This document shows, in pieces, positions 1-64,000 of a stretch of 64,000 nucleotides of DNA; within the stretch, counting starts at the first letter, position 1, and every line of letters starts with the position of its first letter. The notes under the pieces were generated by a model. The model worked only from the letters and a program-made list of their open reading frames with translations. It was not told where the DNA came from and searched no databases. Source of the stretch: Nitrospinota bacterium. Its GTDB lineage: Bacteria > JADFOP01. The position numbers were made by a program, and so were the translations under genes. The DNA lies in the NCBI GenBank assembly GCA_022562795.1, contig JADFOP010000003.1, positions 25,197-89,196 of the forward strand. Direction: 5' to 3'.

Positions 1-606
1 TCCTGGTGGGCTTGGCGTTGACCAATAATCTGTTTGGCCAGCTTCTCGCGGAAGGAAGGATCGACCGGAAAGCCCAAGTTGCTTGCGGCATCCAGTTCAT
101 CGGCCGCCCGTTTGTAATCACCAAAGTAGCAGTAAACGATAGCCAGGTTGTTTCGGGCGCCGGCGAGGCTTGGCTCGAGCGGCCCGAGTTCCACGGCCCG
201 CTCCAGGGCGGTCTTGGCCATCTGGTAGGCTCGGTTACGGATGTACAGCACGCCCATCCCGGCGAAAGCTTCGGCTCGATTGGGATCGCGTTCAAGCGCC
301 GCCTGGAAGTTCGCTGCCGCTCGGTCTTCGTCGCCATTCTGTAAGTAGGCGTCCCCAAGCTCAACCCACCACGATACCTCGGGATTCTCGGCCACGGCAA
401 TTGCCGCCTCCAGGTCGTCCGCCGCCTCACTCGCGCGCCCTAGCCGAAGCCGGCAGCGTCCCGCCTGCGCCCGGGTCTCGGCGGATTTGTCATCGAGCGA
501 GATGGCCTCCTGGTAGGCCTCCAGGGCATCGGCCCATCGGCCTATCATGAAGGCCCGCCCGGCACGGGCCAAAGCATCAACGGCGCCATCGAGGCTATCA
601 CTCATC
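1..606 (-). CDS. TPR repeat protein (3' end runs off window start)
   Basis: Reverse-strand translation from ATG (rc of 604-606) gives MSDSLDGAVDALARAGRAFMIGRWADALEAYQEAISLDDKSAETRAQ... with repeated A/L/Y/G TPR-like 34-aa periodicity. No stop before position 1. The forward ORF 6..344 is its antisense shadow. Confidence 0.6.
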
Positions 607-664
607 GTAGAAAATTATCTCCTAGTTGAAGGTCCGGGGAGTCTAACGCACCGAGGGCGGGAAA

Positions 665-1420
665 TCAAGGCTCCCCCAAAGGAGCCTGCCCGCTCAGCCA
701 CCGGGTTAGCTTGGCAGAGACCTCGGGATTGACGGGCAGCTCCCCGTGGTTCAACCATCGGGCCAGGTAGGCCGCGATATCTCCCTCTAGCATCACATCG
801 GGGAGTTGATGGAGACTCACTTCGACGAGCTCCGCCTGGCTGAGCTCCCCGGCGACGGCGTCGATGCCTTCAATTAGTGAGGGGATGTCTCCCGCCCCGC
901 GAAGCAGGAGAGTTGGCACCTGCCTGTCCGGCACGGGGCCCAGAGCCTGGAGAAGCATAAGTACGGCCTCGGGAGAGGCCTGGTTGACTTTTGTGGAGGA
1001 GAGCTTCGTCAAGACCTCCCGGCCCTCCAGCGAGGGCTTTGAGGGGACCGCCGGCGAGATGGCCACCAGCAGGTCGGCCTCGCTCATCAATGCGAGCCGC
1101 CCGGCCAGGGAGTGGCCGATGACGGCTACCGGGAGCCCCGGCCATCGCTCTCGGCAGTATCCCACGGCGCCGTTGATGTCGCCTAAGATCTCCTCGCCCA
1201 AGGGAGCTGGGTGCTCGCCGTGTCCTCTGAGATCGATAACCAAGGCGGCCCAGCCGTCTTCGGCCACCTTGACCCCCAGCCCTATAACGGCCTCTTTGGA
1301 CGAGGCGTAGCCGTGAGCGACGACGGCCGCTCCCCTCGTGGGGACTTCGGGAAGGATGAGGTAGGCAGGGACCGCCGCACCGTCGGAAGCTCGGCAGTCG
1401 TTGACGCGTTCAATCTCCAT
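665..1420 (-). CDS. alpha/beta hydrolase (dienelactone hydrolase-like)
   Basis: GHSLAG nucleophile elbow (GxSxG), HGYASS and HGEHP motifs. 251 aa. Confidence 0.6.
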   Translation of the reverse strand: MEIERVNDCRASDGAAVPAYLILPEVPTRGAAVVAHGYASSKEAVIGLGVKVAEDGWAALVIDLRGHGEHPAPLGEEILGDINGAVGYCRERWPGLPVAVIGHSLAGRLALMSEADLLVAISPAVPSKPSLEGREVLTKLSSTKVNQASPEAVLMLLQALGPVPDRQVPTLLLRGAGDIPSLIEGIDAVAGELSQAELVEVSLHQLPDVMLEGDIAAYLARWLNHGELPVNPEVSAKLTRWLSGQAPLGEP

Positions 1421-1512
1421 GGCGGCCGCCCCTCAAGCTCTTCGTAAGAGAAAGGGGCCCCTGCCCTCCGCGGAGCAGGAGCCCCAGTCGCCCTAGAGGG
1501 TATAGATGGAGC

Positions 1513-3177
1513 TCAATTACCCACGCGTTCCTTTTCCCACTCCCTGACGATTCTTCGAAGCAGCTTGCCCGTCGGCGTCTTCGGGAGGCTCTCCACGAAG
1601 TGGAGCTCGCGCGGGAGCTTGTAGACGGCGACGTGGTCCCGGCAGGAATCGACAATCTCCTTTTTGAGCTCATCGCTTTCCTCAGAGCCCTCCGCCAGGA
1701 CGCAGTAGGCGACGGTGTTCTCACCCCGAACGGGGTCGGGCGAGCCGATGACACAGGAGTCGGCCACCGCCGGATGCAAAAGGAGGGCCTCTTCCACCTC
1801 GGCGGGCCCGATGCGGTAGCCCGAGGACTTAATCATGTCGCCCTCGCGGGAGACGAAGAAGATGTAGCCCTCATCATCGCGGTAGACGGCGTCGCCTAGG
1901 ATGTTCCAGCCGTTTCGGACCGCCGACTTCTGGTTCTCAAGCAACCGCTCGTCGTCTACGTACGGCTTCCAGTAACAGATGCCCGTGGGCCCTTTGATGG
2001 CCAGCGAGCCGACCTCCTGGGGCGGACACTCCTCGCCCTCTTCATTGAGGACCCGGATGTCGAAGCCGGGCAGTTTCCATCCAATCGAGGAGGAGTTCGG
2101 CTCTGGAGCGACGGCGTTGGAAGTCACCAGGTGGATCATCTCTGTGGCGCCGAGCCCCTCGTAAATCTCGTGACCTGTCTTCGCCTTCCAGGCATCGAAC
2201 GTCGCCGGGGTCAGAGAGTCGCCCCCGGTGGTGTACATCCGGACGCTGGAGAAGTCGAAATCCGAGAAGTTCTTCTGGGCCAGGAGGACCCTGTAGGCCG
2301 TCGGCAGACCCGTGAAGACTGTAATCTGGTGCTTTGGGACGAGACTGAGCATCTCCTGGGGCTCGAACCTTGGAATGAGGCTCACGGCTGAGCCGAAGCG
2401 AAATGGGATGAGAGCGAATGTGCCGTAGCCGGCGGCGAAGGAGACGGGTGCGCCACCGCCCAGGGTATCCTCCGGGGTGAGCTTCCAGACGTGCTTGCCC
2501 ACGATGTCCGTCTCAATGAGGGTCTGGCCCACGAAGTGGCAGCAGCCCTTGGGGGGACCCGTCGTGCCGGAAGTGTAGAGGATTAAAGCGAGGTCGTCCT
2601 TCTTCATCTTGGTCGGCTCGAGCTCGGGGCTTCCCGCCCCCACGAGCTTCTCAAAAGAGAGCAGGCCCTTGCCTTCAAGCTCCTCCGCATCACCACCCGA
2701 GATGATAATGTGCTTGGTGAACTCCATGGCCTCTCGGGCCTTTTCCACCTCGGGGAGTATGGGGGCGGTGCTGAACAGGCCAACCGCCTCGGCGTTGTTT
2801 GCGGCGAAGGATATCTCGTCTTTCGACCATAGAGGGCTCATTGTAATCGGCACGGCGCCGATCTTCATAATGGCGAAGTTCGCGATTATCGCCGCCGGGC
2901 CGTTTGTCATCCTGAGCGCAATCCGGTCGAGGGATTCCACCCCCAGCTCCTTCAGGCTGTTGCCCAGGCTGTTTACGGATTCGTAGACCTGCTGGTAGGT
3001 CCAGCTTTTGTCCATGAACTTAATCGCAACGTTGTCGCCCCGTCCCTCCTTGATGTGGATGTCCAGCATCTCTTCGGTGAGGTTGATCTCGTCGGGAAGG
3101 TTCTCATACTCGGCAGGTATAAGGTAATCCGGCAGAAGGTCCGGGGGGGGCAGGCAGTCCTCACGAATTTTTGCCAT
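1513..3177 (-). CDS. AMP-dependent acyl/aryl-CoA synthetase (ligase)
   Basis: AMP-binding signature LILYTSGTTGPPKG, GYGTFA, YRIGPAEVEEAL and C-terminal LPKTPTGKLLRR. GAGGAGGA RBS before the ATG at 3177. Confidence 0.85.
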   Translation of the reverse strand: MAKIREDCLPPPDLLPDYLIPAEYENLPDEINLTEEMLDIHIKEGRGDNVAIKFMDKSWTYQQVYESVNSLGNSLKELGVESLDRIALRMTNGPAAIIANFAIMKIGAVPITMSPLWSKDEISFAANNAEAVGLFSTAPILPEVEKAREAMEFTKHIIISGGDAEELEGKGLLSFEKLVGAGSPELEPTKMKKDDLALILYTSGTTGPPKGCCHFVGQTLIETDIVGKHVWKLTPEDTLGGGAPVSFAAGYGTFALIPFRFGSAVSLIPRFEPQEMLSLVPKHQITVFTGLPTAYRVLLAQKNFSDFDFSSVRMYTTGGDSLTPATFDAWKAKTGHEIYEGLGATEMIHLVTSNAVAPEPNSSSIGWKLPGFDIRVLNEEGEECPPQEVGSLAIKGPTGICYWKPYVDDERLLENQKSAVRNGWNILGDAVYRDDEGYIFFVSREGDMIKSSGYRIGPAEVEEALLLHPAVADSCVIGSPDPVRGENTVAYCVLAEGSEESDELKKEIVDSCRDHVAVYKLPRELHFVESLPKTPTGKLLRRIVREWEKERVGN

Positions 3178-3253
3178 CTCAGTCCTCCTCCTCTTTAGGG
3201 GGAGAGGTGGAGCGGCACGCGCTTTTAAAGGCCGCCCCGACCTGGAACTCTTC

Positions 3254-3646
3254 CTACTCGGGAAGCCCGTCGGAGATAATCAAGTCGATCGCTTCGTTGA
3301 CTAGGAGCATCTTTGCTAATACCTTGTCGGTCCGCGGAAAGACCTCCGAGGGCTTTTTGTCGTCGCCTTTGTAAAAGCCGCTCAGAGCGGGGACGTCCTT
3401 GCCGAAGTTTTCCTCCAGGCCTCCCTTTGCACCAAAGATGGCCCGCTTGTCCATGGGCGGAGAGTTACAGGCCGCGTGATAATCCCTGAAGACGTCCACT
3501 CCGGAGGCTATGTCGACGATCTCGACCTCCACCCCTTTGCCCTCAAGATCTTTGAGCTGCTCGAGGGCCTTGTCGTTGTCACACGGATAGGTCTCCCCAA
3601 CCTCATCCTGAGTGCTGTAGAAAAACTTCACCTTTTCAAATCGCAT
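3254..3646 (-). CDS. hypothetical small protein (possible thioredoxin-like fold)
   Basis: 130-aa ORF preceded by a GGAGGA RBS. YPCDNDK and HAACN motifs. No confident family assignment. Confidence 0.45.
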   Translation of the reverse strand: MRFEKVKFFYSTQDEVGETYPCDNDKALEQLKDLEGKGVEVEIVDIASGVDVFRDYHAACNSPPMDKRAIFGAKGGLEENFGKDVPALSGFYKGDDKKPSEVFPRTDKVLAKMLLVNEAIDLIISDGLPE

Positions 3647-3828
3647 AGCCTGAAATCCTCCACATTCGTTTTTCGGATTACCGACAACACCGTCACGGCT
3701 CTGCCTGTGTTTTGTGTGTCCGGTAGGTAGAAATTGTCTACCGTACCGCTATTAATTATTAATGCTTCTCCTGTCCTAGAACTCTCAATAGATTGTCTTT
3801 AGGCCGGTCGAATGGTTAAATAGCGTCC

Positions 3829-4218
3829 TCAATACGATAAGTCCTCGACTTGACGGAGCCGATCGGCCAGGTCCTCCCCTTCTAGCTCGTGGAAATCCAC
3901 CCCCAGGGCTTGCTCCAGATTTGCTATCTCTTTCTCCATAAATTCCTTGGGGGGCGCGGAGAAATCGACCATATTTGTATCTCGATTGAGAGTTGCCATG
4001 GCGGCATTGTCGAGACCCCCGGAGCCCAGTTGGAAGGTGACAAAAATCTTCGTCCCCTCCTCGTTCATGTGAACTCCACGAAACCCTTCAAAGAGGTAGT
4101 CATACTCGACCAGGTAGATTTGCTCCCAGACCAGGCTAAGAGCTTCTTCAACCTCGTGGCGCTCAAGGCGTTCGTCCACGCAAAACAGCCTAGAACTCGG
4201 ATGTTTGGGTTTGGACAT
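3829..4218 (-). CDS. hypothetical protein
   Basis: ORF trimmed to internal ATG (MSKPKHPSS...) with a GGAGG RBS. The upstream 42 codons are unsupported. Confidence 0.4.
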   Translation of the reverse strand: MSKPKHPSSRLFCVDERLERHEVEEALSLVWEQIYLVEYDYLFEGFRGVHMNEEGTKIFVTFQLGSGGLDNAAMATLNRDTNMVDFSAPPKEFMEKEIANLEQALGVDFHELEGEDLADRLRQVEDLSY

Positions 4219-4416
4219 AATTGCCCTTCGGCCTCCGGCAACTGCAGATGAGATGCCCTCTAACAGCACAAGACGGCAGGCAATAAGGTGATATTGCCCC
4301 TCACCGCCCGCCGTCCGGTGTACCTTGCCCTTTGGAGGCGGGGGCAAGTCTTACCTGCCCCCGCCTCCAGGCATAGGAGGCTTATCGCTACTTCTGTTGC
4401 CTTACGACTCAGCCAA

Positions 4417-4605
4417 CTATGAGACGATCTCTTCCCTCACGTCGCAACTACTAGGCGCGGTAAAAGCCCCGGCTTGCTCCGCCTTGAAGATGGCGAGCGA
4501 GAAGGGCCATTCCAGCTTGAAGCAATACCCGTGGATGTGTGGGATAATGTCAGCAAACGCAGCCTCTTCGTAGTGCGCACAGGTTTGGCATAGTTCAATG
4601 CCCAT
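4417..4605 (-). CDS. small Cys/His-containing protein (62 aa)
   Basis: Strong AAGGAGGA RBS 8 nt before the ATG. CQTC ... HIHGYC metal-ligand-like spacing. Confidence 0.4.
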   Translation of the reverse strand: MGIELCQTCAHYEEAAFADIIPHIHGYCFKLEWPFSLAIFKAEQAGAFTAPSSCDVREEIVS

Positions 4606-4665
4606 TTATGTTAGTCCTCCTTTCGGTCGACACCCGTAATGTGCCTCATCGAGGCACGCGGGGCG

Positions 4666-5082
4666 TTAGCACATGACGTTGCCTAGCTTCTTGGCGTTGA
4701 AAATCTCCGTCCAGATGGAACCCGTCAGCTCTTCCGGCGTAAGAGGCTTACCGGCCTGCAGGTTGCCTCTGACGTTCGTTGTGAGCTCGCGGCAGACGCC
4801 GTCGAAACCGGCTCGTGCCAGCACCGGGGGAGCCACCTTGCCTTTCTCCGTGATGTACGTCCCCTCGGCGATCGTCTCGGCGAACCCCGGGAGGTTGGTT
4901 TGCACGCCCTCGCGGGCATCCTCCGGCCCCACGGTCATCTGACCGTTTTCCTTCTCAATGTAATACACCTTGTCGCATCCCGCGCAGGAGACGTTGCCTA
5001 CGAAGAACAAGAAGGTGTATGGGTCCAGGTAGTTCCTGACTCCACATTCACATTCGATCGTCGACTGGTTTCTTGTCGTCAC
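4666..5082 (-). CDS. zinc-ribbon hypothetical protein
   Basis: GAGGAGGA RBS. N-terminal CEC-x20-CAGC four-Cys ribbon. No recognisable OB fold (so not a clear DUF35/BbsA-type). Confidence 0.45.
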   Translation of the reverse strand: MTTRNQSTIECECGVRNYLDPYTFLFFVGNVSCAGCDKVYYIEKENGQMTVGPEDAREGVQTNLPGFAETIAEGTYITEKGKVAPPVLARAGFDGVCRELTTNVRGNLQAGKPLTPEELTGSIWTEIFNAKKLGNVMC

Positions 5083-5172
5083 TCAGCGTTCCTCCTCTCG
5101 ATAACTGTTACGGAGGGCGCGGAATAGGTGGCGTGAGCCACCTATTCCGTCCCTTGAACGTAGAGGTCTTCC

Positions 5173-6561
5173 TCAGATGATCATCTGCTCCTCCAGATCG
5201 CGAATGTACCCCATGGAGAAGCCCAGCACCTTCTGGTAGATGTACTCGTTGTCCGCTCCCACCGGCTTCATCTCCCACTTAATCCGGCGGGGGGTTTCGG
5301 ACATATGGGCGAGGGTGCCCTGGTGGCACAGCTCTCCAAAGCTTGGATCATCCAACCAGATAATCTCACCCCGTTGTAGGTAGTGCTCTTGGTTGGCCAC
5401 CTCCTTGCTGTTCCAAACGGGCTGGCAGTTGATCCCGGCCTCTATCAGGATGGCCTCGGCTTCTTCCTTGGTCTTGTCTGAGGCCCACGCTTCGACCTCG
5501 GGATAGATCTTGTACTGATTCTCAGCATTTACCCGGTCGTCGTGCGTCGGGTACGCCGTGGCCAGGTCGTCTCTGCCTATGACTTTGCAGAGCTTCGCGA
5601 AGTCTTCGTTTTCGTAGGCCGAGATGAAGATGTAACCGTTCTCCAGCTCCTGTGGATTGTCCGAGTCGGGGTAGGAGCTCTTGCCGCACATGATAGTCCC
5701 GTGGACGCAGAGCTGGGTGTCGTAGTTACCCCAGCGCTGGCGGATGACGCCGAAGCGACCCCAAAGCGGCAGGGCGTACTCCATCACTCGCGATACGCCG
5801 TGGACCTGGGAGTACTCGAAGTAGTTACCCTGGTTGGACTGGGTCTCGCGCCAGTAAAGCGCCGCCAAGGAGCCGGTGGCCCCGTACTGGCCTCCCCAGA
5901 AGTCAGCCAGCCAGATGCAGTGCTTGGAAGGATTCCCAATGCCTGCGCCGCCCTCTGGGGCCCCCCTCGGCGAGGGAAATCCGGTGATGGAGAAGGCCCC
6001 TCCCTGGGCCTGCCCCAGGATGTCGTAGCTGGCTCGCTTCCGTCCCTGGCCCCAGCCACCGAAACCGCCCTGCCACACCTGGACTAGGCGTGGGTTGACT
6101 TCCTTGGCGGCGTCGTAGCCGAAACCCCAGCGGTGGAAGGTGCCCGGCCGGTAGTTCCACAGCATGATGTCTGTCTTGCGCATCAACGAGTGCATGATGG
6201 TCTTCGCCTCGTCTTTGCGCATGTCGAGCGAGATGAAGTACTTGTTGACATTGGCCGAGGTTACGCCCAAGCCGAGCCCGCGGTCTGGCACCCATCGGGA
6301 GACGGGGAAGAGGTAGGGCTCGTTGTACGGAGTCGTATGCCGCATGGGCTCGCCAAGGCGGGGCATCTCAATCTTGATTACCTCGGCTCCAAGCTCGGCG
6401 AGGTAGGCGCACGAGCTGGGGCCGAGAATGTACTGCGTCGGCGACATGACCCGGTAGCCTTTCAGCGCTTCGGGCTTTGCCCAGGCGCCCTTAGGGTCGA
6501 ATATCGTCCGACAGTAGTCTTCAAATGACAGTGCGTCGAGATCTACGGACACGTATTTCAC
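5173..6561 (-). CDS. family III CoA-transferase (CaiB/BaiF family), subunit 1
   Basis: GYRVMSPTQYILGPSSCAYLAELGAEVIKIEMPRLGEP matches the family III CoA-transferase N-terminal Rossmann motif (LDLS..AGP......GAEVIKVE.P). The start may be the GTG 9 nt downstream with an AAGGGAGG RBS. Confidence 0.85.
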   Translation of the reverse strand: MKYVSVDLDALSFEDYCRTIFDPKGAWAKPEALKGYRVMSPTQYILGPSSCAYLAELGAEVIKIEMPRLGEPMRHTTPYNEPYLFPVSRWVPDRGLGLGVTSANVNKYFISLDMRKDEAKTIMHSLMRKTDIMLWNYRPGTFHRWGFGYDAAKEVNPRLVQVWQGGFGGWGQGRKRASYDILGQAQGGAFSITGFPSPRGAPEGGAGIGNPSKHCIWLADFWGGQYGATGSLAALYWRETQSNQGNYFEYSQVHGVSRVMEYALPLWGRFGVIRQRWGNYDTQLCVHGTIMCGKSSYPDSDNPQELENGYIFISAYENEDFAKLCKVIGRDDLATAYPTHDDRVNAENQYKIYPEVEAWASDKTKEEAEAILIEAGINCQPVWNSKEVANQEHYLQRGEIIWLDDPSFGELCHQGTLAHMSETPRRIKWEMKPVGADNEYIYQKVLGFSMGYIRDLEEQMII

Positions 6562-6569
6562 CTCCCTTT

Positions 6570-8000
6570 CTATATTACGTTGTTCTCGCGAAGCGAGATC
6601 ATATCGTCACGGGTGAGCCCAACCAGCCTGCGGTAGACATCATCGTTGTCGTAGCCGACAGGCCGTCCCAGGAATCGCACCCTAGCGGGCGTGCGGTGGG
6701 ACTGCAATGGGCTCGTACCGTAAAGGACCGGACCGTAGTGCTCGGTATCGACCATGGCCACGTGAACGCGGTACTTGAAGTGCTTGTACTCGGCGACCTC
6801 GTCGGTGAATAGCACACCGCCGGAGGCCACTTCTTCCTCCAAGAGCGCTCCCTCACTCTCCATCCGGGTCAGGTCCTTGCCCCACTCACTGAGCAGCGTG
6901 TAGGTTTTGACCTGGGAGTAGTAGGGAAGCCGGTCGATAACCACCCGCATATTCTCGTCATCGACCATCATCTCTTCAAGCTCCGGCCGGAGCTTGCCTA
7001 CGGTCTTCCAGATGCGGTACCAGAGGCGGTCGTGACCGCCGCCGACCATCAAGAGACCATCTTTCACCGGGTTGACGGCGTAGATGTTGATGGCGAGGTC
7101 CCAGTTACCGAAACGGGGACGGATGGAGCCATCGTAGCCGTACCAGACCCACTGATAGTCGATGATCCGGATGTTGCCGTTGGCGGCAGTGTTCTCGATG
7201 AACTGACCCTTGCCCGAGAGCGTGTCGCGGTGCAGGAGGGCTGCGATCGCGTTCATCGCCGCTCCCGTGCCGGATACGTGGTCCATGGCCATCATGCCGC
7301 TGCGGGTCGGGTGGCCGCCGAAGGCCTTCGGGGCGCCCGTGCCCCACTGGAATCCGCTGGCCGCCTGGCCGGTGGGCTCCAGCATCCAGGGCGTGTCCTT
7401 CTTCGGACCCCACTGGCCGCGCTGGCCGAGCCAGACGTAAATGAGCCGCGGGTTGATCTTGGAGAGCTGGCGGTAGCCGATGCCCCATTCGTCGAACTGT
7501 CCCGGAGGATAGTTCTCAACAACCACGTCGGCATGGACGGCCAGCTTCTTAAAAATCTCGCGGCCCTCTTCCGTCTCAAAGTTCAGCGTGATGGACTGCT
7601 TGTTTCGACACTCGTGGAGGAAGTGAGGACCACACTCCTCACCCGACCTCTTGTCTTTGAAGTACCACTTCTTGCGTCCGAAGGGCACGTACCGACGGGC
7701 CGGGTCCCCACCGGGGGGCTCCACCATGATGGTCTCGGCGCCCAGCTCGGAGAGCATAGAGCTGAACCATCGGGTCTGCATGCTTTTGATTCCGCAGTCA
7801 AGCACCCGCACACGCTCGAGAGCCATGGCCTTGCCAGGGTCGTCTTTGGGGTGCACGTGGTCCTCAAGGAACCTGGACCAGTTGATTTCCGCCTCCGTTG
7901 AGCCCGCATACGCCGTTTCGAAGTCTTCGATGGGCGAAAGCGGCCAGAGACAGATATCGTCACGGTCCGTTTGTTCATATGCTGGATAAGTATCTGCCAT
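6570..8000 (-). CDS. family III CoA-transferase (CaiB/BaiF family), subunit 2
   Basis: RVRVLDCGIKSMQTRWFSSMLSELGAETIMVEPPGGDPARR signature. AAGGAGGG RBS. Paralogous to, and 9 nt upstream of, the preceding transferase, giving a BbsEF-like heteromeric pair. Confidence 0.85.
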   Translation of the reverse strand: MADTYPAYEQTDRDDICLWPLSPIEDFETAYAGSTEAEINWSRFLEDHVHPKDDPGKAMALERVRVLDCGIKSMQTRWFSSMLSELGAETIMVEPPGGDPARRYVPFGRKKWYFKDKRSGEECGPHFLHECRNKQSITLNFETEEGREIFKKLAVHADVVVENYPPGQFDEWGIGYRQLSKINPRLIYVWLGQRGQWGPKKDTPWMLEPTGQAASGFQWGTGAPKAFGGHPTRSGMMAMDHVSGTGAAMNAIAALLHRDTLSGKGQFIENTAANGNIRIIDYQWVWYGYDGSIRPRFGNWDLAINIYAVNPVKDGLLMVGGGHDRLWYRIWKTVGKLRPELEEMMVDDENMRVVIDRLPYYSQVKTYTLLSEWGKDLTRMESEGALLEEEVASGGVLFTDEVAEYKHFKYRVHVAMVDTEHYGPVLYGTSPLQSHRTPARVRFLGRPVGYDNDDVYRRLVGLTRDDMISLRENNVI

Positions 8001-8153
8001 TCAGCTACTCCCTCCTTATATTGCGTTGCGTTACCTTAATAACGCGCATTAGATGAGTAACTCCTCTCTTTCCTTTATCAAACGACTGCTTGACTTCCTC
8101 CCCCCCTTTCTCTCCGAGGTTTGTGGATTGGTTAAGGCGGCACTCCTCTTTAT

Positions 8154-8180
8154 GGTATGAAAGGTATGAAAGGTATGAGT
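8154..8180. repeat. 3 x 9-bp tandem repeat GGTATGAAA / GGTATGAGT in transferase-operon promoter region
   Basis: Direct reading: ggtatgaaa ggtatgaaa ggtatgagt lies between the iclR 3' end and the CoA-transferase start. Confidence 0.5.
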
Positions 8181-8215
8181 CGTGCCACCGCCTCTCTTAG
8201 GTCCAAGCAATGTTT

Positions 8216-9025
8216 TTACCTCTCGCCGCCACTTAACGAGACGGCGATACCATAACCCAACCGGCGGGAGAGCTCGTCCCCAGCATCCTTCATGATGCCT
8301 ATGAGCTCAGTTTCAATCCTCTCGTCAGGCATCCGGGACGAGGGTCCGGCGATGCTGATGCCCGCCACCACCTGCTGGGTGTAGTCTCTGATGGGTACCG
8401 CTACACAACTCACGTTGTTTTCAAATTCCTCTCTGTCTACAGCGCACCCCTGCTCTGCCACATCCTTTAGATGGGCTTTTAAGGCTCCCATGTCCGTAAT
8501 TGTGGTTTCCGTGTAGGGATGCAATGGTTCGTCGCCATACAGCTCTTCGAACTTCTCCGGCTCCTGGTAGGCAAGCTGGGCTTTTCCGACGGCGGTACAA
8601 TATGCCTTGAGGCGCCGCCCGATTCGTGGAGCAATACGGACGGCCTGTGTGGTTTCGACCCCGTCGAGGTAGACCACATCGCCGTTCTGCAAGAGCGCCA
8701 GGTATGCAGATTCGTTACAGGCGGCAACGATTTTCTCCAATATGGGCCGGGCCTCTTGAATAAGCTTGAGATGGGCAACGAAGTTCTGACCAAGCTCAAA
8801 AATCCTCAATCCCAGGCGATAGTTTCCCGTCAGTTTATTCTGCTCTACGTAACCTTTGGCCTCCAGGGTCCCTAGCAGCCGTAATATATTGTTTTTGTTA
8901 AGACCCTGACGCTTAGCAAGCTCTGTAACTCCTAGCTCGTCATCGGGACCAGCCAGGTTTTCCAAAATATCCAGAGCGTTGTTGACGGACTGGACGACAT
9001 ACCGGCTCCTTTCCCGTTTGACCAT
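8216..9025 (-). CDS. IclR family transcriptional regulator
   Basis: N-terminal HTH (ILENLAGPDDELGVTELAKRQGLNKNNILRLLGTLEAKGYVEQ) and C-terminal IclR effector-domain pattern. Confidence 0.85.
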   Translation of the reverse strand: MVKRERSRYVVQSVNNALDILENLAGPDDELGVTELAKRQGLNKNNILRLLGTLEAKGYVEQNKLTGNYRLGLRIFELGQNFVAHLKLIQEARPILEKIVAACNESAYLALLQNGDVVYLDGVETTQAVRIAPRIGRRLKAYCTAVGKAQLAYQEPEKFEELYGDEPLHPYTETTITDMGALKAHLKDVAEQGCAVDREEFENNVSCVAVPIRDYTQQVVAGISIAGPSSRMPDERIETELIGIMKDAGDELSRRLGYGIAVSLSGGER

Positions 9026-9506
9026 TATGATTCAGTCCTACGACGAACCGGGAACGCCGTCAACACGATATAGACTCTCCAGACCTTGCTTGGCCTGGAA
9101 ACGTCGGCTGAGGAAAATCTGTGGTAATTCAGTGAATGGTGCGCATGCTGCTAGTGCTTGTAACGTAGATTATAAAAACCCTGTGGCCTTTGTCAAGCGA
9201 AAAATGCAAAAGGACTGCATTATTTTAAACGTCTTTTGGTTTTTCTGGCTGGGAGAATCGAGGCCTCCGTCGCCCTCCTCGCTTAGGGCCTTAGATATGT
9301 GTGATTTACGGCGAATATGGTCGGTGGATAGGCCCCACCATTTCGTTATGGGATGTCTTAAATGGCTCTCGGAATCCCTACGTGGAGCAGGGATGAACCC
9401 CTCCTCAGGGCTCTTTTAAGATGCTGTTTTAAACCCTATCGTAATGGAATCCGTTTCGCGGGGTCCTGTGACAGGAGGGCTGTGGATTAGTTTTCCACAT
9501 CTTGGG

Positions 9507-10700
9507 TTACTTTTTCCGCGATTTTCCGAATACGGTATTCCAGGCCTCCGTTTCGGCGACGCGCTGGACGGTTCGTAGGGCTAGGTCCTTGTCTTCCGCA
9601 ATCCGGCGGCAATCCTCGTATTCCGGCGCCACATTTAGGAGGCGGCCGGCCCGCCGTCCGACTTTGACGGCCACCGGCCCCCAGGGGGTCTCGACCGTGA
9701 GAAGCTCTCGATCCAACACGATCCGCCTGGTTGTGGTCCGACGGATGCCGAACGTTGTGGTCTCGGCAAAAAGGACGTCGGTGACCGCCTCGGCTGCCTC
9801 CGGCGGGGTGACGGCCGTCAGGGCCACTCCCGGGCGGTTCTTCTTCATCTGAATGGGCGTTAAGCCCACATCGAGCGCCCCGGCGGCGAAGCACCGGTTC
9901 ATGAGGTGGTCGAACACCTCGGGGGAGCAGTCGTCGATGTGAGTTTCCAACACAACGACCGTCTCGCCGGCGGCAAGCGGGTCGCGTTCTCCGAGAATTA
10001 TACGAAGGGCGTTTGGCCGCTCGGCCACATCGGCCTGGCCTGCGCCGTAGCCCACGGCCTGCGGCACCATAGGGGGCATGAGGCCGGATGAGGAGGCGAG
10101 CGTTGTGAGCAGGGCGGCGCCGGTTGGGGTGGCCAGCTCGAGGGGCGGCCCCTCGGCGTAACAAGAAAATCCGGCAAGGAGCTCTATTGTGGCGGGTCCG
10201 GGGACGGGCAAGGTGCCGTGGGCGGCCTTAACTGTGCCGCTGCCGGTGTTTACCGGCGAGGCGATAATCTCATCAACACCTAACCGGTGGAAGCCTGCGA
10301 CGGTGCCGACCACGTCTACGATCGCGTCAATGGCCCCAACCTCGTGGAAGCGGACCTCATCCACCGGGCAGCGATGGACTCGGGCTTCGGCTTCAGCCAG
10401 GCGGGTGAAGACGTGGGCCGCTCCCGCCCGGACCTCCTCGGGGAGGTCGGCCCCATCGACAATGGACAAAATGTCAGACAAGCGGCGGTGAGACTGCTCG
10501 TCGGCGGTAATTTCCACTGTGGCCAAGGTGCAGCCTATTCCGCAACGCTCGACCTCGGTCACCTCCAGACGCCATCCGCCCACGCCCAAGGTCTCGAGGT
10601 CGGCCCGGAGCGTATCCGCTGGCAGGCCCGCATCGAGAAGGGCTCCGAGGAACATGTCCCCGGCCACCCCGCTGAAACAGTCGCAGTAGGCGATAGTCAC
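9507..10700 (-). CDS. larC: LarC nickel-pincer cofactor biosynthesis protein (DUF111, Ni insertion/CTP-dependent)
   Basis: N-terminus MTIAYCDCFSGVAGDMFLGALLDAGL is the LarC/DUF111 hallmark. 397 aa. Confidence 0.8.
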   Translation of the reverse strand: MTIAYCDCFSGVAGDMFLGALLDAGLPADTLRADLETLGVGGWRLEVTEVERCGIGCTLATVEITADEQSHRRLSDILSIVDGADLPEEVRAGAAHVFTRLAEAEARVHRCPVDEVRFHEVGAIDAIVDVVGTVAGFHRLGVDEIIASPVNTGSGTVKAAHGTLPVPGPATIELLAGFSCYAEGPPLELATPTGAALLTTLASSSGLMPPMVPQAVGYGAGQADVAERPNALRIILGERDPLAAGETVVVLETHIDDCSPEVFDHLMNRCFAAGALDVGLTPIQMKKNRPGVALTAVTPPEAAEAVTDVLFAETTTFGIRRTTTRRIVLDRELLTVETPWGPVAVKVGRRAGRLLNVAPEYEDCRRIAEDKDLALRTVQRVAETEAWNTVFGKSRKK

Positions 10701-11482
10701 TCGTCTCCCCCCGAATGCTGTGGCTTTTCTCCCAAGCGGTTTATTGAGTGGGCCATAGTCCCGGCGCCGAAACCGTTATCGATGTTAACTACGGCGACCC
10801 CCGGCGCGCAGGTATTGAGCATGGTGAGCAGGGCAGCCAGGCCACCGAAGCTCGCCCCATAACCGACCGAGGTCGGCACAGCGATGACCGGCGCATCAAC
10901 CAGGCCCCCGATGACGCTAGGCAGCGCGCCGTCCATTCCGGCCACTACGACGATGACTCGGGCCTCATCAAGGCTCTCCCGCGCATCCAGGAGTCGGTGA
11001 ATCCCCGCCACACCGACGTCGTAGAGACGCTCTGTCCGGCTGCCCAAAACTTGTGCAGTTACTGCGGCTTCCTCTGCCACGGGAATATCCGAGGTGCCGG
11101 CGGTAACGACGAGGACTTTCCCGAGGGTGGGAACCACCGCCTCTCGTTGGATGACGACGGTACGGGCCAGCGAATTGTGCTCTGCACAAGTGTCCATGGC
11201 TTTCAGGCGTTCGGCCAGGGTTTCATCCACCCTCGTGGCCAGCACCGTTGAGCCCCCTGCGAGGAGAGAGGCCACGATAGCCTCCACATCCTCGGGCCTC
11301 TTGCCCTCGCAGTAGACCACCTCCGGGGAGCCGGTCCTCAAGGGCCGATGATGGTCGATTCGGGCGAAGCCGAGGTTCTCGAAGGGGAGGTTCCGGAGGG
11401 TTTCCACCGCTTCCTCAGGGCTCATCGCGCCCTGAGCCACGGCCTGGAGCATCTCCCTGAGCCGGGTTGGGTCCATCGCCAC
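10697..11482 (-). CDS. larB: LarB (PurE-like pyridinium-3,5-biscarboxylic acid mononucleotide synthase)
   Basis: PurE-like fold motifs VLVVTAGTSDIPVAEEA and VIVVVAGMDGALPSVIGG. Overlaps larC by 4 nt. Confidence 0.8.
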   Translation of the reverse strand: MAMDPTRLREMLQAVAQGAMSPEEAVETLRNLPFENLGFARIDHHRPLRTGSPEVVYCEGKRPEDVEAIVASLLAGGSTVLATRVDETLAERLKAMDTCAEHNSLARTVVIQREAVVPTLGKVLVVTAGTSDIPVAEEAAVTAQVLGSRTERLYDVGVAGIHRLLDARESLDEARVIVVVAGMDGALPSVIGGLVDAPVIAVPTSVGYGASFGGLAALLTMLNTCAPGVAVVNIDNGFGAGTMAHSINRLGEKPQHSGGDE

Positions 11483-11490
11483 CTCCGCTC

Positions 11491-12495
11491 TTAGTCCGTT
11501 TCCACTTTCGGGTCACGGGCCATGAGCTTCTCCACGGCGACTAAAGGAGCTTTTTCCCGATAGAGTATGGCCGCGACTTGTTCGGCTATCGGAAGCTCGA
11601 CCGCGTATTTCGCTCCCAGAGCCACGATAGCGGGGGTGGTTTTCACGCCCTCGGCGACCTCGTCGGTCTCCTTAAGGATGGCCTCGAGGGACATTCCCTG
11701 CCCGATCTTCAAGCCCACCGAGCGGTTGCGCGACAGAGCCCCCGTGCAGGTCAGGACCAGATCCCCAAGGCCCGCCAGCCCGGCGAAGGTCTCGGCGTCG
11801 CCCCCCATGGCGACACCGAGACGGGACATCTCGGCCAGGCCTCGAGCAATGAGAGCCGACCTCGCATTGAAGCCCAGCTCCAAACCGTCGGAAACCCCAC
11901 AGGCGATGGCCACAACGTTCTTATGCGCTCCGGCGAGCTCCACCCCCAGGATGTCTCGGTTCGTGTAGACTCGGAAGTATGAGGTGTTGAAGAGGGCCTG
12001 GACGGCCGAGGCGGCCTCGGCGTCTGCGCTCGCCGCCACAAGGGCCGTTGGCAGCTTGCCGGCCACCTCCTTGGCAAAGCTCGGACCCGATAGAGCCACT
12101 ATGGCCCGTCGTTTTCCGGAGGGGATCTCCTCGGTCATAATTCCGCCGACAGTCTGGAGGCTATCCTGTTCGATCCCCTTGGAGGCGGTGATGAGCAGGG
12201 TTGATGGGGGTAAGTGAGGCTCAAGAGCCCTAAGGACGGCCCGCGCCCCGAAGGTGGGAACGACCGAGAGCACCGTCGTTGCAGAGCCTGCGAGCGAAAG
12301 GTCGTTGGTCGGGGTAAGGGACTCCGGCAGGGGGTAACCTGGTAAAAACCAACGGTTTTCCCGATCCCGGGCCATCTCCTCGGCAAGTTCAGGCTCACGC
12401 ACCCATAGGGTCACGGCGCGGCCCAGCTCGGCAAGGTGGATTGCCAGGGTCGTGCCCCAACTACCGGCTCCAACGACGGCGATGGGCTCAGTCAC
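11491..12495 (-). CDS. gpsA: NAD(P)H-dependent glycerol-3-phosphate dehydrogenase
   Basis: AVVGAGSWGTTLA Rossmann motif, with LSGPSFAKEV and GAHKNVVAIACG motifs. GTG start. Confidence 0.9.
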   Translation of the reverse strand: MTEPIAVVGAGSWGTTLAIHLAELGRAVTLWVREPELAEEMARDRENRWFLPGYPLPESLTPTNDLSLAGSATTVLSVVPTFGARAVLRALEPHLPPSTLLITASKGIEQDSLQTVGGIMTEEIPSGKRRAIVALSGPSFAKEVAGKLPTALVAASADAEAASAVQALFNTSYFRVYTNRDILGVELAGAHKNVVAIACGVSDGLELGFNARSALIARGLAEMSRLGVAMGGDAETFAGLAGLGDLVLTCTGALSRNRSVGLKIGQGMSLEAILKETDEVAEGVKTTPAIVALGAKYAVELPIAEQVAAILYREKAPLVAVEKLMARDPKVETD

Positions 12496-12521
12496 GGGCT
12501 GAACACCCCCAGTACCGGCAC

Positions 12522-13991
12522 TTAGCCCTTGACCACCCCCAAGGGCCGAACTTTGGCAACCGTAGTGGCGATACCCGCCCCTTGGACCACCCGAACCACA
12601 TCGCTCACGTCCTTGTAGGCCTCCGAGATCTCCTCCACAACGGTGCGGCGGCCCGCGGCTCGAAGAATAATGCCCTTATCCTCCATCTCACGGAAGATTG
12701 ACCGGCCCTTGGCCAGCCGGGTTGCCGCTTTGCGGCTCATGAGACGCCCGGCGCCGTGGCACGAGGAACCCCAGGTCTCTTCCATAGCCTCGGGGGTGCC
12801 GACAAGGATGAAGCTGTATCGGCCCATATCACCGGGAATTAGGACGGGCTGGCCCACATGCCGGTAGGCCTCGGGTACCTCGGGGTGGCCCTTGGGGAAC
12901 GCCCGCGTCGCCCCTTTGCGGTGGACCATGAGGGGGCGCTTCCGGCCCTCGTGCGTGTGCTCCTCGAGCTTGACGATGTTATGAGCCACATCGTAGAGGA
13001 GCTTCATGCCGAGGTCTCGCGGCCCCATGCCGAGGGCCTTCTCGAAGGCCTCCCGTGCCCAATGAGTCATTGCCTGGCGGTTGGCCCAGGCGTAATTGGC
13101 CGCCCCAACCATTGCCCCCAGGTAGTCCTGGCCCTCAGGGCTGGAGTACGGCGCGCAGGCGAGTTGCTTATCGGGCAGTTGGATGTCGTACTTTCGAAGC
13201 GCATGCTCCATAACCACCAGATAGTCGGTGCAGACTTGGTGGCCGAAGCCCCTGGAGCCGGAATGAATCATGAGTGTAATCTGGCCTTTCCATAGGCCGA
13301 AGGCCTTAGCCACGTCCGCCTCATAAATCTCATCGACGACTTGCACCTCGGCGAAGTGGTTGCCACTGCCGAGCGTTCCGAGCTGCTTTCGGCCCCTGTC
13401 GAAGGCCTTCTTCGAGATGGCGTCAGGATCGGCCCCCTCCATCGCGCCGCCGCTTTCGGTGTGGTCCAGGTCTTCCGTCGTCCCGAATCCTTGCTCGACC
13501 GCCCAGCGTGAGCCTTTCGTTACTACCTTCTTAGCGTCGCTTTGCGAAAGGGTGATTTTACCTTTCGAGCCAAGGCCGCTTGGCAGCGCGTGGAAGAGGC
13601 TTTCGATTAAGGGGCGCATATGCTCTTGGACATCTTCTTGTTTGAGATTGGTCGTCAGGAGGCGTACTCCGCAGTTGATGTCGAAACCCACGCCGCCCGG
13701 GGTAATTACCCCGTCGGCGTCAGGGTCGGTCGCTATAACACCCCCTATAGGCAACCCATAGCCAAAGTGAATATCTGGCATGGCAAGGGAGCGGCCGACG
13801 ATCCCCGGCAGAGTGGCGGCGTTTGCCACCTGTTCTACGCAGTCGTCCTTTTCAATGTCGGCCATGAGCTTGTCGTCGGCGTAGATGAGACCGGGGACCC
13901 TCATGCCCTCCTTGTAGTCTATTGGGACCTCCCAACGGTAGGGGTCCAATCGTTTCAAAGGCTTCTTAGTACCTCTATCTTCCATTTTCAT
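12522..13991 (-). CDS. rtcB: RNA-splicing ligase RtcB
   Basis: DIHFGYG, GFDINCGVRLL and HSGSRGFGHQ motifs. GGAGG RBS. Confidence 0.9.
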   Translation of the reverse strand: MKMEDRGTKKPLKRLDPYRWEVPIDYKEGMRVPGLIYADDKLMADIEKDDCVEQVANAATLPGIVGRSLAMPDIHFGYGLPIGGVIATDPDADGVITPGGVGFDINCGVRLLTTNLKQEDVQEHMRPLIESLFHALPSGLGSKGKITLSQSDAKKVVTKGSRWAVEQGFGTTEDLDHTESGGAMEGADPDAISKKAFDRGRKQLGTLGSGNHFAEVQVVDEIYEADVAKAFGLWKGQITLMIHSGSRGFGHQVCTDYLVVMEHALRKYDIQLPDKQLACAPYSSPEGQDYLGAMVGAANYAWANRQAMTHWAREAFEKALGMGPRDLGMKLLYDVAHNIVKLEEHTHEGRKRPLMVHRKGATRAFPKGHPEVPEAYRHVGQPVLIPGDMGRYSFILVGTPEAMEETWGSSCHGAGRLMSRKAATRLAKGRSIFREMEDKGIILRAAGRRTVVEEISEAYKDVSDVVRVVQGAGIATTVAKVRPLGVVKG

Positions 13992-14050
13992 GAGGTAGGA
14001 CCTCCGCTAAAATGCAGCCTTTTTGCGTTTTCACCTCGCCCCGGCGGCCT

Positions 14051-14473
14051 TCAAACGTCGACTATGACGTAGGCTTCCCACCCTGAGGGACCCTCGACCA
14101 CCCGTGCCAGGTGATAGGTCGCCGCCTTAAGCTCGGTCCCCAGCGTGTGGCGGTCTTCGTCTATTGGCTCTCCCCACGCAGTGGCCTCAATTCTGGAGGG
14201 GTCGAAGGCCGTAATCTCAAACCGCCGAAAGAGAACGTCGTGGACATCGTGAAGGTAGATGAGCTCGTTCAACCATGAGACGAGCAGCCCTTCAAGGCTA
14301 ATGCCCTCACACACGACCGAAAAGGGTTGGGTCGGCTCTATCGCCTCAAGATCGGTGACGAGGCTAAAGAGCCCCTCAGCTGCGTGGATGAATGCTTCCT
14401 CGCAAGTGGCCCCTGTAGCCAGCACCCCCACATCGGCCGTCGTGCCAATAATCTCAAACGGTCGGTCGGCCAT
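14051..14473 (-). CDS. archease (RtcB activator)
   Basis: 140-aa protein with an archease-like sequence (FEIIGTTADVGVLATG ... KAATYHLARVVE) immediately downstream of rtcB. Confidence 0.75.
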   Translation of the reverse strand: MADRPFEIIGTTADVGVLATGATCEEAFIHAAEGLFSLVTDLEAIEPTQPFSVVCEGISLEGLLVSWLNELIYLHDVHDVLFRRFEITAFDPSRIEATAWGEPIDEDRHTLGTELKAATYHLARVVEGPSGWEAYVIVDV

Positions 14474-14522
14474 GGATGTACCTATAAGATAAAGGCGTTT
14501 GCTACGCTCTTCAAGATTAAAG

Positions 14523-15383
14523 TTAGCGTAGGGCGCTCAGCGAGGGCATGTAGCTGAAGACGGCGTTAATCTGGAGCCGTCTCTTTGTAATCCGCCTCGG
14601 GAAGGGATTATAAGGGTTAGCCATCTTGACGGCCCGAACGGCCTCATCATCCAAGAGGCGAGACCCGCTGGAACGCAACAGACGCACATCTTCGAGTCGT
14701 CCGTCATGCAGAATGGTAAAACGGAGCATAAGTTCACCAAAGATTCCCGTCCTGGCGGCCTCCTCAGGATAGTTCCAGACGAGCTCGATCTGTCGTTTGA
14801 TAGTGGCGAAGTAGGATATGTAACGGAAATCCCGGGTATCGAGACTCACCACCTCCGCTTCTTCGGCATTCAGGTCGAGGCTGGCGTACCGCTCGAGGTC
14901 GGCCCCGCTCAACAGGGGTAGTTTTCTAAGCTTTGGCACCCCTTGTGGCAAAATTCTCGGCCGCTCGGAGAGCCTTGCCGTCAGCGCCTCTTTCGGTTTT
15001 GGCGGTTCAAGCTTCTGCTTGACGGGCTTCGGGAGGGGCTTCTCAAGCGGAGGGACAATGGGCCGGGTGGGTTTTATTGCCTTGGCCATAATTCGAACCT
15101 TTGGATGCTTTGGCTCACGAACACGTTCCAATACTTTTGGCCCCTTGGCCCGTCGGTCGGCGTTGCTGAGGGCCGCCGTTTTCGTCTTGATGGGGGTTTG
15201 CTCCTTCTTGGGTTTCGGCAGATCGGTGATAATTCGGACCATGACCGGAACATTGGGCTTCATTACGTTTGACGACAGCGACGGGTAGAAGGCAAGGAAG
15301 AAAATGGTGTGAGCCAGGAGAGAAACCAGTATAAAGCGTGGGCCGTGGAGCCCCTGGCGTGGAATACTTTCAAGATTGATCAT
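14523..15383 (-). CDS. TonB C-terminal-domain protein (energy transducer-like)
   Basis: TM helix FILVSLLAHTIFFLAFY, then a Pro/Lys-rich spacer (PKPKKEQ..KPLPKPVKQKLEPPKPKE), then the TonB_C fold ending ...AVKMANPYNPFP. Start set at the internal ATG; the ORF-track TTG start sits in AT-rich intergenic sequence. Confidence 0.6.
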   Translation of the reverse strand: MINLESIPRQGLHGPRFILVSLLAHTIFFLAFYPSLSSNVMKPNVPVMVRIITDLPKPKKEQTPIKTKTAALSNADRRAKGPKVLERVREPKHPKVRIMAKAIKPTRPIVPPLEKPLPKPVKQKLEPPKPKEALTARLSERPRILPQGVPKLRKLPLLSGADLERYASLDLNAEEAEVVSLDTRDFRYISYFATIKRQIELVWNYPEEAARTGIFGELMLRFTILHDGRLEDVRLLRSSGSRLLDDEAVRAVKMANPYNPFPRRITKRRLQINAVFSYMPSLSALR

Positions 15384-15832
15384 CGGTTTCGAATACCCTG
15401 TGGGGGGTTGTAAGCCTCGGGAGGGGCAGGCCAGGCGACTCGTCGAAGAGATATCATACCATTTCGCTTGACGCGCATCAAGAAAAAATACCTCTGGCAA
15501 ATATTGATGCTGAGTTTTAAATAACTGGATGTAACTGCTCAATTAAGCAATGAAAACAAACCTACGCCTCCATCCTTTTCCCACTTTGAAAAAGAAGATT
15601 GGTGAAGGGCGCCGGTTCGGCCGGTCGGACCGAGGATCTTCCAACCCTGCTGCCTATTCCTTGAGCAATCTGGATCACCGGGCTGCCTCACTGTAACCCT
15701 TTAGAATCCCGCCATTTATATACTTCCCCTCAGCTACCCTGCCCCACTGGGTAGCATCCATAGCCCCAGCAGAGGAAGATATGGGCGCCCGAAGTTTTTC
15801 ATTATCAAGCCATTAGAGGTCCTTCAGCCCTT

Positions 15833-15848
15833 TGGTATCACTCTTGCT
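15833..15848 (+). promoter_or_regulatory. sigma-54 (-24/-12) promoter upstream of amt
   Basis: TGGTAT-N5-TTGCT (GG-N10-GC spacing) ~70 nt upstream of the amt ATG. GGGAGA RBS at 15905. Confidence 0.5.
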
Positions 15849-15916
15849 GTAACGGATGATGTCAGTTGGGAGTCTTGGAGTGCAACATTAACCATTCAAC
15901 TTGCGGGAGAACCTCA

Positions 15917-17230
15917 ATGAGCCGTAGCAAACGCTGGTCATTAGTGAGTGCCCTGGTCACATACGCGATCGTAGCCCTGCCTGCCCTGGCACTGGCCGAT
16001 GAGGCTGCAAAACTCGATTCGGGCGACACCGCCTGGATGCTTACCTCTACCGCCCTGGTGTTATTCATGACCATTCCGGGCCTATCGCTGTTCTACGCCG
16101 GAATGGTGCGTTCCAAGAACGTGCTGTCAGTCTTAATGCAGTGTTTCACTATCACCGCACTGATGACGGTTTTGTGGACCGTCTACGGCTATAGCTTGGC
16201 ATTTACAGACGGCGGCGCCCTCAACGCCTTCATCGGTGGCCTTAGCAAGTTATTTCTGATTGGAGTGACGGTGGATGCCCTAAGCGGCACCATCCCCGAG
16301 AGCGTTTTTATGATCTTCCAGATGACCTTCGCGATCATCACCCCAGCGCTCATCGTGGGGGCTTTCGCCGAGCGCATGAAGTTTACCGCCATGATGCTTT
16401 TCATGGCGGCCTGGGTGACCATAGTCTACGCCCCGGTTTGTCACTGGGCGTGGGGTGGCGGATGGATGGGCAGTATAGGCGTCTTGGACTTTGCTGGCGG
16501 CACCGTGGTGCACATCAATGCCGGGGTCGCCGGCTTGGTCGCCGCCATCTTACTTGGCAAACGCAAGGGTTTTCCGGCCACGCCCATGCCGCCGCACAGC
16601 CTTCCGCTAACGGTAATCGGCGCGGGCATGCTCTGGGTCGGTTGGTTTGGGTTCAATGCCGGCAGTCAGCTGGCCGCGGACGGCACCGCTGGAATGGCTA
16701 TGGTGGTGACCCAGGTCGCTACAGCTACCGCCGCCCTGGCTTGGATGTTCATGGAGTGGTGCAGGCACGGCAAACCAACCGCCTTGGGTATCGTGACCGG
16801 CGCGGTTGGGGGCCTCGTTGCCATCACCCCCGCTTCCGGGTTCGTTGGACCAATTGGGGCCCTGGTCATCGGCGCGGCCTCCGGCGTTTTATGCTTCTTG
16901 GCCTCCACGACTCTCAAAAGCAAGATGGGTTATGACGACTCACTTGACGTCTTCGGTGTGCATGGAATCGGCGGAATCGTTGGAGCTCTTCTCACGGGCG
17001 TTTTCGTATCCTCCAGCTTTGGCGGGGCGGGCCTCAGCGAAGGAATGACCATGGTGGGCCAAGTGGGGATTCAGGTGCTCGGCGTTACCGGCACTATCGT
17101 TTACTGCGGTATCGCCAGTTACGCCATCCTCAAGGTGGTGGATGCCGTAGTGGGCCTTCGGGTCGATGAGGAGGAGGAAACCCTGGGGCTCGATCTTTCC
17201 CTGCACGACGAGCGTGGCTACAACCTGTGA
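15917..17230 (+). CDS. amtB: ammonium transporter
   Basis: Signal peptide, then the Amt family pattern (DSGDTAWMLTSTALVLFMTIPGLSLFYAG ... multiple TM segments). 437 aa from ATG 15917. Confidence 0.9.
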   Translation: MSRSKRWSLVSALVTYAIVALPALALADEAAKLDSGDTAWMLTSTALVLFMTIPGLSLFYAGMVRSKNVLSVLMQCFTITALMTVLWTVYGYSLAFTDGGALNAFIGGLSKLFLIGVTVDALSGTIPESVFMIFQMTFAIITPALIVGAFAERMKFTAMMLFMAAWVTIVYAPVCHWAWGGGWMGSIGVLDFAGGTVVHINAGVAGLVAAILLGKRKGFPATPMPPHSLPLTVIGAGMLWVGWFGFNAGSQLAADGTAGMAMVVTQVATATAALAWMFMEWCRHGKPTALGIVTGAVGGLVAITPASGFVGPIGALVIGAASGVLCFLASTTLKSKMGYDDSLDVFGVHGIGGIVGALLTGVFVSSSFGGAGLSEGMTMVGQVGIQVLGVTGTIVYCGIASYAILKVVDAVVGLRVDEEEETLGLDLSLHDERGYNL

Positions 17231-17402
17231 TTGTCAGATCCGACTATACGCTTTCCAGTATGAGGGGTCCGGCCCTATAGCGGGCCGCACCCATCTTTCT
17301 TGCAGGCCCCGAGGTCGGCATCGTACCACGAAAACAGGCCACTCATTGGACCCTGTTCTCCCGCCCGCCACCTCGGGGCTTTCTACTGTTTGATCCACCT
17401 TA

Positions 17403-17444
17403 CAAATACAAAAAGAAATACCCCGCACCGCTCGCGGTGCGGGG
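17403..17444 (-). terminator. rho-independent terminator of glnA
   Basis: Hairpin CCCCGCACCGcgagCGGTGCGGGG followed on the minus strand by TATTTCTTTTTGTATTTG. Confidence 0.7.
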
Positions 17445-17467
17445 TCATCCTTCCGGTTGATCTGTAA

Positions 17468-18880
17468 CTAGCAATCGTAGTAGAGGGCGAACTCTATCGG
17501 ATGGGGCCTGAGCCGCAGCTCATCGACCTCAACCGTTCGCTTGAAATCCAACCAGGTCTCGATGACGTCTTCGGTAAAGACGTCGCCCTTGAGGAGAAAC
17601 TCGTGGTTGGCCTCCAGGGCGTCGAGGGCCTCGTCGAGCGAGCCAGGGACGCTCGGCACTTTCGCAAGCTCCTCGGGGGGGAGCTCGTAGATGTCTTCGT
17701 CCATCGGCTCGCCCGGGTCCATTTTGTTTTGGATGCCGTCGAGCCCGGCCATGAGCATGGCGCTGAAGGCGAGGTAGCCGTTGCACGACGGGTCGGGAAA
17801 GCGCACCTCAATGCGCTTGGTCTTGGGATTGGGCGAGTACATGGGGATGCGCACACCCGTCGAGCGGTTTCGGCTCGAATAGGCGAGATTAACCGGGGCC
17901 TCGAAGCCCGGCACGAGCCGCTTGTAGCTGTTGGTCGTTGGGGCTACTAAGGCACACAGCGCCGGGGCGTGGTGGAGGATGCCCCCGATGTAGTAGAGGG
18001 CCATCTGGGAAAGCCCCCCGTAGAGGTCGCCGGCGAAGAGCGGCTCGCCGTCCTTCCAGATCGACTGGTGGACGTGCATGCCGGTCCCGTTGTCGTTCCA
18101 GATGGGCTTCGGCATGAAGGTGGCCGTCTTACCGTTTCGGAGGGCTACGTTTTTCACGATGAACTTGTACCACATGAGATTGTCGGCCATTTTCTTGAGC
18201 GAGTCGAACTTTATGTCGATCTCACCTTGGCCCGCCGTGCCCACCTCGTGGTGCTGCGCCTCTATATTCATGCCAACCGACTCCATCACCAGGCACATCT
18301 CCGTCCGGATATCTTGCAGCGTGTCAGTGGGCGAGAGGGGGAAATAGCCCTCTTTGTACTGAGGCTTGTAGCCGAGGTTGGGACCCTCCTCCCGACCCGT
18401 GTTCCAACGGCCCTCCACAGAGTCGATGTAATAAAACGCGTGCTGCTCTCTACAATCGAAGCGGATGTCGTCCAGGATGAAGAACTCCGCCTCTGGACCG
18501 AAGTAGGCAACATCGCCGATTCCGGATGCGACGAGGTATGCCTCGGCCTTCTGGGCTATGTTTCGAGGATCGCGGCTGTACTTCTCCCGGGTGATGGGGT
18601 CCACGATGTCGCATATCATCGACAAGGTCGGCTCTTTGGTGAAGGGGTCCATGACGGCCGTCGCTGGATCTGCCACGGCGAGCATGTCTGAGGCGTGAAT
18701 GGCCTGCCAGCCGCGGATGGACGAGCCGTCGAAACCGTAGCCCTCTTCAAATGCGTCCTCAGAGAGCTCGGAGATCGGAACCGAGAAGTGTTGCCAGAGG
18801 CCGGGGAAGTCCATGAATTTCAGGTCGACCATCTTGGCGCCGTTCTCTTTGGCAAAAGCAATAACCTCTTTCGGCGTCAT
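17468..18880 (-). CDS. glnA: glutamine synthetase type I
   Basis: GlnA catalytic motifs throughout. Start trimmed to ATG (MTPKEV...) because the upstream codons AAAAAGGAGGGGA form its RBS. Confidence 0.9.
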
Positions 18881-18938
18881 TCCTATCCCCTCCTTTTTCA
18901 TCTCTCACGTACTGATAAGGAAACAGCGTGGCTGAAAG

Positions 18939-19325
<387 letters not shown>

Positions 19326-19530
19326 TTAACTGTTGAGCGCTAGCAAGCGCTCTCACGAATGGGGCTATCTTCAGGAGGTGCTTGACCGTAACACACCACC
19401 GTGAGCCGTGTAAAGGGGAAAGTTCGGAACGTTTTGTGAGCCACAGGGCCTCACCGGCAGCCCCGTCGAATGCCGGTTTCCTCCCGCCTCACTGCAGGCG
19501 GTCTCCCCATCAACCCTGCAAAATGTGATA

Positions 19531-19548
19531 AAGCAAGAGTCGTGCCAC
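19531..19548 (-). promoter_or_regulatory. sigma-54 promoter upstream of glnB-glnA
   Basis: Minus-strand reading GTGGCACGACTCTTGCTT is a perfect TGGCAC-N5-TTGCT, ~250 nt upstream of glnB. Confidence 0.5.
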
Positions 19549-19736
19549 TTTGGGGGCATCCGGTGTTGTGGTATCGCCTTGATTTTTTGGATGTTACGCG
19601 ATGGTGGCTTGGCGCCGATGATGGGAGAGTGGGGGGGCTGACCGATTTCGCGCCACCTCTGCCGCCGAATGCGTGCGTACCGTTGAAAACAGGGAGTTTC
19701 CACTACTGCTTACCTATCGGGCAGCGTGCTTATTAA

Positions 19737-19772
19737 ACCATCGGCCGGCCCCGAGCTGGGAGCCGGCCGATG
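19737..19772 (-). terminator. putative terminator after groEL
   Basis: GC-rich inverted repeat CATCGGCCGG...CCGGCCGATG just beyond the groEL stop, followed on the minus strand by GGTTTAATAA. Confidence 0.4.
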
Positions 19773-19803
19773 GGTGAGGAACCAGGCCAGAGGCGTAGGG
19801 ACC

Positions 19804-21447
<1,644 letters not shown>

Positions 21448-21469
21448 TTATGTATCCAGGGTGCTTGCC

Positions 21470-21763
21470 TTATGCAATGATGGCAAAGACGTCTTCCTCG
21501 CGCAGGATGAGGTACTCCTCATCGTCGATCATGACATCGGTGCCAGAGTACTTGCCGAAAAGTACGAGATCGCCGACCTTTACGTCCATCGGCTGACGCT
21601 CGCCGCTTTCCAAGCGGCGGCCCTCGCCAACGGCAACAACCTCGCCCTCCTGAGGCTTTTCCTTGGCGGTGTCCGGGATGATGATGCCTCCCTTTTTGAC
21701 CTCTTGCTCTTCGATCCTTCTTAAGAGGATGCGGTCATGGAGAGGTCGCACTTTTGCGCTCAT
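21470..21763 (-). CDS. groS: co-chaperonin GroES
   Basis: [21 protein letters not shown]...; 97 aa. Confidence 0.95.
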
Positions 21764-21877
21764 ATAAGCTCCTCACTGCCACCTCGCAGTGGCGGATGGG
21801 CCCGGTAGGTTGGGGCCAATTCGTCTCGACGGTTAACGGCTTGATGCGCCGTACCCTAACGTATGGTTTCTAACCTA

Positions 21878-21904
21878 TTAGCACTCTCCAGTGGAGAGTG
21901 CTAA
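21878..21904. promoter_or_regulatory. CIRCE operator (HrcA site) of groESL
   Basis: TTAGCACTC-N9-GAGTGCTAA is the exact CIRCE consensus. It sits inside a longer palindrome AACCTATTAGCACTC...GAGTGCTAATAGGTT. Confidence 0.9.
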
Positions 21905-21918
21905 TAGGTTGCAGTAAG

Positions 21919-21947
21919 ATATATACTCATCGCAACCGTTCGGTCAA
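21919..21947 (-). promoter_or_regulatory. sigma-70-like promoter of groESL
   Basis: Minus-strand TTGACC-N16-TATATA immediately upstream of CIRCE. Confidence 0.45.
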
Positions 21948-22096
21948 GAAAAAAATGGCCGGTGGGCAGGAATTTTTTGGAGCCGGTCTCCCCTCCGATA
22001 TCGGGACGCCATCAGTGACCCAACCACGATAGACGTTTAGAAAGTCTCCCTTAAGCCCGCAAAGTGGTATGAGCAAAGGGCGGTGTTGGGTCGGCC

Positions 22097-23692
22097 TCAA
22101 TGCTTGAAGTGGCGGATGCCGGTGAAAACCATCGCAATGCCGTGCTCGTTGCAGGCAGCTATAACCTCCTCATCGCGGATACTCCCACCTGGCTGGATGA
22201 CGGCTGCGATGCCCTGGGCCGCCGCCTCGTCGATGGCGTCACGGAAGGGGAAGAAGGCGTCGGAGGCCATAACGCAGCCGTGAAGGTCGCTTTGGGCCTT
22301 TTCGGCGGCGAGGCGAGCCGAGTCGACCCGGCTCATCTGCCCGGCGCCGATTCCTACGGTCCGGTCGGCGCGCGTGTAGACTATGGCGTTGGACTTAACA
22401 TGTTTGACCACTTTCCATGCAAACCGCAGGGCCGACATCTCCTCATCCGTGGGCTTCCGCTCTGTCGGGACGGTGATTTGCTCAGCCGAGAGGTCTATCG
22501 TGTCGCGCTCCTGGACGAGAACCCCCCCGAGGAGCTTCTTAATCTCCAATCCTTGGGCCACTGGCTCCGTCCCCTCACCTAGGCCGGGGCATCGTATGAG
22601 CCTCAGGGCTTTTTTCTTTGAAAGCAGAACTTGGGCCTCATCGCTGAAGGCCGGGGCGATGAGAGCCTCGACGAAAATTTTAGACAGAGCCTCGGCCAGG
22701 GATGCCTCTATTGGCCGGTTGAAGCCGATTACCCCTCCGTATGCGCTCATCGGATCACAGGCGTTGGCCTTAAGGTAGGCCTCGGTGAGGTCTTCGGCGA
22801 GGCCCACACCGCAGGGGTTGGTGTGCTTGATGATGACGCATGCAGGCACCTCGAACTCCAGGATGCAAAGCAGGGCCGCCTCTAGGTCCACCAGATTGTT
22901 GAACGAGAGCTCTTTACCGTGGAGCTGGTCGGCTTCAAGCAGCGAGGGAGCGAGTCCCGCTTCCGAGGCGTCACGGTAGAGAGCTGCGCGTTGATGCGGG
23001 TTCTCGCCGTAACGTAGCTCTTGGACGAGCTCAAGCTGTAAGGTTTTGCTGGAGGGGAATGTTTCATCCTCTTGACCGTCGGCCTCCCGCTGCTCGGCCA
23101 TGAAGGAGGAGGCGGCCGCGTCGTAGCGGGCGGTGTGGGCGAAGGCTTTGTGGGCGAGGGTGATACGGGTGGATAAGGACAGGCTACCCTCGTTGGCTTC
23201 GAGCTCCTCACCTACTGCTGGGTAGTCATTAGGATCGACTACCACGGCCACATCGCGGAAATTTTTCGCCGCAGCCCGAATCATGCTAGGTCCACCTATG
23301 TCGATCTGCCCAACCGCTTCGTCAACTGTCAAATCGGGCTTGGAGAGGGTGGCTTCGAATGGGTAAAGGTTTACCACGACGAGGTCGATGGGTCGGATGC
23401 CGTGCTCGGCTAGGGCGGACTCGTGGTCAGGGTCACCCCGTCGGGCTAGAATTCCACCGTGAATCTTCGGGTGGAGAGTTTTGACCCGACCGTCTAGAAT
23501 CTCCGGGAAACCGGTGACGTCCGAGACCTGGGTGACGGCGACTCCATTATCGGCCAGCAGCCTCGCGGTCCCGCCCGTGGAGATAATTTCCACGCCCGCA
23601 GCCACCAAGGCCTCGCAGAACTCGACCGCACCCTCCTTATCGGACAAACTGACCAGGGCCCGTGAGACCTTTCTCGGCTCCTCCACGGTCAT
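22097..23692 (-). CDS. purH: bifunctional AICAR transformylase / IMP cyclohydrolase
   Basis: [35 protein letters not shown]-like N-terminus and AICARFT C-terminus. Start trimmed to the ATG with an AGAGGGA RBS. Confidence 0.9.
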
Positions 23693-23820
23693 AACTCCCT
23701 CTGATTGATTACTTAATGAACGAAGGGTTTGCAAAAGGTGAGTTGCCGCTTCGGCGGCCCAATCTTAACCGAGCCGCCCTTTGAGTGTCAAGCTGCGCTA
23801 AGTGGTCCTCTGGGTTTGGG

Positions 23821-24564
23821 CTAGAGGCCCCCGAAGGCGTGCTGGAGGATGGCCAGAAGGGCCAGGGGAGCCGTCTCAGTCCTGAGAATCCTGGGCCCCA
23901 GGCTTGTTGCTACGAAGCCTGCCTCGGTTGCCTTGGCCACCTCGGGCGCCTCGAAGCCCCCCTCGGGCCCGACCAGGCATACTACCTTCTTCGGCCTGAT
24001 GCCTCTGGCGAGGAGCTCTCGTAGGGGTTCGCTCGCCTCCTCCCATAGAAGAAGCCGCATCTGCGTTGAGGCGGGTGGGCCGAGATCAACCAAAAAATCC
24101 TCAAGCGAGGCCAAAGGGGCGACTTCTGGCACTGATGGGCGGCGGCATTGCTTGGCCGCCTCCACGGCAACGCGACGCCAACGCTCAAGCCTCTTGGCAG
24201 CTCTCTGCCCCGAGAGACGGACCACCGCGCGCTTGGTCGAGATCGGCACGATTCGGGCGGCCCCCAGCTCAACGGCCTTCTGGAGGATAAGCTCGAACTT
24301 CCGCCCTTTTGGAAGCCCTTGGGCCAGGGTGATGGATGGAGTAGTCTCTGGAGGCGCTCCGGCGGCCTCCACCACCGTCCCTTCGACCGTCTCGTCGGCG
24401 ATCCGATCGATCCTAACCCGGCTGAGACGGCCCTCTCCGTCAGAGACCGACACAAAGTCGCCCGGCCCCAGCCGCAGCACCCGCGTTATGTGATGTACGT
24501 CGGGCCCTGTGATAGCGACCCGATTTTCCGTCATCTGCTCTGGTACGACGAAGAAGAGGCGCAC
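23821..24564 (-). CDS. rsmE: 16S rRNA (uracil1498-N3)-methyltransferase
   Basis: RsmE family pattern (PUA-like N-terminus, then LLQKAVELGAARIVPISTKR ... GPEGGF). Confidence 0.8.
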   Translation of the reverse strand: MRLFFVVPEQMTENRVAITGPDVHHITRVLRLGPGDFVSVSDGEGRLSRVRIDRIADETVEGTVVEAAGAPPETTPSITLAQGLPKGRKFELILQKAVELGAARIVPISTKRAVVRLSGQRAAKRLERWRRVAVEAAKQCRRPSVPEVAPLASLEDFLVDLGPPASTQMRLLLWEEASEPLRELLARGIRPKKVVCLVGPEGGFEAPEVAKATEAGFVATSLGPRILRTETAPLALLAILQHAFGGL

Positions 24565-24588
24565 GGCTTTTTATCCTAATAGTGCGAA

Positions 24589-25203
24589 TTATGGCGGCGG
24601 TCCGGAGGAGACGATGACCTTGGCCGGCCTCAAGATACGCTCTTTGAAGCGGTAGCCTTTCTCGATCTGATTGATGACAACTCCTTCGGGGACTTCCGAA
24701 GAGGGCTGGGTTGAGACGGCCTCGTGGATGGTGGGGTCGAAGGGCCCGCCGATGGCTTCTATGGGGTCAACGCCCTCGCGGCGGAGAAACTCTTTAAGCT
24801 CTCGCAGGGTGAGCTCGACACCGGCCACCAGGCCGTCGTGGCCGGCGTCGGACGTTGCGGCTGCCAGTGCACGCTCCAGATTGTCTACAACCGGCAGAAG
24901 CTTCTCCAGGAGCACTTCATTGGCGTAGGCGAGAACCTTCGCCCGCTCCCGCTCCATACGCTTCTTGTGGTTTTCAAATTCGGCCGCTAGTCTGAGGTAA
25001 CGTTGCTCCAGGGGCTCCGCATCTTCCTCGGGCGCCCCCGTTTCCTCTGTACCTGTCTCGGAAGAGGAAGATTCCAGAGCCCCTCCGCCCTCTCCCGGTG
25101 ACGAGGGAGCGGAGGCCTTCTCGCCGCTACGTCTCTCATCGTCGCTCTCAATGGGGATACGGCGCGCCACGGCTACGCTCTCCTTAGACCGGCTCGCCCG
25201 CAA
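24589..25203 (-). CDS. grpE: nucleotide exchange factor GrpE
   Basis: Coiled-coil plus beta-domain signature (ERERAKVLAYANEVLLEKLLPVVDNLERA ... DPTIHEAV). Overlaps the hrcA stop. Confidence 0.85.
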   Translation of the reverse strand: MRASRSKESVAVARRIPIESDDERRSGEKASAPSSPGEGGGALESSSSETGTEETGAPEEDAEPLEQRYLRLAAEFENHKKRMERERAKVLAYANEVLLEKLLPVVDNLERALAAATSDAGHDGLVAGVELTLRELKEFLRREGVDPIEAIGGPFDPTIHEAVSTQPSSEVPEGVVINQIEKGYRFKERILRPAKVIVSSGPPP

Positions 25204-26236
25204 GCAGGTGGCTCAACCTCTTGGCCGCGTAGTCGACCAGGCCCATGACCCGTGCGTACTCCATCCGCTTGGGTCCCATGATGCCAACAGCCCCCAAGGG
25301 TCCCTCACCCATCCTGTATGATTGGCTTACGACCGATAAATCGTCGAGGCCCTCTATCTCGCTCTCTTCACCGATGAAGACGCTGAGGCCATCGCTCGTC
25401 AGGCAGCGATCGAGCAAGCGGACCAGGCGGCCCTTGTCCTCGAAGGCCTGAAAGATGGTCCGCATCTTCTCGATGTCTCTTTGAATCTCAGGCGAGTTTA
25501 GAATGTTGCTCGCCCCCTCGACGATGACCTCTCCTGGGGACTCATCCATCTCCCGGCCGAAGGACTGCTCATAAAGGGCCATAGCATTCTGGAGGAGAGC
25601 GTCGTACTCGGCTTTCTCCTCGGCCATCTGCTCCAAGACCTTGACCCGGACCTCCCTGAGCGAGAGTCCCTCAAACTGACTGTTGAGGAAGTTTCCCATC
25701 TCCGTGAGTTTATCCTGGAGGAGGTCTTCATCCAACTTCACTACCTTGGTGTGGGTCATCCCCGCCTCGGAGACTAGGACGGCTAGGACCTTCTTGGGCC
25801 CAAGCCTGGCGAAGTTAATCTGCTTGAAGACGATGGTCGGGAGCCGAGGAGCGAAGACGAGCCCGGCGTGCTGGGAGAACTGGCTCAGCAGCAAGCTCGT
25901 CTGCTCGAGGAGCGACTCAATGCGCTCGAACTTGGATGGCGCCGAGAGTGTGAGGGCCTCCAGGTCATTGCTCTGGAGCCGGGGGATGGAGGTCAGGCTG
26001 TCGACGTAGTAGCGGTAACCGAAATCGGTGGGCACCCGGCCGGCCGAGGCATGGGGTTGGGCGACGAGGTCCATCTCTTCGAGATCGGCCATGACGTTGC
26101 GGATTGTGGCGGGGCTGAGGTTCAGACCGCTTTTGCGGGCTACCGTACGGCTGCCGATGGGCTCCCCGACAAGAACGTAATCCTGGATTATTGTAAAAAG
26201 AACGGTCCGTTGGCGCTCGGTAAGGGCAAGGGGCAT
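25184..26236 (-). CDS. hrcA: heat-inducible transcription repressor HrcA
   Basis: MPLALTERQRTVLFTIIQDYVLVGEPIGSRTVARK winged-helix N-terminus. 350 aa. Confidence 0.9.
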   Translation of the reverse strand: MPLALTERQRTVLFTIIQDYVLVGEPIGSRTVARKSGLNLSPATIRNVMADLEEMDLVAQPHASAGRVPTDFGYRYYVDSLTSIPRLQSNDLEALTLSAPSKFERIESLLEQTSLLLSQFSQHAGLVFAPRLPTIVFKQINFARLGPKKVLAVLVSEAGMTHTKVVKLDEDLLQDKLTEMGNFLNSQFEGLSLREVRVKVLEQMAEEKAEYDALLQNAMALYEQSFGREMDESPGEVIVEGASNILNSPEIQRDIEKMRTIFQAFEDKGRLVRLLDRCLTSDGLSVFIGEESEIEGLDDLSVVSQSYRMGEGPLGAVGIMGPKRMEYARVMGLVDYAAKRLSHLLAGEPV

Positions 26237-26258
26237 GATCGATCACACATAGGGGTCT

Positions 26259-26285
26259 TAGCACTCTATACGGTAGAGTGCCAAG
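26259..26285. promoter_or_regulatory. CIRCE-like operator upstream of hrcA-grpE
   Basis: TTAGCACTC-N9-GAGTGCCAA (one mismatch to CIRCE). A TTGACA-N17-TATCTT promoter on the minus strand lies just upstream (26292-26320). Confidence 0.7.
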
Positions 26286-26391
26286 GTCAAAAGATACAGG
26301 GCTGATGTAGTATTGTCAAGCCTCAAGAGGCGGGCGGGCATTGTCGCTCTCTCCCTTCTCGTGCTAGATTGAGCCGGGAGGTCGGCACGCG

Positions 26392-26910
26392 GTGAGCGTT
26401 AGAAAAGCCCCTAGGTTTCTTTGCGATGCCATGCTTGGGAAGCTCTGTAAGTGGCTTCGCATCGCCGGGTACGATTCGGCCTATGCCCGCCGCTCGGTCC
26501 CCCTTCAAATCGTGGACAGAGCCCGCCGGGAGGAACGCATCATCTTGACTCGGAATACAAAGCTCTTGGCCCGCGAGAACCTCCCCACCCACCTATTTAT
26601 TAAGAATAATGGGTGGGATGCCCAACTTGTAGAGGTTGCTGGCGCTTTCGGGCTTGACCTCGAGGCTCGGGCTTTCTCCCGCTGCCTGGCCTGTAACGTG
26701 GAGACAGAGCCGGTAGAGAGGCGAACCGAGGTAGAGGCCGTGGTCCCGGAGTATGTCTACCGTCGGGTGGTGGAGTTCCACTGCTGCCCTGTCTGTGGGA
26801 AGGTATTCTGGTCTGGCACCCACCTGGCAAGCATGGGCCGGCGGCTTAGGGCTGTAGCCGAGCGGGTAGATGAGCTTAAGGAGACGGGAGGCACGGTGTT
26901 GGATAAATAA
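26392..26910 (+). CDS. Mut7-C RNase-domain protein (DUF82)
   Basis: RFLCDAMLGKLCKWLRIAGYD matches the Mut7-C/PIN-like N-terminal signature. C-terminal CPVCG zinc ribbon. GTG start assumed. Confidence 0.65.
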   Translation: MSVRKAPRFLCDAMLGKLCKWLRIAGYDSAYARRSVPLQIVDRARREERIILTRNTKLLARENLPTHLFIKNNGWDAQLVEVAGAFGLDLEARAFSRCLACNVETEPVERRTEVEAVVPEYVYRRVVEFHCCPVCGKVFWSGTHLASMGRRLRAVAERVDELKETGGTVLDK

Positions 26911-27162
26911 GCAAGAAGGTTTTCGATGCCTACCCAACTGACTATTTCGGACATCACTCATCAATCCGGCTTCCCGTTTGTCCCGCCCATGCCCTGTGAA
27001 GGTTTCTTGGAAGATTTCCCCATTCCTTAAGCTGCTTAACCGACGAGCAAATTATACCGAAAAGGACTAAGGGGATTAGTATGCCCTGGCGGATTCGAGA
27101 CAAAAACGTCCGGAGCGCCGCTTCGGATGGGATCCCATGGCCTAGGAATAAGGTTTTTCATA

Positions 27163-27729
27163 ATGTCCGAACAGAAACGATGCTACGAAATCCTTGGATT
27201 GGAGCCTGGCGCGTCACCTGAAAGGGTGAAACAGGCGTATCGGGACATGGTACAGGTATGGCATCCGGATCGGTTTGAGCACGACCCCCGGCTCCAAAAG
27301 AAAGCTCAGGAGAAGCTAAAAGAAATCAACGAAGCCTACGGGAAACTGACCAACACCAATTCCGGCACAAGGGTTCGTAGAGGCAAGAGGTATGCAAAAC
27401 AATATGTCGGAGCCCAAAGGAGGGAACATTTCAGGGTAGAGTATCCATCGAGGTATAGGCCCAAACTCGTTATAGCTGAAAGTGAGTATGACGTTTTAGA
27501 CCTCTCCGAGAGCGGGGTTAGATTTTCCTGCAGCGGTGGGAGAGGGTTGGAACATAATATACAAGGAACAATAACATTCCATGATGGAGAGGACTTAGAG
27601 ATAGTAGGGGAAGTTTTCCGGTCCGGATACAACGAAATGACATTACGTCTTGTGAAAAGGGTTCCATTACAGAGGATCGTTAAGGAGCAGCGGCATCTTA
27701 TGAACGAATTATGGGTGTATGGAACGTAA
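27163..27729 (+). CDS. J-domain / PilZ-domain fusion protein
   Basis: N-terminal J domain (CYEILGLEPGASPERVKQAYRDMVQVWHPDRF; HPD tripeptide). C-terminal PilZ-like RREHFR...DLSESGVRF...GTITFHDG (RxxxR / DxSxxG c-di-GMP motifs). Lower GC than its neighbours. Confidence 0.65.
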   Translation: MSEQKRCYEILGLEPGASPERVKQAYRDMVQVWHPDRFEHDPRLQKKAQEKLKEINEAYGKLTNTNSGTRVRRGKRYAKQYVGAQRREHFRVEYPSRYRPKLVIAESEYDVLDLSESGVRFSCSGGRGLEHNIQGTITFHDGEDLEIVGEVFRSGYNEMTLRLVKRVPLQRIVKEQRHLMNELWVYGT

Positions 27730-27879
27730 GGTGGAGGCGGCATTAGGGCTTCGACCAAATTACCCTCCGGTCGGCTTTATGTGGCTACATAAATTGGGCG
27801 TTATTATCCTTTCCAACACACAACGATGGGTCCATAATATATAGATATAGATAAGGCGATTCGTTTGTAGGGGACCCTC

Positions 27880-28794
27880 GTGCAACGCGTTGTCTCTTTG
27901 ATTGCCAGCAGCACCGAAATCGTATGTGCCCTCGGCTTGGAAGACCGCTTGGTGGGCCGCTCCCACGAGTGCGACTTTCCCGAATCTGTCGCCCTCCTTC
28001 CGGTCTGCACCGAGCCCAAGTTCAACGTGGACGGCACCAGCTATGAGATCGACCAGCGGGTCAAAGCAATTCTGCAAGAAGCGCTGTCCGTCTACCGAGT
28101 CCACGCCGATACGCTGAAGCAGCTCAAGCCCGATCTCATTCTCACTCAATCCCAATGCGAGGTCTGTGCGGTTACCCTTAAGGATGTGGAGGAGGCCGTT
28201 AGCGAATGGCTTGACGCTCGCCCCCAAATTGTTTCTTTGGAGCCGAACGGCCTCTCTGACGTTTGGGCGAGTATAGCTCGGGTGGCCGAGGCGCTTGGGG
28301 CCTCCGAGCGGGGTGGCGAGCTGGTTGGTCGCCTGCAGGACCGGATGTCTGCCATAACAAAGCAAGCTCAAGCGGCGCCGTCCAGGCCGACCGTCGCATG
28401 TATTGAATGGATTGAGCCGCTAATGGCATGCGGCAACTGGGTGCCGGAGATGGTGGAGATGGCCTGGGGCGAGAATCTCTTTGGCGAGTCCGGCAAACAT
28501 TCTCCATGGATGACCTTGGAGGAGTTTTGCAGGGAGGACCCGGAGGTCGTTGTGGTTATGCCGTGCGGCTACGACATCGCCGAGACTCGGGAAAACATGC
28601 CCGCATTGACGAATAAGCCGGAGTGGCCGAGCCTTCAGGCGGTAAGAGACGGGAGGGTCTACCTACTCGACGGCAATCAGTATTTCAACCGACCGGGGCC
28701 GCGCCTGGTCGAGTCCCTGGAAATTCTCGCCGAGGTGTTGCACCCAGGCCTCTTTCAGTTCGGGCACGAGGGAAAAGGCTGGGAGTTGCTCTGA
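27880..28794 (+). CDS. BtuF/TroA-like periplasmic-binding-protein fold protein without signal peptide
   Basis: VVSLIASSTEIVCALGL, DLILTQ and VVVVMPCGY motifs typical of cobalamin/siderophore class III PBPs. No N-terminal hydrophobic leader. GTG start. Confidence 0.6.
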   Translation: MQRVVSLIASSTEIVCALGLEDRLVGRSHECDFPESVALLPVCTEPKFNVDGTSYEIDQRVKAILQEALSVYRVHADTLKQLKPDLILTQSQCEVCAVTLKDVEEAVSEWLDARPQIVSLEPNGLSDVWASIARVAEALGASERGGELVGRLQDRMSAITKQAQAAPSRPTVACIEWIEPLMACGNWVPEMVEMAWGENLFGESGKHSPWMTLEEFCREDPEVVVVMPCGYDIAETRENMPALTNKPEWPSLQAVRDGRVYLLDGNQYFNRPGPRLVESLEILAEVLHPGLFQFGHEGKGWELL

Positions 28795-28872
28795 GCGCCA
28801 GCCCCCCTTGACTTCCCCTCCGCCGGTTGCTAGATTATGTAATTCCAAGTACCAGCGAGAACTGGAGATTGG

Positions 28873-29514
28873 ATGGCGACTCGTGCCCGCTACCTGGCGA
28901 TCGAGGGCCCCATCGGAGTGGGAAAAACCTCCCTCGCCACCCGGCTGGCCGAACGCCTGGGCGGTAGGCTGGTTCTGGAGCGGGTTGAGGCGAACCCATT
29001 TCTCGCCGATTTCTACCGCGACCGAGAGCGCCTCGCCTTTCAGACCCAGATCTTCTTTTTGCTGAACCGCTACCGGCAGCAGGAAGAGCTGGCCCAGCAC
29101 GAGCTCTTTGACAGAGTCACCGTTGCGGACTATCTTTTTATTAAGGACCGCATTTTCGCATCGCTGACGTTGGACGAAGCGGAGTTCGCACTCTACACCG
29201 AAATATTCAACCTTCTGCAGGGGAAGCTCCCTCGGCCAGACTTGGCTGTCTTCCTGCAGGCCTCCACAGAGGTCTTGATGGAGCGCATTGCCCAGCGGGG
29301 GGTCGTTTACGAGAGGAACTTCGATCAGGATTATTTAGAGCGCCTCGTGAGGGCGTACAACCACTACTTCTTTCATTACCGGGCCACGCCGTTGCTCGTG
29401 GTCAACACGAACGAAGTCGATTATGTCAATAAACAGGAGGATTTCGAAAGGCTCGTTAAAAAGATAGAGACCCACGAAATGGGGACTGCCTACTTCGTAC
29501 CGCTTGGATCCTGA
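28873..29514 (+). CDS. deoxynucleoside kinase (dAK/dGK/dCK family)
   Basis: P-loop IEGPIGVGKTS, followed by ERVEANPFL and the LID region. 213 aa. Confidence 0.8.
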   Translation: MATRARYLAIEGPIGVGKTSLATRLAERLGGRLVLERVEANPFLADFYRDRERLAFQTQIFFLLNRYRQQEELAQHELFDRVTVADYLFIKDRIFASLTLDEAEFALYTEIFNLLQGKLPRPDLAVFLQASTEVLMERIAQRGVVYERNFDQDYLERLVRAYNHYFFHYRATPLLVVNTNEVDYVNKQEDFERLVKKIETHEMGTAYFVPLGS

Positions 29515-29665
29515 GAGAGGGACCGAGACGGAAGCCCCGAGGTTACGGGCCCTTAAGGAGCGTCGAGAGGCCGTCGGGAGGGTTATTTCCTCTAAGGAGG
29601 AGAAGCCCAGCCCGCTAAAGGCGGCCGGCCCGACGACGAAGGGCTCCGAAGACTCAACAAAGGGA

Positions 29666-29698
29666 AACCTTCCGGCTCGACCGGAAGGTTTTTTTGTT
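29666..29698 (+). terminator. rho-independent terminator
   Basis: AACCTTCCGG-ctcga-CCGGAAGGTT followed by TTTTTGTTG. Confidence 0.85.
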
Positions 29699-29733
29699 GC
29701 GTCCGCCCACCCCGGAGGCGAAGGGAGGAGGAT

Positions 29734-30543
29734 ATGACCGAACGGAAGAAAGTGACCGTCCCACGGGTGGTGGCCAAGAAGGCCGCTGGCGAGAAAATAA
29801 CGATGGTGACGGCTTACGATTACCCTGCGGCCCGACTGGTCGACCGAGCCGGGGTCGACATTATTCTCGTCGGCGACAGCCTGGGTATGGTGGTGCTCGG
29901 CTACGAGGACACTACCAAAGTGACCATGGACGAGATGCTTCACCACAGCCGGGCCGTGGCCCGGGCCCGCCCTCGGGCCCTAGTGGTGGGGGATATGCCG
30001 TTCGGCACCTTCCAGGCCTCGGCCGATGACGCCGTTAGAAACGCCGTTCGCTTCGTTCAAGAAGGGGGCGCCGAGGCCGTCAAGCTCGAGGGGGGCCAGG
30101 CCGTGGCGTCCGCAGCAGCCAGTATCGTCGCCGCCGGCATCCCCGTCATGGGCCACATCGGGCTCACCCCACAGAGCATTCATGCCTTGGGAGGCTACCG
30201 CGTCCAAGGTCGCACGAGCGAGGCCGAAAGCCGGCTGCTCCGCGACGCCGCCTCCCTAGAGGCCGCCGGGGTATTCGCCGTGGTGCTCGAAGGCATGCCT
30301 TTGAAGCTCGGCCGCCGCATCACCGAAGCGCTCCGGGTTCCCACAATAGGCATCGGAGCAGGGCCTCACTGCGACGGCCAGGTGCTCGTACTACATGACT
30401 TGCTGGGCTTCTTCGACGGCTTCGCCCCGAAATTCGCAAAGGCTTACGCCGATCTCAATACGGTCATCGTTGAGGCGGTCGAGCGCTTCCGCGCCGAGGT
30501 GGAGGCCGGCGCCTTTCCAGACCGCGAGCACAGCTACGAGTGA
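29734..30543 (+). CDS. panB: 3-methyl-2-oxobutanoate hydroxymethyltransferase
   Basis: ITMVTAYDYPAARL...ILVGDSLGMVVLGYEDT signature. Confidence 0.9.
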   Translation: MTERKKVTVPRVVAKKAAGEKITMVTAYDYPAARLVDRAGVDIILVGDSLGMVVLGYEDTTKVTMDEMLHHSRAVARARPRALVVGDMPFGTFQASADDAVRNAVRFVQEGGAEAVKLEGGQAVASAAASIVAAGIPVMGHIGLTPQSIHALGGYRVQGRTSEAESRLLRDAASLEAAGVFAVVLEGMPLKLGRRITEALRVPTIGIGAGPHCDGQVLVLHDLLGFFDGFAPKFAKAYADLNTVIVEAVERFRAEVEAGAFPDREHSYE

Positions 30544-31418
30544 GGGCAACAGAGGTGAGTGTGGAGATTATCGAGACGGTTCGCGCCATGCAGGCCCGCT
30601 CTGAGGAGTGGCGGGCGGCGGGGGAGACCGTCGCCCTGGTTCCCACCATGGGGGCCTTTCACGAGGCCCACCTAAATCTCATGCGGGAGGGTAGACGCCG
30701 GGCCGACCGGCTAGTTGTGAGCCTATTCGTAAACCCCACCCAGTTCGGCCCGGGTGAGGACTACGAGGCCTATCCACGGAATCTTGAAGCGGATCTTAAG
30801 GCCACTGAGGACATCGGGCTTGACGTCCTCTATCACCCCACCGCCGAAGAGATGTACCCGGAAGGCTACGCCTCTTACGTTGAGGTCGAGGGCCTGACCG
30901 ACACTCTTTGCGGGCCGAGCCGGCCGGGCCATTTTCGGGGAGTCGTGACCGTCGTGATCAAGCTCTTCACCGCGGTAAAGCCTCATGTGGCCATCTTCGG
31001 CGAAAAGGACTTCCAGCAGCTTGCTGTGATACGCCGCATGGTGGCCGATCTTCACTTAGAGATCGAGATTGTCGGGATGCCCATCGTCCGGGAGGCCGAC
31101 GGGCTGGCCATGAGCAGCCGCAACCTCTACCTCTCGGCCGAGGAGCGTCGGACGGCCTTGGGTTTGAGCAGCTCCCTGGTCATCGCCCGACAGATGATTC
31201 TCGACGGCGAGAGAGATGTCCAGACGATTGAGGAAAAGCTCCGCTCTCACATAGAAGCGGCTGGGCCGTGCACGATCGATTACGTGGCCGTGGCAGACCA
31301 AGAGACCATGGCCCTCAAAGAGACAATTGACGGCCCGCTCCTTATAGCGCTGGCCGTCAGGGTGGGCCCCGCCCGCCTCATCGACAATACGGTCATTGAA
31401 CCACCGGCCTCATCATAG
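30540..31418 (+). CDS. panC: pantoate--beta-alanine ligase
   Basis: VPTMGAFHEAHLNLMR HIGH motif. GTG start overlapping the panB stop. Confidence 0.9.
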   Translation: MRATEVSVEIIETVRAMQARSEEWRAAGETVALVPTMGAFHEAHLNLMREGRRRADRLVVSLFVNPTQFGPGEDYEAYPRNLEADLKATEDIGLDVLYHPTAEEMYPEGYASYVEVEGLTDTLCGPSRPGHFRGVVTVVIKLFTAVKPHVAIFGEKDFQQLAVIRRMVADLHLEIEIVGMPIVREADGLAMSSRNLYLSAEERRTALGLSSSLVIARQMILDGERDVQTIEEKLRSHIEAAGPCTIDYVAVADQETMALKETIDGPLLIALAVRVGPARLIDNTVIEPPASS

Positions 31419-31438
31419 GAAAGAGGGAGAGGGAGACT

Positions 31439-31798
31439 ATGCGACTGATGCTATCGTCCAAGCTTCACCGGGCCGTCGTTACCGACTCAAACGTCGACTA
31501 CGAGGGCTCGATCACCATTGATGCCGCGCTTATGGCCTCTGTGGACATCCTGCCGTACCAGCAGGTGGAGGTCTACAACATCATCAACGGAGACCGCTTC
31601 ACCACGTACGCCATCGAGGGCACGGCCAGCAGCGGCACTATCTGCATCAACGGGGCCGCCGCCCACCGGGCGAAGGTCGGCGACCGGATCATCATCTGCG
31701 CCTACCGGCCCGTTAGGGACGAAGACGCCCACGCCATCGCTCCTAAGGTCGTCGTCCTCGATGAGGCCAACCGGCCTCGGAAGGCTGTTGTGGCATAG
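31439..31798 (+). CDS. panD: aspartate 1-decarboxylase
   Basis: MRLMLSSKLHRAVVTDSNVDYEGSITID with the self-processing Gly-Ser site. Confidence 0.9.
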   Translation: MRLMLSSKLHRAVVTDSNVDYEGSITIDAALMASVDILPYQQVEVYNIINGDRFTTYAIEGTASSGTICINGAAAHRAKVGDRIIICAYRPVRDEDAHAIAPKVVVLDEANRPRKAVVA

Positions 31799-31858
31799 CC
31801 TTTCGTTGACAGACCCGCTGTCTGTCGGGTACCATCACCCCAGACTAAGGGAGGACCG

Positions 31859-32215
31859 ATGCGCATCGGCGCACTGGTCGAGTACACCGTCTACGGGGTC
31901 TTGTGGCTTCTTTGGAAGGGAGGCACGTGGCTCGGCCTGACCGACGACGGCTTGGCCTTTGGCCCCGGCACCCCCATGGTGATGCCCGATGAGTTCGCCC
32001 CGGTCGTGCCAGCGCCGCCGCCAGAGGCAACTCGGGCAGTGGCCGGCGAACCCGATGCCCGGCCCCTCGGCTTGGTGGGCCACCGCCGCTCCAGGACACT
32101 CCATCGCTCAACCTGCCGCCACGCCCCCCCACCGGAGCTTGCCCAGCCCTTCGCAGAGAGGTCCTCGGCCGAGGCCGCCGGATTCCGCCATTGTAAGGTC
32201 TGCACCCCCGATTGA
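31859..32215 (+). CDS. small protein with Ada-like Zn-binding C-terminal domain
   Basis: AAGGGAGG RBS. Hydrophobic N-terminus. C-terminus HRSTCRHAPP...AAGFRHCKVC resembles the Ada N-terminal Zn-binding module (CRPSC...AAGFRPCKRC). Confidence 0.45.
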   Translation: MRIGALVEYTVYGVLWLLWKGGTWLGLTDDGLAFGPGTPMVMPDEFAPVVPAPPPEATRAVAGEPDARPLGLVGHRRSRTLHRSTCRHAPPPELAQPFAERSSAEAAGFRHCKVCTPD

Positions 32216-32222
32216 AGGCCCC

Positions 32223-34262
32223 TTGCTCCTTCAGCGTATTGCCACCCCCGTCCTGGCTCTCCTCCTCTTGGTTACCCCGGCCTGGGGATCGGAGAAGCCC
32301 GAGCGCATCTACATATTCGCCTTAAAAGCTTACCAAGACGGACTTTATGAGGTCTCCGCCGATGCATTCCGCGAGTATCTGGCCTCGCCGGGACCGGGGA
32401 AGCAGCAAGCCGAGGCAGGCCTATTTCTCGGCCAAGCACTATTGGCCTTGGGGCGTGATGAAGAGGGCCTCGCCGCCCTCGAGGTCGCCGCCAAGACCGA
32501 CTCTAAAGCCAGCGTCGCTCCTCTGGCGCGTATGATTAGAGCCCAACGCTACCTCGACCTGGTCCGATATGGAGAGGCGGAGGCCGAATCTGGACGGTGG
32601 CTGCGCTACTTTCCCCGCCATCCTCTCCGATGGGAGGTCCGGCTCCTCAGGGGCCGAGCCCTGTCGGGGCTGAAGCGCTGGGACGAGGCGGCAGCCCTCT
32701 TCAAGGAGGTGGCCGAAGCTGAGAAAACGCCCGGTGATCTCCCGGTGGAGGCCTTATCCAGGCTCGCCGCCATTTGGACCCATCAGGGAAAGCCTGAGGA
32801 GGCGGCCGCAGCATGGGCGGCGCTCGTCGAGCGCGCCCCCGCAGACCCCCGGGCGGCCAAGGCCCTCCTCCACCTCGCGGCCCGAACGGAGCAGGCGGGC
32901 CGATTTGACGAGGCGCTGGCCCACGTCGAGGCCCTTACCGCGACTTTTCCCGAAGCTCCCGAGGCAGGTCTGGCAAAGCTCATTCGCGCCGATAGCCTCT
33001 TCGGTCTGGGGCGATGGTCGGAGGCCGCGGACGAATACCGCGAGGCGGCTCAAGGTGAGGGCGCGGTGGCCTTCAGCCCCTCCAAATGGGAGCGGGCCGG
33101 GCTTGCCGCCTACCGGGCCGAGCGCTTTCAGGAGGCGGCGGACGCCCTGGCCAGAGCCGGCGATGGCCCCGATGGGTCTAATCTCGCTCTTCGGATCCGG
33201 TCGCTTCGTAAGGTCGGAAAGCCTGTCGAGACTTTTAAGGCGTCTACCAAGCTACTGGCCTCATATCCGCGCAGTCCGTGGGCCGCAGAGGCTCTTTGGC
33301 CGACAATCACGCTTGCCCGAACGACCGGGCGTTGGGAAGAGGTCCGAAAGGCTGTTTCAGACTATGTGAGCGGGGCCCCGGCTGCTAAGGAGATGGAGGC
33401 CCGATACGGGCTGGCCCACGTGGAGCTTTACGGCGGCCGACCGGGTGAGGCCGCGCGGCTCTTCGGGGCATTGGCGGAGGCCGAAGGCGGGCTGGACCGA
33501 TTTAGAGATGTACGGTATAAACGGGCCGTGGCGCTCGTCGCCGCAGGCCGTCACATAACGGCCGTGGAGCTCGTAGAGGACTTGAGCGAGCAGGAGCGCG
33601 CCGCTGCAGGGTCAGAGTCGATCCTAGCATTGGAGGCCCATATACAGCGGGCTCAAGGGCACTACAGTGCAGCCGCCGACCGCTACCAATCCCTCTTGGC
33701 CCAGTGGCCCGAGGCGGGGGCGGCGGGTCGATGGCTGTTGGCTCTTGCCGAGATGGAGCAGGCCCGGGGGCGCTCGAGCGAGGCGCTCGAGGCATACGAG
33801 AAGTGGCTTGAGAGCCGCGCTGGAGACCCTGAGGCCCCTACAGTGCAGCTCGCAACTGCCCGGCTCATGGTCGCCGTAGGCCGACGCGACGATGCATGGG
33901 CGAGCCTCGAGGCGCTAGGCGCCGGCGATGATCCTGAGCTTGCCGCCCAAGCCTTCCTCCTGCAGGGGCGCATCGCCTTCGAGGAGCACGACTACGAAGC
34001 GGCGCTCAAGGCGGCCGCCAAGGCGCTGGAGGGTCTTTCGGCCGAGAGTCCAGCCCACGCCCTCGCACGCTGGCGGATGGCCCGAACCCTTGAGGAGGCC
34101 GGACGGCCTTCCGATGCGGCAACCCACTATCGGTGGCTGGCCGAGCATGTCGAGGATGATGAGGTGCGAGAAGCGTCCGAAGAGGGCCTCACACGCGTAA
34201 CCGAAGTTCGCAGAAACGCGGAAAAAGCCAAAATTAAGAAAAAGGTGGAAAAGGTTCCATGA
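32223..34262 (+). CDS. large secreted TPR-repeat protein (TTG start proposed)
   Basis: Signal-peptide-like LLLQRIATPVLALLLLVTPAWG, followed by >15 TPR-like repeats. The ORF-track 5' extension overlaps the upstream gene in another frame and is Pro/Arg-rich junk. Confidence 0.65.
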   Translation: MLLQRIATPVLALLLLVTPAWGSEKPERIYIFALKAYQDGLYEVSADAFREYLASPGPGKQQAEAGLFLGQALLALGRDEEGLAALEVAAKTDSKASVAPLARMIRAQRYLDLVRYGEAEAESGRWLRYFPRHPLRWEVRLLRGRALSGLKRWDEAAALFKEVAEAEKTPGDLPVEALSRLAAIWTHQGKPEEAAAAWAALVERAPADPRAAKALLHLAARTEQAGRFDEALAHVEALTATFPEAPEAGLAKLIRADSLFGLGRWSEAADEYREAAQGEGAVAFSPSKWERAGLAAYRAERFQEAADALARAGDGPDGSNLALRIRSLRKVGKPVETFKASTKLLASYPRSPWAAEALWPTITLARTTGRWEEVRKAVSDYVSGAPAAKEMEARYGLAHVELYGGRPGEAARLFGALAEAEGGLDRFRDVRYKRAVALVAAGRHITAVELVEDLSEQERAAAGSESILALEAHIQRAQGHYSAAADRYQSLLAQWPEAGAAGRWLLALAEMEQARGRSSEALEAYEKWLESRAGDPEAPTVQLATARLMVAVGRRDDAWASLEALGAGDDPELAAQAFLLQGRIAFEEHDYEAALKAAAKALEGLSAESPAHALARWRMARTLEEAGRPSDAATHYRWLAEHVEDDEVREASEEGLTRVTEVRRNAEKAKIKKKVEKVP

Positions 34263-37200
34263 TGCGGTTCTGGAGAGCCGTTGCCCTAGGGGCGTTGGTC
34301 GCGCCCCTTTCGGTGGCCTGGACGGCCCCCGAGGGACGTCCTCCCATCCGTCTGCCGGAGGTCGTCATCGTCGGCCTGCCTGTTGCCGAGCCGACCGAGG
34401 CCAAAGAGCCGATTGGGTTTCCGACGACAGGGCCCGAAAGAGAGATGCCACGCGAGGTTAAAGAGCCGGTCGATGTAGCTTCCCTCCAGGAGGCGGGCCG
34501 TACGCTACCGGTCTCCCCGGCCCCGGGATGCGCCTACAGAAGCAGTGTGACCACGGCGGTGGCAAAGGTCTTCCTGAAAGACGAAGCCCAGTACAAGCTC
34601 GGCCTCTACCGCATCCAGCATGGCCAGCCCGCCGAGGCTATCGGGGCCTTTGAAAGCCTCCTCGCCAACTACCCGGCGAGCCTGTGGCGGACGGGTGCCC
34701 GATATTGGATCGGTGAGGCCCGCCTCGCACTGGGAGATGCGGATCGGGCCATGGCTTCCTTCGAGGCGGCCGAAGCCGAGCCACCACGTCAGCGTTTGGC
34801 CGATTACGCCATTTACGCCAGCGCATGGCTCCACGTTAGGCGTGGGGAGCACGCGCTTGCGCTGGAGAAGCTCGACCGCCTCTCCGCTCAGTACCGGACA
34901 AGCCCTGTGATGCCGGCGGCCCTTGAGCTCAGGAGCATCGCTCACGCGAATCTCGGCGAGTTTGACCTCGCATCGAAGGCCTCTCGTCATATTGCCCAAA
35001 TTTATCCCGGAAACCGCCGGGCTGCTGTAGCCCGCTTCTGGCAGGCTGAGAGCGCCTACCGGGCGGGCGCATTCGAGGAGGCCTGGGAGGCATACCAGGC
35101 CTTCCTCGCGCGCCATCCGGGACACCCGCGCTCTGCCGAGGCCCTATACGGACTCGCCTGGACGGGCTTGGCGCTGGGAGACGGCCATCGAGCCCTTGAT
35201 GCCTTTATGCGCTTTGAGGAGAGATACCCAGGGCATCGGCTTCTGCCATCGGTCCGATACGGGCTGGTCCGCTCCGCTCTGGCCTCGGGCCGGCCTGATT
35301 TAGCCCGCTCGCGCCTTGCGTTGATTAAAAAAACGGCGCCCGGCCATTGGGCCACTGCGGCCCTGGCTGCCTTAGCGGACGCGGACTTCAACTCCGGGAG
35401 GCACGAAGAAGCCCTAGCGGCCTACAGAGCAATTGCGGCCGCGGGCTCAGGCGGGCCCTACGAGCTCGTGGGGCTTCTCAGGGGCGCCGAGAGCGCCCTG
35501 GCCCTGGAGCGATACGACGAGGCCCTATCCATCTACGACACCGCGCTGCTGAGGCCCCTGGATGAGGAGGTCTACATGACGCTCCTTGTAAAACGCGGCG
35601 TGGCCCTTTACGAGAGCGCCCGCTATCGGGAGGCGGCCGTCACTTTCGGCGAGGCGGCGGATCTCGACCGTGAATCACCCGCAGGGGGGGAGGCCCGCTG
35701 GCTGCAGGCCGAAAGCCTCTACCAGGCCCGCGAGCTCGGACAGGCCAGGGCGATCTTCCGGGCTCTCGAGCCCGACGGGCCTCGCGGCGCCGAAGCCCTC
35801 TTCGGCCTGGCGTGGGTTGAGGCCGACATGGGCCATCTTAATGAGGCTCGGGCCTTGCTCGACCGTGTTGCCCTGGGGCGGCCAGACCATCCACTCGCAC
35901 CAGCGGCTCGTCTCAAGGCCGCTTCACTGGTGGCTGATGCCAAGGGCTACGTCGAGGCGGCTGAGCGGCTTAAGGCCCTGCTCGTCGCCTACCCCGAAAG
36001 CGACGAGGCCCCTCGGGCCGCATGGAGGATTGGGCTCATGCTCGCCCGGGCAGGGGAGTTTCGAAAAGCCGCAAACGCCCACGCCGCTTTCCTCGGTCGC
36101 TACCCGGACCACGACTTGGCCGACGACGCCCAGTTCGAGCTCGCCATGAATCTCTACCGAACGGACGCCTTCGGGCGGGCCCGGGTGGCTCTGAAGCGAC
36201 TCATCGGCGACTACCGCACCTCGCCCCACTTGCCCAAGGCCTTCCTCACGCTAGGGGATACCTACTACAACGAGAGTGACTACGCGTCGGCCGAGGACGC
36301 CTATCGCCAGGTGGTGAAGCTTTATCCCACCGATGCGGCGGCCGTGGAGGCGGACTACGGCATCGTGCTGACCCATCTGAGACGGGATGCCTGGGAGGAA
36401 TTCCTCACCGGGGCCGAACGATTTCTGGCCGCTCACCCCGACCATCCTCTCTCTGTGACATTGGCTTTTCAGGTGGGAGACAGCGCTGCCAGCCGCAATG
36501 AACGGGCCCAAGCCATAGGCGCCTTCGAGCGGGCGGTGAGACTGTTCCCGAAAAGCGAATTGGCCGACGATGCCCTCTTTCGCATTGGCGAGCTCACCAG
36601 GGCCGAGGGCCGAGAGAGCGAGGCCGCCGAGGTATTCGGGCGGCTGCTGTCCGAGTACCCAAAAAGCAACTTGGCCGTGGACGCCCACTTTGCCCTGGCC
36701 GAGCTCTATGAGGGGCAGCGGCGGTGGGAGGAGGCGCTGACCCACGCCCGGGGGGTTATCGCCGCTGGGGCGGGTTCAGGCAGGCTCCAGGCGGCCGCTA
36801 TCATCCAAGGACGCTCATTGGTCCACAGTAGAAAGCCCTCGGCGGCCGCGGAGGCTTTTCAGATGGCCGTCAACGCCGGGCCTGAACAACCCATAGGCCG
36901 CAGGGCGGCCCTCGAACTCGGCGACTTGCAGGTAGGCCGCAAACGCTATAGCAAGGCCCTGATCGCCTACCAGGTTGCGGCCCAGGCGGACGAGCCCTCC
37001 GTGGCCGTGCAGGGAAATTACGGAACGGCCCGCATGCTAGAAGCCACGGGCGATAGGCAAGCCGCCGTGGCGGCTTACCTTAAGGTCTTCTACCTCTACC
37101 CCAAGTTTCGAAGCTTAGGGGCTAAATCGATGCTTTCCGCCGCAGACGGGTATGCGGCCCTCGGACGTCAAGACCTCGCCCTGTCCTTGTACAAGAAGCT

Positions 37201-37288
37201 TCTCGCCGAGTACCCTAAAGAGCCGGCGGCCCAAGAGGCCAGAACAAGCCTGAAGGCGGCAGGCGAAGCCGTGGGAGAGGAGAGATAA
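34259..37288 (+). CDS. giant secreted TPR-repeat protein (1009 aa)
   Basis: Signal peptide MMRFWRAVALGALVAPLSVAWTA, followed by continuous TPR/YbgF-like repeats. ATGA overlap with the upstream TPR gene. Confidence 0.75.
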   Translation: MMRFWRAVALGALVAPLSVAWTAPEGRPPIRLPEVVIVGLPVAEPTEAKEPIGFPTTGPEREMPREVKEPVDVASLQEAGRTLPVSPAPGCAYRSSVTTAVAKVFLKDEAQYKLGLYRIQHGQPAEAIGAFESLLANYPASLWRTGARYWIGEARLALGDADRAMASFEAAEAEPPRQRLADYAIYASAWLHVRRGEHALALEKLDRLSAQYRTSPVMPAALELRSIAHANLGEFDLASKASRHIAQIYPGNRRAAVARFWQAESAYRAGAFEEAWEAYQAFLARHPGHPRSAEALYGLAWTGLALGDGHRALDAFMRFEERYPGHRLLPSVRYGLVRSALASGRPDLARSRLALIKKTAPGHWATAALAALADADFNSGRHEEALAAYRAIAAAGSGGPYELVGLLRGAESALALERYDEALSIYDTALLRPLDEEVYMTLLVKRGVALYESARYREAAVTFGEAADLDRESPAGGEARWLQAESLYQARELGQARAIFRALEPDGPRGAEALFGLAWVEADMGHLNEARALLDRVALGRPDHPLAPAARLKAASLVADAKGYVEAAERLKALLVAYPESDEAPRAAWRIGLMLARAGEFRKAANAHAAFLGRYPDHDLADDAQFELAMNLYRTDAFGRARVALKRLIGDYRTSPHLPKAFLTLGDTYYNESDYASAEDAYRQVVKLYPTDAAAVEADYGIVLTHLRRDAWEEFLTGAERFLAAHPDHPLSVTLAFQVGDSAASRNERAQAIGAFERAVRLFPKSELADDALFRIGELTRAEGRESEAAEVFGRLLSEYPKSNLAVDAHFALAELYEGQRRWEEALTHARGVIAAGAGSGRLQAAAIIQGRSLVHSRKPSAAAEAFQMAVNAGPEQPIGRRAALELGDLQVGRKRYSKALIAYQVAAQADEPSVAVQGNYGTARMLEATGDRQAAVAAYLKVFYLYPKFRSLGAKSMLSAADGYAALGRQDLALSLYKKLLAEYPKEPAAQEARTSLKAAGEAVGEER

Positions 37289-37292
37289 GCTA

Positions 37293-37934
37293 ATGGTGGA
37301 GGCGTTGCGTACCGTGGTCGGATACTTCCCCTTGGGCACGACCCTCGTAAAAGGGGGCATCCTCATGGTGCCAATCGGGATATGCTCGCTCCTTGCGGTG
37401 GCCATCGTCCTGGAGCGCTTCTTCATGCTTCGCCAACCCAGGGTTATCTCGCCCGAGGTCCTTCGCCGGGTTGAAAGCCATCTTCGAGAGGGTGAGACGG
37501 ACGAGGCGCTCTCCCTTTGCCGCCACCGACCGTCCGCCATTACCCGGGTCCTCCACGTCGGGATCGCCAACCACCAAAGGCCCAAAGGCGAAATCAAGGA
37601 GATTATCGAGGACGCAGGGCGCCACGAGGTTCCCAGCCTCGAGCGATACCTGGGGGTCCTGGGGACCATCGCGTCAATCTCGCCGCTCCTTGGGCTGCTG
37701 GGGACGGTGACCGGAATGATTAAGGTCTTCAATGTCATCGCAGTCAGGGGTGTCGGCCACCCGGGAGCCCTGGCCGGTGGGATCAGCGAGGCTCTAATCA
37801 CTACCGCCGCAGGCCTGTCCGTCGCCATACCATCGTTGGTCTTTTACAACTATTTCGTTACCAAAGCCGACGGGCTCGTTATCGAGATGGAGAAGGCCTC
37901 GTTGCGTATGCTCGACATACTGAAGAGCGACTGA
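37293..37934 (+). CDS. exbB: MotA/TolQ/ExbB proton-channel protein
   Basis: Three TM segments. ExbB/TolQ family pattern ISPLLGLLGTVTGMIKVF. Confidence 0.85.
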   Translation: MVEALRTVVGYFPLGTTLVKGGILMVPIGICSLLAVAIVLERFFMLRQPRVISPEVLRRVESHLREGETDEALSLCRHRPSAITRVLHVGIANHQRPKGEIKEIIEDAGRHEVPSLERYLGVLGTIASISPLLGLLGTVTGMIKVFNVIAVRGVGHPGALAGGISEALITTAAGLSVAIPSLVFYNYFVTKADGLVIEMEKASLRMLDILKSD

Positions 37935-37944
37935 GGGGGGACCG

Positions 37945-38358
37945 GTGGAGTTTGCCAGCAGACGTCGCGTAAACGCGAGCCTCAACATCACGCCGCTAAT
38001 CGACGTGGTCCTGCTCCTTCTAATCTTCTTCATGATATCGACGACATTCGTCGTCCAGCCTGGCATCCCCATCCAGTTACCGGAGGCCGTCTCGGCTTCC
38101 GGCCAGATACAGCGCGAATGGGTGGTGGCGGTCACCGCCCAGGACGAAATCTACCTGAACGAAGTCCGGGTGACCCTGAAAACCCTCCAGCGTCAGCTTG
38201 AGGCGGCGGTCGGAAGGGGCGAGATCGAAGTCCTGATAATCAAGGGTGACGAGGTGGCTCGTCACGGTCGAATCGTGAAAGTGATGGACGCCGCCAAGCT
38301 GGCCGGCGTCAAGCGTCTGGCCATCGCCACGGCGCACAAATCGACCGGTCGGCCATAA
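37945..38358 (+). CDS. exbD: ExbD/TolR biopolymer transport protein
   Basis: NITPLIDVVLLLLIFFMISTTF single TM with the essential Asp. Confidence 0.85.
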   Translation: MEFASRRRVNASLNITPLIDVVLLLLIFFMISTTFVVQPGIPIQLPEAVSASGQIQREWVVAVTAQDEIYLNEVRVTLKTLQRQLEAAVGRGEIEVLIIKGDEVARHGRIVKVMDAAKLAGVKRLAIATAHKSTGRP

Positions 38359-38365
38359 AATCCCC

Positions 38366-39268
38366 ATGTCCAACGCTATTGAGATCGAGAGCTTCCTGGA
38401 CCCCCCGGCGACCCGCGGGCCCCTGGCGGCAGCTCTCGCGTGGTCGGTCGTCCTCCACGGCCTGCTCGTCTACCTCTCACCTCCTCTAGGCCAGGCGCAT
38501 ATCCCCAACAAAGTCGTCTACACGGAAGTTGAGCTCCTCCGGATGCCAGAGGCGCCTCCAATCGTGCGCCGTGCCCCTCCCCCTGCGCCGGCGACCACGC
38601 CTGCCGTCCAGCAGAAGGTCTGGAAGTCCGTCGAGGGCGAAGCCGCCGCCGTCCTGGAGCGCCGGGCGCTGGAGGCGCTGCGCCGGGCCCGGACAGAGAG
38701 CCTGGGAAGTACCCTGGCCTACCCGGGTCTAGACCTTACGTTGCCTAAGACGCCCGCCGAGGAGCCCGCTAAGCGGGGTGAGGAGCCCGAGGCCATGTTG
38801 CTCCAGGAGTCCCTCGCCCGGGCCGGCCGGGCTGTGGCAATGCCGGGGGTCCCCACGGGTGAAGAGCTCCGCGCAGAGCCGGGAATTCCGGGCGAGCGGA
38901 AGCCCTTTGCCTTAGCTAGCGAGACCGCCCGGCGTCTGGCCCGCAACCTAATGGAGGCGGAGCTAGCCAGGAAGCCCTCGCCTGCGCCGCCACCCACATC
39001 AACGGGGATCGCGGGCCCGGCGGCCAGCAGGCAAGTTCTCTACCGTCCACCCCTGCCGAAAGTTACCGTGGAGCGCGAGACGGCCGTTCTCCTCAAGTTC
39101 TGGGTACGACCAGATGGAACGGTGGGCCGGGTCGTGCCGCTGCGCAAGGGCGATCCCAGGCTGGAGGCTGTGGCGGTTCGCTTCCTCAAGGGATGGCGAT
39201 TCGATCCGCTGACGGAGAAGACGCCAGAGCAGTGGGGCACGATCCCTATCGTCTTTCGAAGGCCGTAA
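38366..39268 (+). CDS. TonB/TolA-like energy transducer
   Basis: N-terminal TM anchor, Pro/Ala-rich spacer, then C-terminal TonB_C-like KVTVERETAVLLKFWVRPDGTVGRVVPLRKGDPRLEAVAVRFLKGWRFDP. Confidence 0.7.
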   Translation: MSNAIEIESFLDPPATRGPLAAALAWSVVLHGLLVYLSPPLGQAHIPNKVVYTEVELLRMPEAPPIVRRAPPPAPATTPAVQQKVWKSVEGEAAAVLERRALEALRRARTESLGSTLAYPGLDLTLPKTPAEEPAKRGEEPEAMLLQESLARAGRAVAMPGVPTGEELRAEPGIPGERKPFALASETARRLARNLMEAELARKPSPAPPPTSTGIAGPAASRQVLYRPPLPKVTVERETAVLLKFWVRPDGTVGRVVPLRKGDPRLEAVAVRFLKGWRFDPLTEKTPEQWGTIPIVFRRP

Positions 39269-39369
39269 GGGGAGCTCTAAGACGGGACCCCCTTTCCCTA
39301 TTTACACTCCCGGGGCCCTTTCGTAGACTAAGGCATCATCATCGCGCCTCAGCGCCGGGGCTTGCAAAC

Positions 39370-40968
39370 ATGAGCCGACAACTCCTTCGGATTCTCACAT
39401 CCTGCGCCCTTCTGCTTGTGGCCTCGGGCGCTTCTGTTTCCTTGAGCGCCGAGACCAAAGAGATTTTGGCCATTCCTGTGGACCCATTCGGCGTACCAGG
39501 CTTCATCAGATTGCTCCACGACCCCGTGGCTGACGAGATAATTCTTGCAGTCACCCCTCAGGACCTGCGCTCCACCGCGTATGACCGCTTCTTCGCCACC
39601 TGGGAGGTGTCGACACCCGAGGGGGTCCAGACCCAGCCTTCACCACCGGCGAGCCTCTCGACCTTTGGACCCTGGTCAGAGACCGTACGCCACCCGGTTA
39701 GTGGCCGTTACAGAGCTGATCTCGTCTTGGAGCGGCCCCGGCCCGACGGCCGCCTGGAAGCCTCACGGCGCCTCTCCATCAATTTCGTCTTCGACGCCGA
39801 ATCCTCTACCGCTGAACTTGACGCCAAAGCACCCCCGCGTGCCATGCCCCGGGCTGGTCGGGCGGGGAGCCTCGCCTCGCTCCGCCGGGCTGGGGCTCTA
39901 GAGATAGTTCGGGTTAAGGCCGTGGGAGCTTCCGCAGTCCATCCTGCAGCAGGTCTTTTTCGGCCCGAGGAGCGGGCTGTCACCATCAACTACGCCTGGC
40001 GAGGCGCCAGGCCGGGCACCCCGCTGGTCGCCACGTGGTATTACCTGGAGGGGATGGAGCGGCTTCAATGGTTGACCCAAAGGGAAATCCTTCAGGCTAT
40101 CGAGGGCAAAGGCCGGTTTACCTTCGTTATCGACGAGGAAGAACAGTGGTTTACGGGTGATTACGTGGTGGAGATAACAGCCGCCGGCCAATTGCTCCGG
40201 GAGGTCTTTTTCGCCGTGCGTCCGTGGGAGAAGCTCGACGCCGGCCGATCGCTCGTGGTCGTGGCGATGAGCGTCACCGCATCAGGGGCTGTCCCCCAAC
40301 CGGTGGGCCCGGGGGCAGTAGTGTCACCAGACGCCCAGCAGGTAGACCTGCGGGTAGCCTACAGGGGCGGAACGCCGGGTCAGCGCCTCACCTCCAGTTG
40401 GCATTTCGTCGAAGGGGCCCTTCGCCGTCCGTTCAGCAAGTCAACAGTCGAAATCCTAAGGCCCGATTACGAGGCAGCGTTCTCGTTTACCTTGCGACCT
40501 GGAGAGAAGTGGCTACCGGGAACCTACGAGGTGGACATTTTCTCTGGGACCGATTTGGTGGCCACAGCGACCTACCGGGTCAGTGCACCGGCAGATAGGG
40601 CCGCATGGCCAGCTGCAGAGCCCGCCCGCGTGGCGCTTCGGCCCGACCTGGTCCCCGCCGGTGAGGAGTGCATCGTCGAGGGACGGGGCTTTTCCGCCAA
40701 CGGCCGTATCTCCCTGGAAGGCATTGTGTTGATCGACGCCTCGGGCCGGACCGAGCGCTTTCAGGGGGCGCCCCTGAGGCTCTCGCCTCAGGGGACCTTC
40801 GCCTTCCGCTTCCGGATACCCCCGAACACTGCTCCGGGAGTTGCCTCTATATCCGTGACCGATCAGGCTCACCGCACGGCCACTGTGAGCTTTCAGGTGG
40901 CGCGGCCTCAGACGGTCAAGGAGCAGATTAAAGAGATCGAGCGCCAGTGGAAAGGTATTTTCCGTTGA
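39370..40968 (+). CDS. secreted protein with internal ~100-aa repeats
   Basis: Signal peptide MSRQLLRILTSCALLLVASGASVS. Two repeat copies visible (TINYAWRGARPGTPLVATWYYLEG / LRVAYRGGTPGQRLTSSWHFVEG). C-terminal Ig/IPT-like beta-rich segment. Confidence 0.5.
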   Translation: MSRQLLRILTSCALLLVASGASVSLSAETKEILAIPVDPFGVPGFIRLLHDPVADEIILAVTPQDLRSTAYDRFFATWEVSTPEGVQTQPSPPASLSTFGPWSETVRHPVSGRYRADLVLERPRPDGRLEASRRLSINFVFDAESSTAELDAKAPPRAMPRAGRAGSLASLRRAGALEIVRVKAVGASAVHPAAGLFRPEERAVTINYAWRGARPGTPLVATWYYLEGMERLQWLTQREILQAIEGKGRFTFVIDEEEQWFTGDYVVEITAAGQLLREVFFAVRPWEKLDAGRSLVVVAMSVTASGAVPQPVGPGAVVSPDAQQVDLRVAYRGGTPGQRLTSSWHFVEGALRRPFSKSTVEILRPDYEAAFSFTLRPGEKWLPGTYEVDIFSGTDLVATATYRVSAPADRAAWPAAEPARVALRPDLVPAGEECIVEGRGFSANGRISLEGIVLIDASGRTERFQGAPLRLSPQGTFAFRFRIPPNTAPGVASISVTDQAHRTATVSFQVARPQTVKEQIKEIERQWKGIFR

Positions 40969-41050
40969 GTTGCCCGGAGAGGGGCGCCTCGTCTGCGACG
41001 CCTGTAGGTAGGCCCAAGTCACGCCGACCCGGCTCTGAGGGGAGACGGTG

Positions 41051-41365
41051 ATGTACAAACTCAACTGGAAGGGCCTGGGAGATGCCCTCTACTCTCAGGA
41101 CGGCATGGTGACAGCGGTCAAGGGAGCGATTATTCTGGCTCTTTGGGGGGCCGCGCGGGTCCTCCACCATTACTACGGCCTAAAGCCTCCAGAGGGAATG
41201 GGCATCGTGGAGGCTGTAAAACGCGGAAAGATGCGCCCGACCAAGCGGTTCTTGGCCTTGCCGCATCCCAGGCGCCGCGTCGTGCGGAACGCCGAAAACA
41301 CCCTTTATACGGTGCTGACCATCCTGGGTATCCTCTTCGTCCTGACCTATTTTCAGATTCTCTAG
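41051..41365 (+). CDS. small two-TM membrane protein
   Basis: GGAG RBS. Two hydrophobic helices. No family assignment. Confidence 0.35.
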   Translation: MYKLNWKGLGDALYSQDGMVTAVKGAIILALWGAARVLHHYYGLKPPEGMGIVEAVKRGKMRPTKRFLALPHPRRRVVRNAENTLYTVLTILGILFVLTYFQIL

Positions 41366-41462
41366 GTGGGGTGAAGGGTCTCAAATCGGGGAGGACCGAT
41401 TTCTTGTTGCCCCTCCTTCCTGGCCTCGTGATAGGCTGTCTTGTAAATGTCTCCAATAGGGG

Positions 41463-42935
41463 ATGCCGCGAGCCGTGATGAATCGTCGTCGCTCCATATG
41501 CCTCCTGGCTTCTGCCCTGCTGGCGCTCGCCCTTATGCTGGGGTCCGCCTTGGGCGCGGAGCCCTCACCGCAGCCTGAGGTATCCCAGAGGCTCCTTGGC
41601 GCTGGACGGGATGCTGCCGATAGAGGGGACTATGGCGAAGCGGATTTAGCTCTGCGTGGAGCGCTGGCCTCCTGTCGGGCCGTGGGGGATGAAGGCTGTA
41701 TGTGGACGGCGCTCGCCTCGCTGGCCGCCGTGGCCCAGGCCCGTGGAAAGCTCGATGAGGCGAGGGGCTTCGCCAACGAGGCGCTGGTGGTCGCCCACCG
41801 GATGGGCGACCGGCCGGCCGAAGCCGAGAGCTACCACATCCTGGCGTCGGTGTTGGCCGAGACGGGAAATTCGGAAGAGGCCTGGGCAGCCGCGGTACGG
41901 GTCCTGGCCGTGGGCAACGAGCTTGAGCGGGCCGACTTCCAAGCAAGGGCCCTGAATGTCTTCGGTAGGTTGGAGCTGGCCGCCGGTAGAACGGATGAGG
42001 CCTGCGGGGCCTTCGAGGAGGCCTCGGTCCGAGCCAAGCTGTCGGGTATCGTCTCCCTGGGGATGAGGGCGCTGATGGGCGTCGGGCGCTGTCGCCTCGC
42101 CCGGGGCGAACTTAAAGAGGCAGACGCCGCCTTCGAGGAGGCCTTCACCGAAGCGGTCGGTTTGGGGGATGAGCTTTCGGTGGCTCGGCTCATGCAGGAG
42201 ATGGGACGGCTCGCCTCCGCTCGCGGTGAGCCCGCCCGAGCCGAGGAGCTCTTGGACGAGGCCTTGAGGAAGTTCCGCGCATTGGGGGCCCCGACCTACG
42301 CAGAGAGGGCGGCCGCCGACCTGGAGAAGCTGCGGGCCGAGGCCCGCCTTCCGACTGCGTCCGAGAAGGCCGAGAGGGCCGCCGATGCCCTACGCCGGGG
42401 CCTGGAGCGCTTCGAGGCGGGCAACTTGGAGGCGGCGGTCCGGGAGCTAAAGGAAGCCGTAACCCTCGCCCCATACGATCTGGAGGCCCATCAGGCTCTG
42501 GGGCGGGCCTACCTCGACCTCGGCCTCCAAGCGCTGGCCGATGAGGAGAGCCGATATTCCTCGGCTTTGGCGGCGAATAACTCCACCCTCGGCCTCGACT
42601 CCCCAAACCCTCTCTACCGCGATTACTTCTCTAAGCTGCACCGCCAGATCGACAGGGTCTACGTCGTCCCAGCCGAGGTATCGAGCGGAGAGCTGGCCGG
42701 CGCCGTCAAAGTGACCTTTACGCTGGAGCGGACGGGCCGACTCGCCGATGCCTCTGTAGAGAGTTCGGACGGCTCGACCCTCCTCAGCGAAGCAGCCCTT
42801 ACCACGCTGAGGCTCGCCGATCCATTCAATCCATTTCCTGACGGTATGCCCCAAGAGCGAGTCACAATCACGGCCCGGTTCGTGTACGATAAAGATTTAG
42901 CTAAGGGGCCTACTTCATCCCCGTGGAAAAAGTAA
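41463..42935 (+). CDS. secreted TPR protein fused to a TonB C-terminal domain
   Basis: Signal peptide, then TPR-like helical repeats, then a C-terminal TonB_C fold (GELAGAVKVTFTLERTGRLADASVESSDGSTLLSEAALTTLRLADPFNPFP). Confidence 0.6.
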   Translation: MPRAVMNRRRSICLLASALLALALMLGSALGAEPSPQPEVSQRLLGAGRDAADRGDYGEADLALRGALASCRAVGDEGCMWTALASLAAVAQARGKLDEARGFANEALVVAHRMGDRPAEAESYHILASVLAETGNSEEAWAAAVRVLAVGNELERADFQARALNVFGRLELAAGRTDEACGAFEEASVRAKLSGIVSLGMRALMGVGRCRLARGELKEADAAFEEAFTEAVGLGDELSVARLMQEMGRLASARGEPARAEELLDEALRKFRALGAPTYAERAAADLEKLRAEARLPTASEKAERAADALRRGLERFEAGNLEAAVRELKEAVTLAPYDLEAHQALGRAYLDLGLQALADEESRYSSALAANNSTLGLDSPNPLYRDYFSKLHRQIDRVYVVPAEVSSGELAGAVKVTFTLERTGRLADASVESSDGSTLLSEAALTTLRLADPFNPFPDGMPQERVTITARFVYDKDLAKGPTSSPWKK

Positions 42936-43072
42936 ATGCGGCGGTGGCTTTGAAGCCCTTTCGCTCCCTCCTGACTTAGTCCTAACAAGGCGCTGCCCGC
43001 TGGAAAGAAGGGTTTGAAATAGGATAGGATAAGAAAAAATATTTCTTTTTTAATATCTACATGAAAAAACAC

Positions 43073-43101
43073 TTGACAACCTTCCTCTCAGGTGTTAAAT
43101 A
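43073..43101 (+). promoter_or_regulatory. sigma-70-like promoter in AT-rich spacer
   Basis: TTGACA-N17-TAAATA, ~85 nt upstream of the TadG-like gene. Surrounding sequence is AT-rich (gataggataagaaaaaatatttcttttttaat). Confidence 0.5.
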
Positions 43102-43185
43102 TTATTATGTAAGCCAGCGACCCGGCCGGCCCCTCACACCTCATCGGGGGCTAGGAGCCACAAGTCGCATGGAGGTGATACTCAG

Positions 43186-44496
43186 ATGCAGAGGCGGGAC
43201 ACATTAGGAAATCATTCTTCGGCCCGGAGAGCGTCCTTTCTAGCGTGGCGAGGCGACGAACGGGGGGCTGTTGCCGTTCTTGTAGCGGTGCTCCTGGCTG
43301 TTCTGATCGGTTTTGCAGGCCTCGTCATCGACCTTGGCCATCTGTTCGTCGTCCACTCCACGCTTCAAAACGTCGCCGACTCGGCCTCCCTAGCCGCCGC
43401 CTCAAGCCTGAGCTACGGCCCCGATGAGGCCAGAGGCCAGGCTCAGCTCCTAGCCCATAAGCACGCTGTAGACGGCACTCCAGTCGCCCTCGCTCTGGTG
43501 GACATCGAGCTTGGCACCTGGGATAAGGAGACCAAGACTTTCACCGTCTTGGAGCCAGCCCAAGAGGCAAACGCCAACAGTGTCCGGGTCATGGCTCAGC
43601 GCTCCCAAGACCGCAACAACCCCATATTTCTCATCTTCATGCCCTTGTTCGGGCACCAGGCATCGGACGTGAGAGCGATCTCCGTGGCGTACCAGGCGGG
43701 TTCGTGTATGGGGGGCATTATCGGCGGGAGACGGATAACCCTCAACAGCTCAAGTGTCACCGATAGCTACAATTCCGACTTCGGGCCGTACAGCCCCGCT
43801 ACAGCGAATCAAAATGGGGATGTCTGCAGCTGCGGAGACATCGAGCTCAACTCGTCGGCCGGCGTAAATGGCGATGCGGGGCCTGGCGATGGTCATGAGG
43901 TTATCCTGAATAGCTCCGCCTACGTCACAGGCTCCACTACCCCCGGGGGCTGCCCGGTATTACCCGACGTCGAGCTCGGTGACATCGCCACAAACAACGA
44001 CAACGGCAACATCCCGACAATGACGGACGACGGCAATGATCCTTTTGAGGATGGGCCTTACGATCTCGCACTTAATAGAGGCGACAGTATCACTTTGCCC
44101 GGTGGCCGGTACTACTTCAACTCGGTCGTGCTTAACAGCTCCTCGACGCTAAGCGTTGCGGGTCCGACCGTCATATACGTTACCGGGGAGTTCGCTGTGA
44201 ATGGTTCGGGCATCATGAATCCAGGCCTAAATCCGCAAGACCTCGTTGTTATGATCTCCTCCACCTTGGAGGTGCAACTTAACAGCAGCGTCGATTTCTA
44301 CGGCGTCATCTACGCGCCCAACGCGCGTGTCGTCAATAACAGCGGCGTCGAATTTTATGGGTCAATAATGGCAGATGAGGTCACCTTCAACAGTTCGGTC
44401 CAGTTCCATTACGACGAAGCGCTAAGCGATCTGGCGTTCCTCGACGGCGTGGAGATCGTCTTCAATAGCACTTTGAGCTCCACTCTCGTCCGGTAG
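43186..44496 (+). CDS. TadE/TadG-like (Flp pilus assembly) N-domain protein with LNSS beta-repeats
   Basis: N-terminus RGDERGAVAVLVAVLLAVLIGFAGLVIDLG matches the Tad-like TM/prepilin-type segment. The C-terminal half has at least 8 roughly periodic [LVF]N[SN]S motifs (ITLNSSSV, IELNSSAG, VILNSSAY, VVLNSSST, VQLNSSVD, VVNNSGVE, VTFNSSVQ, IVFNSTLS). Confidence 0.55.
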   Translation: MQRRDTLGNHSSARRASFLAWRGDERGAVAVLVAVLLAVLIGFAGLVIDLGHLFVVHSTLQNVADSASLAAASSLSYGPDEARGQAQLLAHKHAVDGTPVALALVDIELGTWDKETKTFTVLEPAQEANANSVRVMAQRSQDRNNPIFLIFMPLFGHQASDVRAISVAYQAGSCMGGIIGGRRITLNSSSVTDSYNSDFGPYSPATANQNGDVCSCGDIELNSSAGVNGDAGPGDGHEVILNSSAYVTGSTTPGGCPVLPDVELGDIATNNDNGNIPTMTDDGNDPFEDGPYDLALNRGDSITLPGGRYYFNSVVLNSSSTLSVAGPTVIYVTGEFAVNGSGIMNPGLNPQDLVVMISSTLEVQLNSSVDFYGVIYAPNARVVNNSGVEFYGSIMADEVTFNSSVQFHYDEALSDLAFLDGVEIVFNSTLSSTLVR

Positions 44497-44551
44497 CTCA
44501 ATATCCCGGAGGGCTTAGGAAACGTAGGACGAAGAGGAGGCACCAAGGTTC

Positions 44552-45424
44552 ATGCCAACTAATGATTCGACAGCCAATGAGCTAACTGGAAGCCTGATCC
44601 GCATCCGATCTTCTATGGAGGGGCTCCATACAGCCGAACGGAGGGTGGCCGAGGCCGTCCTATCCAACCCCGAATCGATTCTGACGAGCTCTGTCACTGA
44701 AGTCGCAAACAGCGCCGGCGCGAGCGAGGCCACCGTTGTCCGTTTCTGCCGGTCTTTGGGCTACAAAGGCTACCAGGACTTTAAAATTTCTCTCGCCAGA
44801 GACCTTGTGTCTCCCATCAAGAGCCTCCACGAGGAGTTGGAAGAAGGCGATGAGCCGCCGGATGTGGCGGCCAAGGTCTTCCGATCCCACATCCAGGCCC
44901 TGGAGGAGACCCTCGCCGTGCTCGACCCCGCCCATTTCGCCAAAGCCGTGGAGCTCCTCGTCGGCGCTCGGCAAATCTTCTTTATCGGGGTTGGAACCTC
45001 GGCGCCCAACATCCTCGATGCACAGAACAAGTTCTTCCGGCTGGGCTATGCGACCTCTGCGCAGAGCGACAGCCACCTGCAGGCCATGCAGGCGGCGCTG
45101 CTGGAGCCGGATGACGTGGTGGTGGCCATCTCCCACTCGGGACAGACCCGCGACACCATCGAGACGGTCCAGGTCGCTAAGGCCAGAGGGGCGAGCGCCA
45201 TTGCCATCACCAACGCGGCCCTCTCGCCGCTGGCAAAGCTCTGTGACATCACCCTGGTGACCGCCTCTCGCGAAACTCGGTTCCGTATGGAGGCCCTCGC
45301 CAGCCGTATAGCTCAGACCACTATTATCAACGCCCTCTTCATGGCCTGCAGCCTGGCAGATATGGAGCGCACCTTACTGCTTCGCGAGGTCATCGAAGAG
45401 GCAGTTGTCGGCAAGCAGTACTGA
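44552..45424 (+). CDS. RpiR/MurR family transcriptional regulator (HTH + SIS domain)
   Basis: HTH_6 N-terminus SVTEVANSAGASEATVVRFCRSLGYKGYQDF. SIS domain IFFIGVGTSAPNILDAQNKF ... SHSGQTRDT. Confidence 0.8.
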   Translation: MPTNDSTANELTGSLIRIRSSMEGLHTAERRVAEAVLSNPESILTSSVTEVANSAGASEATVVRFCRSLGYKGYQDFKISLARDLVSPIKSLHEELEEGDEPPDVAAKVFRSHIQALEETLAVLDPAHFAKAVELLVGARQIFFIGVGTSAPNILDAQNKFFRLGYATSAQSDSHLQAMQAALLEPDDVVVAISHSGQTRDTIETVQVAKARGASAIAITNAALSPLAKLCDITLVTASRETRFRMEALASRIAQTTIINALFMACSLADMERTLLLREVIEEAVVGKQY

Positions 45425-45500
45425 GGAGGGAACGGGAGAAGAGGGTGGACGATAGAGCGACGCTCGCTCTTTCACTAGCCCCAGATTGGGAGTTCAACCG

Positions 45501-46160
45501 ATGATGATCGAACAGACCACGAATGGCATAGACCTTCGCACCTTTATCGTTCTGGATAACCTGCAGTACCAGCTCGCCTCCTTTATTGGCACGACCGCCC
45601 GTGGGTTTTTGCCCATCGGGGGGATGGCGAGCCTATTCGTCGAGATCGCCCCAGGGATCGCCATCAACCGGCTGACCGACGTGGCCCTCAAGGCCACCAA
45701 CGTCAAGCCCGCCATGCAGATCGTGGAGCGTGCCTACGGGCTTCTGGAGGTTCACTCCGAAAGCCAGGCCGACGTACGCCAGGCGGGCCAGGCCATCCTC
45801 GATGACTTGGGCCTCCAGGAAAGAAACCGCCGCAAGCCCCGCACCGTCTCGACCCAGATCATCCGCAACGTAGACGACTATCAGGCCCAACTCATCAACC
45901 GGGAGCGCCACGGTCAGATGCTCATACCTGGCCAGACCCTTTACATCCTGGAGGTGGAGCCAGCGGGCTACGCTGCGCTGGCCGCCAACGAGGCTGAGAA
46001 GGCAAGCAACGTCAACCTGGTAGACGTGAGGCCCTTCGGGGCCTTTGGGCGACTCTACCTGGGCGGTGAGGAGCGCGACGTTGTGGTCGGCAGCGAGGCG
46101 GCCCTTCGGTCCCTGGAGATGGTGGATGGCCGCGAGGTCGCCGAGGGGACTGAGAGATGA
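45501..46160 (+). CDS. divergent tandem-BMC-domain shell protein (BMC-T-like)
   Basis: Two successive segments fit the BMC-domain pattern ([27 protein letters not shown]...[11 protein letters not shown] and [27 protein letters not shown]...[14 protein letters not shown]). GGGAG RBS before ATG 45501. Confidence 0.5.
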
Positions 46161-46240
46161 GCCGAAGAAGAAAAGGAAAAAATGGATCGCCGGCCAAGCG
46201 AACCCGCGATTTCAATAAAGGAGGGGGAGGAGGTGAGGTC

Positions 46241-47413
46241 ATGAACGAACTCGAGCAGACCGAAATCCTGGAACGCTCTCGGACTATGACACCCGATTTG
46301 GCATCCGTGTCATCCAGAGTAGCATCCCCATCGGAGTCGTATCAATTACCCATCGGCTCGACCATGACCGCGAAGGATTTGCTCATGGAGCCTGAAATTG
46401 GCGGCACCACAAAGCGGGGCGGGCGGAACGGAGCAAGCGTACGCGAAGATTGGATCGCCCTGGAGCAGGTCGTGGTGACCAGCCCCAAGATGAAGCAGGT
46501 ATTCAAGCTTGCCAGAACCCTCGGCCGTGCCGACCGGGCGACGGTGCTTATTACCGGCGAGACGGGCACTGGCAAAGAGGTGATAGCCAGGACCATTCAT
46601 CTTATGAGCCCCCGGCTCGACCAGCCCATGGTAGTGGTCAACTGCGGGGCCATCCCGAAGGAACTCATGGAGGCCGAGCTACTGGGCTACGCGAAGGGGG
46701 CCTTCACGGGGGCGGCCACGGGCGGCAACAAGGGCAAGGTGGAGTTGGCGCATAAGGGCACCCTCCTTTTAGATGAGATTGCCGAGCTGCCTCATGGAGC
46801 CCAGACTATCTTGTTGCGTATTCTGGACGGCCAGCCCTTCTACCCGGTGGGTTCCAACCGGGAGGTTAGAGCCGACGTACGGGTCATTGCCGCTACGAAC
46901 CGAGACCTTGAAGCCGCCGTGTCCGAAGGCTCCTTCCGCGAGGACCTTTTCTACCGGCTGAACGTGGCCCATATGCATCTGCCGCCGCTTAGGGAGCGGG
47001 CCGATGATATTTTGCCCCTGGCCAAAAGCTTCCTGAACGAGTTCAACCAGCTATACGGCAAGGCATTTCGGGAGATCACCCAGCAGGGGGCTGCTCGTCT
47101 GCTTTCATACCCCTGGAAGGGGAACGTCCGGGAGATAAAAAACGCCATCGAGCGGGTTGTGGTTTACGAAGATGACACAAAGGTAAGGGCCGAGCACTTA
47201 ACTTTTCTGGAACCCGGCCCGGCAGAAACGACCAACGGGGCCTCGGCATTCACTCTGCCGCGCGAGGGCGTTGATATTGAGAGCGTCTTCAGAAGCCTCA
47301 TCGTTCAGGCCCTCGATAGAACCGAAGACAATCAGTCAGAGGCCGCCCGCTTGCTGGGCATCTCGCTGCCCACGCTCCGATACCGAATGGCGAAATACGG
47401 TCTGAAAAACTAA
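46241..47413 (+). CDS. sigma-54-dependent transcriptional activator (enhancer-binding protein)
   Basis: AAA+ sigma-54 interaction domain (GETGTGKEV Walker A, GAFTGA sigma-54 contact motif, ESELFGH-like EAELLGYAKGAF, DVRVIAATNRDL). C-terminal Fis-type HTH (SEAARLLGISLPTLRYRM). Strong AAAGGAGGGGGAGGAGG RBS. No obvious N-terminal receiver domain. Confidence 0.85.
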   Translation: MNELEQTEILERSRTMTPDLASVSSRVASPSESYQLPIGSTMTAKDLLMEPEIGGTTKRGGRNGASVREDWIALEQVVVTSPKMKQVFKLARTLGRADRATVLITGETGTGKEVIARTIHLMSPRLDQPMVVVNCGAIPKELMEAELLGYAKGAFTGAATGGNKGKVELAHKGTLLLDEIAELPHGAQTILLRILDGQPFYPVGSNREVRADVRVIAATNRDLEAAVSEGSFREDLFYRLNVAHMHLPPLRERADDILPLAKSFLNEFNQLYGKAFREITQQGAARLLSYPWKGNVREIKNAIERVVVYEDDTKVRAEHLTFLEPGPAETTNGASAFTLPREGVDIESVFRSLIVQALDRTEDNQSEAARLLGISLPTLRYRMAKYGLKN

Positions 47414-47538
47414 GAGGGAGCAAGGGGTATGACGTGGTGCTCGGCAGTGGGGTGGCCTGAATATAAACCGATGGGTAGCAAGGAACGCCGGCCAATCTCG
47501 CCGGCAATTTCAAGGACCAATAGAGAGGAGGTAAAACC

Positions 47539-47844
<306 letters not shown>

Positions 47845-47852
47845 GGCAGCCC

Positions 47853-48152
47853 ATGCTTATCGGCCGCATTGTAGGCACGGTCGTGGCCACCCAGAAGGAG
47901 CCGCGACTTGAAGGCCTCAAGTTACAAGTGGTCAAGCGGGTGGAAATCGAAGGCAGCCTCTCGGAGACCTTCGTGGTGGCGGTCGACGCCGTGGGGGCAG
48001 GTCAAGGTGAAACAGTCCTCTACGCAACCGGCAGCGCCGCCCGCCAGACCCCCCTGACTGATGGACGACCCGTCGATGCGGTGGTCATGGCCATCGTCGA
48101 TACCTGGGACGTGGACGGACGGGTCGTCTATGACAAGCAGAAGGAAGGGTAA
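47853..48152 (+). CDS. BMC-P vertex (pentamer) protein, EutN/CcmL/PduN family
   Basis: MLIGRIVGTVVATQKEP...GSAARQ...DAVVMAIVD pattern of EutN/CcmL. Confidence 0.85.
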   Translation: MLIGRIVGTVVATQKEPRLEGLKLQVVKRVEIEGSLSETFVVAVDAVGAGQGETVLYATGSAARQTPLTDGRPVDAVVMAIVDTWDVDGRVVYDKQKEG

Positions 48153-48163
48153 GGGAGATAGCC

Positions 48164-49594
48164 ATGCAGATGTCAGAGGCTCAGGTGGCCTCCATTGTTG
48201 AGAAGGTGCTTCAGAGGATGGAGAGCCCCCCTAGGGCCGAGCCCGCTCCTGCCTCGGCCGGAACGGAAGGCCCCGGAATTTTCGCCACCCTCGACGAGGC
48301 AGTCTCGGCTGCTGAGAAGTCCCAGCGGGACCTCGTGGCTCTCGGCCTCGCGGTTCGGGTAGCCATGGTGGAGTCGATCCGCCTGGTCTGCCTCGAGCAC
48401 CTCGAGAGCCTCGCCCGGATGGCCGTTGAGGAGACGGGATTCGGCCGCCTCGAGGACAAGGTAGTCAAGAACCGCCTTGTGACCGAGCTCACACCGGGGC
48501 CCGAGTTCTTAACAACTGAGGCGTTTAGCGACGACTCCGGCCTCACGATTCAGGAGCGGGCCCCATACGGGGTATTGAGCGCTATCACCCCTTCGACGAA
48601 CCCCTCTTCCACCATCATAAACAACGCAATCGCCATGGTATCGGCCGGCAACGCGGTCGTCTTCAACCCCCATCCGGGGGCGGTGGGCGTCTCGCTGCGA
48701 ACCATTGCGCTGATGAACGAGGCTGCCGTCTCGGCCGGAGGTCCCCCGACCTGCTTTACTTCCCCGGCAGAGCCATCGGTCGAGACGGCCCAGTCTCTCA
48801 TGCGCCACCCCAAGGTGGCCCTCAACGTGGTAACCGGCGGGCAGGCCGTCGTAGAGGAAGCCCGCCGGGCCGGAAAGCGGGTCATCGGCGCCGGGCCCGG
48901 CAACCCCCCCATCGTGGTGGACGAGACGGCGGAGATCGACCGGGCCGCCCGCGACATCGTGGCCGGGGCGAGCTTTGACAATAACGTCGTCTGCACAGAC
49001 GAGAAGGAACTCTTTGTCGTGGCCTCCGTGGCCGATGAGCTCAAGGACCGGATGAAGGCCCACGGAGCGTACGAGCTCAGCCCTCACCAGACCGAGCGGC
49101 TCTCTAGGCTCGTGATCGAGCGGGAGGCCCCGACGCGGCAGTCCTCGGCCATTAACCGGGCCTTGGTGGGCAAGGACGCCCAGGTGATCCTGAGCGAGAT
49201 CGGCGTGGATGCGCCCGAGACGGTGCGGCTTATTCTCTGCGAAACCGACCGGGACCACCCCTTCGTCTGGACTGAGCTCCTCATGCCCATCCTGCCCCTT
49301 GTGCGGGTGGAAGATGTGGAGGAGGCCATCGGCCTGGCCGTCCAGGCCGAACACGGCTTTGGCCACACGGCAGTGATTCACTCGACCAACGTGGGCGCCA
49401 TGGACAAGATGGCCAGGGATATCAAGACCGCCCTCTTCGTCAAGAACGGCCCGAGCTATGCCGGCCTAGGTGGGGGCGGGGCGGGATACACGAGCTTTAC
49501 CATCGCCACACAGACCGGCGAAGGGCTCACCACCCCCTACACCTTCACCCGCGAGCGTCGATGCACGCTTGTGGGTTCGTTTCGAATCGTATGA
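48164..49594 (+). CDS. CoA-acylating aldehyde dehydrogenase (PduP/EutE-like) with N-terminal encapsulation-peptide-like helix
   Basis: ALDH fold with a catalytic Cys region (FDNNVVCTDEKE). N-terminal amphipathic helix SEAQVASIVEKVLQRM, followed by a Pro/Ala linker PPRAEPAPASAGTEGPG, as in BMC-targeted AldDHs. Confidence 0.85.
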   Translation: MQMSEAQVASIVEKVLQRMESPPRAEPAPASAGTEGPGIFATLDEAVSAAEKSQRDLVALGLAVRVAMVESIRLVCLEHLESLARMAVEETGFGRLEDKVVKNRLVTELTPGPEFLTTEAFSDDSGLTIQERAPYGVLSAITPSTNPSSTIINNAIAMVSAGNAVVFNPHPGAVGVSLRTIALMNEAAVSAGGPPTCFTSPAEPSVETAQSLMRHPKVALNVVTGGQAVVEEARRAGKRVIGAGPGNPPIVVDETAEIDRAARDIVAGASFDNNVVCTDEKELFVVASVADELKDRMKAHGAYELSPHQTERLSRLVIEREAPTRQSSAINRALVGKDAQVILSEIGVDAPETVRLILCETDRDHPFVWTELLMPILPLVRVEDVEEAIGLAVQAEHGFGHTAVIHSTNVGAMDKMARDIKTALFVKNGPSYAGLGGGGAGYTSFTIATQTGEGLTTPYTFTRERRCTLVGSFRIV

Positions 49595-50253
49595 CGCCCG
49601 CGCGCCCGACACCTCGACCCATCTACCCAGGCCAGGACTTCCGTCCTGTCCTGACGCGCCTGCCTGAGCCCTACCTGGTGGAGGAGTGGGCCGTGGCGGC
49701 CGTGGAGCTCAACCGGATCGCCCCTGGATTCACCGCGTGTGACGCCATGCTGAAGGCCGCTCCGGTAACGCTCATAGAGGCCGCGCCCCTCTGCCCGGGC
49801 AAGTACCTGATCATTGTCGGCGGCGAGGTGGCGAGCGTGGAGAGCGCGTACGAGGCGGGCCTCGCCGTTGGCGGGACGGCCGTCATCGATCGGCTCCTGC
49901 TCGCCAAGGCCGATCGGCAGGTCTTTCCGGCCCTCGTGGGCGAGTCCAAACGGTCGGTGACCTTCACCGAGGGCGACAGCTTGGGGGTCATTGAGACCTG
50001 CTCGGCCGCCTCGGCCATCCTCGCCGCCGACGCCGCCTGCAAGGCCGCCGGAGTGCGTCTCTACGAATGCCACATCGCCCAGGGCCTCGGCGGAAAGGGC
50101 TATCTTTACTTCTTCGGAGAGCTCAGTGCCGTGGAGGCGAGCGTGGAAGCAGGAGGGGCCATCGTATCACCGGATGGACTCCTCGTCGGCACCGAGGTCA
50201 TACCCGACCCGGATGCAATTCTCGTTGAGCGTCTTATGAGAGAGGTTCCCTAA
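49591..50253 (+). CDS. tandem-BMC-domain shell protein (BMC-T, PduT-like)
   Basis: Two BMC domains (AAVELNRIAPGFTACDAMLKAAPVTLIEAAP... and LGVIETCSAASAILAADAACKAAGVRLYECHIAQGLGGKGYLYFFGELSAVEASVEAG). ATGA overlap with the AldDH stop. Confidence 0.7.
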   Translation: MTPARPTPRPIYPGQDFRPVLTRLPEPYLVEEWAVAAVELNRIAPGFTACDAMLKAAPVTLIEAAPLCPGKYLIIVGGEVASVESAYEAGLAVGGTAVIDRLLLAKADRQVFPALVGESKRSVTFTEGDSLGVIETCSAASAILAADAACKAAGVRLYECHIAQGLGGKGYLYFFGELSAVEASVEAGGAIVSPDGLLVGTEVIPDPDAILVERLMREVP

Positions 50254-50256
50254 GCG

Positions 50257-50613
50257 ATGTTCCTCGCTGATGTTCTCGGCAGAGTCGTGGCCACCCGCCG
50301 ATACGATAAAACTATAGGCTACCGGCTACTTTGGGTTCAGCCTTTGGACCACCACGGGGAGGCGGCAGGCCAGCCCGAGGTGGCACTCGACACCGTCTTG
50401 AGCGGAAGCGGCGACCGGGTCATCTGCGTAATCGGTCGGGAGGCCTCCATGGCCATGGACCTCCCCGGCCGGTTCAGCCCCGTGGACCTGGCTATTGTTG
50501 GTATCGTCGACCGGGTAGACGTGGATAATGGTGAGCCGGACAACGGGAATGCCAACGGTAATTCCAATGGACATGCCAACGGTAATTCCAATGGGAATGC
50601 CAATGGGCATTAA
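50257..50613 (+). CDS. BMC-P vertex protein with Asn/Gly-rich C-terminal repeat tail
   Basis: MFLADVLGRVVATRR ... DRVICVIGREAS ... DLAIVGIVDRV EutN/CcmL pattern, plus a C-terminal NGNANGNSNGHANGNSNGNANGH tail. Confidence 0.8.
   Translation: MFLADVLGRVVATRRYDKTIGYRLLWVQPLDHHGEAAGQPEVALDTVLSGSGDRVICVIGREASMAMDLPGRFSPVDLAIVGIVDRVDVDNGEPDNGNANGNSNGHANGNSNGNANGH
50545..50610 (+). repeat. short coding tandem repeat (aatgg[ga][ac]atgccaacggtaattcc) encoding N-G-N/H-A-N-G-N-S
   Basis: Direct reading: ggaatgccaacggtaattccaatggacatgccaacggtaattccaatgggaatgccaatgggcat. Confidence 0.6.
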
Positions 50614-50637
50614 TCGAGGAAGAGGGTTCTCAAGCTG

Positions 50638-50910
50638 ATGCTCCTCGCTCAGGTAGTCGGTACGGTGAACTCAACGGTCAAGCAACCTGCATTGATCGGA
50701 CACACCGTTCTTTGCGTGGAGCCCCGCGACGAGGCCTGGCAGTCGACGGGAGAACCCTCCTTCCTCGCGATCGATTTCGCACTGGCCGGGGTGGGCGACC
50801 GGGTGCTGGTGGTGCGCGAGGGCGGGGCGAGCCGTCTCACCATGGGGGTGGAAGACGCCCCCGTCCACGCCGTCGTCGTAGGCATCGTGGATGCCGTCGA
50901 AGGGAGATAG
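50638..50910 (+). CDS. BMC-P vertex protein (third paralog)
   Basis: MLLAQVVGTVNSTVKQP...DRVLVVREGGASR...HAVVVGIVDAV EutN/CcmL pattern. 90 aa. Confidence 0.8.
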   Translation: MLLAQVVGTVNSTVKQPALIGHTVLCVEPRDEAWQSTGEPSFLAIDFALAGVGDRVLVVREGGASRLTMGVEDAPVHAVVVGIVDAVEGR

Positions 50911-50917
50911 TGAGGTT

Positions 50918-51724
50918 ATGGGAATGGCCATCGCCGCACCCTGGCAGACCGAGAAAATGCTCCGAGAGGAAATGTGCCGCATAGGACGGCTCATCTATGA
51001 GCGGGGCTTCATCGCCGCCACCGACGGCAACCTCTCGGTGCGTCTCGACGACGAACGGGTCCTCTGCACTCCGTCTGGCCTCTGCAAGGGATTTCTCGAG
51101 CCGTCAGACCTGGTGGTGGTGGACTTTGATTTGAAGCTGCTGAAGGGGGTCGGTCAGGCTAGCACTGAGATACTTATGCACTTGGGGGCATACCGGGCCC
51201 GGCCCGAAGTTCGCGCCGTCATTCACGCTCACCCGCCCACGGCGATCGCCTTCTCCATCGGGGGGCGGTCTGAGGCTCTTGCCGGGGCTTTCTTGCCGGA
51301 GGTCGTCTACACCCTTGGGGCCATCCCGACGGCCCGCTACGCGACCCCCGGCACGGCTGATGTCCCGGCGAGCCTCGAGCCCTACTGGGCCAAGTGCGAC
51401 GCCATCATCCTCGACCGACACGGCTCCATCACGGTGGGAGAGACCCTGTTGGAGGCCTACCTGAAGCTCGACAAGGTGGAGCACGCCGCCAAGGTGACCT
51501 TCATGGCTACGCTGCTGGGAACGCCCCGGCCCCTTCCGGCCAAGGAGGTTGAAAAGCTCGCCCTTCAGGGAGCGGCCAGGGGCTACCCGACCGAGTGCTC
51601 GGCCTGCGCCGACGGCGGGGTCTGCGATCGGGAGGCGCCCGAGGGTGATCGCGGCCTATCCGATGCGGTCGAGGAGTCTATCGTCGAAGAGGTGCTTCGG
51701 GCTGTCCGGAAGGCGGCAGGGTAA
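50918..51724 (+). CDS. class II aldolase/adducin-family enzyme (L-fuculose/rhamnulose-1-phosphate aldolase-like) with C-terminal encapsulation-peptide-like helix
   Basis: GNLSVRLDD...VLCTPSG and AVIHAHPPTAIAFS (Zn-binding His) typical of FucA/RhaD/AraD. C-terminal extension ends in the amphipathic LSDAVEESIVEEVLRAVRKAAG after a Cys-rich linker. Confidence 0.8.
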   Translation: MGMAIAAPWQTEKMLREEMCRIGRLIYERGFIAATDGNLSVRLDDERVLCTPSGLCKGFLEPSDLVVVDFDLKLLKGVGQASTEILMHLGAYRARPEVRAVIHAHPPTAIAFSIGGRSEALAGAFLPEVVYTLGAIPTARYATPGTADVPASLEPYWAKCDAIILDRHGSITVGETLLEAYLKLDKVEHAAKVTFMATLLGTPRPLPAKEVEKLALQGAARGYPTECSACADGGVCDREAPEGDRGLSDAVEESIVEEVLRAVRKAAG

Positions 51725-51775
51725 AGGCGACGAACTCTACCCCCTCCGCCCAGGATACCTGAGGGCCGTGCTTGC

Positions 51776-54700
51776 CTATCCCCCCTCCTCCATTAGCTTG
51801 ACGACCTGGCCCTCCAGGACCGATTCACCCCGTTGATTCACGATCTCAATAGAGAGCGGCACGATGGGAGGCCCCTGGCCTTTCTTCGAGCGGCGAATGT
51901 CTGACGGCTCAGGAGCAGTCACTGTCACGGTGAGGTCGTCGCCCGCCTCGATGGGGGCACCGAAGGCCGAGACCTCGGCGCTTAGAAGGAGGTGGCCCGG
52001 TGCGCTCTCGGCTGAGGCCATGGCCATGGTTCCGATAGCGAGCAGGGCGCTCAGCTGGTGCAGGTCGAGCGCCCCGAAGAGGGCTCTGGTCGCACGGACG
52101 ATCTCGTCGGTGATGGGTTTGGTTATGCTTTGGACGCGGGGGCTTGCCGGGTTGGTGAAGTCGTGAATGACGTCGGGCACTGATGGGGCGACGTCGTCGG
52201 CCCACGCCCTCACCCAGGGAAGCTCCGCTGGGGCCGGGACAACCGGCTCTGGGCGGGCCTGGCGCCGGATGGTCGTCTCGCCCTCGCATACCACCGTCCC
52301 CGCCTGGTTGAGGGCCTTTAGAGCCAGGCGGGCTCGGCCGTCGTCGGAGACCTCCTCGACGTAGGCCACGGAGGTCAGCGTGTCGTCGAAAGCCACCGGG
52401 GCGCGGAAGCGCACCGTTAGGGTTTCTTCCGTATCTCCGGGCAGCAGCCGCCCCAGGCTCGCGAGCATAAGAGAGGTGGTGAGCAGCCCGTGGGCCACGA
52501 GCCCGCCGAAGCGGGAGGCATCGGCGTAGGCCTTATCGAGATGGTAGCGGTTCCGGTCGCCCGAGGTCTTTGCGAAGGTCTGAACCATCCATTCCCTAAC
52601 CGGGGTTGCGTAGCCGACCAGTGTCTGGCCGGGGAAGACGGCTGTGCCCAGCTGCTCCGTGCCGCCGGGCCTCAGGGCGAGCAGGAGCCGCTCGCGGGCG
52701 GTGACGTAGCGCTCGGCCTCATCGTCGGTGAGGTGGTCGGCCTTGAAAGCCCTCTCAAGCTGGCCGTAGTATATACGCGCCGTGGCGGCGTCCACGAGCT
52801 CAGGCTGGTTGGTCACCGGGTCGTTGTAGGCCACCGCCCCGAGCTTCCGCTCCTGGTCGGCCGTGGCGTATAGCTCGAGTATCTCCAGCGCCCTCTCGAC
52901 CGAGTTGGTCCACCGGGAAAGGAACGCGGCCCCTTCAGGGGTTGAGAGGTCCTCCGGGGGGGTCCCGGCCCTGGGCGGGTTCATGATGGCGGCCACGGCG
53001 TCGGCCTGCTCAGGGGTGACGAGCTTGCCGTGAAAGCCGAGGTTGGCAACGAAAGAAGCCTCGTCCTCGACCTTTTCCGGCTCACTCGGCCCGTCGATTG
53101 CGTCGATGTCGGCCTGTGCAGTGGCGGCGACCAGCGCCGAGTGGTAATAGAGGTAGCCCTTGGTTGCGGGGTCAGCGAGGTCCTCTTTAGGCATGTCTTG
53201 GGCGAGATCGAGGATGAGCCACATCATGCGGCGGCTCGCCTCTGCGATGGCCTCTGAGTCCCGCTCCACGCTTTCGGGCTTCGTAAGCCTCACCCCTAGG
53301 GCCAGGGCGCCCACCTCCAGGCCCACCTCGCGCTCGGCTTCGGTAAGCAGCCCTGCGGCCTCGCGGACCGTGGCGACATCGTCCACCTCAGGGAGGACGA
53401 TGCCGTGGATGGTCTCGCCGAGGGCTCCAAGGAGGCTGGCCAGCCCGGATGCGGCCCCCTCGCCGCGTAGGTCGGCCTGGCAGGCTACCACCTTTCCTCC
53501 TCCCTCCGATTTCAAGGCCTCGGCCAAAGCCTCGTGGGTGGCTTCTTGTCCGGGCGCGAGGAGCCCATCGACGTCGCAGATGATCATGTCGGCCCTAGAA
53601 GCTACGGCCACTCGGACGGATTCGAGGTCGTCGCCTTTGGCTTCGACCACCGAGCGGGCGAGGACGACGGGCCGGGGGATGAAGACGGTGGGGGGCAAGA
53701 TGGGCCGGGCCTCTGCGGCAAGCCGCTTGAGCTCCTCGAGGTCGAAGGGCTCGATGGGCTCGTATTCCAGCCGCCTTCGGACCGGCGACGGGAAGTGCGA
53801 GGCGTGTCGGGCGATGCCTTCGATGTGGGCCGGATGGACGCTCCATTTGCGGTGGATGCCGATGGAGATGGCCTTAGTGGTGTCCTGCTCCGTATCGTCA
53901 GCGTTGAGCTTTACCGTGATACCCGTGCCGGCGACCTTCCCGGTTGCGCGGGCCGCCTCGACGATGGTCAGCAGCGGGAAGCGCATGTAGGTGTACTGCT
54001 GCTGCTGGACGATGCTTCGGCCCCCCGTGGCCGCCGTGTAGTCGACGACACCCAGGTTTATCTCCTCAACTTCGGGCGCCGCGGCGAGTATCTGGCGGGC
54101 CTGGAGAATGGCCCCCGGCAGCTCGGTAAGGACGAAGACCTTGTGGCGAGCGGGCCGCCAGCCCCGCTCGGCCTGGATGGCTCTGAGTATTCTGACTGCC
54201 ACGAGCACGTCGTCCGCATCCTTGACCTTCGGCAGATAGATGCCGTCGATTAAGTCCCCCACCTCCCGGATCACATGGATGTAGTCGCCTGCCGACCAAC
54301 TCGTCCGAAGGTTGTTGGGCCTCACAAGGATCATCTGGTCGGGGGGAAGGCGGAGGTCTGGCTTGAGGGCGAGGCCGCCTTCGGTTGGCTCGAAGGCTTC
54401 GGCCAGCTGGTCGGCCCGGCCCTCGGGCATGGCGTGCTCCTGGAGGAAGGCTACGTCCTCAGGGGTCAAGACCTGGCCGCGGAAGGCCCTAATCAGCAGT
54501 GCGATGACCGGGCGGGCGATCTCCTTGCGGGTGGTCGCTACGGCATCTTCGATGTCTAGCAGAAGAATGTGAGCATCCGATTGGGCCGCCTTGTGCAAGA
54601 AGTACCAGTTGTCGCCTGGGAAGACGTGCTCGATGGTCCGGGGGCGGAGCTCCCAGCTCAAACGATCTATGACCGCCTCTCGGCTCGCCTTAGGGTCGAG

Positions 54701-54799
54701 GGCCTGCAAGGCCTCCAACCGCTCGGCGACCTCTGCCTCAGCTTCGGCGTCGTGGCCACCGTACGCCTCAACAATCTCGCTCCAGGCTTGATCCGTCAT
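51776..54799 (-). CDS. mega-fusion: two CitE/HpcH-type (malyl/citramalyl-CoA lyase-like) domains + MaoC-like (R)-hydratase hot-dog + second hot-dog
   Basis: Start trimmed to MTDQAWSEIV (AAGGAA RBS at 54804-54810). CitE motif RTIEHVFPG...HILLLDIEDAV. A second degenerate CitE-like repeat (ADMIICDVDGL...IHGIVLPEVDDV). MaoC core NRYHLDKAYADASRFGGLVAHGLLTTSL...FRAPVAFDDTL, followed by a second hot-dog. The 104-codon ORF-track 5' extension is low-complexity. Confidence 0.7.
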   Translation of the reverse strand: MTDQAWSEIVEAYGGHDAEAEAEVAERLEALQALDPKASREAVIDRLSWELRPRTIEHVFPGDNWYFLHKAAQSDAHILLLDIEDAVATTRKEIARPVIALLIRAFRGQVLTPEDVAFLQEHAMPEGRADQLAEAFEPTEGGLALKPDLRLPPDQMILVRPNNLRTSWSAGDYIHVIREVGDLIDGIYLPKVKDADDVLVAVRILRAIQAERGWRPARHKVFVLTELPGAILQARQILAAAPEVEEINLGVVDYTAATGGRSIVQQQQYTYMRFPLLTIVEAARATGKVAGTGITVKLNADDTEQDTTKAISIGIHRKWSVHPAHIEGIARHASHFPSPVRRRLEYEPIEPFDLEELKRLAAEARPILPPTVFIPRPVVLARSVVEAKGDDLESVRVAVASRADMIICDVDGLLAPGQEATHEALAEALKSEGGGKVVACQADLRGEGAASGLASLLGALGETIHGIVLPEVDDVATVREAAGLLTEAEREVGLEVGALALGVRLTKPESVERDSEAIAEASRRMMWLILDLAQDMPKEDLADPATKGYLYYHSALVAATAQADIDAIDGPSEPEKVEDEASFVANLGFHGKLVTPEQADAVAAIMNPPRAGTPPEDLSTPEGAAFLSRWTNSVERALEILELYATADQERKLGAVAYNDPVTNQPELVDAATARIYYGQLERAFKADHLTDDEAERYVTARERLLLALRPGGTEQLGTAVFPGQTLVGYATPVREWMVQTFAKTSGDRNRYHLDKAYADASRFGGLVAHGLLTTSLMLASLGRLLPGDTEETLTVRFRAPVAFDDTLTSVAYVEEVSDDGRARLALKALNQAGTVVCEGETTIRRQARPEPVVPAPAELPWVRAWADDVAPSVPDVIHDFTNPASPRVQSITKPITDEIVRATRALFGALDLHQLSALLAIGTMAMASAESAPGHLLLSAEVSAFGAPIEAGDDLTVTVTAPEPSDIRRSKKGQGPPIVPLSIEIVNQRGESVLEGQVVKLMEEGG

Positions 54800-54980
54800 C
54801 ACAGTTCCTTCGGGTAACACGTCATGGGGATACCCAATCGGCCTGTGCCGTCGTGCGCTACGCTCGGTGAAAAGGTCTCGAAGCGGTGACGCGGTTGCCC
54901 CGGCTTTACTGTAACCGAGGTTTTCAGGTGGTTGACCCAAATTATAACCCGAATCCGAGGCGCTTTCAAGCGCTAGAGCC

Positions 54981-55009
54981 TTGACGGACCCCCAAGGCGT
55001 CCGTATAGT
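54981..55009 (+). promoter_or_regulatory. sigma-70-like promoter
   Basis: TTGACG-N17-TATAGT ~30 nt upstream of the 55039 ORF. Confidence 0.4.
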
Positions 55010-55038
55010 GGGCCTTTGCCACATCGAGGAGGTCGTGC

Positions 55039-55509
55039 ATGGAGCGTGGGGCATTGAGGTTTTGGCGGTGGGGCGCTGTCGCCCTGTTTGCTCTCGGACT
55101 GCTAATACCATTCCCCTCTGCGGCAGCCGACCTCTCGAAGGAAGAGGCGGTTAAGAAAGTCATCGAGAAGGTTGTTCTGCCGAGCTCCAATCGAGAGACC
55201 CTCCGGGCGCATTTTTGGCCCCATCCCCTCCGTCCTGGTGATGTGATAACCGTATTCAGACCTGATGGCGAGCGCTGGCCCATCAAAGAGCCGACATGGT
55301 TCTTCTGGATCGACGACCTGCCCGAGGCTCTCTTCGGCCACCCCGCACGTTTTGTCTACGTCGATGTTGCGACGGGGGCCATTACCGTTCAACGTGCGGA
55401 TTCCTGGCCGGCCCTGAACGGCGAGACCTTGTGGGGATTTGCCGAGGAGCGAGAGGACCCACGGTTCGTTATCTATCCGCTTAAGCGCCCTGGGGGTCCA
55501 GGGAAGTGA
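55039..55509 (+). CDS. secreted PepSY-like small protein
   Basis: Signal peptide. KEEAVKKVIEKVV ... ARFVYVDVATGAITV resembles the PepSY beta-hairpin C-terminus. Confidence 0.4.
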   Translation: MERGALRFWRWGAVALFALGLLIPFPSAAADLSKEEAVKKVIEKVVLPSSNRETLRAHFWPHPLRPGDVITVFRPDGERWPIKEPTWFFWIDDLPEALFGHPARFVYVDVATGAITVQRADSWPALNGETLWGFAEEREDPRFVIYPLKRPGGPGK

Positions 55510-57170
55510 GCGGGGTGCGTTGTTCACAGGGACTGGTTCTGCTGCTGGCTTTGGCGGTGGGCCTGCCGACTTCGGCGTGGGCAGGGAAACACTGCCCAAA
55601 GGTACCCTGCATTGATGGGGCTCCGCCGAAGAAATTCGCCCTAATCATTGATGGACATAACACTCTCGACTTTAACCCTAACTCAGTCGGACTGTATGAC
55701 ATCCTCAAGGGTTTGGGCTACGAGGTCACCTTCCTCTCCCCGCGGTTCCAGGAGACAGGCTATAAGGGCAAGGCCAATGGAACCACGACTCTTCCTGCTA
55801 TCAAGGCGGAATTCGAGGCCCTGGGGGCTAAGGCCCGCTGCTGCGATGATGTTGTCATCGCTTTCTTTGCCCATGGTTGGTCCGGCCTTTCGATCTATCC
55901 TCCTGACAAGGCCGCTGAGGAGGCAAAGAAGTGGAACCCGGACAAGGACCCAGGAAAGTGGCACCCCAGCCTTTCGTTGAACCCCTACGAGAAAAGCAAG
56001 ACCAGCGGAAAAGAAGCCGGAGATAAAAAAGGGGGTTCCCTCACTTTCAACAAGCTTGCGAAATGGCTCGATCTGGTCAAGTCGTGCGACGTCAAGATCT
56101 ACATCAATTCCTGCTACAGTGGGTCGTTCCAAGGCTTGAAGAACTCTAAGCAGCGGGACAACTGCTACTGTCGAACGGTGTATACTAGTTCAAAACCAGA
56201 GCTGGTTTCTTATGGGCCTAGTAGCTTCATCTCAGGCTACGGCGAGGTGCCAAATAAGAAGGGAGATCCTACGTCCTTTCACGGGGTCTTTGTCAAGGCG
56301 GTAAAGAGTCAAAAGGATCTAATAAAAAAGTTAGAGAAAAGAACGGGGAAAAAGCTACGGATTATCGATACACCGCAGATATATGAAGGAGACATAGTGC
56401 TTTGTTTAGACGGCGACGGCGACAACCTCTGCGACGGGCTGGAGAGTTTCTATGGCACCGACCCGCTGGTGGCGGATTCGGACGCTGATGGAGTGAGTGA
56501 CGGTCAGGAGGTGAGTGACGGCACCAAGCCCCTTATTCGCGACAGCGACGGGGACAAGCTCTCGGACGGCGAAGAGAAAAAGATGGGAACTAATCCCAAT
56601 AAGAAAGATACCGATGGCGACGGCCTGAACGATAAATATGAAATGTTTGCAGGGACCAACCCCCTCCTCTCAGACACAGACGGAGACGGCATCTCAGACG
56701 GGGAGGAAGTGCTGCGCCTCCACACGAACCCGCTACGTGCGGATACCCCCGCTAAGAAGAAGACCGCCGGGCTCATCCCCAGCGATGTAGAGTCCATGGT
56801 CGCTGTCATCCCTCCTGGGCCCATGGTCGAGGCGTACATAGCCATGGCGGTGGAAGCACACGACCGGTTCCGCGACCTCGACGCGGCCCACGACTGGCTG
56901 GAGAGGGCGTTGGAGCTCGATCCGGATAACTATGTGGCCAAGGGTATCCTTGACAGGGTTAAGGCAGAGGAGCAGCAGGTAGGCCTCCAGCGGGCCGGCG
57001 TGGTCTTGGGCGCCCTTCAGCAGATGCTGGCCGAACAGGCACGGAGAGAGCAAGAGCAGCAGGAACATGAGGAGTACAAGGAGAGCCACCCAGGGGGGGA
57101 GCGCCATCCGGGCGGCGGGGAGCGCCCTCCCGTTGAGGAGTGGGACCCGCCACCAAAGGAGGACTACTGA
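55506..57170 (+). CDS. secreted clan-CD (caspase/legumain-fold) peptidase-like protein with thrombospondin-type-3 Ca-binding repeats and C-terminal helical domain
   Basis: Signal peptide LVLLLALAVGLPTSAWA. Putative His/Cys dyad context FFAHGWSG ... IYINSCYSGSF. Five DxDxDGxxDxxE repeats (DGDGDNLCDGLE, DSDADGVSDGQE, DSDGDKLSDGEE, DTDGDGLNDKYE, DTDGDGISDGEE). C-terminal TPR-like/helical tail rich in E/Q. Confidence 0.55.
   Translation: MSGVRCSQGLVLLLALAVGLPTSAWAGKHCPKVPCIDGAPPKKFALIIDGHNTLDFNPNSVGLYDILKGLGYEVTFLSPRFQETGYKGKANGTTTLPAIKAEFEALGAKARCCDDVVIAFFAHGWSGLSIYPPDKAAEEAKKWNPDKDPGKWHPSLSLNPYEKSKTSGKEAGDKKGGSLTFNKLAKWLDLVKSCDVKIYINSCYSGSFQGLKNSKQRDNCYCRTVYTSSKPELVSYGPSSFISGYGEVPNKKGDPTSFHGVFVKAVKSQKDLIKKLEKRTGKKLRIIDTPQIYEGDIVLCLDGDGDNLCDGLESFYGTDPLVADSDADGVSDGQEVSDGTKPLIRDSDGDKLSDGEEKKMGTNPNKKDTDGDGLNDKYEMFAGTNPLLSDTDGDGISDGEEVLRLHTNPLRADTPAKKKTAGLIPSDVESMVAVIPPGPMVEAYIAMAVEAHDRFRDLDAAHDWLERALELDPDNYVAKGILDRVKAEEQQVGLQRAGVVLGALQQMLAEQARREQEQQEHEEYKESHPGGERHPGGGERPPVEEWDPPPKEDY
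56401..56720 (+). repeat. coding repeats for TSP3-like Asp-rich Ca-binding motifs
   Basis: Recurring gacggcgacgg / gatggcgacgg / gacggagacgg ... tcagacgg units at ~36-45 bp spacing. Confidence 0.55.
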
Positions 57171-57811
57171 TGCGCCAACGCGTCCTTGTCCTCGTTGCCC
57201 TCGCGGTTTCTCTCCTTTGGCCGGCCTCGGCTCTGGCCGGGCGACCGGCCGTCTGCCTGCCTACATTCACCGACGCTCGACCCGTCAAGAGCCCTGATTC
57301 GGTGCCATACAACGTGAAGGCCGAGAATACTCCTAAACCCTTACGGGCACATCCTCGCGAGGGCCCTGCAGAGGTGCGCCGCATGGTCTTAAGAGCCCTG
57401 AAAGCGGAGCGCGGGATTGAGGTAATTGACCTCGCCGACGCCGACCTCCAACACCTGGCCGACGACCCCAACTTCAACCGTTGCTCCATCGTCGTAGGCG
57501 GTGCGGTCTTCCACTACGAGGGCACCGTGGCCGTGGACATCTACGGCACAAAGCTCTTTACGGGCCTTGTGGGCTTTGAGCTCGTCGCCGCAGATTCGCG
57601 CCGGGGCCACCTGACCTTCCCTCCGGTCGCCTTTGCGGGCCGGCGCCAGAGCGAGCCGGTTAAGGCCGACGACGATTTCGGGACGAACGACCGCCAGACC
57701 TTCAAGGAGTGGATTGGCGAAGCCCTGAAGACCGCTTCGGCGAGCCTGCCCGCCCGGTTCGTCCGGCCGGCTGTTGCCGCTGCCCGCCGGGACGCCCCAC
57801 CTCCCCAATAG
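57170..57811 (+). CDS. secreted hypothetical protein
   Basis: ATG overlaps the upstream stop (TGATG). Signal peptide MRQRVLVLVALAVSLLWPASALA. Confidence 0.45.
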   Translation: MRQRVLVLVALAVSLLWPASALAGRPAVCLPTFTDARPVKSPDSVPYNVKAENTPKPLRAHPREGPAEVRRMVLRALKAERGIEVIDLADADLQHLADDPNFNRCSIVVGGAVFHYEGTVAVDIYGTKLFTGLVGFELVAADSRRGHLTFPPVAFAGRRQSEPVKADDDFGTNDRQTFKEWIGEALKTASASLPARFVRPAVAAARRDAPPPQ

Positions 57812-57951
57812 AGAGCCTTTCCTCCCTTCTCCCCTTGCCCAGCCTCGTGGGCGGTGGTATATTCTTGGGTATAAAGACCCTGCTGGGCCTACACAGAAGG
57901 GAATGGGAGTGACAATTCGTTTCCTATAAACGCACGCGGGGGGAAGACCGT

Positions 57952-58602
57952 ATGAAGCTCTTCATCGATAGCGCCGACATTGACGAGATAACCGAGGCCC
58001 AGGCCCTGGGGGTCCTCGACGGGGTGACGACCAACCCCTCTCTCATCGCCAGGACGGGGAAGCCCTTCGAGCAGGTGGTGCGCGAAATTCTAAAGGTCAT
58101 CGATGGCCCGGTGAACCTTGAAGTGGTTGGGACCGACGCCGAGACCATGGTGGCCGAGGGGCGAAAGCTCGCCGCCTTCGGCGAAAATGTGGTTGTGAAA
58201 ATTCCCATGCTGCCCGAGGGCCTAAAGGCCGTGAAGCGTCTGACCTCCGAGGGGTTCAAGACCAACGTGACGTTGATATTCTCCCCCTCCCAGGCGTTGC
58301 TCGCCGCAAAGGCCGGGGCGAGCTACGTGAGCCCCTTCGTCGGCCGCCTGGACGACATCAGTCACGAGGGCATGGAGATCGTCGCCCAGATTCGTGAGAT
58401 CTACGACAACTACGACTACGGAACCGAGATTCTCGCGGCCTCTCTTCGCCACCCTATCCACTTTATAGAGGCGGCCCGGCTCGGGGCCGATGTGGCGACG
58501 CTGCCGCTCAAGGTCATTCTCAGCCTCACCCAGCACCCTCTGACCGACAAAGGCTTGGCAACCTTCCTGGCCGACTGGGAGAAGGTGCAGGATAAGTTTT
58601 AG
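57952..58602 (+). CDS. tal: transaldolase (short-form, FSA/TalC-like)
   Basis: [13 protein letters not shown]...[11 protein letters not shown]...VVVKIP (Schiff-base Lys)...SPFVGRLDD. Confidence 0.9.
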
Positions 58603-58634
58603 CGGAGCGCCCTTAAGGGCAAACGGAGAGCATC

Positions 58635-58835
58635 ATGCCCATATATGAGTTCACATGCCCCGGCTGCGGGAACGAATTTGAAAAGCTCGTCATGGGGGGC
58701 TCGGTGGCTGTGGCCTGTCCCGCGTGCGGGGCCGACGAGGTGGAGCGCCGCATGAGCATCTTCGGCGTGGGTGGCGGGGCGGCGGCGTCCTCGAACCCTG
58801 GGTCCGGCAACGGCCCGACCTACTCCGGCGGCTGA
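58635..58835 (+). CDS. FmdB-family zinc-ribbon protein
   Basis: MPIYEFTCPGCGNEFE...CPACG is the FmdB hallmark. Confidence 0.75.
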   Translation: MPIYEFTCPGCGNEFEKLVMGGSVAVACPACGADEVERRMSIFGVGGGAAASSNPGSGNGPTYSGG

Positions 58836-58941
58836 CGGAGCTGCGCCTGTCGGTGAGCGGGCCGGTCGGCCCGACGCCCCTTCCGAGACTTCTTCCGCAC
58901 ACAGAGCCTCGACGTCTCTTACCCTCTCCCTAACTTAGAAG

Positions 58942-59580
58942 GTGGTGAAGGAGACCGCGCCGATGGAGCGTAGGGAAACACCTGAGAGTCGCCTGGAGCG
59001 CCTGACGGACCTATTTCGAGAGAAATCCTTCAAACGCGGGACCTTCAAGCTTGCCAGCGGCATCACCAGCCGGTACTACTTCAACGCCAAGCCCACGCTC
59101 TTCACCGCCGAGGGCTCCCGCCTGGTGGGCGAGCTGGTGTGCGACGAGGCCGCCCGCCTGCAAGCGACGGCCCTGGGGGGCCTTATGGTGGGAGCGGTGC
59201 CCATTGTCCACGCCGCCCTTGCCGTGGCCGCCGAGCGCGGCTTAGCCCTCAAGGGCTTCTGGGTCCGTAAAGAACCCAAGGACCACGGCACCGAGCGGCT
59301 CATCGAGGGCGAGCTTGAGGCGAGCGACAGAATACTCATCGTCGATGATGTCATCACGACGGGCAACTCCATCCGGCGGACCGTCGAGGCCCTCGCCGAG
59401 GCTGGCTGCAGCGAGATCGCCGGCGTCTGTGTCCTGCTCGATCGCCGCCAGCGCTCGCCCGCCGAAAGCGCCGAGCTCGAGGCCCTTGGGCTTGTGAGCC
59501 TCATGGATCTGGCCAGCTTCCTTGAGGCGGAGGAGATCGCCGCGATGGAGGCAGAGGCGGCGAATCGGCCCGCCTCCTGA
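58942..59580 (+). CDS. pyrE: orotate phosphoribosyltransferase
   Basis: PRPP-binding motif ILIVDDVITTGNS with F-K-L-A-S-G flexible-loop residues. Confidence 0.85.
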   Translation: MVKETAPMERRETPESRLERLTDLFREKSFKRGTFKLASGITSRYYFNAKPTLFTAEGSRLVGELVCDEAARLQATALGGLMVGAVPIVHAALAVAAERGLALKGFWVRKEPKDHGTERLIEGELEASDRILIVDDVITTGNSIRRTVEALAEAGCSEIAGVCVLLDRRQRSPAESAELEALGLVSLMDLASFLEAEEIAAMEAEAANRPAS

Positions 59581-59673
59581 CGGAGGCCCCCTCTAGATGG
59601 TGTCGGGGTTCCGCCTGAGGTGGACGCCCCTGCCTCCTCATCGTGCTCGCTCGCCGCCCTTCACTATTACTAG

Positions 59674-59871
59674 CTAGTAGCCTTTCTCATCTGTCCGCTC
59701 TTTCGCAGCGTCTTCCGTCGTCCGGCGGCCAACCTGTTTGATGTGGCCCTTGGGCCATTTCTTCTGGTGCTCGCCCTCGCGCCGCTCCAGGTCGTCGGTG
59801 ATGCCTCCGTGGACGATCTTGTTTCCAATCTTGAATTGGTACTTGTACGTGTCACGAGGTTTCTTAGCCAT
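59674..59871 (-). CDS. small basic protein with GIY-YIG-like motif
   Basis: AAGGAGGA RBS 9 nt before the ATG. YKYQFKIGNKIVHGGITDDLERREGEH resembles the GIY...YIG...R...E core. Confidence 0.35.
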   Translation of the reverse strand: MAKKPRDTYKYQFKIGNKIVHGGITDDLERREGEHQKKWPKGHIKQVGRRTTEDAAKERTDEKGY

Positions 59872-59893
59872 TGACACAATCCTCCTTCTTCTC

Positions 59894-60307
59894 TCAGATG
59901 AGTTCGGTGATGTCTACACCGAGGGCCTTAGCGACCCGCCTGTAGGTCTTGATCGTCGGGCGATAGTCGGGATCTTCGATCTGACTGACCCGAGTCTGAC
60001 CCACGCCAAGCCTCTTGGCGAGTTCTTTCTGAGTGATTTTTTTCCGCTTCCGCACCCTCTTGATACGATTATCGAGGATTGTCTTACGGGCCTCCTCGAG
60101 GGAAATCACATCGTCCTTCTGGTCGGCCATAACGGCTTTAGCCTCGCGCAAATCTGTATAGTCTTCGATGAGCTCTATAATCTCTTCCCACACCTCAGCG
60201 GGGATGACCACCATCTGGTGTCCCTTAATTTCCACCTGGCCGACCGGCTCTGGAACCTCAAACCCATGACGCGGTTGCGCCTGTTTTTTTGTCTTCGTTG
60301 TTCTCAT
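59894..60307 (-). CDS. HTH-XRE antitoxin (HigA-like)
   Basis: C-terminal Cro/C1 HTH ITQKELAKRLGVGQTRVSQIE. Located immediately downstream of a RelE-family toxin gene (toxin-first order, as in higBA). Confidence 0.7.
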   Translation of the reverse strand: MRTTKTKKQAQPRHGFEVPEPVGQVEIKGHQMVVIPAEVWEEIIELIEDYTDLREAKAVMADQKDDVISLEEARKTILDNRIKRVRKRKKITQKELAKRLGVGQTRVSQIEDPDYRPTIKTYRRVAKALGVDITELI

Positions 60308-60346
60308 GCTGTCCCCTCCTGTTTAATGCCCTTTAAAACCTAAATA

Positions 60347-60619
60347 TCAATATGCGCCCTCCCTAGTTTTTGCTATGACGACTGTCACAGTCCTTTGCTT
60401 ATCGTCAATCTTGTAAATTACTCTGTATCGACGCCCTATCCAAATTCGCCAGTAGTCGTCCTCGAGCTTCTTGCAACCTGGTGGGCGGGGGTTGTTCGCC
60501 AGCCTTTCGATGGCATCGAGAACCCGCTCCCCTATATTTTTTGGAAACCTTGCAATACTCTTTTCTGCGCTTCTCTTTACGATGACCGTGTATCGTTTCC
60601 TTTTCATCTTGTCTTTCAT
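60347..60619 (-). CDS. RelE/ParE-superfamily toxin (HigB/RelE-like mRNA interferase)
   Basis: 90-aa basic protein. YRVIYKID...TVTVVIAKTRE matches the RelE/StbE C-terminal pattern. Confidence 0.7.
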   Translation of the reverse strand: MKDKMKRKRYTVIVKRSAEKSIARFPKNIGERVLDAIERLANNPRPPGCKKLEDDYWRIWIGRRYRVIYKIDDKQRTVTVVIAKTREGAY

Positions 60620-60677
60620 CTCCCGTTGCCTCTTACTTGTAATATAAGGGTTATCATGGTATTTATCAAGTTCATAT

Positions 60678-60690
60678 TATGATAATCATA
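60678..60690. promoter_or_regulatory. palindromic operator candidate TATGAT-a-ATCATA upstream of the toxin gene
   Basis: 6-bp inverted arms ~60 nt upstream of the toxin start in an AT-rich promoter region. Confidence 0.35.
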
Positions 60691-60815
60691 GTATTATTTA
60701 TTATGCTTTGCAAAAAAATCCCCCATCATCTGTCTCCATACCATGAGGCGATTTCTAAGAAGCCTTGGGTGTCTACCGAAGGTAGCTTGCTGTCTCGTTC
60801 TCTTGTTCGGTGCTG

Positions 60816-60841
60816 TCCGCCTCAGGCGGACCTGAGGCGGA
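60816..60841. other. perfect 11-bp-stem hairpin TCCGCCTCAGG-cgga-CCTGAGGCGGA
   Basis: Direct reading in a non-coding AT-rich spacer. No flanking T-tract. Confidence 0.35.
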
Positions 60842-61224
60842 ATGTACCTGCATGGTAATTCATACGCGTTAAATCAATTAGGAGAAATACCGAATATTCA
60901 AGTAGAGGTGAAAGTGTTCTTGGGAAGGGACTTTCGAAGCCTTATCGGCTTCATAACCCTTACCGCCATCGACCTCATAGCTCTGCTAATCGAACAAATG
61001 GAATCAAACAGTTCCTAAAGCGGCAACGTAGAGGTTCAGCAGCTTGACCGTAGCACAATCACCCCGTCACACCGTATGTATATTTGCCAGAGGGTTTAAT
61101 TTAGCCCGCTCCACGCTCAATGTGATGCCCGAAGCCCCGCTGGGGCGGTTGCAAAGAGGACCGTCCGGGCTGTATGATGGGCCCTGGATAGCTAGCCGTG
61201 AGATGACCCATGCCCCGACCATAC

Positions 61225-62319
61225 ATGACGGCCCGCCGCGCACTCCCACCTGTTCTTGCCCTCGTACTTGCGATGGGAGGGGGCTGCGGAGCCCCGTATT
61301 TATTGCACCTCGCCCAAGGCCAGGCCAACATCCTCTTGACCAGCAAACCCATAGAAGAGGTTATCGCCGACCCCGGCGCCGGGCCTGACATTAAGGCAAA
61401 GCTCGAGCTGGTGCGGACGGTCAAGCGTTACGGGGAGGATGTGGTAGGGCTCAAGGCCGATGGGAGCTTCACCACCTTCACCCCTGTCGAAGGCCCGGCG
61501 GCCCTCTACGTAGTGACCGCCGCCCCGAAGCTGAAGCTGGAGCCCCACACCTGGACCTTCCCCCTGGTTGGGACCTTCCCATACAAAGGGTTTTTCGACA
61601 AGTCTATGGCCGAGGCTGAGGAGGCTCGCCTGGCAAGAGCGGGCTTCGACACGTATCTAAGGCCGGCTGCCGCCTACTCGACCCTTGGCTGGTTCACCGA
61701 CCCGGTCCTCGAGCCGCTCCTGGCATCCGGGGAAGTCTCCATCGCCAACGTCATCCTCCACGAAAAGACCCACTCCACGATCTTCGTTCCCAACCACGTG
61801 GCGTTTGACGAGGGGCTCGCGACTTTCGTCGGGAGGCAGGGGGCCATTGATTTCTTCGCCGCCACCGACGGGCCTGGGTCGCCTCATCACGTGGAGGCCA
61901 TAAAGCGCATGGAGGACGAGCTCCGGTTTGGGCGTTTTCTGCAAGTGGTTATAGCCGAGTTGGAGGGGCTCTACGGCTCGGACATTCCCAGTTCAGAAAA
62001 GCTCGAGCGGCGCGAACGCATTTTTGAGAAGAGCCGCCTTAAGATGCTGAAAGAGCGAGACGGCTACAATTACCCTACTCTGGCGGAGTTTTACACCGAG
62101 ACTCCGCTCAATAACGCCTTCCTAGTAACCCTTAAGCTCTACACGGTTGATGTGGAGACTTACGTGATGGTCTATGAGCGCCACGGCCGCGATTTGGCCA
62201 AGACGGTTGAGTTCTTCAAGGGCGTGGAGCGTCTTGGCGATGACCCGGCCGCGTATGTGCGACGATGGCTTGATACGGGCGGAGCACGGGCGGCCGCCGC
62301 CGCAGGACCGACGCTGTGA
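61225..62319 (+). CDS. predicted zinc aminopeptidase lipoprotein (DUF2201/Aminopep-like)
   Basis: Lipobox [12 protein letters not shown]. HExxH motif (ILHEKTHS). Confidence 0.6.
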
Positions 62320-63209
62320 ACCGCCGCTTCTTACTCCCCGTGCTCGCCTGGCTCATGCTGGGATTGTTCCTTCCACCGATTCCTGATCGGGCGGCGACAG
62401 CCGTGCTCGTCCTTCCAGGCGGCGATAAGGTGGAAGGCCGCGTTATCGTTCGAGACGGCACAGTCACGGTCGTCGGCGAAGGGCTGTTTCAGTTTCCCGC
62501 CGGGAGGGTAAAACACGTCGAAGCCAATTCCCCTAAGGAGTGGGTCCTCCCGTTCAACGGCACGCCGCTCTATTCAGGTTCAGACCTCGATGAGGGCTTG
62601 CCTGCTCTGACCCTCGATGCCGGCTCCTCGGTTGTGGTCGTGGACTCGTTAGAGGGAGCCAGACAGGTGGAGACCTACGCGGGGCCTTTGTGGGTGGCGG
62701 CGGGACAGCTTGCCAAGCGCTACACTTTTGAGAACAAGGAGGTTTTGCCCATGGTGGACATGGAGACCGAAAAGGGGACCATCTCGTTGGAGCTGTTTGA
62801 GGACGACGCCCCCAATACGGTGGCCAATTTCGTATCATTGGCCGAGAAGGGCTATTATGACGGGCTTACGTTCCACAGGGTCCTCAAAGACTTTATGATC
62901 CAAGGCGGCGACCCCAGGGGAGACGGCTCCGGTGGACCCGGCTACCGCATTCGCGACGAGATAAACCCCCGCAAACACGACCGCGGGGTCCTCAGCATGG
63001 CCAAGACCCAAGCTCCTGACTCTGGCGGCTCGCAGTTCTTCATCACCCACAAGGCGACCCCCTGGCTCGACGGAAAACACACAGTCTTCGGGCGCGTGAC
63101 CGAAGGGATGGAAGTGGTCGACGCCATCGAGCAGGGCGACAAAATCATATCGGTCAAGGTAACCTCCAAGCGCGACCATCCCTACGAGCCTGAAACCCTC
63201 CCGGAGTGA
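62316..63209 (+). CDS. cyclophilin-type peptidyl-prolyl cis-trans isomerase with N-terminal extension
   Basis: Signal peptide. Cyclophilin core [15 protein letters not shown] ... GVLSMAKT ... GSQFFIT ... [12 protein letters not shown]. Confidence 0.85.
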
Positions 63210-63315
63210 GAACGGAAAAGCTCTCCGAACGGGCATCGCGCCCGTTATTACCGGCAGGGAGGGCATTTAGAATTGTCCCGGAAAGCGGGAAACCCTGCCC
63301 ACTACAATAGCAGAT

Positions 63316-64000
63316 TTACTTTAATTCATTATGAGGAAGAATCCACGTTGCCGGTGGCCAAAGCCGAGCATTAACCTTTGCAAGATTCACATTAGGATCA
63401 ATCAAGAGCTGGGACGGCCTATGATTCAAGGAGACTGGCGCATGGGCCCTTACCTCAACGTTAGGATAACCCTTTTTTTTGAAGAGCTTGGCTAGATGAT
63501 GACTAAACTGTAATATCATATCCGGGCTTGCGGTCATTTTGCTGTATTGAGGGGTTGTTAAGAGCTTCAAAGACCTTTGAAGAGAAAATACCCAAGTTTT
63601 GTAACTATCGGGGTCAGTCACATAGAATGTCACCAGACCTTCTTTGCGATTAAGCTTCATATTCCAAGAGAAAAGGTATCCCTCTCGATTCCAGCTTGAG
63701 GTGCCGGGGTAAAGGGCCTGCCTGAATGGCATGAGTAGTTGGAAGGATAGATATAAAACAAGAAAATATGTTGTTAATAAACGAGTTAATGGGGTGATCT
63801 CCGGCATGGAGACCTCTTCTTCTTCCGGACGCCATTCCTTTCGTTGAACTCTTGCCAGCAATTGACGAGGCCAACTCGGAGGGAAGAAGATTAAGGTTGC
63901 CGGTATCATCATCCAGGGGAAAATCCCAATCTTAAATAACTGGGAATTCATTATATGAGACATTACCGCCCCGATGTACGCAAGTAGCCGCGTTCTACGG
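63316..64000 (-). CDS. HTTM-domain-like membrane protein (N-terminus beyond window end)
   Basis: Open reading frame continues to the window edge. Hydrophobic segments IFPWMMIPATLIFFPPSWP and LLTTYFLVLYLSFQLL. Markedly lower GC than the rest of the window. Confidence 0.45.
   Translation of the reverse strand, partial: RRTRLLAYIGAVMSHIMNSQLFKIGIFPWMMIPATLIFFPPSWPRQLLARVQRKEWRPEEEEVSMPEITPLTRLLTTYFLVLYLSFQLLMPFRQALYPGTSSWNREGYLFSWNMKLNRKEGLVTFYVTDPDSYKTWVFSLQRSLKLLTTPQYSKMTASPDMILQFSHHLAKLFKKKGYPNVEVRAHAPVSLNHRPSQLLIDPNVNLAKVNARLWPPATWILPHNELK

Follow-up and report, generated by a model that had tools for sequence, protein, structure and literature searches.

A receiver-less sigma-54 activator inserted among microcompartment shell genes in Nitrospinota may act on promoters outside the microcompartment locus

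A gene for a sigma-54 enhancer-binding protein (EBP) lies between shell protein genes of a bacterial microcompartment (BMC) locus in a 64,000-nucleotide stretch of DNA from a Nitrospinota bacterium (here referred to as the window). What does this EBP regulate, and how did it come to lie there? Precedents for sigma-54 control of microcompartment-type pathways are EatR of Pseudomonas aeruginosa, which is the EBP for the eut operon and a sensor of acetaldehyde (PMC5821096), and the GRM microcompartment clusters of Clostridium ljungdahlii, in which sigma-54 promoters were predicted (PMC12016505). In these systems, the operon under control has a -24/-12 element in front of it and the EBP acts as a sensor, whereas the BMC locus of the window has no such promoter and its EBP no sensor, and our literature search returned no paper that combines a bacterial microcompartment, sigma-54 and an enhancer-binding protein. 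The explanation that we favor, with a probability of about 0.55, is that a receiver-less paralog of a response regulator was inserted into the BMC gene string, is expressed together with the BMC operon, and acts in trans on what are probably Flp/Tad promoters.

The EBP gene is part of the following gene string.

43062-43109, + strand: conserved A/T-rich sigma-70-like promoter region, AAAAAACAC-TTGACA (TTGACA at 43073-43078) followed by TAAATATTAT; recognized by conservation in five loci
43186-44496, + strand: TadG-like Flp-pilus protein (Tad, Tad_C, TadE and DUF7305 in Pfam), between the promoter region and rpiR
44552-45424, + strand: MurR/RpiR-family regulator (HTH_6 and SIS; Pfam and NCBIfam)
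45501-46160, + strand: CcmP/CsoS1D-like tandem BMC-T shell protein (CsoS1D_N and, weakly, BMC in Pfam)
46241-47413, + strand: receiver-less EBP (390 aa, stop codon included in the coordinates; Pfam)
47539-51724, + strand: shell/enzyme operon for BMC-H, BMC-P, AldDH, BMC-T, BMC-P, BMC-P and class II aldolase (Pfam)

The order of the genes from BMC-H to the class II aldolase matches that in related loci and, based on gene content, the locus is of the class II aldolase plus AldDH metabolosome type and PVM-like. The BMC-T protein scores 313 bits against the NCBIfam CcmP model, which is under the 340-bit cut-off. The initial annotation of the region described the BMC-T gene as divergent; it is encoded on the same strand as the EBP gene, directly upstream of it and co-directional with it.

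Within EBP, we distinguish the following parts.

46241-46435, + strand: N-terminal tail, residues 1-65, disordered and unconstrained and not a domain (AF2, Pfam and dN/dS)
46364-46366, + strand: internal ATG (Met42), possible ancestral start of the receiver-less EBP (alignment with the P0012 start codon)
46472-46975, + strand: AAA+ sigma-54 interaction domain, residues 78-245 of the 390-aa protein (PF00158)
46556-46579, + strand: Walker A (GETGTGKE), read from the sequence
46697-46714, + strand: GAFTGA, read from the sequence
47291-47398, + strand: Fis-type HTH (HTH_8), the DNA-binding domain (Pfam)

EBP matches Sigma54_activat (PF00158, 5.4e-62), AAA_lid_14 (6e-20) and HTH_8 (PF02954, 5.9e-12). 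Its Walker, GAFTGA and arginine-finger motifs are all complete, and GETGTGKE, the DE of Walker B and GAFTGA are invariant columns in an alignment of 42 homologs. Residues 66-390 have a confident AF2 model, including the helices at 346-385, and a dN/dS of 0.20-0.34 in two ortholog comparisons, i.e., this part of the protein is under purifying selection. The start codon is preceded by a strong RBS (AAAGGAGGGGGAGGAGGTGAGGTC-ATG). Thus, the first description of EBP as an AAA+ GAFTGA-type activator with a Fis HTH, a strong RBS and no receiver domain was borne out; there is no match to PF00072 in the whole protein, and a Pfam search with residues 1-90 gave no hit at a cut-off as permissive as E<=1. 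Among the annotated neighbors of EBP in the window, we found no histidine kinase.

The closest solved structures are those of Aquifex aeolicus NtrC4 (4l4u, 4.9e-75) and NtrC1 (1ny5, 1ny6), with E values from 4.9e-75 to 2.2e-72. The AAA+ domain with GAFTGA is common to NtrC1, NtrC4 and EBP, and the Fis-type HTH is common to NtrC4 and EBP. The layout of receiver, helical linker, AAA+ domain and HTH of the Aquifex proteins is shared by the full-length paralogs of EBP, whereas EBP itself has neither the receiver nor the helical linker, and its first 65 residues are disordered filler. EBP is a receiver-less derivative of an NtrC-family response regulator; a standard receiver at the N-terminus, which would have made it an ordinary NtrC paralog as considered in the initial annotation, was not found in the domain search.

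We searched 80 related BMC loci (658 kb in total) for any EBP and found one in none of them, even at E<1e-2, so that EBP shows no conserved co-occurrence with the BMC locus across lineages. In 71 of the 80 loci, BMC-T (homologs ~61-70% identical to that of the window) heads the shell operon and BMC-H comes directly after it, the gap between the two genes having a median of 74 bp. These uninterrupted loci include L056, in which BMC-T is 91% and RpiR 79% identical to the proteins of the window. On both sides of the EBP gene, we found copies of the BMC-T/BMC-H junction.

46120-46271, + strand: copy A of the duplicated junction, comprising the functional BMC-T 3' end, a spacer that contains a hairpin and the RBS, and EBP ATG with the first ~10 codons (MNELEQTE...)
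47435-47569, + strand: copy B of the duplicated junction, comprising a degenerate BMC-T 3'-end remnant, spacer, RBS, and BMC-H ATG with the first ~10 codons (MSEFGQTD...)

The copies align over 135 columns, 93 of which are identical, and the ungapped core (46184-46271 versus 47482-47569) has 60/88 identical positions and a score of 64 (shuffles, 18.7 +/- 3.0; maximum, 37). We assigned copy B to repeat family D1; it includes a hairpin, GCCGGC-N7-GCCGGC, at 47492-47510 between EBP and BMC-H. Together, ~135-150 bp of the junction are duplicated and flank EBP, which supports that EBP was inserted recently between BMC-T and BMC-H. EBP is an add-on in one narrow Nitrospinota lineage and not the regulator of the BMC locus. 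The apparent paradox of an EBP without a promoter to act on is resolved by this recent insertion, of which the duplicated junction and the borrowed RBS, start codon and first codons are the scar.

Could EBP be a functionless passenger, that is, a recent partial duplication that was tolerated since BMC-H expression stayed intact and that is now decaying? The insertion is confined to a narrow lineage, the N-terminal tail evolves neutrally, the related receiver-less protein P0012 of locus L008 has lost its HTH, and no EBP target was found in the window. We nevertheless regard this explanation as unlikely, because residues 66-390 were constrained in both independent dN/dS comparisons, the catalytic motifs and the HTH are all intact, and the gene persists: at least three diverged genomes or strains (window, L006 and L136) and several metagenome contigs carry the ORF in intact form, five metagenome contigs encode the identical protein, and the cluster of EBP at 90% identity has 43 member sequences.

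The second element of the favored explanation, i.e., that EBP is a paralog of a Flp/Tad-associated activator, is based on its relatives. The next-best homologs (P0002-P0007) are 77-78% identical to EBP in whole-protein BLASTP, have 456-460 aa and contain PF00072. More broadly, the nearest relatives are the two-component EBPs of a Flp/Tad-linked clade from Nitrospinota and Tectimicrobiota (P0002-P0011 and P0016-P0021; 65-78% identical to EBP), which have a receiver and an adjacent kinase, while EBP of the window has neither. P0007 is 80.5% identical to EBP over the AAA+ region, and the two HTHs are nearly identical (...QSEAARLLGISLPTLRYRMAKYGL versus ...QSKAARLLGISLPTFRYRMEKYGL). In an NJ tree, the window clade groups with P0002, P0003 and P0007, while P0012 branches outside the group that unites the window clade with the P0007 clade; consequently, the receiver may have been lost once or twice. 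Based on these comparisons, EBP appears to belong to an uncharacterized clade of Flp/Tad-linked sigma-54 activators. A search of the genome contigs for further EBPs returned only distant ones (<=47% identity) and nothing on context. The link between paralog and Flp was established in a sister MAG, GCA_032840045.1, which encodes both a BMC-embedded receiver-less copy (in L136) and the full-length P0007 (in L007); these two proteins are 81.6% identical over the AAA+ region.

The gene neighborhoods of the relatives point to Flp pilin genes. In L007, the order is kinase fragment, response regulator, EBP, a 17.6-bit sigma-54 promoter, response regulator, an 18.0-bit promoter and Flp, and in L008, a 16.0-bit promoter comes after the receiver-less P0012, with Flp and RpiR behind it. 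L055 has the order kinase, EBP, Flp and TadE, with no sigma-54 site of >=10 bits between EBP and Flp. In L137, a 17.0-bit promoter follows EBP; in this locus and in L054, there is a strong promoter behind EBP, and Flp is either not called or past the contig end. Thus, Flp adjoins an EBP in L007, L008 and L055. Among the full-length relatives examined, the regulator is followed by a strong sigma-54 promoter, and such a promoter has a Flp pilin gene behind it in at least two loci. In L007, L137, L008 and L054, the strong promoter behind the EBP homolog comes with a conserved IHF-like/UAS-like module, while none of these is present near EBP of the window. The window resembles L008 in that it also has TPR/TonB_C and RpiR neighbors, and it retains a TadG-like gene. 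This gene is also present in L001-L004 and L006 and is absent from L136 and L056. A Flp gene was not found in the window by motif search and tblastn, in which the best match was the N-terminus of the TadG-like protein.

The functional form of EBPs is a hexamer, and there are known pairs of EBPs that assemble into hetero-hexamers. By analogy with HrpR/HrpS, the receiver-less EBP could act by forming mixed hexamers with the full-length paralog, which would sensitize or poison the activation of the Flp promoter when the BMC operon is on. The presence of both proteins in one MAG, the similarity of their AAA+ domains and the nearly identical HTHs are consistent with such an arrangement; against it, the complete Walker, GAFTGA and arginine-finger motifs fit autonomous activity, and we consider mixed hexamers improbable.

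We then return to the question of whether EBP has a target near its own gene. The window contains two sigma-54 promoters of the canonical TGGCAC-N5-TTGC type, one upstream of glnB (glnB-glnA) at 19548-19531 on the - strand, with 18.3 bits in a PWM scan, and one upstream of amtB at 15832-15849 on the + strand, with 13.5 bits. These promoters are indirect evidence that the host uses sigma-54. Because a consensus scan for TGGCAC-N5-TTGC with <=2 mismatches gave 50 hits versus 53 expected, the only perfect match being the glnB site, we used the PWM instead. Beyond the glnB and amtB promoters, we found no cognate -24/-12 promoter in the 64-kb window, and no sigma-54 site above ~10 bits in the intergenic regions of the BMC clusters of the window, L006 and L136. 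Similarly, the IHF-like TATCAnnCAGTTnCAAGG of the Flp-linked EBP family had no hits in the window (0.8 expected), and its UAS-like TTGAnCAnATCC had three (2.6 expected). A further candidate IHF-like element before BMC-H, TTTCAAGGAC, resembles the element in L054, does not align with it, and is part of the duplicated BMC-T/BMC-H spacer; it was rejected.

In the initial annotation, 47414-47538 and 45425-45500 were reported to lack GG-N10-GC. This is correct in the sense that there is no credible -24/-12 element in either interval by PWM, while a literal, correctly spaced GG-N10-GC exists at 47443-47456. This site is the best one before BMC-H and scores 4.9 bits; with ~0.23 sites of >=4.9 bits expected per 125 nt on both strands, it is at chance level. 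It falls within the degenerate BMC-T remnant, a copy of the 3' part of the coding sequence, and the orthologous locus L006 has T in place of the -12 C. Hence, the clear -24/-12 element upstream of 47539 that would have spoken for local control was not found. A 9.4-bit site at 47872-47889 is located inside BMC-P, within a conserved coding motif of the EutN N-terminus, and transcription from it would start inside BMC-P. Because there is no -24/-12 promoter at the shell operon, EBP is not its driver. The suggestion that the target of EBP lies elsewhere gained support, given a BMC locus without a sigma-54 promoter or the promoter module of the family, and the lack of any EBP in the 80 related loci.

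These data bear on the possibility that EBP is a dedicated activator of the shell operon and uses a sigma-54 promoter that is non-canonical or very weak and lies in the 125 bp before BMC-H, or one inside a coding region. The position of the EBP gene immediately upstream of BMC-H, the spacing of the 4.9-bit site, the 9.4-bit site in BMC-P and the promoters predicted in the Clostridium GRM clusters (PMC12016505) are compatible with it. Nonetheless, it is very unlikely: the sigma-54 promoters of the window that precede glnB and amtB are canonical, the 4.9-bit site is a chance-level relic of BMC-T coding sequence that is not maintained in L006, the 9.4-bit site is part of a protein-coding motif, the UAS-like and IHF-like module is missing, and BMC-T directly precedes BMC-H in most of the 80 related loci, none of which has an EBP.

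The N-terminal ~110 aa of EBP had been proposed as a possible novel sensor domain. The extension is ~65 aa, with the AAA+ Pfam match beginning at residue 78, and we found no indication that it is a domain. AF2 gives pLDDT values of <50 over residues 1-65 (27-39 across the tail) and draws a short helix at residues 4-14 with a disordered linker after it. Its first ~10 codons duplicate the start of BMC-H, and the tail has a dN/dS of ~1.5, compared to 0.20-0.34 for the rest of the protein. In a comparison with the profile of receiver plus linker using hhalign, only residues 63-81 aligned, to the last 19 residues of the linker and with 6.9% probability, and the tail has no DNA similarity to the receiver coding sequence of the paralogs. 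The tail is predicted to be disordered, evolves neutrally and is, therefore, not a sensor, and the proposal of a novel sensor domain found no support. We also considered the tail as a degenerate receiver, since TAKDLLMEP resembles GAYDYLVKP in the multiple alignment; neither the profile nor the DNA comparison gave support.

Protein homology between EBP and P0012 starts at the equivalent of Met42, at which P0012 itself begins. Translation of the receiver-less EBP may ancestrally have begun at the ATG of Met42, for which the sequence evidence is modest: an alignment of the Met42 region with the P0012 start in L008 (ATGACCGCGAAGGATTTGCT versus ATGACAGCGGAGGAGTTGCT) has a score of 25, which falls within the range of shuffles (mean, 17.4; SD, 2.5; maximum, 28). 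A short helix followed by a linker is a layout that resembles BMC encapsulation peptides, and a functional tail, which could be a small sensor of a novel kind or could recruit the regulator to the shell through a helix like that of an encapsulation peptide (residues 4-14, with the long linker behind it), would accord with the AF2 helix and with the origin of the segment from the BMC-H N-terminus, but is highly improbable given the low pLDDT, the dN/dS, the lack of homology to any domain, the occurrence in the ortholog P0001 of a proline (position 10) within the supposed helix, and the start of P0012 at only the Met42 equivalent.

How would EBP be expressed? The + strand string behind the promoter region at 43062-43109 runs from tadG-like, rpiR, BMC-T and EBP to BMC-H and onward. 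The block AAAAAA.ACTTGACA of this region is invariant in five loci and precedes tadG-like in the window and L006, rpiR in L056 and L136, and the receiver-less EBP in L008. The -10 assignment is provisional, and a simple promoter scan did not list the site on the + strand. Scans for sigma-70 promoters and terminators between rpiR and BMC-H revealed nothing above background. Based on gene order and the short gaps, we infer that EBP is co-transcribed with the BMC string; the hairpin at 47492-47510, between EBP and BMC-H, counts against this. RpiR also precedes BMC-T in L056, L136 and L006, and adjoins the EBP homolog in L008; it is likely the sugar-phosphate-responsive regulator of the BMC locus. 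We note that RpiR, at the head of the same gene string and of a type usual for BMC loci, was not mentioned in the initial annotation.

EBPs that naturally lack an N-terminal regulatory domain are PspF of Escherichia coli and HrpR/HrpS of Pseudomonas syringae. As in EBP, these proteins comprise an AAA+ domain and an HTH only, and activity would depend on protein amount or on partners in trans and not on a sensor in cis. By sequence, EBP belongs to neither family (243 and 198 bits against the NCBIfam pspF models, with cut-offs of 443.55 and 529) and, unlike PspF and HrpR/HrpS, derives recently from a response regulator. According to the annotation of the window, no gene for a PspA- or HrpV-like anti-activator adjoins EBP.

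In the scenario that we favor, EBP is a paralog of an NtrC-family response regulator that lacks the receiver and was inserted between BMC-T and BMC-H, the first two genes of a widely conserved shell operon, with duplication of the junction. EBP thereby uses copies of the BMC-H RBS and start codon and of the ~10 codons at the beginning of that gene, while BMC-H keeps its own. Transcription of EBP, jointly with rpiR and the BMC genes, would most likely start at the conserved sigma-70-type region that heads the string. In NtrC1, the receiver represses assembly, and its deletion results in a constitutively active ATPase. By extrapolation from NtrC1-type proteins, EBP would probably be active whenever it is made, because it has neither the receiver nor the coiled-coil linker that restrain its closest characterized relatives; counting against constitutive activity, the receiver is required for activation in NtrC-type proteins. 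EBP would bind the same enhancer sites as the full-length paralog and turn on sigma-54 promoters elsewhere in the genome, the probable targets being those before the single-domain response regulator and the Flp pilin gene, as suggested by the gene context of its relatives. The histidine kinase of the paralog would thereby be bypassed, and pilus expression tied to induction of the sugar-catabolic microcompartment. The more specific version, that the BMC operon captured a constitutively active copy of a Flp-pilus activator such that induction of the organelle via RpiR switches on Tad/Flp genes, is tentative and, in our estimate, rather doubtful as a whole.

Taken together, the location of a regulator within an operon does not imply that it controls the genes there and, in the annotation of BMC loci, EBP should not be counted as the locus regulator, for which RpiR is the conserved candidate. 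EBP is a natural example of the conversion of a response regulator into a receiver-less, expression-controlled activator. It also suggests the testable hypothesis that, in uncultivated Nitrospinota, Flp/Tad pilus expression is linked to the induction of the microcompartment. If true, surface adhesion would be hard-wired to a metabolic organelle as the result of a single insertion with junction duplication, in which the translation start of a shell gene was borrowed.

The sigma-54 enhancer-binding protein (EBP) gene lies in a string extending from 43186 to 51724 in which every gene is on the + strand and gaps are short. The initial annotation had described BMC-T as divergent, while it is in fact co-directional with the EBP gene.

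Features of the string (coordinates, strand, description)
43186-44496, +, TadG-like Flp-pilus protein, preceding the MurR/RpiR regulator
44552-45424, +, MurR/RpiR regulator (HTH_6 and SIS), preceding BMC-T
45501-46160, +, BMC-T, CcmP/CsoS1D-like, directly upstream of the EBP gene
46241-47413, +, EBP ORF, 390 aa (Sigma54_activat 5.4e-62, AAA_lid_14 6e-20, HTH_8 5.9e-12)
46556-46579, +, intact Walker A motif (GETGTGKE), read in the EBP sequence
46697-46714, +, intact GAFTGA motif, read in the EBP sequence
46120-46271, +, copy A of the duplicated junction: genuine BMC-T 3' end, spacer, RBS, EBP ATG and first ~10 codons
47435-47569, +, copy B: degenerate BMC-T 3' end, spacer, RBS and BMC-H start (MSEFGQTD)

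An A/T-rich block with the invariant AAAAAA.ACTTGACA is kept in five loci; it stands before the tadG-like gene in the window and the related locus L006, before rpiR in L056 and L136, and before a receiver-less EBP gene in L008. This conservation suggests that a single sigma-70-type promoter region may serve the whole string, the −10 of this candidate being uncertain and the site not being listed by a simple promoter scan. The tadG-like gene (43186-44496, +) separates this block from rpiR in the window and L006, is missing from L136 and L056, and has its position taken by the receiver-less EBP and Flp genes in L008. Tad-related genes seem to come and go at this position. Toward the other end of the string, the C-terminus of the BMC-P at 50257-50613 is a tandem NGNANG-type repeat (50540-50610) and varies in length by strain, the protein having 118 aa in the window, 110 aa in L001-L004, and 114 aa in L006/L136. 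Convergent with the BMC operon and facing its end, a gene at 51776-54799 (−) encodes a 1007-aa protein in which HpcH/HpaI aldolase or citrate-lyase-like domains are fused to a MaoC dehydratase domain; it is kept in all orthologous loci (L001-L004, L006, and L136) and may belong to the BMC pathway.

Using an alignment of BMC-T homologs, we fetched 80 related loci (658 kb in total) from metagenomes. BMC-T is directly followed by BMC-H in 71 of them (median gap, 74 bp), and the order then continues with BMC-P, AldDH, BMC-T, and BMC-P; an EBP was found in none of the 80, even at E<1e-2. L056, with BMC-T and RpiR 91% and 79% identical, respectively, reads RpiR, BMC-T, a 103-bp gap, and BMC-H. These gene orders identify the EBP gene as a lineage-specific insertion in the BMC locus. 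Copies A and B are identical at 93/135 alignment columns, and their ungapped core (60/88 identical) scores 64 vs 18.7 +/- 3.0 for shuffles. The initial annotation rightly noted a very strong RBS, AAAGGAGGGGGAGGAGGTGAGGTC, ahead of the EBP start; as the alignment of the two copies shows, this RBS and the first codons are copied from those of BMC-H. The first EBP codons in copy A read MNELEQTE in the window and MSELEQTE in P0001, a 93% identical ortholog at the same locus of the Nitrospinae MAG GCA_022563965.1. The EBP was called from the identical start, giving the same protein, on five metagenome contigs; an in-frame ATG at 46157, which shares nucleotides with the stop codon of the gene before it, lacks an RBS and is not used by gene callers. 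In both copies, the spacer before the RBS contains a small G+C hairpin (47492-47510 and 46194-46212), and L056 has another hairpin at the equivalent place (~2199-2216); this element may tune the BMC-T : BMC-H expression ratio. In L126, another related BMC locus, a different gene (2244-3200) is inserted at the same junction, encoding a 318-aa protein that may resemble putative transposases or nucleases of the Rpn/YhgA-like type; this junction may be a favored site for insertions.

After P0001, the best homologs have 456-460 aa, contain a receiver, and are 77-78% identical in whole-protein comparison; over the AAA+ region, the homolog P0007 is 80.5% identical. The P0007 locus (L007) reads kinase fragment, RR, EBP, a 17.6-bit sigma-54 promoter, single-domain RR, an 18.0-bit promoter, and Flp pilin, while L137 has a 17.0-bit sigma-54 promoter 3' of its EBP gene and L055 reads kinase, EBP, Flp, and TadE. 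P0012 (Tectimicrobiota, L008) is a second receiver-less homolog, sharing its tail with the window EBP from Met42 on; the TPR/TonB_C gene that the window also has lies before it, and a 16.0-bit promoter, Flp, and an RpiR gene come after it. In the Flp-type promoters, a shared IHF-like element, TATCAnnCAGTTnCAAGG, keeps a fixed distance, and a TTGAyCAwATCC element, also shared, lies upstream. Neither element occurred above chance in the window, and no Flp gene was found in these 64 kb. Two more distant clade members are associated with strong sigma-54 promoters before ORFs without a Pfam match that are not Flp, i.e., a 19.6-bit site in L053 (13830-13847, −; 65-aa ORF) and a 12.8-bit site in L054 (1465-1482, +; 56-aa ORF), and the regulon of the clade may extend past pilin genes.

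The GCA_032840045.1 MAG contains both a BMC-embedded receiver-less EBP ortholog (L136) and the full-length Flp-linked paralog P0007, and the HTH of the EBP is nearly identical to that of this paralog. Most likely, the EBP would act in trans on the sigma-54 promoters of the paralog, independently of a kinase. Its expression would be coupled to the RpiR-controlled BMC operon, and it lacks both the receiver and the helical linker. Receiver and helical linker repress assembly in NtrC1 and NtrC4, which are the closest solved structures to the EBP, and PspF and HrpR/HrpS are, like the window EBP, receiver-less. That the EBP instead modulates the paralog through hetero-oligomers is unlikely. We consider it equally doubtful that the EBP is a functionless passenger; its Walker A and GAFTGA columns are invariant in an alignment of 42 homologs.

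Our sigma-54 PWM, whose frequencies approximate the published consensus, was validated on the window itself, where the best match (18.3 bits; GTGGCACGACTCTTGCTT, 19548-19531, −) precedes glnB-glnA and the second (13.5 bits; TTGGTATCACTCTTGCTG, 15832-15849, +) precedes amtB. Therefore, this organism uses canonical sigma-54 promoters, and these two look like a classical NtrC regulon. An RtcB RNA ligase gene lies at 12522-13991 (−); of the annotated ORFs of the window, none was recognized as an RtcR-type EBP, and the PWM gave no site above 7.4 bits upstream of this gene. In the intergenic regions of the cluster in the window, L006, and L136, the PWM detected no credible site. The top + strand site in 47414-47538 (CGGCAG-N5-TGGCC, 47441-47458) scores 4.9 bits, with ~0.23 such sites expected by chance in a comparable stretch, and in the orthologous L006 a T replaces the −12 C, lowering the score to −0.6 bits. 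The initial annotation's statement that no −24/−12 element precedes the shell operon thus stands, although a literal GG-N10-GC is present at 47443-47456, within the BMC-T coding relic (repeat family D1). A cryptic local sigma-54 promoter as the EBP target is accordingly quite improbable.

The N-terminal region had been proposed to lack a receiver, which we confirmed, and to form a novel sensor domain, which we did not. For residues 1-90, Pfam gave no match even with a cutoff of E<=1, and at the DNA level the tail does not resemble the receiver-encoding part of the paralogs. When a tail profile was compared with the receiver+linker profile of the homologs, only residues 63-81 aligned, corresponding to the linker end. 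AlphaFold2 pLDDT stays below 50 throughout residues 1-65 and exceeds 90 across most of residues 80-320, and dN/dS against two orthologs is ~1.5 at codons 1-65 vs 0.20-0.34 at codons 66-390. The tail is unconstrained filler, neither sensor nor receiver, and a functional tail is highly improbable.

Precedents for related pathways under sigma-54 control are EatR (PMC5821096) and the sigma-54 promoters predicted for GRM clusters (PMC12016505), and the BMC catalog paper makes no mention of sigma factors (PMC8217296). New in the present case are the placement and origin of the EBP, i.e., a truncated pilus activator within a shell operon, together with a duplication scar that is still readable and a chimeric EBP start.

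Follow-up and report, generated by a model that had tools for sequence, protein, structure and literature searches.

A conserved fusion of a tandem CitE-type lyase with a MaoC-type hydratase, encoded next to a BMC locus in a Nitrospinota bacterium

We have analysed a 64,000-nucleotide stretch of Nitrospinota DNA (the window), in which one gene of the reverse strand encodes two CitE-type modules and a MaoC-type double hot dog as a single polypeptide of 1007 amino acids. The gene is real, intact and conserved. On balance, we believe that its product is a free-standing cytosolic bifunctional enzyme, which would join a PhaJ-like hydratase to a composite, Mg2+-dependent lyase of the CitE/Mcl type and carry out chemistry of the ethylmalonyl-CoA (EMC) type. 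The domain order is N-terminal helices, barrel 1, linker, barrel 2, lid, PhaJ-like hot dog and second hot dog, and the features are located in the window as follows.

54941..54969, (-): candidate sigma-70-like promoter, TTGAAA-17-TATAAT, ca. 140 nt upstream of the start codon
54806..54811, (-): ribosome-binding site GAAGGA, read directly in the sequence, 6 nt ahead of the ATG at 54799
51776..54799, (-): complete coding sequence of the tandem-CitE/MaoC fusion, 1007 codons and a stop
54650..54799, (-): N-terminal three-helix segment, residues 1-50, part of the fold
53810..54640, (-): CitE/Mcl-type TIM barrel 1, residues 54-330, by alignment to the Mcl structures 5UGR and 4L9Y
53651..53809, (-): Pro-rich inter-barrel linker, residues 331-383, confidently modelled, F352-D353 nearly invariant
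52964..53650, (-): CitE-type TIM barrel 2, residues 384-612, by hhalign, profile comparison with Mcl and PaCcl structures and alignment to Haloferax AceB
52670..52963, (-): lid domain, residues 613-710, three helices and a beta-hairpin (655-670), by predicted secondary structure
52259..52633, (-): catalytic PhaJ-like hot dog, residues 723-847, Pfam MaoC, motif SGDRNRYH (D748, H753)
51779..52258, (-): second hot dog, residues 848-1007, lacking a conserved hydratase motif

The open reading frame (51776..55111, reverse strand) has 1111 open codons, and the ATG at 54799, already chosen as the start in the first-pass annotation, gives the 1007-residue product. The promoter is a consensus match only (11 of 12 positions), hence a candidate; the scanned region has three sigma-70-like sites, where shuffled sequence would be expected to give 0.3. 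Since the gene has its own predicted promoter and ribosome-binding site, and its neighbours are convergent and divergent, it appears to be a monocistronic unit. That two or three separate genes were joined here by a sequencing or assembly frameshift is next to impossible, and we found nothing in favour of it. A deposited Nitrospinota protein (P0001) matches the product at 100% identity, and the 90% cluster of P0001 comprises 38 proteins from independent assemblies (MCH7767613.1 is one of those at NCBI), many of them exactly 1007 aa long. Because ca. 45 full-length homologues (ca. 1005-1020 aa, 60-82% identity; NCBI, JGI, ENA and Logan assemblies) share its length, the fusion is neither a chance reading frame nor a joined gene pair, and the domain junctions are conserved and confidently modelled except for one 7-residue linker. 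The architecture had been thought undescribed; a full-text literature search found no paper on the CitE/MaoC fusion, but the proteins themselves are already deposited, under generic names.

Domain searches and the predicted structure both bear out the reading of the protein as two CitE-type modules followed by a MaoC double hot dog. Pfam found HpcH_HpaI (E 3.4e-25, in three stretches) and MaoC_dehydratas (E 1.1e-14, residues 725-819), and NCBIfam matched residues 397-609 to CitE/RipC-like families and residues 175-352 to a malyl-CoA-lyase-like one. The AF2 model (pLDDT 84, pTM 0.82) resembles double hot-dog hydratases and malyl-CoA lyases in Foldseek, and hhalign shows the two CitE modules to be homologues (probability 80%, E 1.6e-6).

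In the barrel of the CitE-like superfamily Glu44/Asp45, Arg76, Glu141 and Asp168 are absolutely conserved (MCLR numbering, PMC3832036). Residues E84/D85, R160, E226 and D253 of barrel 1 align to these catalytic residues in 5UGR and 4L9Y and are invariant across 39 homologues, and with roles transferred from PMC3832036 this barrel has its full set of catalytic barrel residues. Its best sequence matches are Mcl1-type malyl-CoA/beta-methylmalyl-CoA lyases (5UGR, 4L9Y; NF041626) and its beta-6 is followed by a loop of the Mcl kind. The barrel is interrupted by an insert peculiar to the family (about residues 100-155) and ends without a lid. The NCBIfam equivalog for Mcl1 (NF041626) was not reached (62 bits against a cutoff of 500). 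Judged by its residues, the CitE half is probably Mcl-like, yet it is not orthologous to the characterised Mcl1.

The second CitE module had been suspected of being degenerate, and its catalytic positions agree with this: Arg76 is replaced by Q441, Glu141, the Mg-binding residue, by R504, and Asp45 by G412, and D531 lies near the position of Asp168, an assignment that is uncertain. It is mainly on this barrel that the matches to RipC/Ccl (NF038242, 71.6 against a cutoff of 375) and CitE (TIGR01588, 75.4 against 443.4) fall, neither of which reaches its cutoff, and the first half of the barrel is the least conserved part of the whole protein. However, the module is not dispensable, as it carries the only lid of the family, a single one per chain, C-terminal to barrel 2. 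The beta-hairpin of this lid ends in the invariant D670 (motif ELVDAATAR), and few parts of the protein are better conserved than residues 510-700, hairpin and D670 included. In the superfamily, a C-terminal lid of helices and a beta-hairpin bears a conserved catalytic Asp (Asp299 in MCLR), and the residue is Asp in lyases and malate synthases and Glu in Mcl2-type thioesterases (PMC3832036). The fusion has Asp, not Glu. We propose D670 as the putative catalytic Asp of the lid, equated with Asp299 by topology and invariance. The lid gave no sequence alignment to a solved one and is modelled with only moderate pLDDT (55-76). An alternative base would be D353 of the inter-barrel linker.

From this distribution of residues we infer one composite lyase site per chain, made of barrel 1 and the lid after barrel 2. 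The lyase half would be a tandem duplication in which Mg2+ and the oxo acid are bound by barrel 1 (E84, D85, R160, E226, D253), barrel 2 serves as a scaffold with no catalysis of its own, and the C-terminal lid gives D670, so that one chain may mimic the trimeric arrangement of Mcl, where the lid of one subunit shuts the active site of its neighbour. The likeness to Mcl1 of Rhodobacter sphaeroides (4L9Y) and Methylorubrum extorquens (5UGR) extends to the TIM barrel, the catalytic barrel residues (the Glu/Asp pair, Arg, and the Glu and Asp that bind Mg2+, all kept in barrel 1), the post-beta-6 loop and, in the model, the topology of a lid of three helices and a beta-hairpin ending in Asp. The fusion is, in contrast, only ca. 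20-30% identical to Mcl1 and far under the equivalog cutoffs; its barrel is duplicated in tandem, with barrel residues and lid on separate repeats, it has the 55-residue barrel 1 insert and ca. 50 conserved N-terminal residues ahead, and it is joined to a hydratase. Mcl is a hexamer with domain-swapped lids. The malate synthases (MSG, MSA and haloarchaeal AceB, 3OYX) are likewise related in their barrel and bear a catalytic Asp on a C-terminal plug; there is a weak local match to AceB, and the ca. 710 aa of the CitE half recall the size of MSG. However, no Pfam malate-synthase match was found in the fusion, and in MSG, whose extra domain is inserted and is not a second barrel, the lid shuts its own barrel (PMC3832036).

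The first hot dog belongs to the MaoC/(R)-specific enoyl-CoA hydratases by its fold and by the Asp and His of its motif. It is 35% identical to PhaJ1 (5CPG, E 1.6e-17), with SGDRNRYH aligned to the hydratase-2 motif, and by sequence alone the nearest relatives of the hydratase half are short-chain PhaJ enzymes, which act on crotonyl-CoA. Here the catalytic hot dog precedes the non-catalytic one, the reverse of canonical hydratase-2 and Mch, and by alignment its counterpart in 1PN2, 5I7N, 3KH8 and HtdX is the C-terminal half. The double hot-dog MaoC fold is shared with Mch/MeaC (8HGN; the Chloroflexus MaoC protein 4E3E) and Ich (8KHG) at Foldseek E values of 1e-11 to 1e-8, as is the proposed reaction type, and each of these enzymes partners a CitE-type lyase in its own pathway. 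This likeness is one of fold only: no sequence match was found to 8HGN, to 4E3E or to Ich, the motif-bearing hot dog stands first in the fusion and second in the canonical enzymes, and the nearest sequence relative is the single-domain PhaJ1. With no sequence match and the opposite order of hot dogs, the hydratase half is not a Mch/MeaC orthologue.

The family also includes split forms, in which a gene for a 380-402-aa MaoC protein (58% identical to residues 701-1007 of the fusion) lies directly upstream of one for a 716-aa double-CitE protein. These mirror the separate-gene pairs Mch/Mcl, Ich/Ccl (RipB/RipC) and Rv2499c/Rv2498c, in which a MaoC hydratase and a CitE-type beta-hydroxyacyl-CoA lyase likewise act consecutively; the fusion differs in being one polypeptide, in the order lyase-hydratase, and in a pseudo-dimeric lyase half of ca. 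700 aa in place of a subunit of ca. 270-350 aa. In Omnitrophota, Elusimicrobia and related MAGs, more distant relatives (37-54% identity) are fused or adjacent to a B12 mutase, an acyl-CoA dehydrogenase (ACAD), a Ccr-like reductase, a 3-hydroxyacyl-CoA dehydrogenase (3HCDH) and an acyl-CoA synthetase. Thus, P0062 is a B12 mutase, an ACAD and the CitE/MaoC module, and P0063 is the module followed by an MDR domain (341.7 bits to TIGR01751, crotonyl-CoA carboxylase/reductase). One locus (L026) is a single ORF of >5250 aa with 3HCDH, mutase, acyl-CoA synthetase, CitE/MaoC module and ACAD, and another (L031) runs from mutase genes through CitE-3HCDH-MDR-MaoC to an N-terminally extended ACAD. Further polyproteins at their flanks contain malate synthase, enolase and PGK, or PEPCK and TIM. 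The polyprotein mutase and ACAD score as generic MCM-like and FadE-like proteins, not as the Ecm or Mcd equivalogs. Genes for Ccr, mutase and ACAD are absent from the 64-kb window and from within 10 kb on either side of any NC10 or Nitrospinota homologue.

These partners point to mesaconyl-CoA hydratase and beta-methylmalyl-CoA lyase chemistry, and, together with the adjacent split genes, they agree with the original suggestion that the hydratase feeds the lyase. Two consecutive steps of an ethylmalonyl-CoA-type pathway, performed by non-orthologous enzymes, are the most likely function. The residue pattern and the gene fusions are our grounds for inferring the substrate and, for this Nitrospinota genome, the physiological pathway. 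The substrate of the hydratase half would be a carboxylated 2-enoyl-CoA, with mesaconyl-C1-CoA as the likeliest candidate, and the product of hydration the 3-hydroxyacyl-CoA beta-methylmalyl-CoA. The lyase half would split this product into glyoxylate as the 2-oxo acid and propionyl-CoA as the acyl-CoA, or may run the reverse condensation; it probably also interconverts malyl-CoA with glyoxylate and acetyl-CoA.

There are two other possible assignments of the reactions. One would be a role in itaconate/mesaconate (C5-dicarboxylate) degradation, the fusion being an analogue of Ich/Ccl (RipB/RipC) with an itaconyl-CoA (or mesaconyl-C4-CoA) hydratase and an (S)- or (R)-citramalyl-CoA lyase that yields pyruvate and acetyl-CoA. 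Ich/Ccl show the same pairing of domains and the same class of chemistry, Foldseek matches include the itaconyl-CoA hydratase PaIch (8KHG), the profile of module 2 matches PaCcl (8KHL), and an IclR regulator, two family III CoA-transferases and an acyl-CoA ligase at 1513-9025 of the window could activate a dicarboxylate. However, the RipC_Ccl score, the second-best in NCBIfam, is the one far under its cutoff on the degenerate barrel, and the intact barrel 1 is nearest to Mcl1-type lyases. Itaconate clusters normally hold ict, ich and ccl together, but a CoA-transferase adjoins the fusion gene in none of ca. 30 loci, and the fusion partners of the relatives are Ccr-like, mutase and ACAD domains, not CoA-transferases; we consider this role unlikely. 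The other alternative, quite unlikely in our opinion, is that the steps are not consecutive, with the hydratase interconverting (R)-3-hydroxybutyryl-CoA and crotonyl-CoA (the CroR step feeding Ccr) and the CitE half acting as a malyl-CoA/beta-methylmalyl-CoA lyase or like a malate synthase. The closeness of the hot dog to short-chain PhaJ would fit, as would the Ccr-like domain directly after the MaoC domain in P0063, the failure to detect a crotonase (ECH_1) domain in any of the L005, L019, L026 and L031 clusters, and the JGI annotation of two family members as 3-hydroxybutyryl-CoA dehydratase. Nevertheless, MaoC and CitE are paired in every lineage, as adjacent genes when split, which is the pattern expected of consecutive or physically coupled reactions, and the substrate pocket may have been reshaped, to judge from the additional second hot dog, which is conserved. 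Moreover, 3HCDH domains, as a rule (S)-specific, occur in the clusters, and an (S)-product would not suit an (R)-specific MaoC hydratase.

The preferred reading, a free-standing hydratase-lyase, has also to be weighed against the neighbourhood of the gene, which converges on the following locus.

45486..51724, (+): HO-type BMC locus, a neighbour and not part of the enzyme, typed by comparison with PMC8217296

It contains a CsoS1D-like BMC-T, a sigma-54 activator, BMC-H, BMC-P, an aldehyde dehydrogenase (AldDH) with an N-terminal encapsulation peptide (EP), a tandem BMC-T, two further BMC-P and a class II aldolase with a C-terminal EP-like helix. HO (Haliangium ochraceum-type) loci have a BMC-P triplet, BMC-H, BMC-T(dp), AldDH and class II aldolase and no signature PTAC (PMC8217296), and by gene composition the neighbouring locus appears to be of this type; no phosphotransacylase is encoded in it. 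The function of the HO-type compartment, with its acylating aldehyde dehydrogenase and no phosphotransacylase, is enigmatic. As had been pointed out, the fusion gene ends ca. 50 bp from the aldolase gene (aldolase end at 51724, fusion stop codon from 51776, a 51-bp convergent gap).

The first-pass annotation had gone further and seen in the N-terminus a superficial likeness to an encapsulation peptide, a reading that we do not find supported. Such peptides are terminal amphipathic helices of ca. 15-20 aa with a flexible, poorly conserved linker to the cargo (PMC8217296), and the genuine ones of this locus (AldDH N-terminus, aldolase C-terminus) are helices beside a low-complexity or acidic spacer. 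The helix of the fusion spans only residues 2-12, ends in invariant G14 and nearly invariant G15, and, unlike the AldDH peptide, is followed by ordered, conserved helices with no low-complexity linker. Residues 1-50 (invariants A12, G14, R27, L47, W49) are modelled as ordered (pLDDT 84-92) and are conserved in all homologues, including split forms and NC10 members with no BMC nearby; the segment is internal in the Omnitrophota polyproteins, and the BMC-adjacent lineage has no extension of its own.

We find it very unlikely that the enzyme is associated with the BMC, whether targeted to the compartment by its N-terminal helix or using the acyl-CoA of the AldDH. In favour of such a link, six assemblies retain the fusion gene next to the aldolase gene and convergent with it, at fusion-protein identities of 68-100% (P0004 and P0221, both on contigs of 13,339 bp, are taken to share one). 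The N-terminal helix of residues 2-12 is amphipathic (W6, I9, V10, Y13), its SEIVEAY is loosely like the SIVE.VL of the peptides of the locus, and the locus has no phosphotransacylase gene. However, all six assemblies belong to one Nitrospinota lineage in which the whole region is syntenic, unrelated flanking genes too, a TPR gene separates the aldolase and fusion genes in two loci, and the fusion gene lies on the opposite strand with its own predicted promoter. BMC genes were found near homologues in none of ca. 18 NC10 loci nor in Omnitrophota or Elusimicrobia loci, and the AldDH clade and the fusion family differ in taxonomic spread. CitE and MaoC enzymes are not among the components catalogued in PMC8217296, where 'MaoC' and 'citrate lyase' have 0 occurrences each. 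It is just as improbable that in this lineage the HO-type BMC has in the fused hydratase-lyase its missing partner downstream, which would condense exported acyl-CoA (acetyl- or propionyl-CoA) with glyoxylate. If it were so, the BMC would be linked to a non-orthologous ethylmalonyl-CoA-type or glyoxylate route, and this would also explain why the gene has been retained beside the aldolase gene over such a range of protein divergence.

The fusion gene lies on the minus strand within a reading frame of 1111 open codons (51776..55111), and the start adopted in the first-pass annotation is preceded by plausible control signals:

54799 (-): ATG start of the fusion CDS, 1007-aa product
six bases 5' of ATG 54799 (-): ribosome-binding site GAAGGA, read from the sequence
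54969..54941 (-): promoter-like TTGAAA-17-TATAAT, ~140 nt upstream, matching 11 of 12 consensus positions

The promoter-like sequence adjoins a similar site for the divergent plus-strand gene at 55039. The stretch read from there (55039-57170, +) contains a 156-aa ORF with a hydrophobic N-terminal stretch and no Pfam match, and also encodes a protein of 554 aa that bears bacterial TSP3 (thrombospondin type 3) repeats; these genes vary between syntenic loci. A database protein, P0001, matches the 1007-aa product at 100% identity. The 90%-identity cluster of this product has 38 members, drawn from independent assemblies and in many cases exactly 1007 aa long, and ca. 45 more full-length homologues (60-82% identity, 1002-1026 aa) were found in NCBI, JGI, ENA and Logan assemblies. 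Because of this identity, the cluster and the homologues, we consider the single-polypeptide fusion of CitE and MaoC domains proposed initially to be real and conserved; that two genes had been joined by a frameshift is ruled out by independent homologues of the same length. In NCBI these proteins carry names such as 'MaoC family dehydratase N-terminal domain-containing protein [Nitrospinota bacterium]' (MCH7767613.1) or, also within the 90% cluster, 'aldolase/citrate lyase family protein'. The window itself belongs to a Nitrospinota MAG.

Both domain assignments of the first-pass annotation held in Pfam, with HpcH_HpaI matching in three stretches (E 3.4e-25) and a single MaoC_dehydratas match that covers residues 725-819 (E 1.1e-14). 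NCBIfam gave a malyl-CoA-lyase-like match at 175-352 and CitE/RipC-like matches at 397-609, all far below equivalog cutoffs. An AlphaFold2 model with 39 homologues as input (pLDDT 84, pTM 0.82) has the following layout:

residues 1-50: three helices
residues 54-330: TIM barrel 1, including a family-specific insert (~100-155)
residues 331-383: Pro-rich linker, confidently modelled
residues 384-612: TIM barrel 2
residues 613-710: lid, three helices round a beta-hairpin (655-659 / 666-670)
residues 711-717: disordered linker
residues 723-847: hot dog 1
residues 848-1007: hot dog 2

A Foldseek search of the PDB retrieved the malyl-CoA lyases 5UGR, 4L9Y, 4L7Z and 6KIN and, among hydratases, the double hot dogs of Chloroflexus (4E3E), mesaconyl-CoA hydratase MeaC (8HGN) and itaconyl-CoA hydratase (8KHG). 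By hhalign, barrels 1 and 2 are homologous (probability 80%, E 1.6e-6).

[quoted passage not shown] In barrel 1 of the fusion protein E84/D85, R160, E226 and D253 align to the superfamily positions in 5UGR and 4L9Y and are invariant in 39 of 39 aligned homologues, and no lid comes after this barrel. Barrel 2 has Q441 at the position of Arg76, R504 at that of Glu141 and G412 at that of Asp45, according both to the alignment of the module 1 and module 2 profiles and to that of the module-2 profile with PDB entries (Mcl 5UGR and 4L9Y, P. aeruginosa acyl-CoA lyase 8KHL; E ~1e-7). The early impression of an apparently degenerate second CitE module was thus right. This module would nonetheless be indispensable. 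Conservation within the protein is lowest at residues 400-500 and among the highest at 510-700, and the lid hairpin terminates in an invariant Asp (D670) within the motif ELVDAATAR. We propose that each chain would form one composite lyase site from barrel 1 and the lid borne by the dead barrel 2, which would amount to the lid swap of Mcl carried out within a single chain (or head-to-tail).

The lid has a pLDDT of only 55-76 in the model, and sequence comparison with solved structures, using the lid alone and the module-2 profile, produced no alignment over it. A near-invariant Asp of the linker, D353, is an alternative to D670 as the base. A malate-synthase reading of ELVDAATAR found no confirmation in the sequence, given that there was no Pfam malate-synthase match and the lid stayed unaligned; barrel 2 gave one weak match, of 49 residues, to Haloferax AceB.

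In the hydratase half, the hydratase-2 motif SGDRNRYH (D748, H753) lies in hot dog 1, which is 35% identical to PhaJ1 (5CPG, E 1.6e-17); hot dog 2 has no conserved motif. The motif domain is thus the N-terminal one, whereas in the canonical double hot-dog hydratases 1PN2, 5I7N, 3KH8 and HtdX it is C-terminal. No characterised mesaconyl-CoA hydratase (Mch) or Ich matched this half at the sequence level. The fusion protein is predicted to work like an Mch/Mcl pair but is an orthologue of neither, and since the hydratase looks PhaJ-like it may have a role at the crotonyl-CoA step.

The gene converges on a microcompartment (BMC) locus, with an RpiR regulator upstream of the latter:

45486-51724 (+): BMC locus, with CsoS1D-like BMC-T, sigma-54 activator, BMC-H, BMC-P, acylating aldehyde dehydrogenase (AldDH), tandem BMC-T, two BMC-P and class II aldolase

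This composition agrees with the description of the HO-type locus (Sutter et al., PMC8217296). The aldolase gene ends at 51724, so that the convergent gap is 51 bp, as first estimated (ca. 50 bp), and no intrinsic terminator was detected within it. The AldDH begins with MQMSEAQVASIVEKVLQRM, followed by a Pro/Ala-rich linker, and the aldolase ends in ...LSDAVEESIVEEVLRAVRKAAG, preceded by an acidic spacer. An amphipathic 'SIVE.VL' is common to the AldDH N-terminus QVASIVEKVLQRM (48164-48260, +) and the aldolase C-terminus EESIVEEVLRAVRKA (51650-51724, +), and these two termini look like genuine encapsulation peptides (EPs) of the HO-type locus. The N-terminus of the fusion protein, with 'SEIVEAY' and amphipathic residues 2-12, had been likened to an EP as well. 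The likeness is superficial. The segment is kept in all homologues, including those of NC10 and the split forms that have no BMC nearby (A12, G14, R27, L47 and W49 are invariant); the segment is found hundreds of residues into the Omnitrophota polyproteins; the BMC-adjacent lineage shows no extension relative to other homologues; and the segment is ordered in the model (pLDDT 84-92). Family-wide conservation, the internal position in polyproteins and the ordered modelling speak against an EP here.

Adjacency to the BMC was found in six assemblies of a single lineage (the window, the homologue loci L004, L032, L033 and L034, and probably the contig of homologue P0004), across which the fusion protein is 68-100% identical. 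In this lineage the whole region is syntenic, from ExbBD/TonB through a fructose-6-phosphate aldolase and a phosphoribosyltransferase, and in two of the loci a TPR gene stands between the aldolase and fusion genes. No BMC genes were seen near the other homologues in the loci examined, and the close clade of the AldDH (73-83%) is made up of Nitrospinota-type MAGs only, its next relatives being from Bacteroidales and similar, not NC10. For these reasons (regional synteny, homologues without BMC, AldDH relatives outside NC10) the adjacency is treated as lineage synteny. A functional link between enzyme and compartment retains a small probability, and the HO-type microcompartment problem loses one tempting, unsupported candidate cargo.

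Several other observations concern the compartment itself. Its sigma-54-dependent activator (46157-47413, +; Sigma54_activat plus HTH_8) lies between the CsoS1D-like BMC-T and BMC-H genes, has no detectable receiver domain and is missing from that position in the syntenic L004, L032 and L033. No sigma-54 promoter (consensus TGGCAC-N5-TTGC) was detected near the BMC locus or the fusion gene, with two elsewhere vs. 3.4 expected. The window, L004, L032 and L033 all keep the fructose-6-phosphate aldolase (57952-58602, + in the window; TIGR00875, 306 bits, above cutoff) within a few kb of the BMC locus. Taken with the RpiR/SIS regulator, this is in keeping with a compartment whose substrate is a sugar phosphate.

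The family is a narrow one. In a search of 1.84 billion representatives of clusters at 50% identity, only 25 reached E<1e-30. Scanning GTDB species genomes gave 24 loci, mostly from Candidatus Methylomirabilota (NC10), the rest belonging to Nitrospinae, Omnitrophota, Elusimicrobia and unclassified MAGs. There is also a split form, in which a MaoC gene of 380-402 aa (58% identity to residues 701-1007 of the fusion protein) stands directly upstream of a 716-aa double-CitE gene:

L006, 6658-10151: MaoC then double-CitE
L023, 10085-13644: MaoC then double-CitE
L021 and L030: likewise, split paralogues

NC10 bacterium CSP1-5 has both a fused (L018) and a split (L023) copy. The gene order of the split form, hydratase then lyase, is the reverse of the domain order in the fusion, which therefore did not arise by simple loss of a stop codon between them. 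All-against-all ORF clustering of 25 loci revealed only lineage-level synteny and no conserved operon partners, neither BMC genes nor genes of the ethylmalonyl-CoA (EMC) pathway; in NC10 the syntenic genes are housekeeping ones, e.g., Tol-Pal and MutY/NUDIX. In only four loci, a TPP enzyme, an AP_endonuc_2 (hydroxypyruvate-isomerase-like) protein and an IclR regulator occur 0.1-6 kb downstream of NC10 homologues (L001, 12555-16085; just downstream in L012 and L018), which may point to a connection with glyoxylate metabolism.

More distant relatives (37-54% identity) were found inside or beside giant multi-enzyme polypeptides:

P0062, 2974 aa: methylmalonyl-CoA-mutase-type B12 mutase, acyl-CoA dehydrogenase and CitE-MaoC module
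P0063, 2640 aa, Omnitrophota: CitE-MaoC module and MDR domain, 341.7 bits to the crotonyl-CoA carboxylase/reductase (Ccr) model TIGR01751 (cutoff 378.6 bits)
L026 (CAYLXA010000009.1), ORF 26-15799, >5250 aa: 3-hydroxyacyl-CoA dehydrogenase, mutase, acyl-CoA synthetase, CitE-MaoC module and ACAD; the polyprotein after it carries PEPCK and TIM
L005 (GCA_041643075.1): malate synthase, enolase and PGK, then CitE-MaoC module, then ACAD and mutase
L031 (Elusimicrobia JACQJO010000058.1): mutase genes; CitE-3HCDH-MDR-MaoC polypeptide; ACAD with a 145-residue N-terminal extension

All enzyme classes of the EMC pathway from crotonyl-CoA to glyoxylate are represented (Ccr, mutase, acyl-CoA dehydrogenase, MaoC hydratase and CitE lyase), and in Omnitrophota polypeptides of 2,600 to >5,000 residues unite the whole route. 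This is the strongest functional evidence, and because of it we favour a module predicted to combine mesaconyl-CoA hydratase with beta-methylmalyl-CoA (and malyl-CoA) lyase activity. By their scores the polyprotein mutase is a generic MCM-like and the ACAD a generic FadE-like enzyme, and no crotonase was seen in the polyprotein clusters. When segments were searched by tblastn against the window and all loci, mutase, ACAD and Ccr-like matches appeared only in L005, L019, L026 and L031; EMC-type genes are absent from the 64-kb window and from within 10 kb of every NC10/Nitrospinota locus. EMC-type chemistry appears to have been rebuilt by non-orthologous enzymes in Nitrospinota, NC10/Methylomirabilota, Omnitrophota and Elusimicrobia.

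The giant reading frames themselves run uninterrupted for 2,100 to >5,250 codons (L005, L019 from Omnitrophota JAGOSC010000005.1, L026, L031, P0062, P0063 and P0079). With B12 mutase, ACAD, Ccr-like MDR, 3HCDH, acyl-CoA synthetase, CitE-MaoC, malate synthase, enolase, PGK, PEPCK and TIM domains across them, they look like whole-pathway 'mega-enzymes' for an EMC-type route plus gluconeogenesis.

Elsewhere in the window, 43 kb from the fusion gene, a minus-strand cluster (1513-9025) encodes an IclR regulator, two adjacent family III CoA-transferases, three small ORFs without Pfam match and an AMP-forming acyl-CoA ligase. The best named matches of the transferases (formyl-CoA, succinyl-CoA:mesaconate and succinate-glutarate CoA-transferases) are all far below cutoff, and the cluster could be a dicarboxylate-activating system. 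Two further minus-strand pairs look like ordinary housekeeping genes: for nickel-pincer cofactor synthesis, a LarC-like nickel-insertion protein beside an AIR-carboxylase/LarB-like gene (9507-11482, -), and an RtcB RNA ligase adjoining archease (12522-14473, -). The G+C content falls to 0.47-0.49 at 60000-61000 and 63000-64000 (background ~0.62-0.66), the second dip overlapping a vitamin-K-dependent gamma-carboxylase-like HTTM gene (63316-63963, -), and these stretches are possibly foreign DNA.

A hydratase and its partner lyase are usually separate proteins in enzyme pairs like this one, as in Mch/Mcl, Ich/Ccl and Rv2499c/Rv2498c, whereas the window enzyme is one polypeptide. As the first-pass annotation had supposed, the architecture seems not to have been described: full-text literature searches found neither the fusion, nor the tandem-CitE arrangement, nor the Omnitrophota pathway polyproteins, the sequences being public but generically named. 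The chemistry is known; what is undescribed is the pseudo-dimeric lyase with its proposed divided labour, the reversed hot-dog order and the fusion itself, and this architecture, with its EMC-type associations in unusual phyla, is worth a biochemist's attention. Natural hydratase-lyase and whole-pathway fusions are of practical interest to engineers of synthetic CO2-fixation and glyoxylate cycles. If the composite site is true, it would be a new way of building a CitE/Mcl-type active site, with catalytic barrel and lid on different repeats, and the tandem pseudo-dimer would replace domain swapping among identical subunits. The CitE-MaoC family marks a non-orthologous set of apparently EMC-type enzymes in phyla where the EMC pathway is not established.
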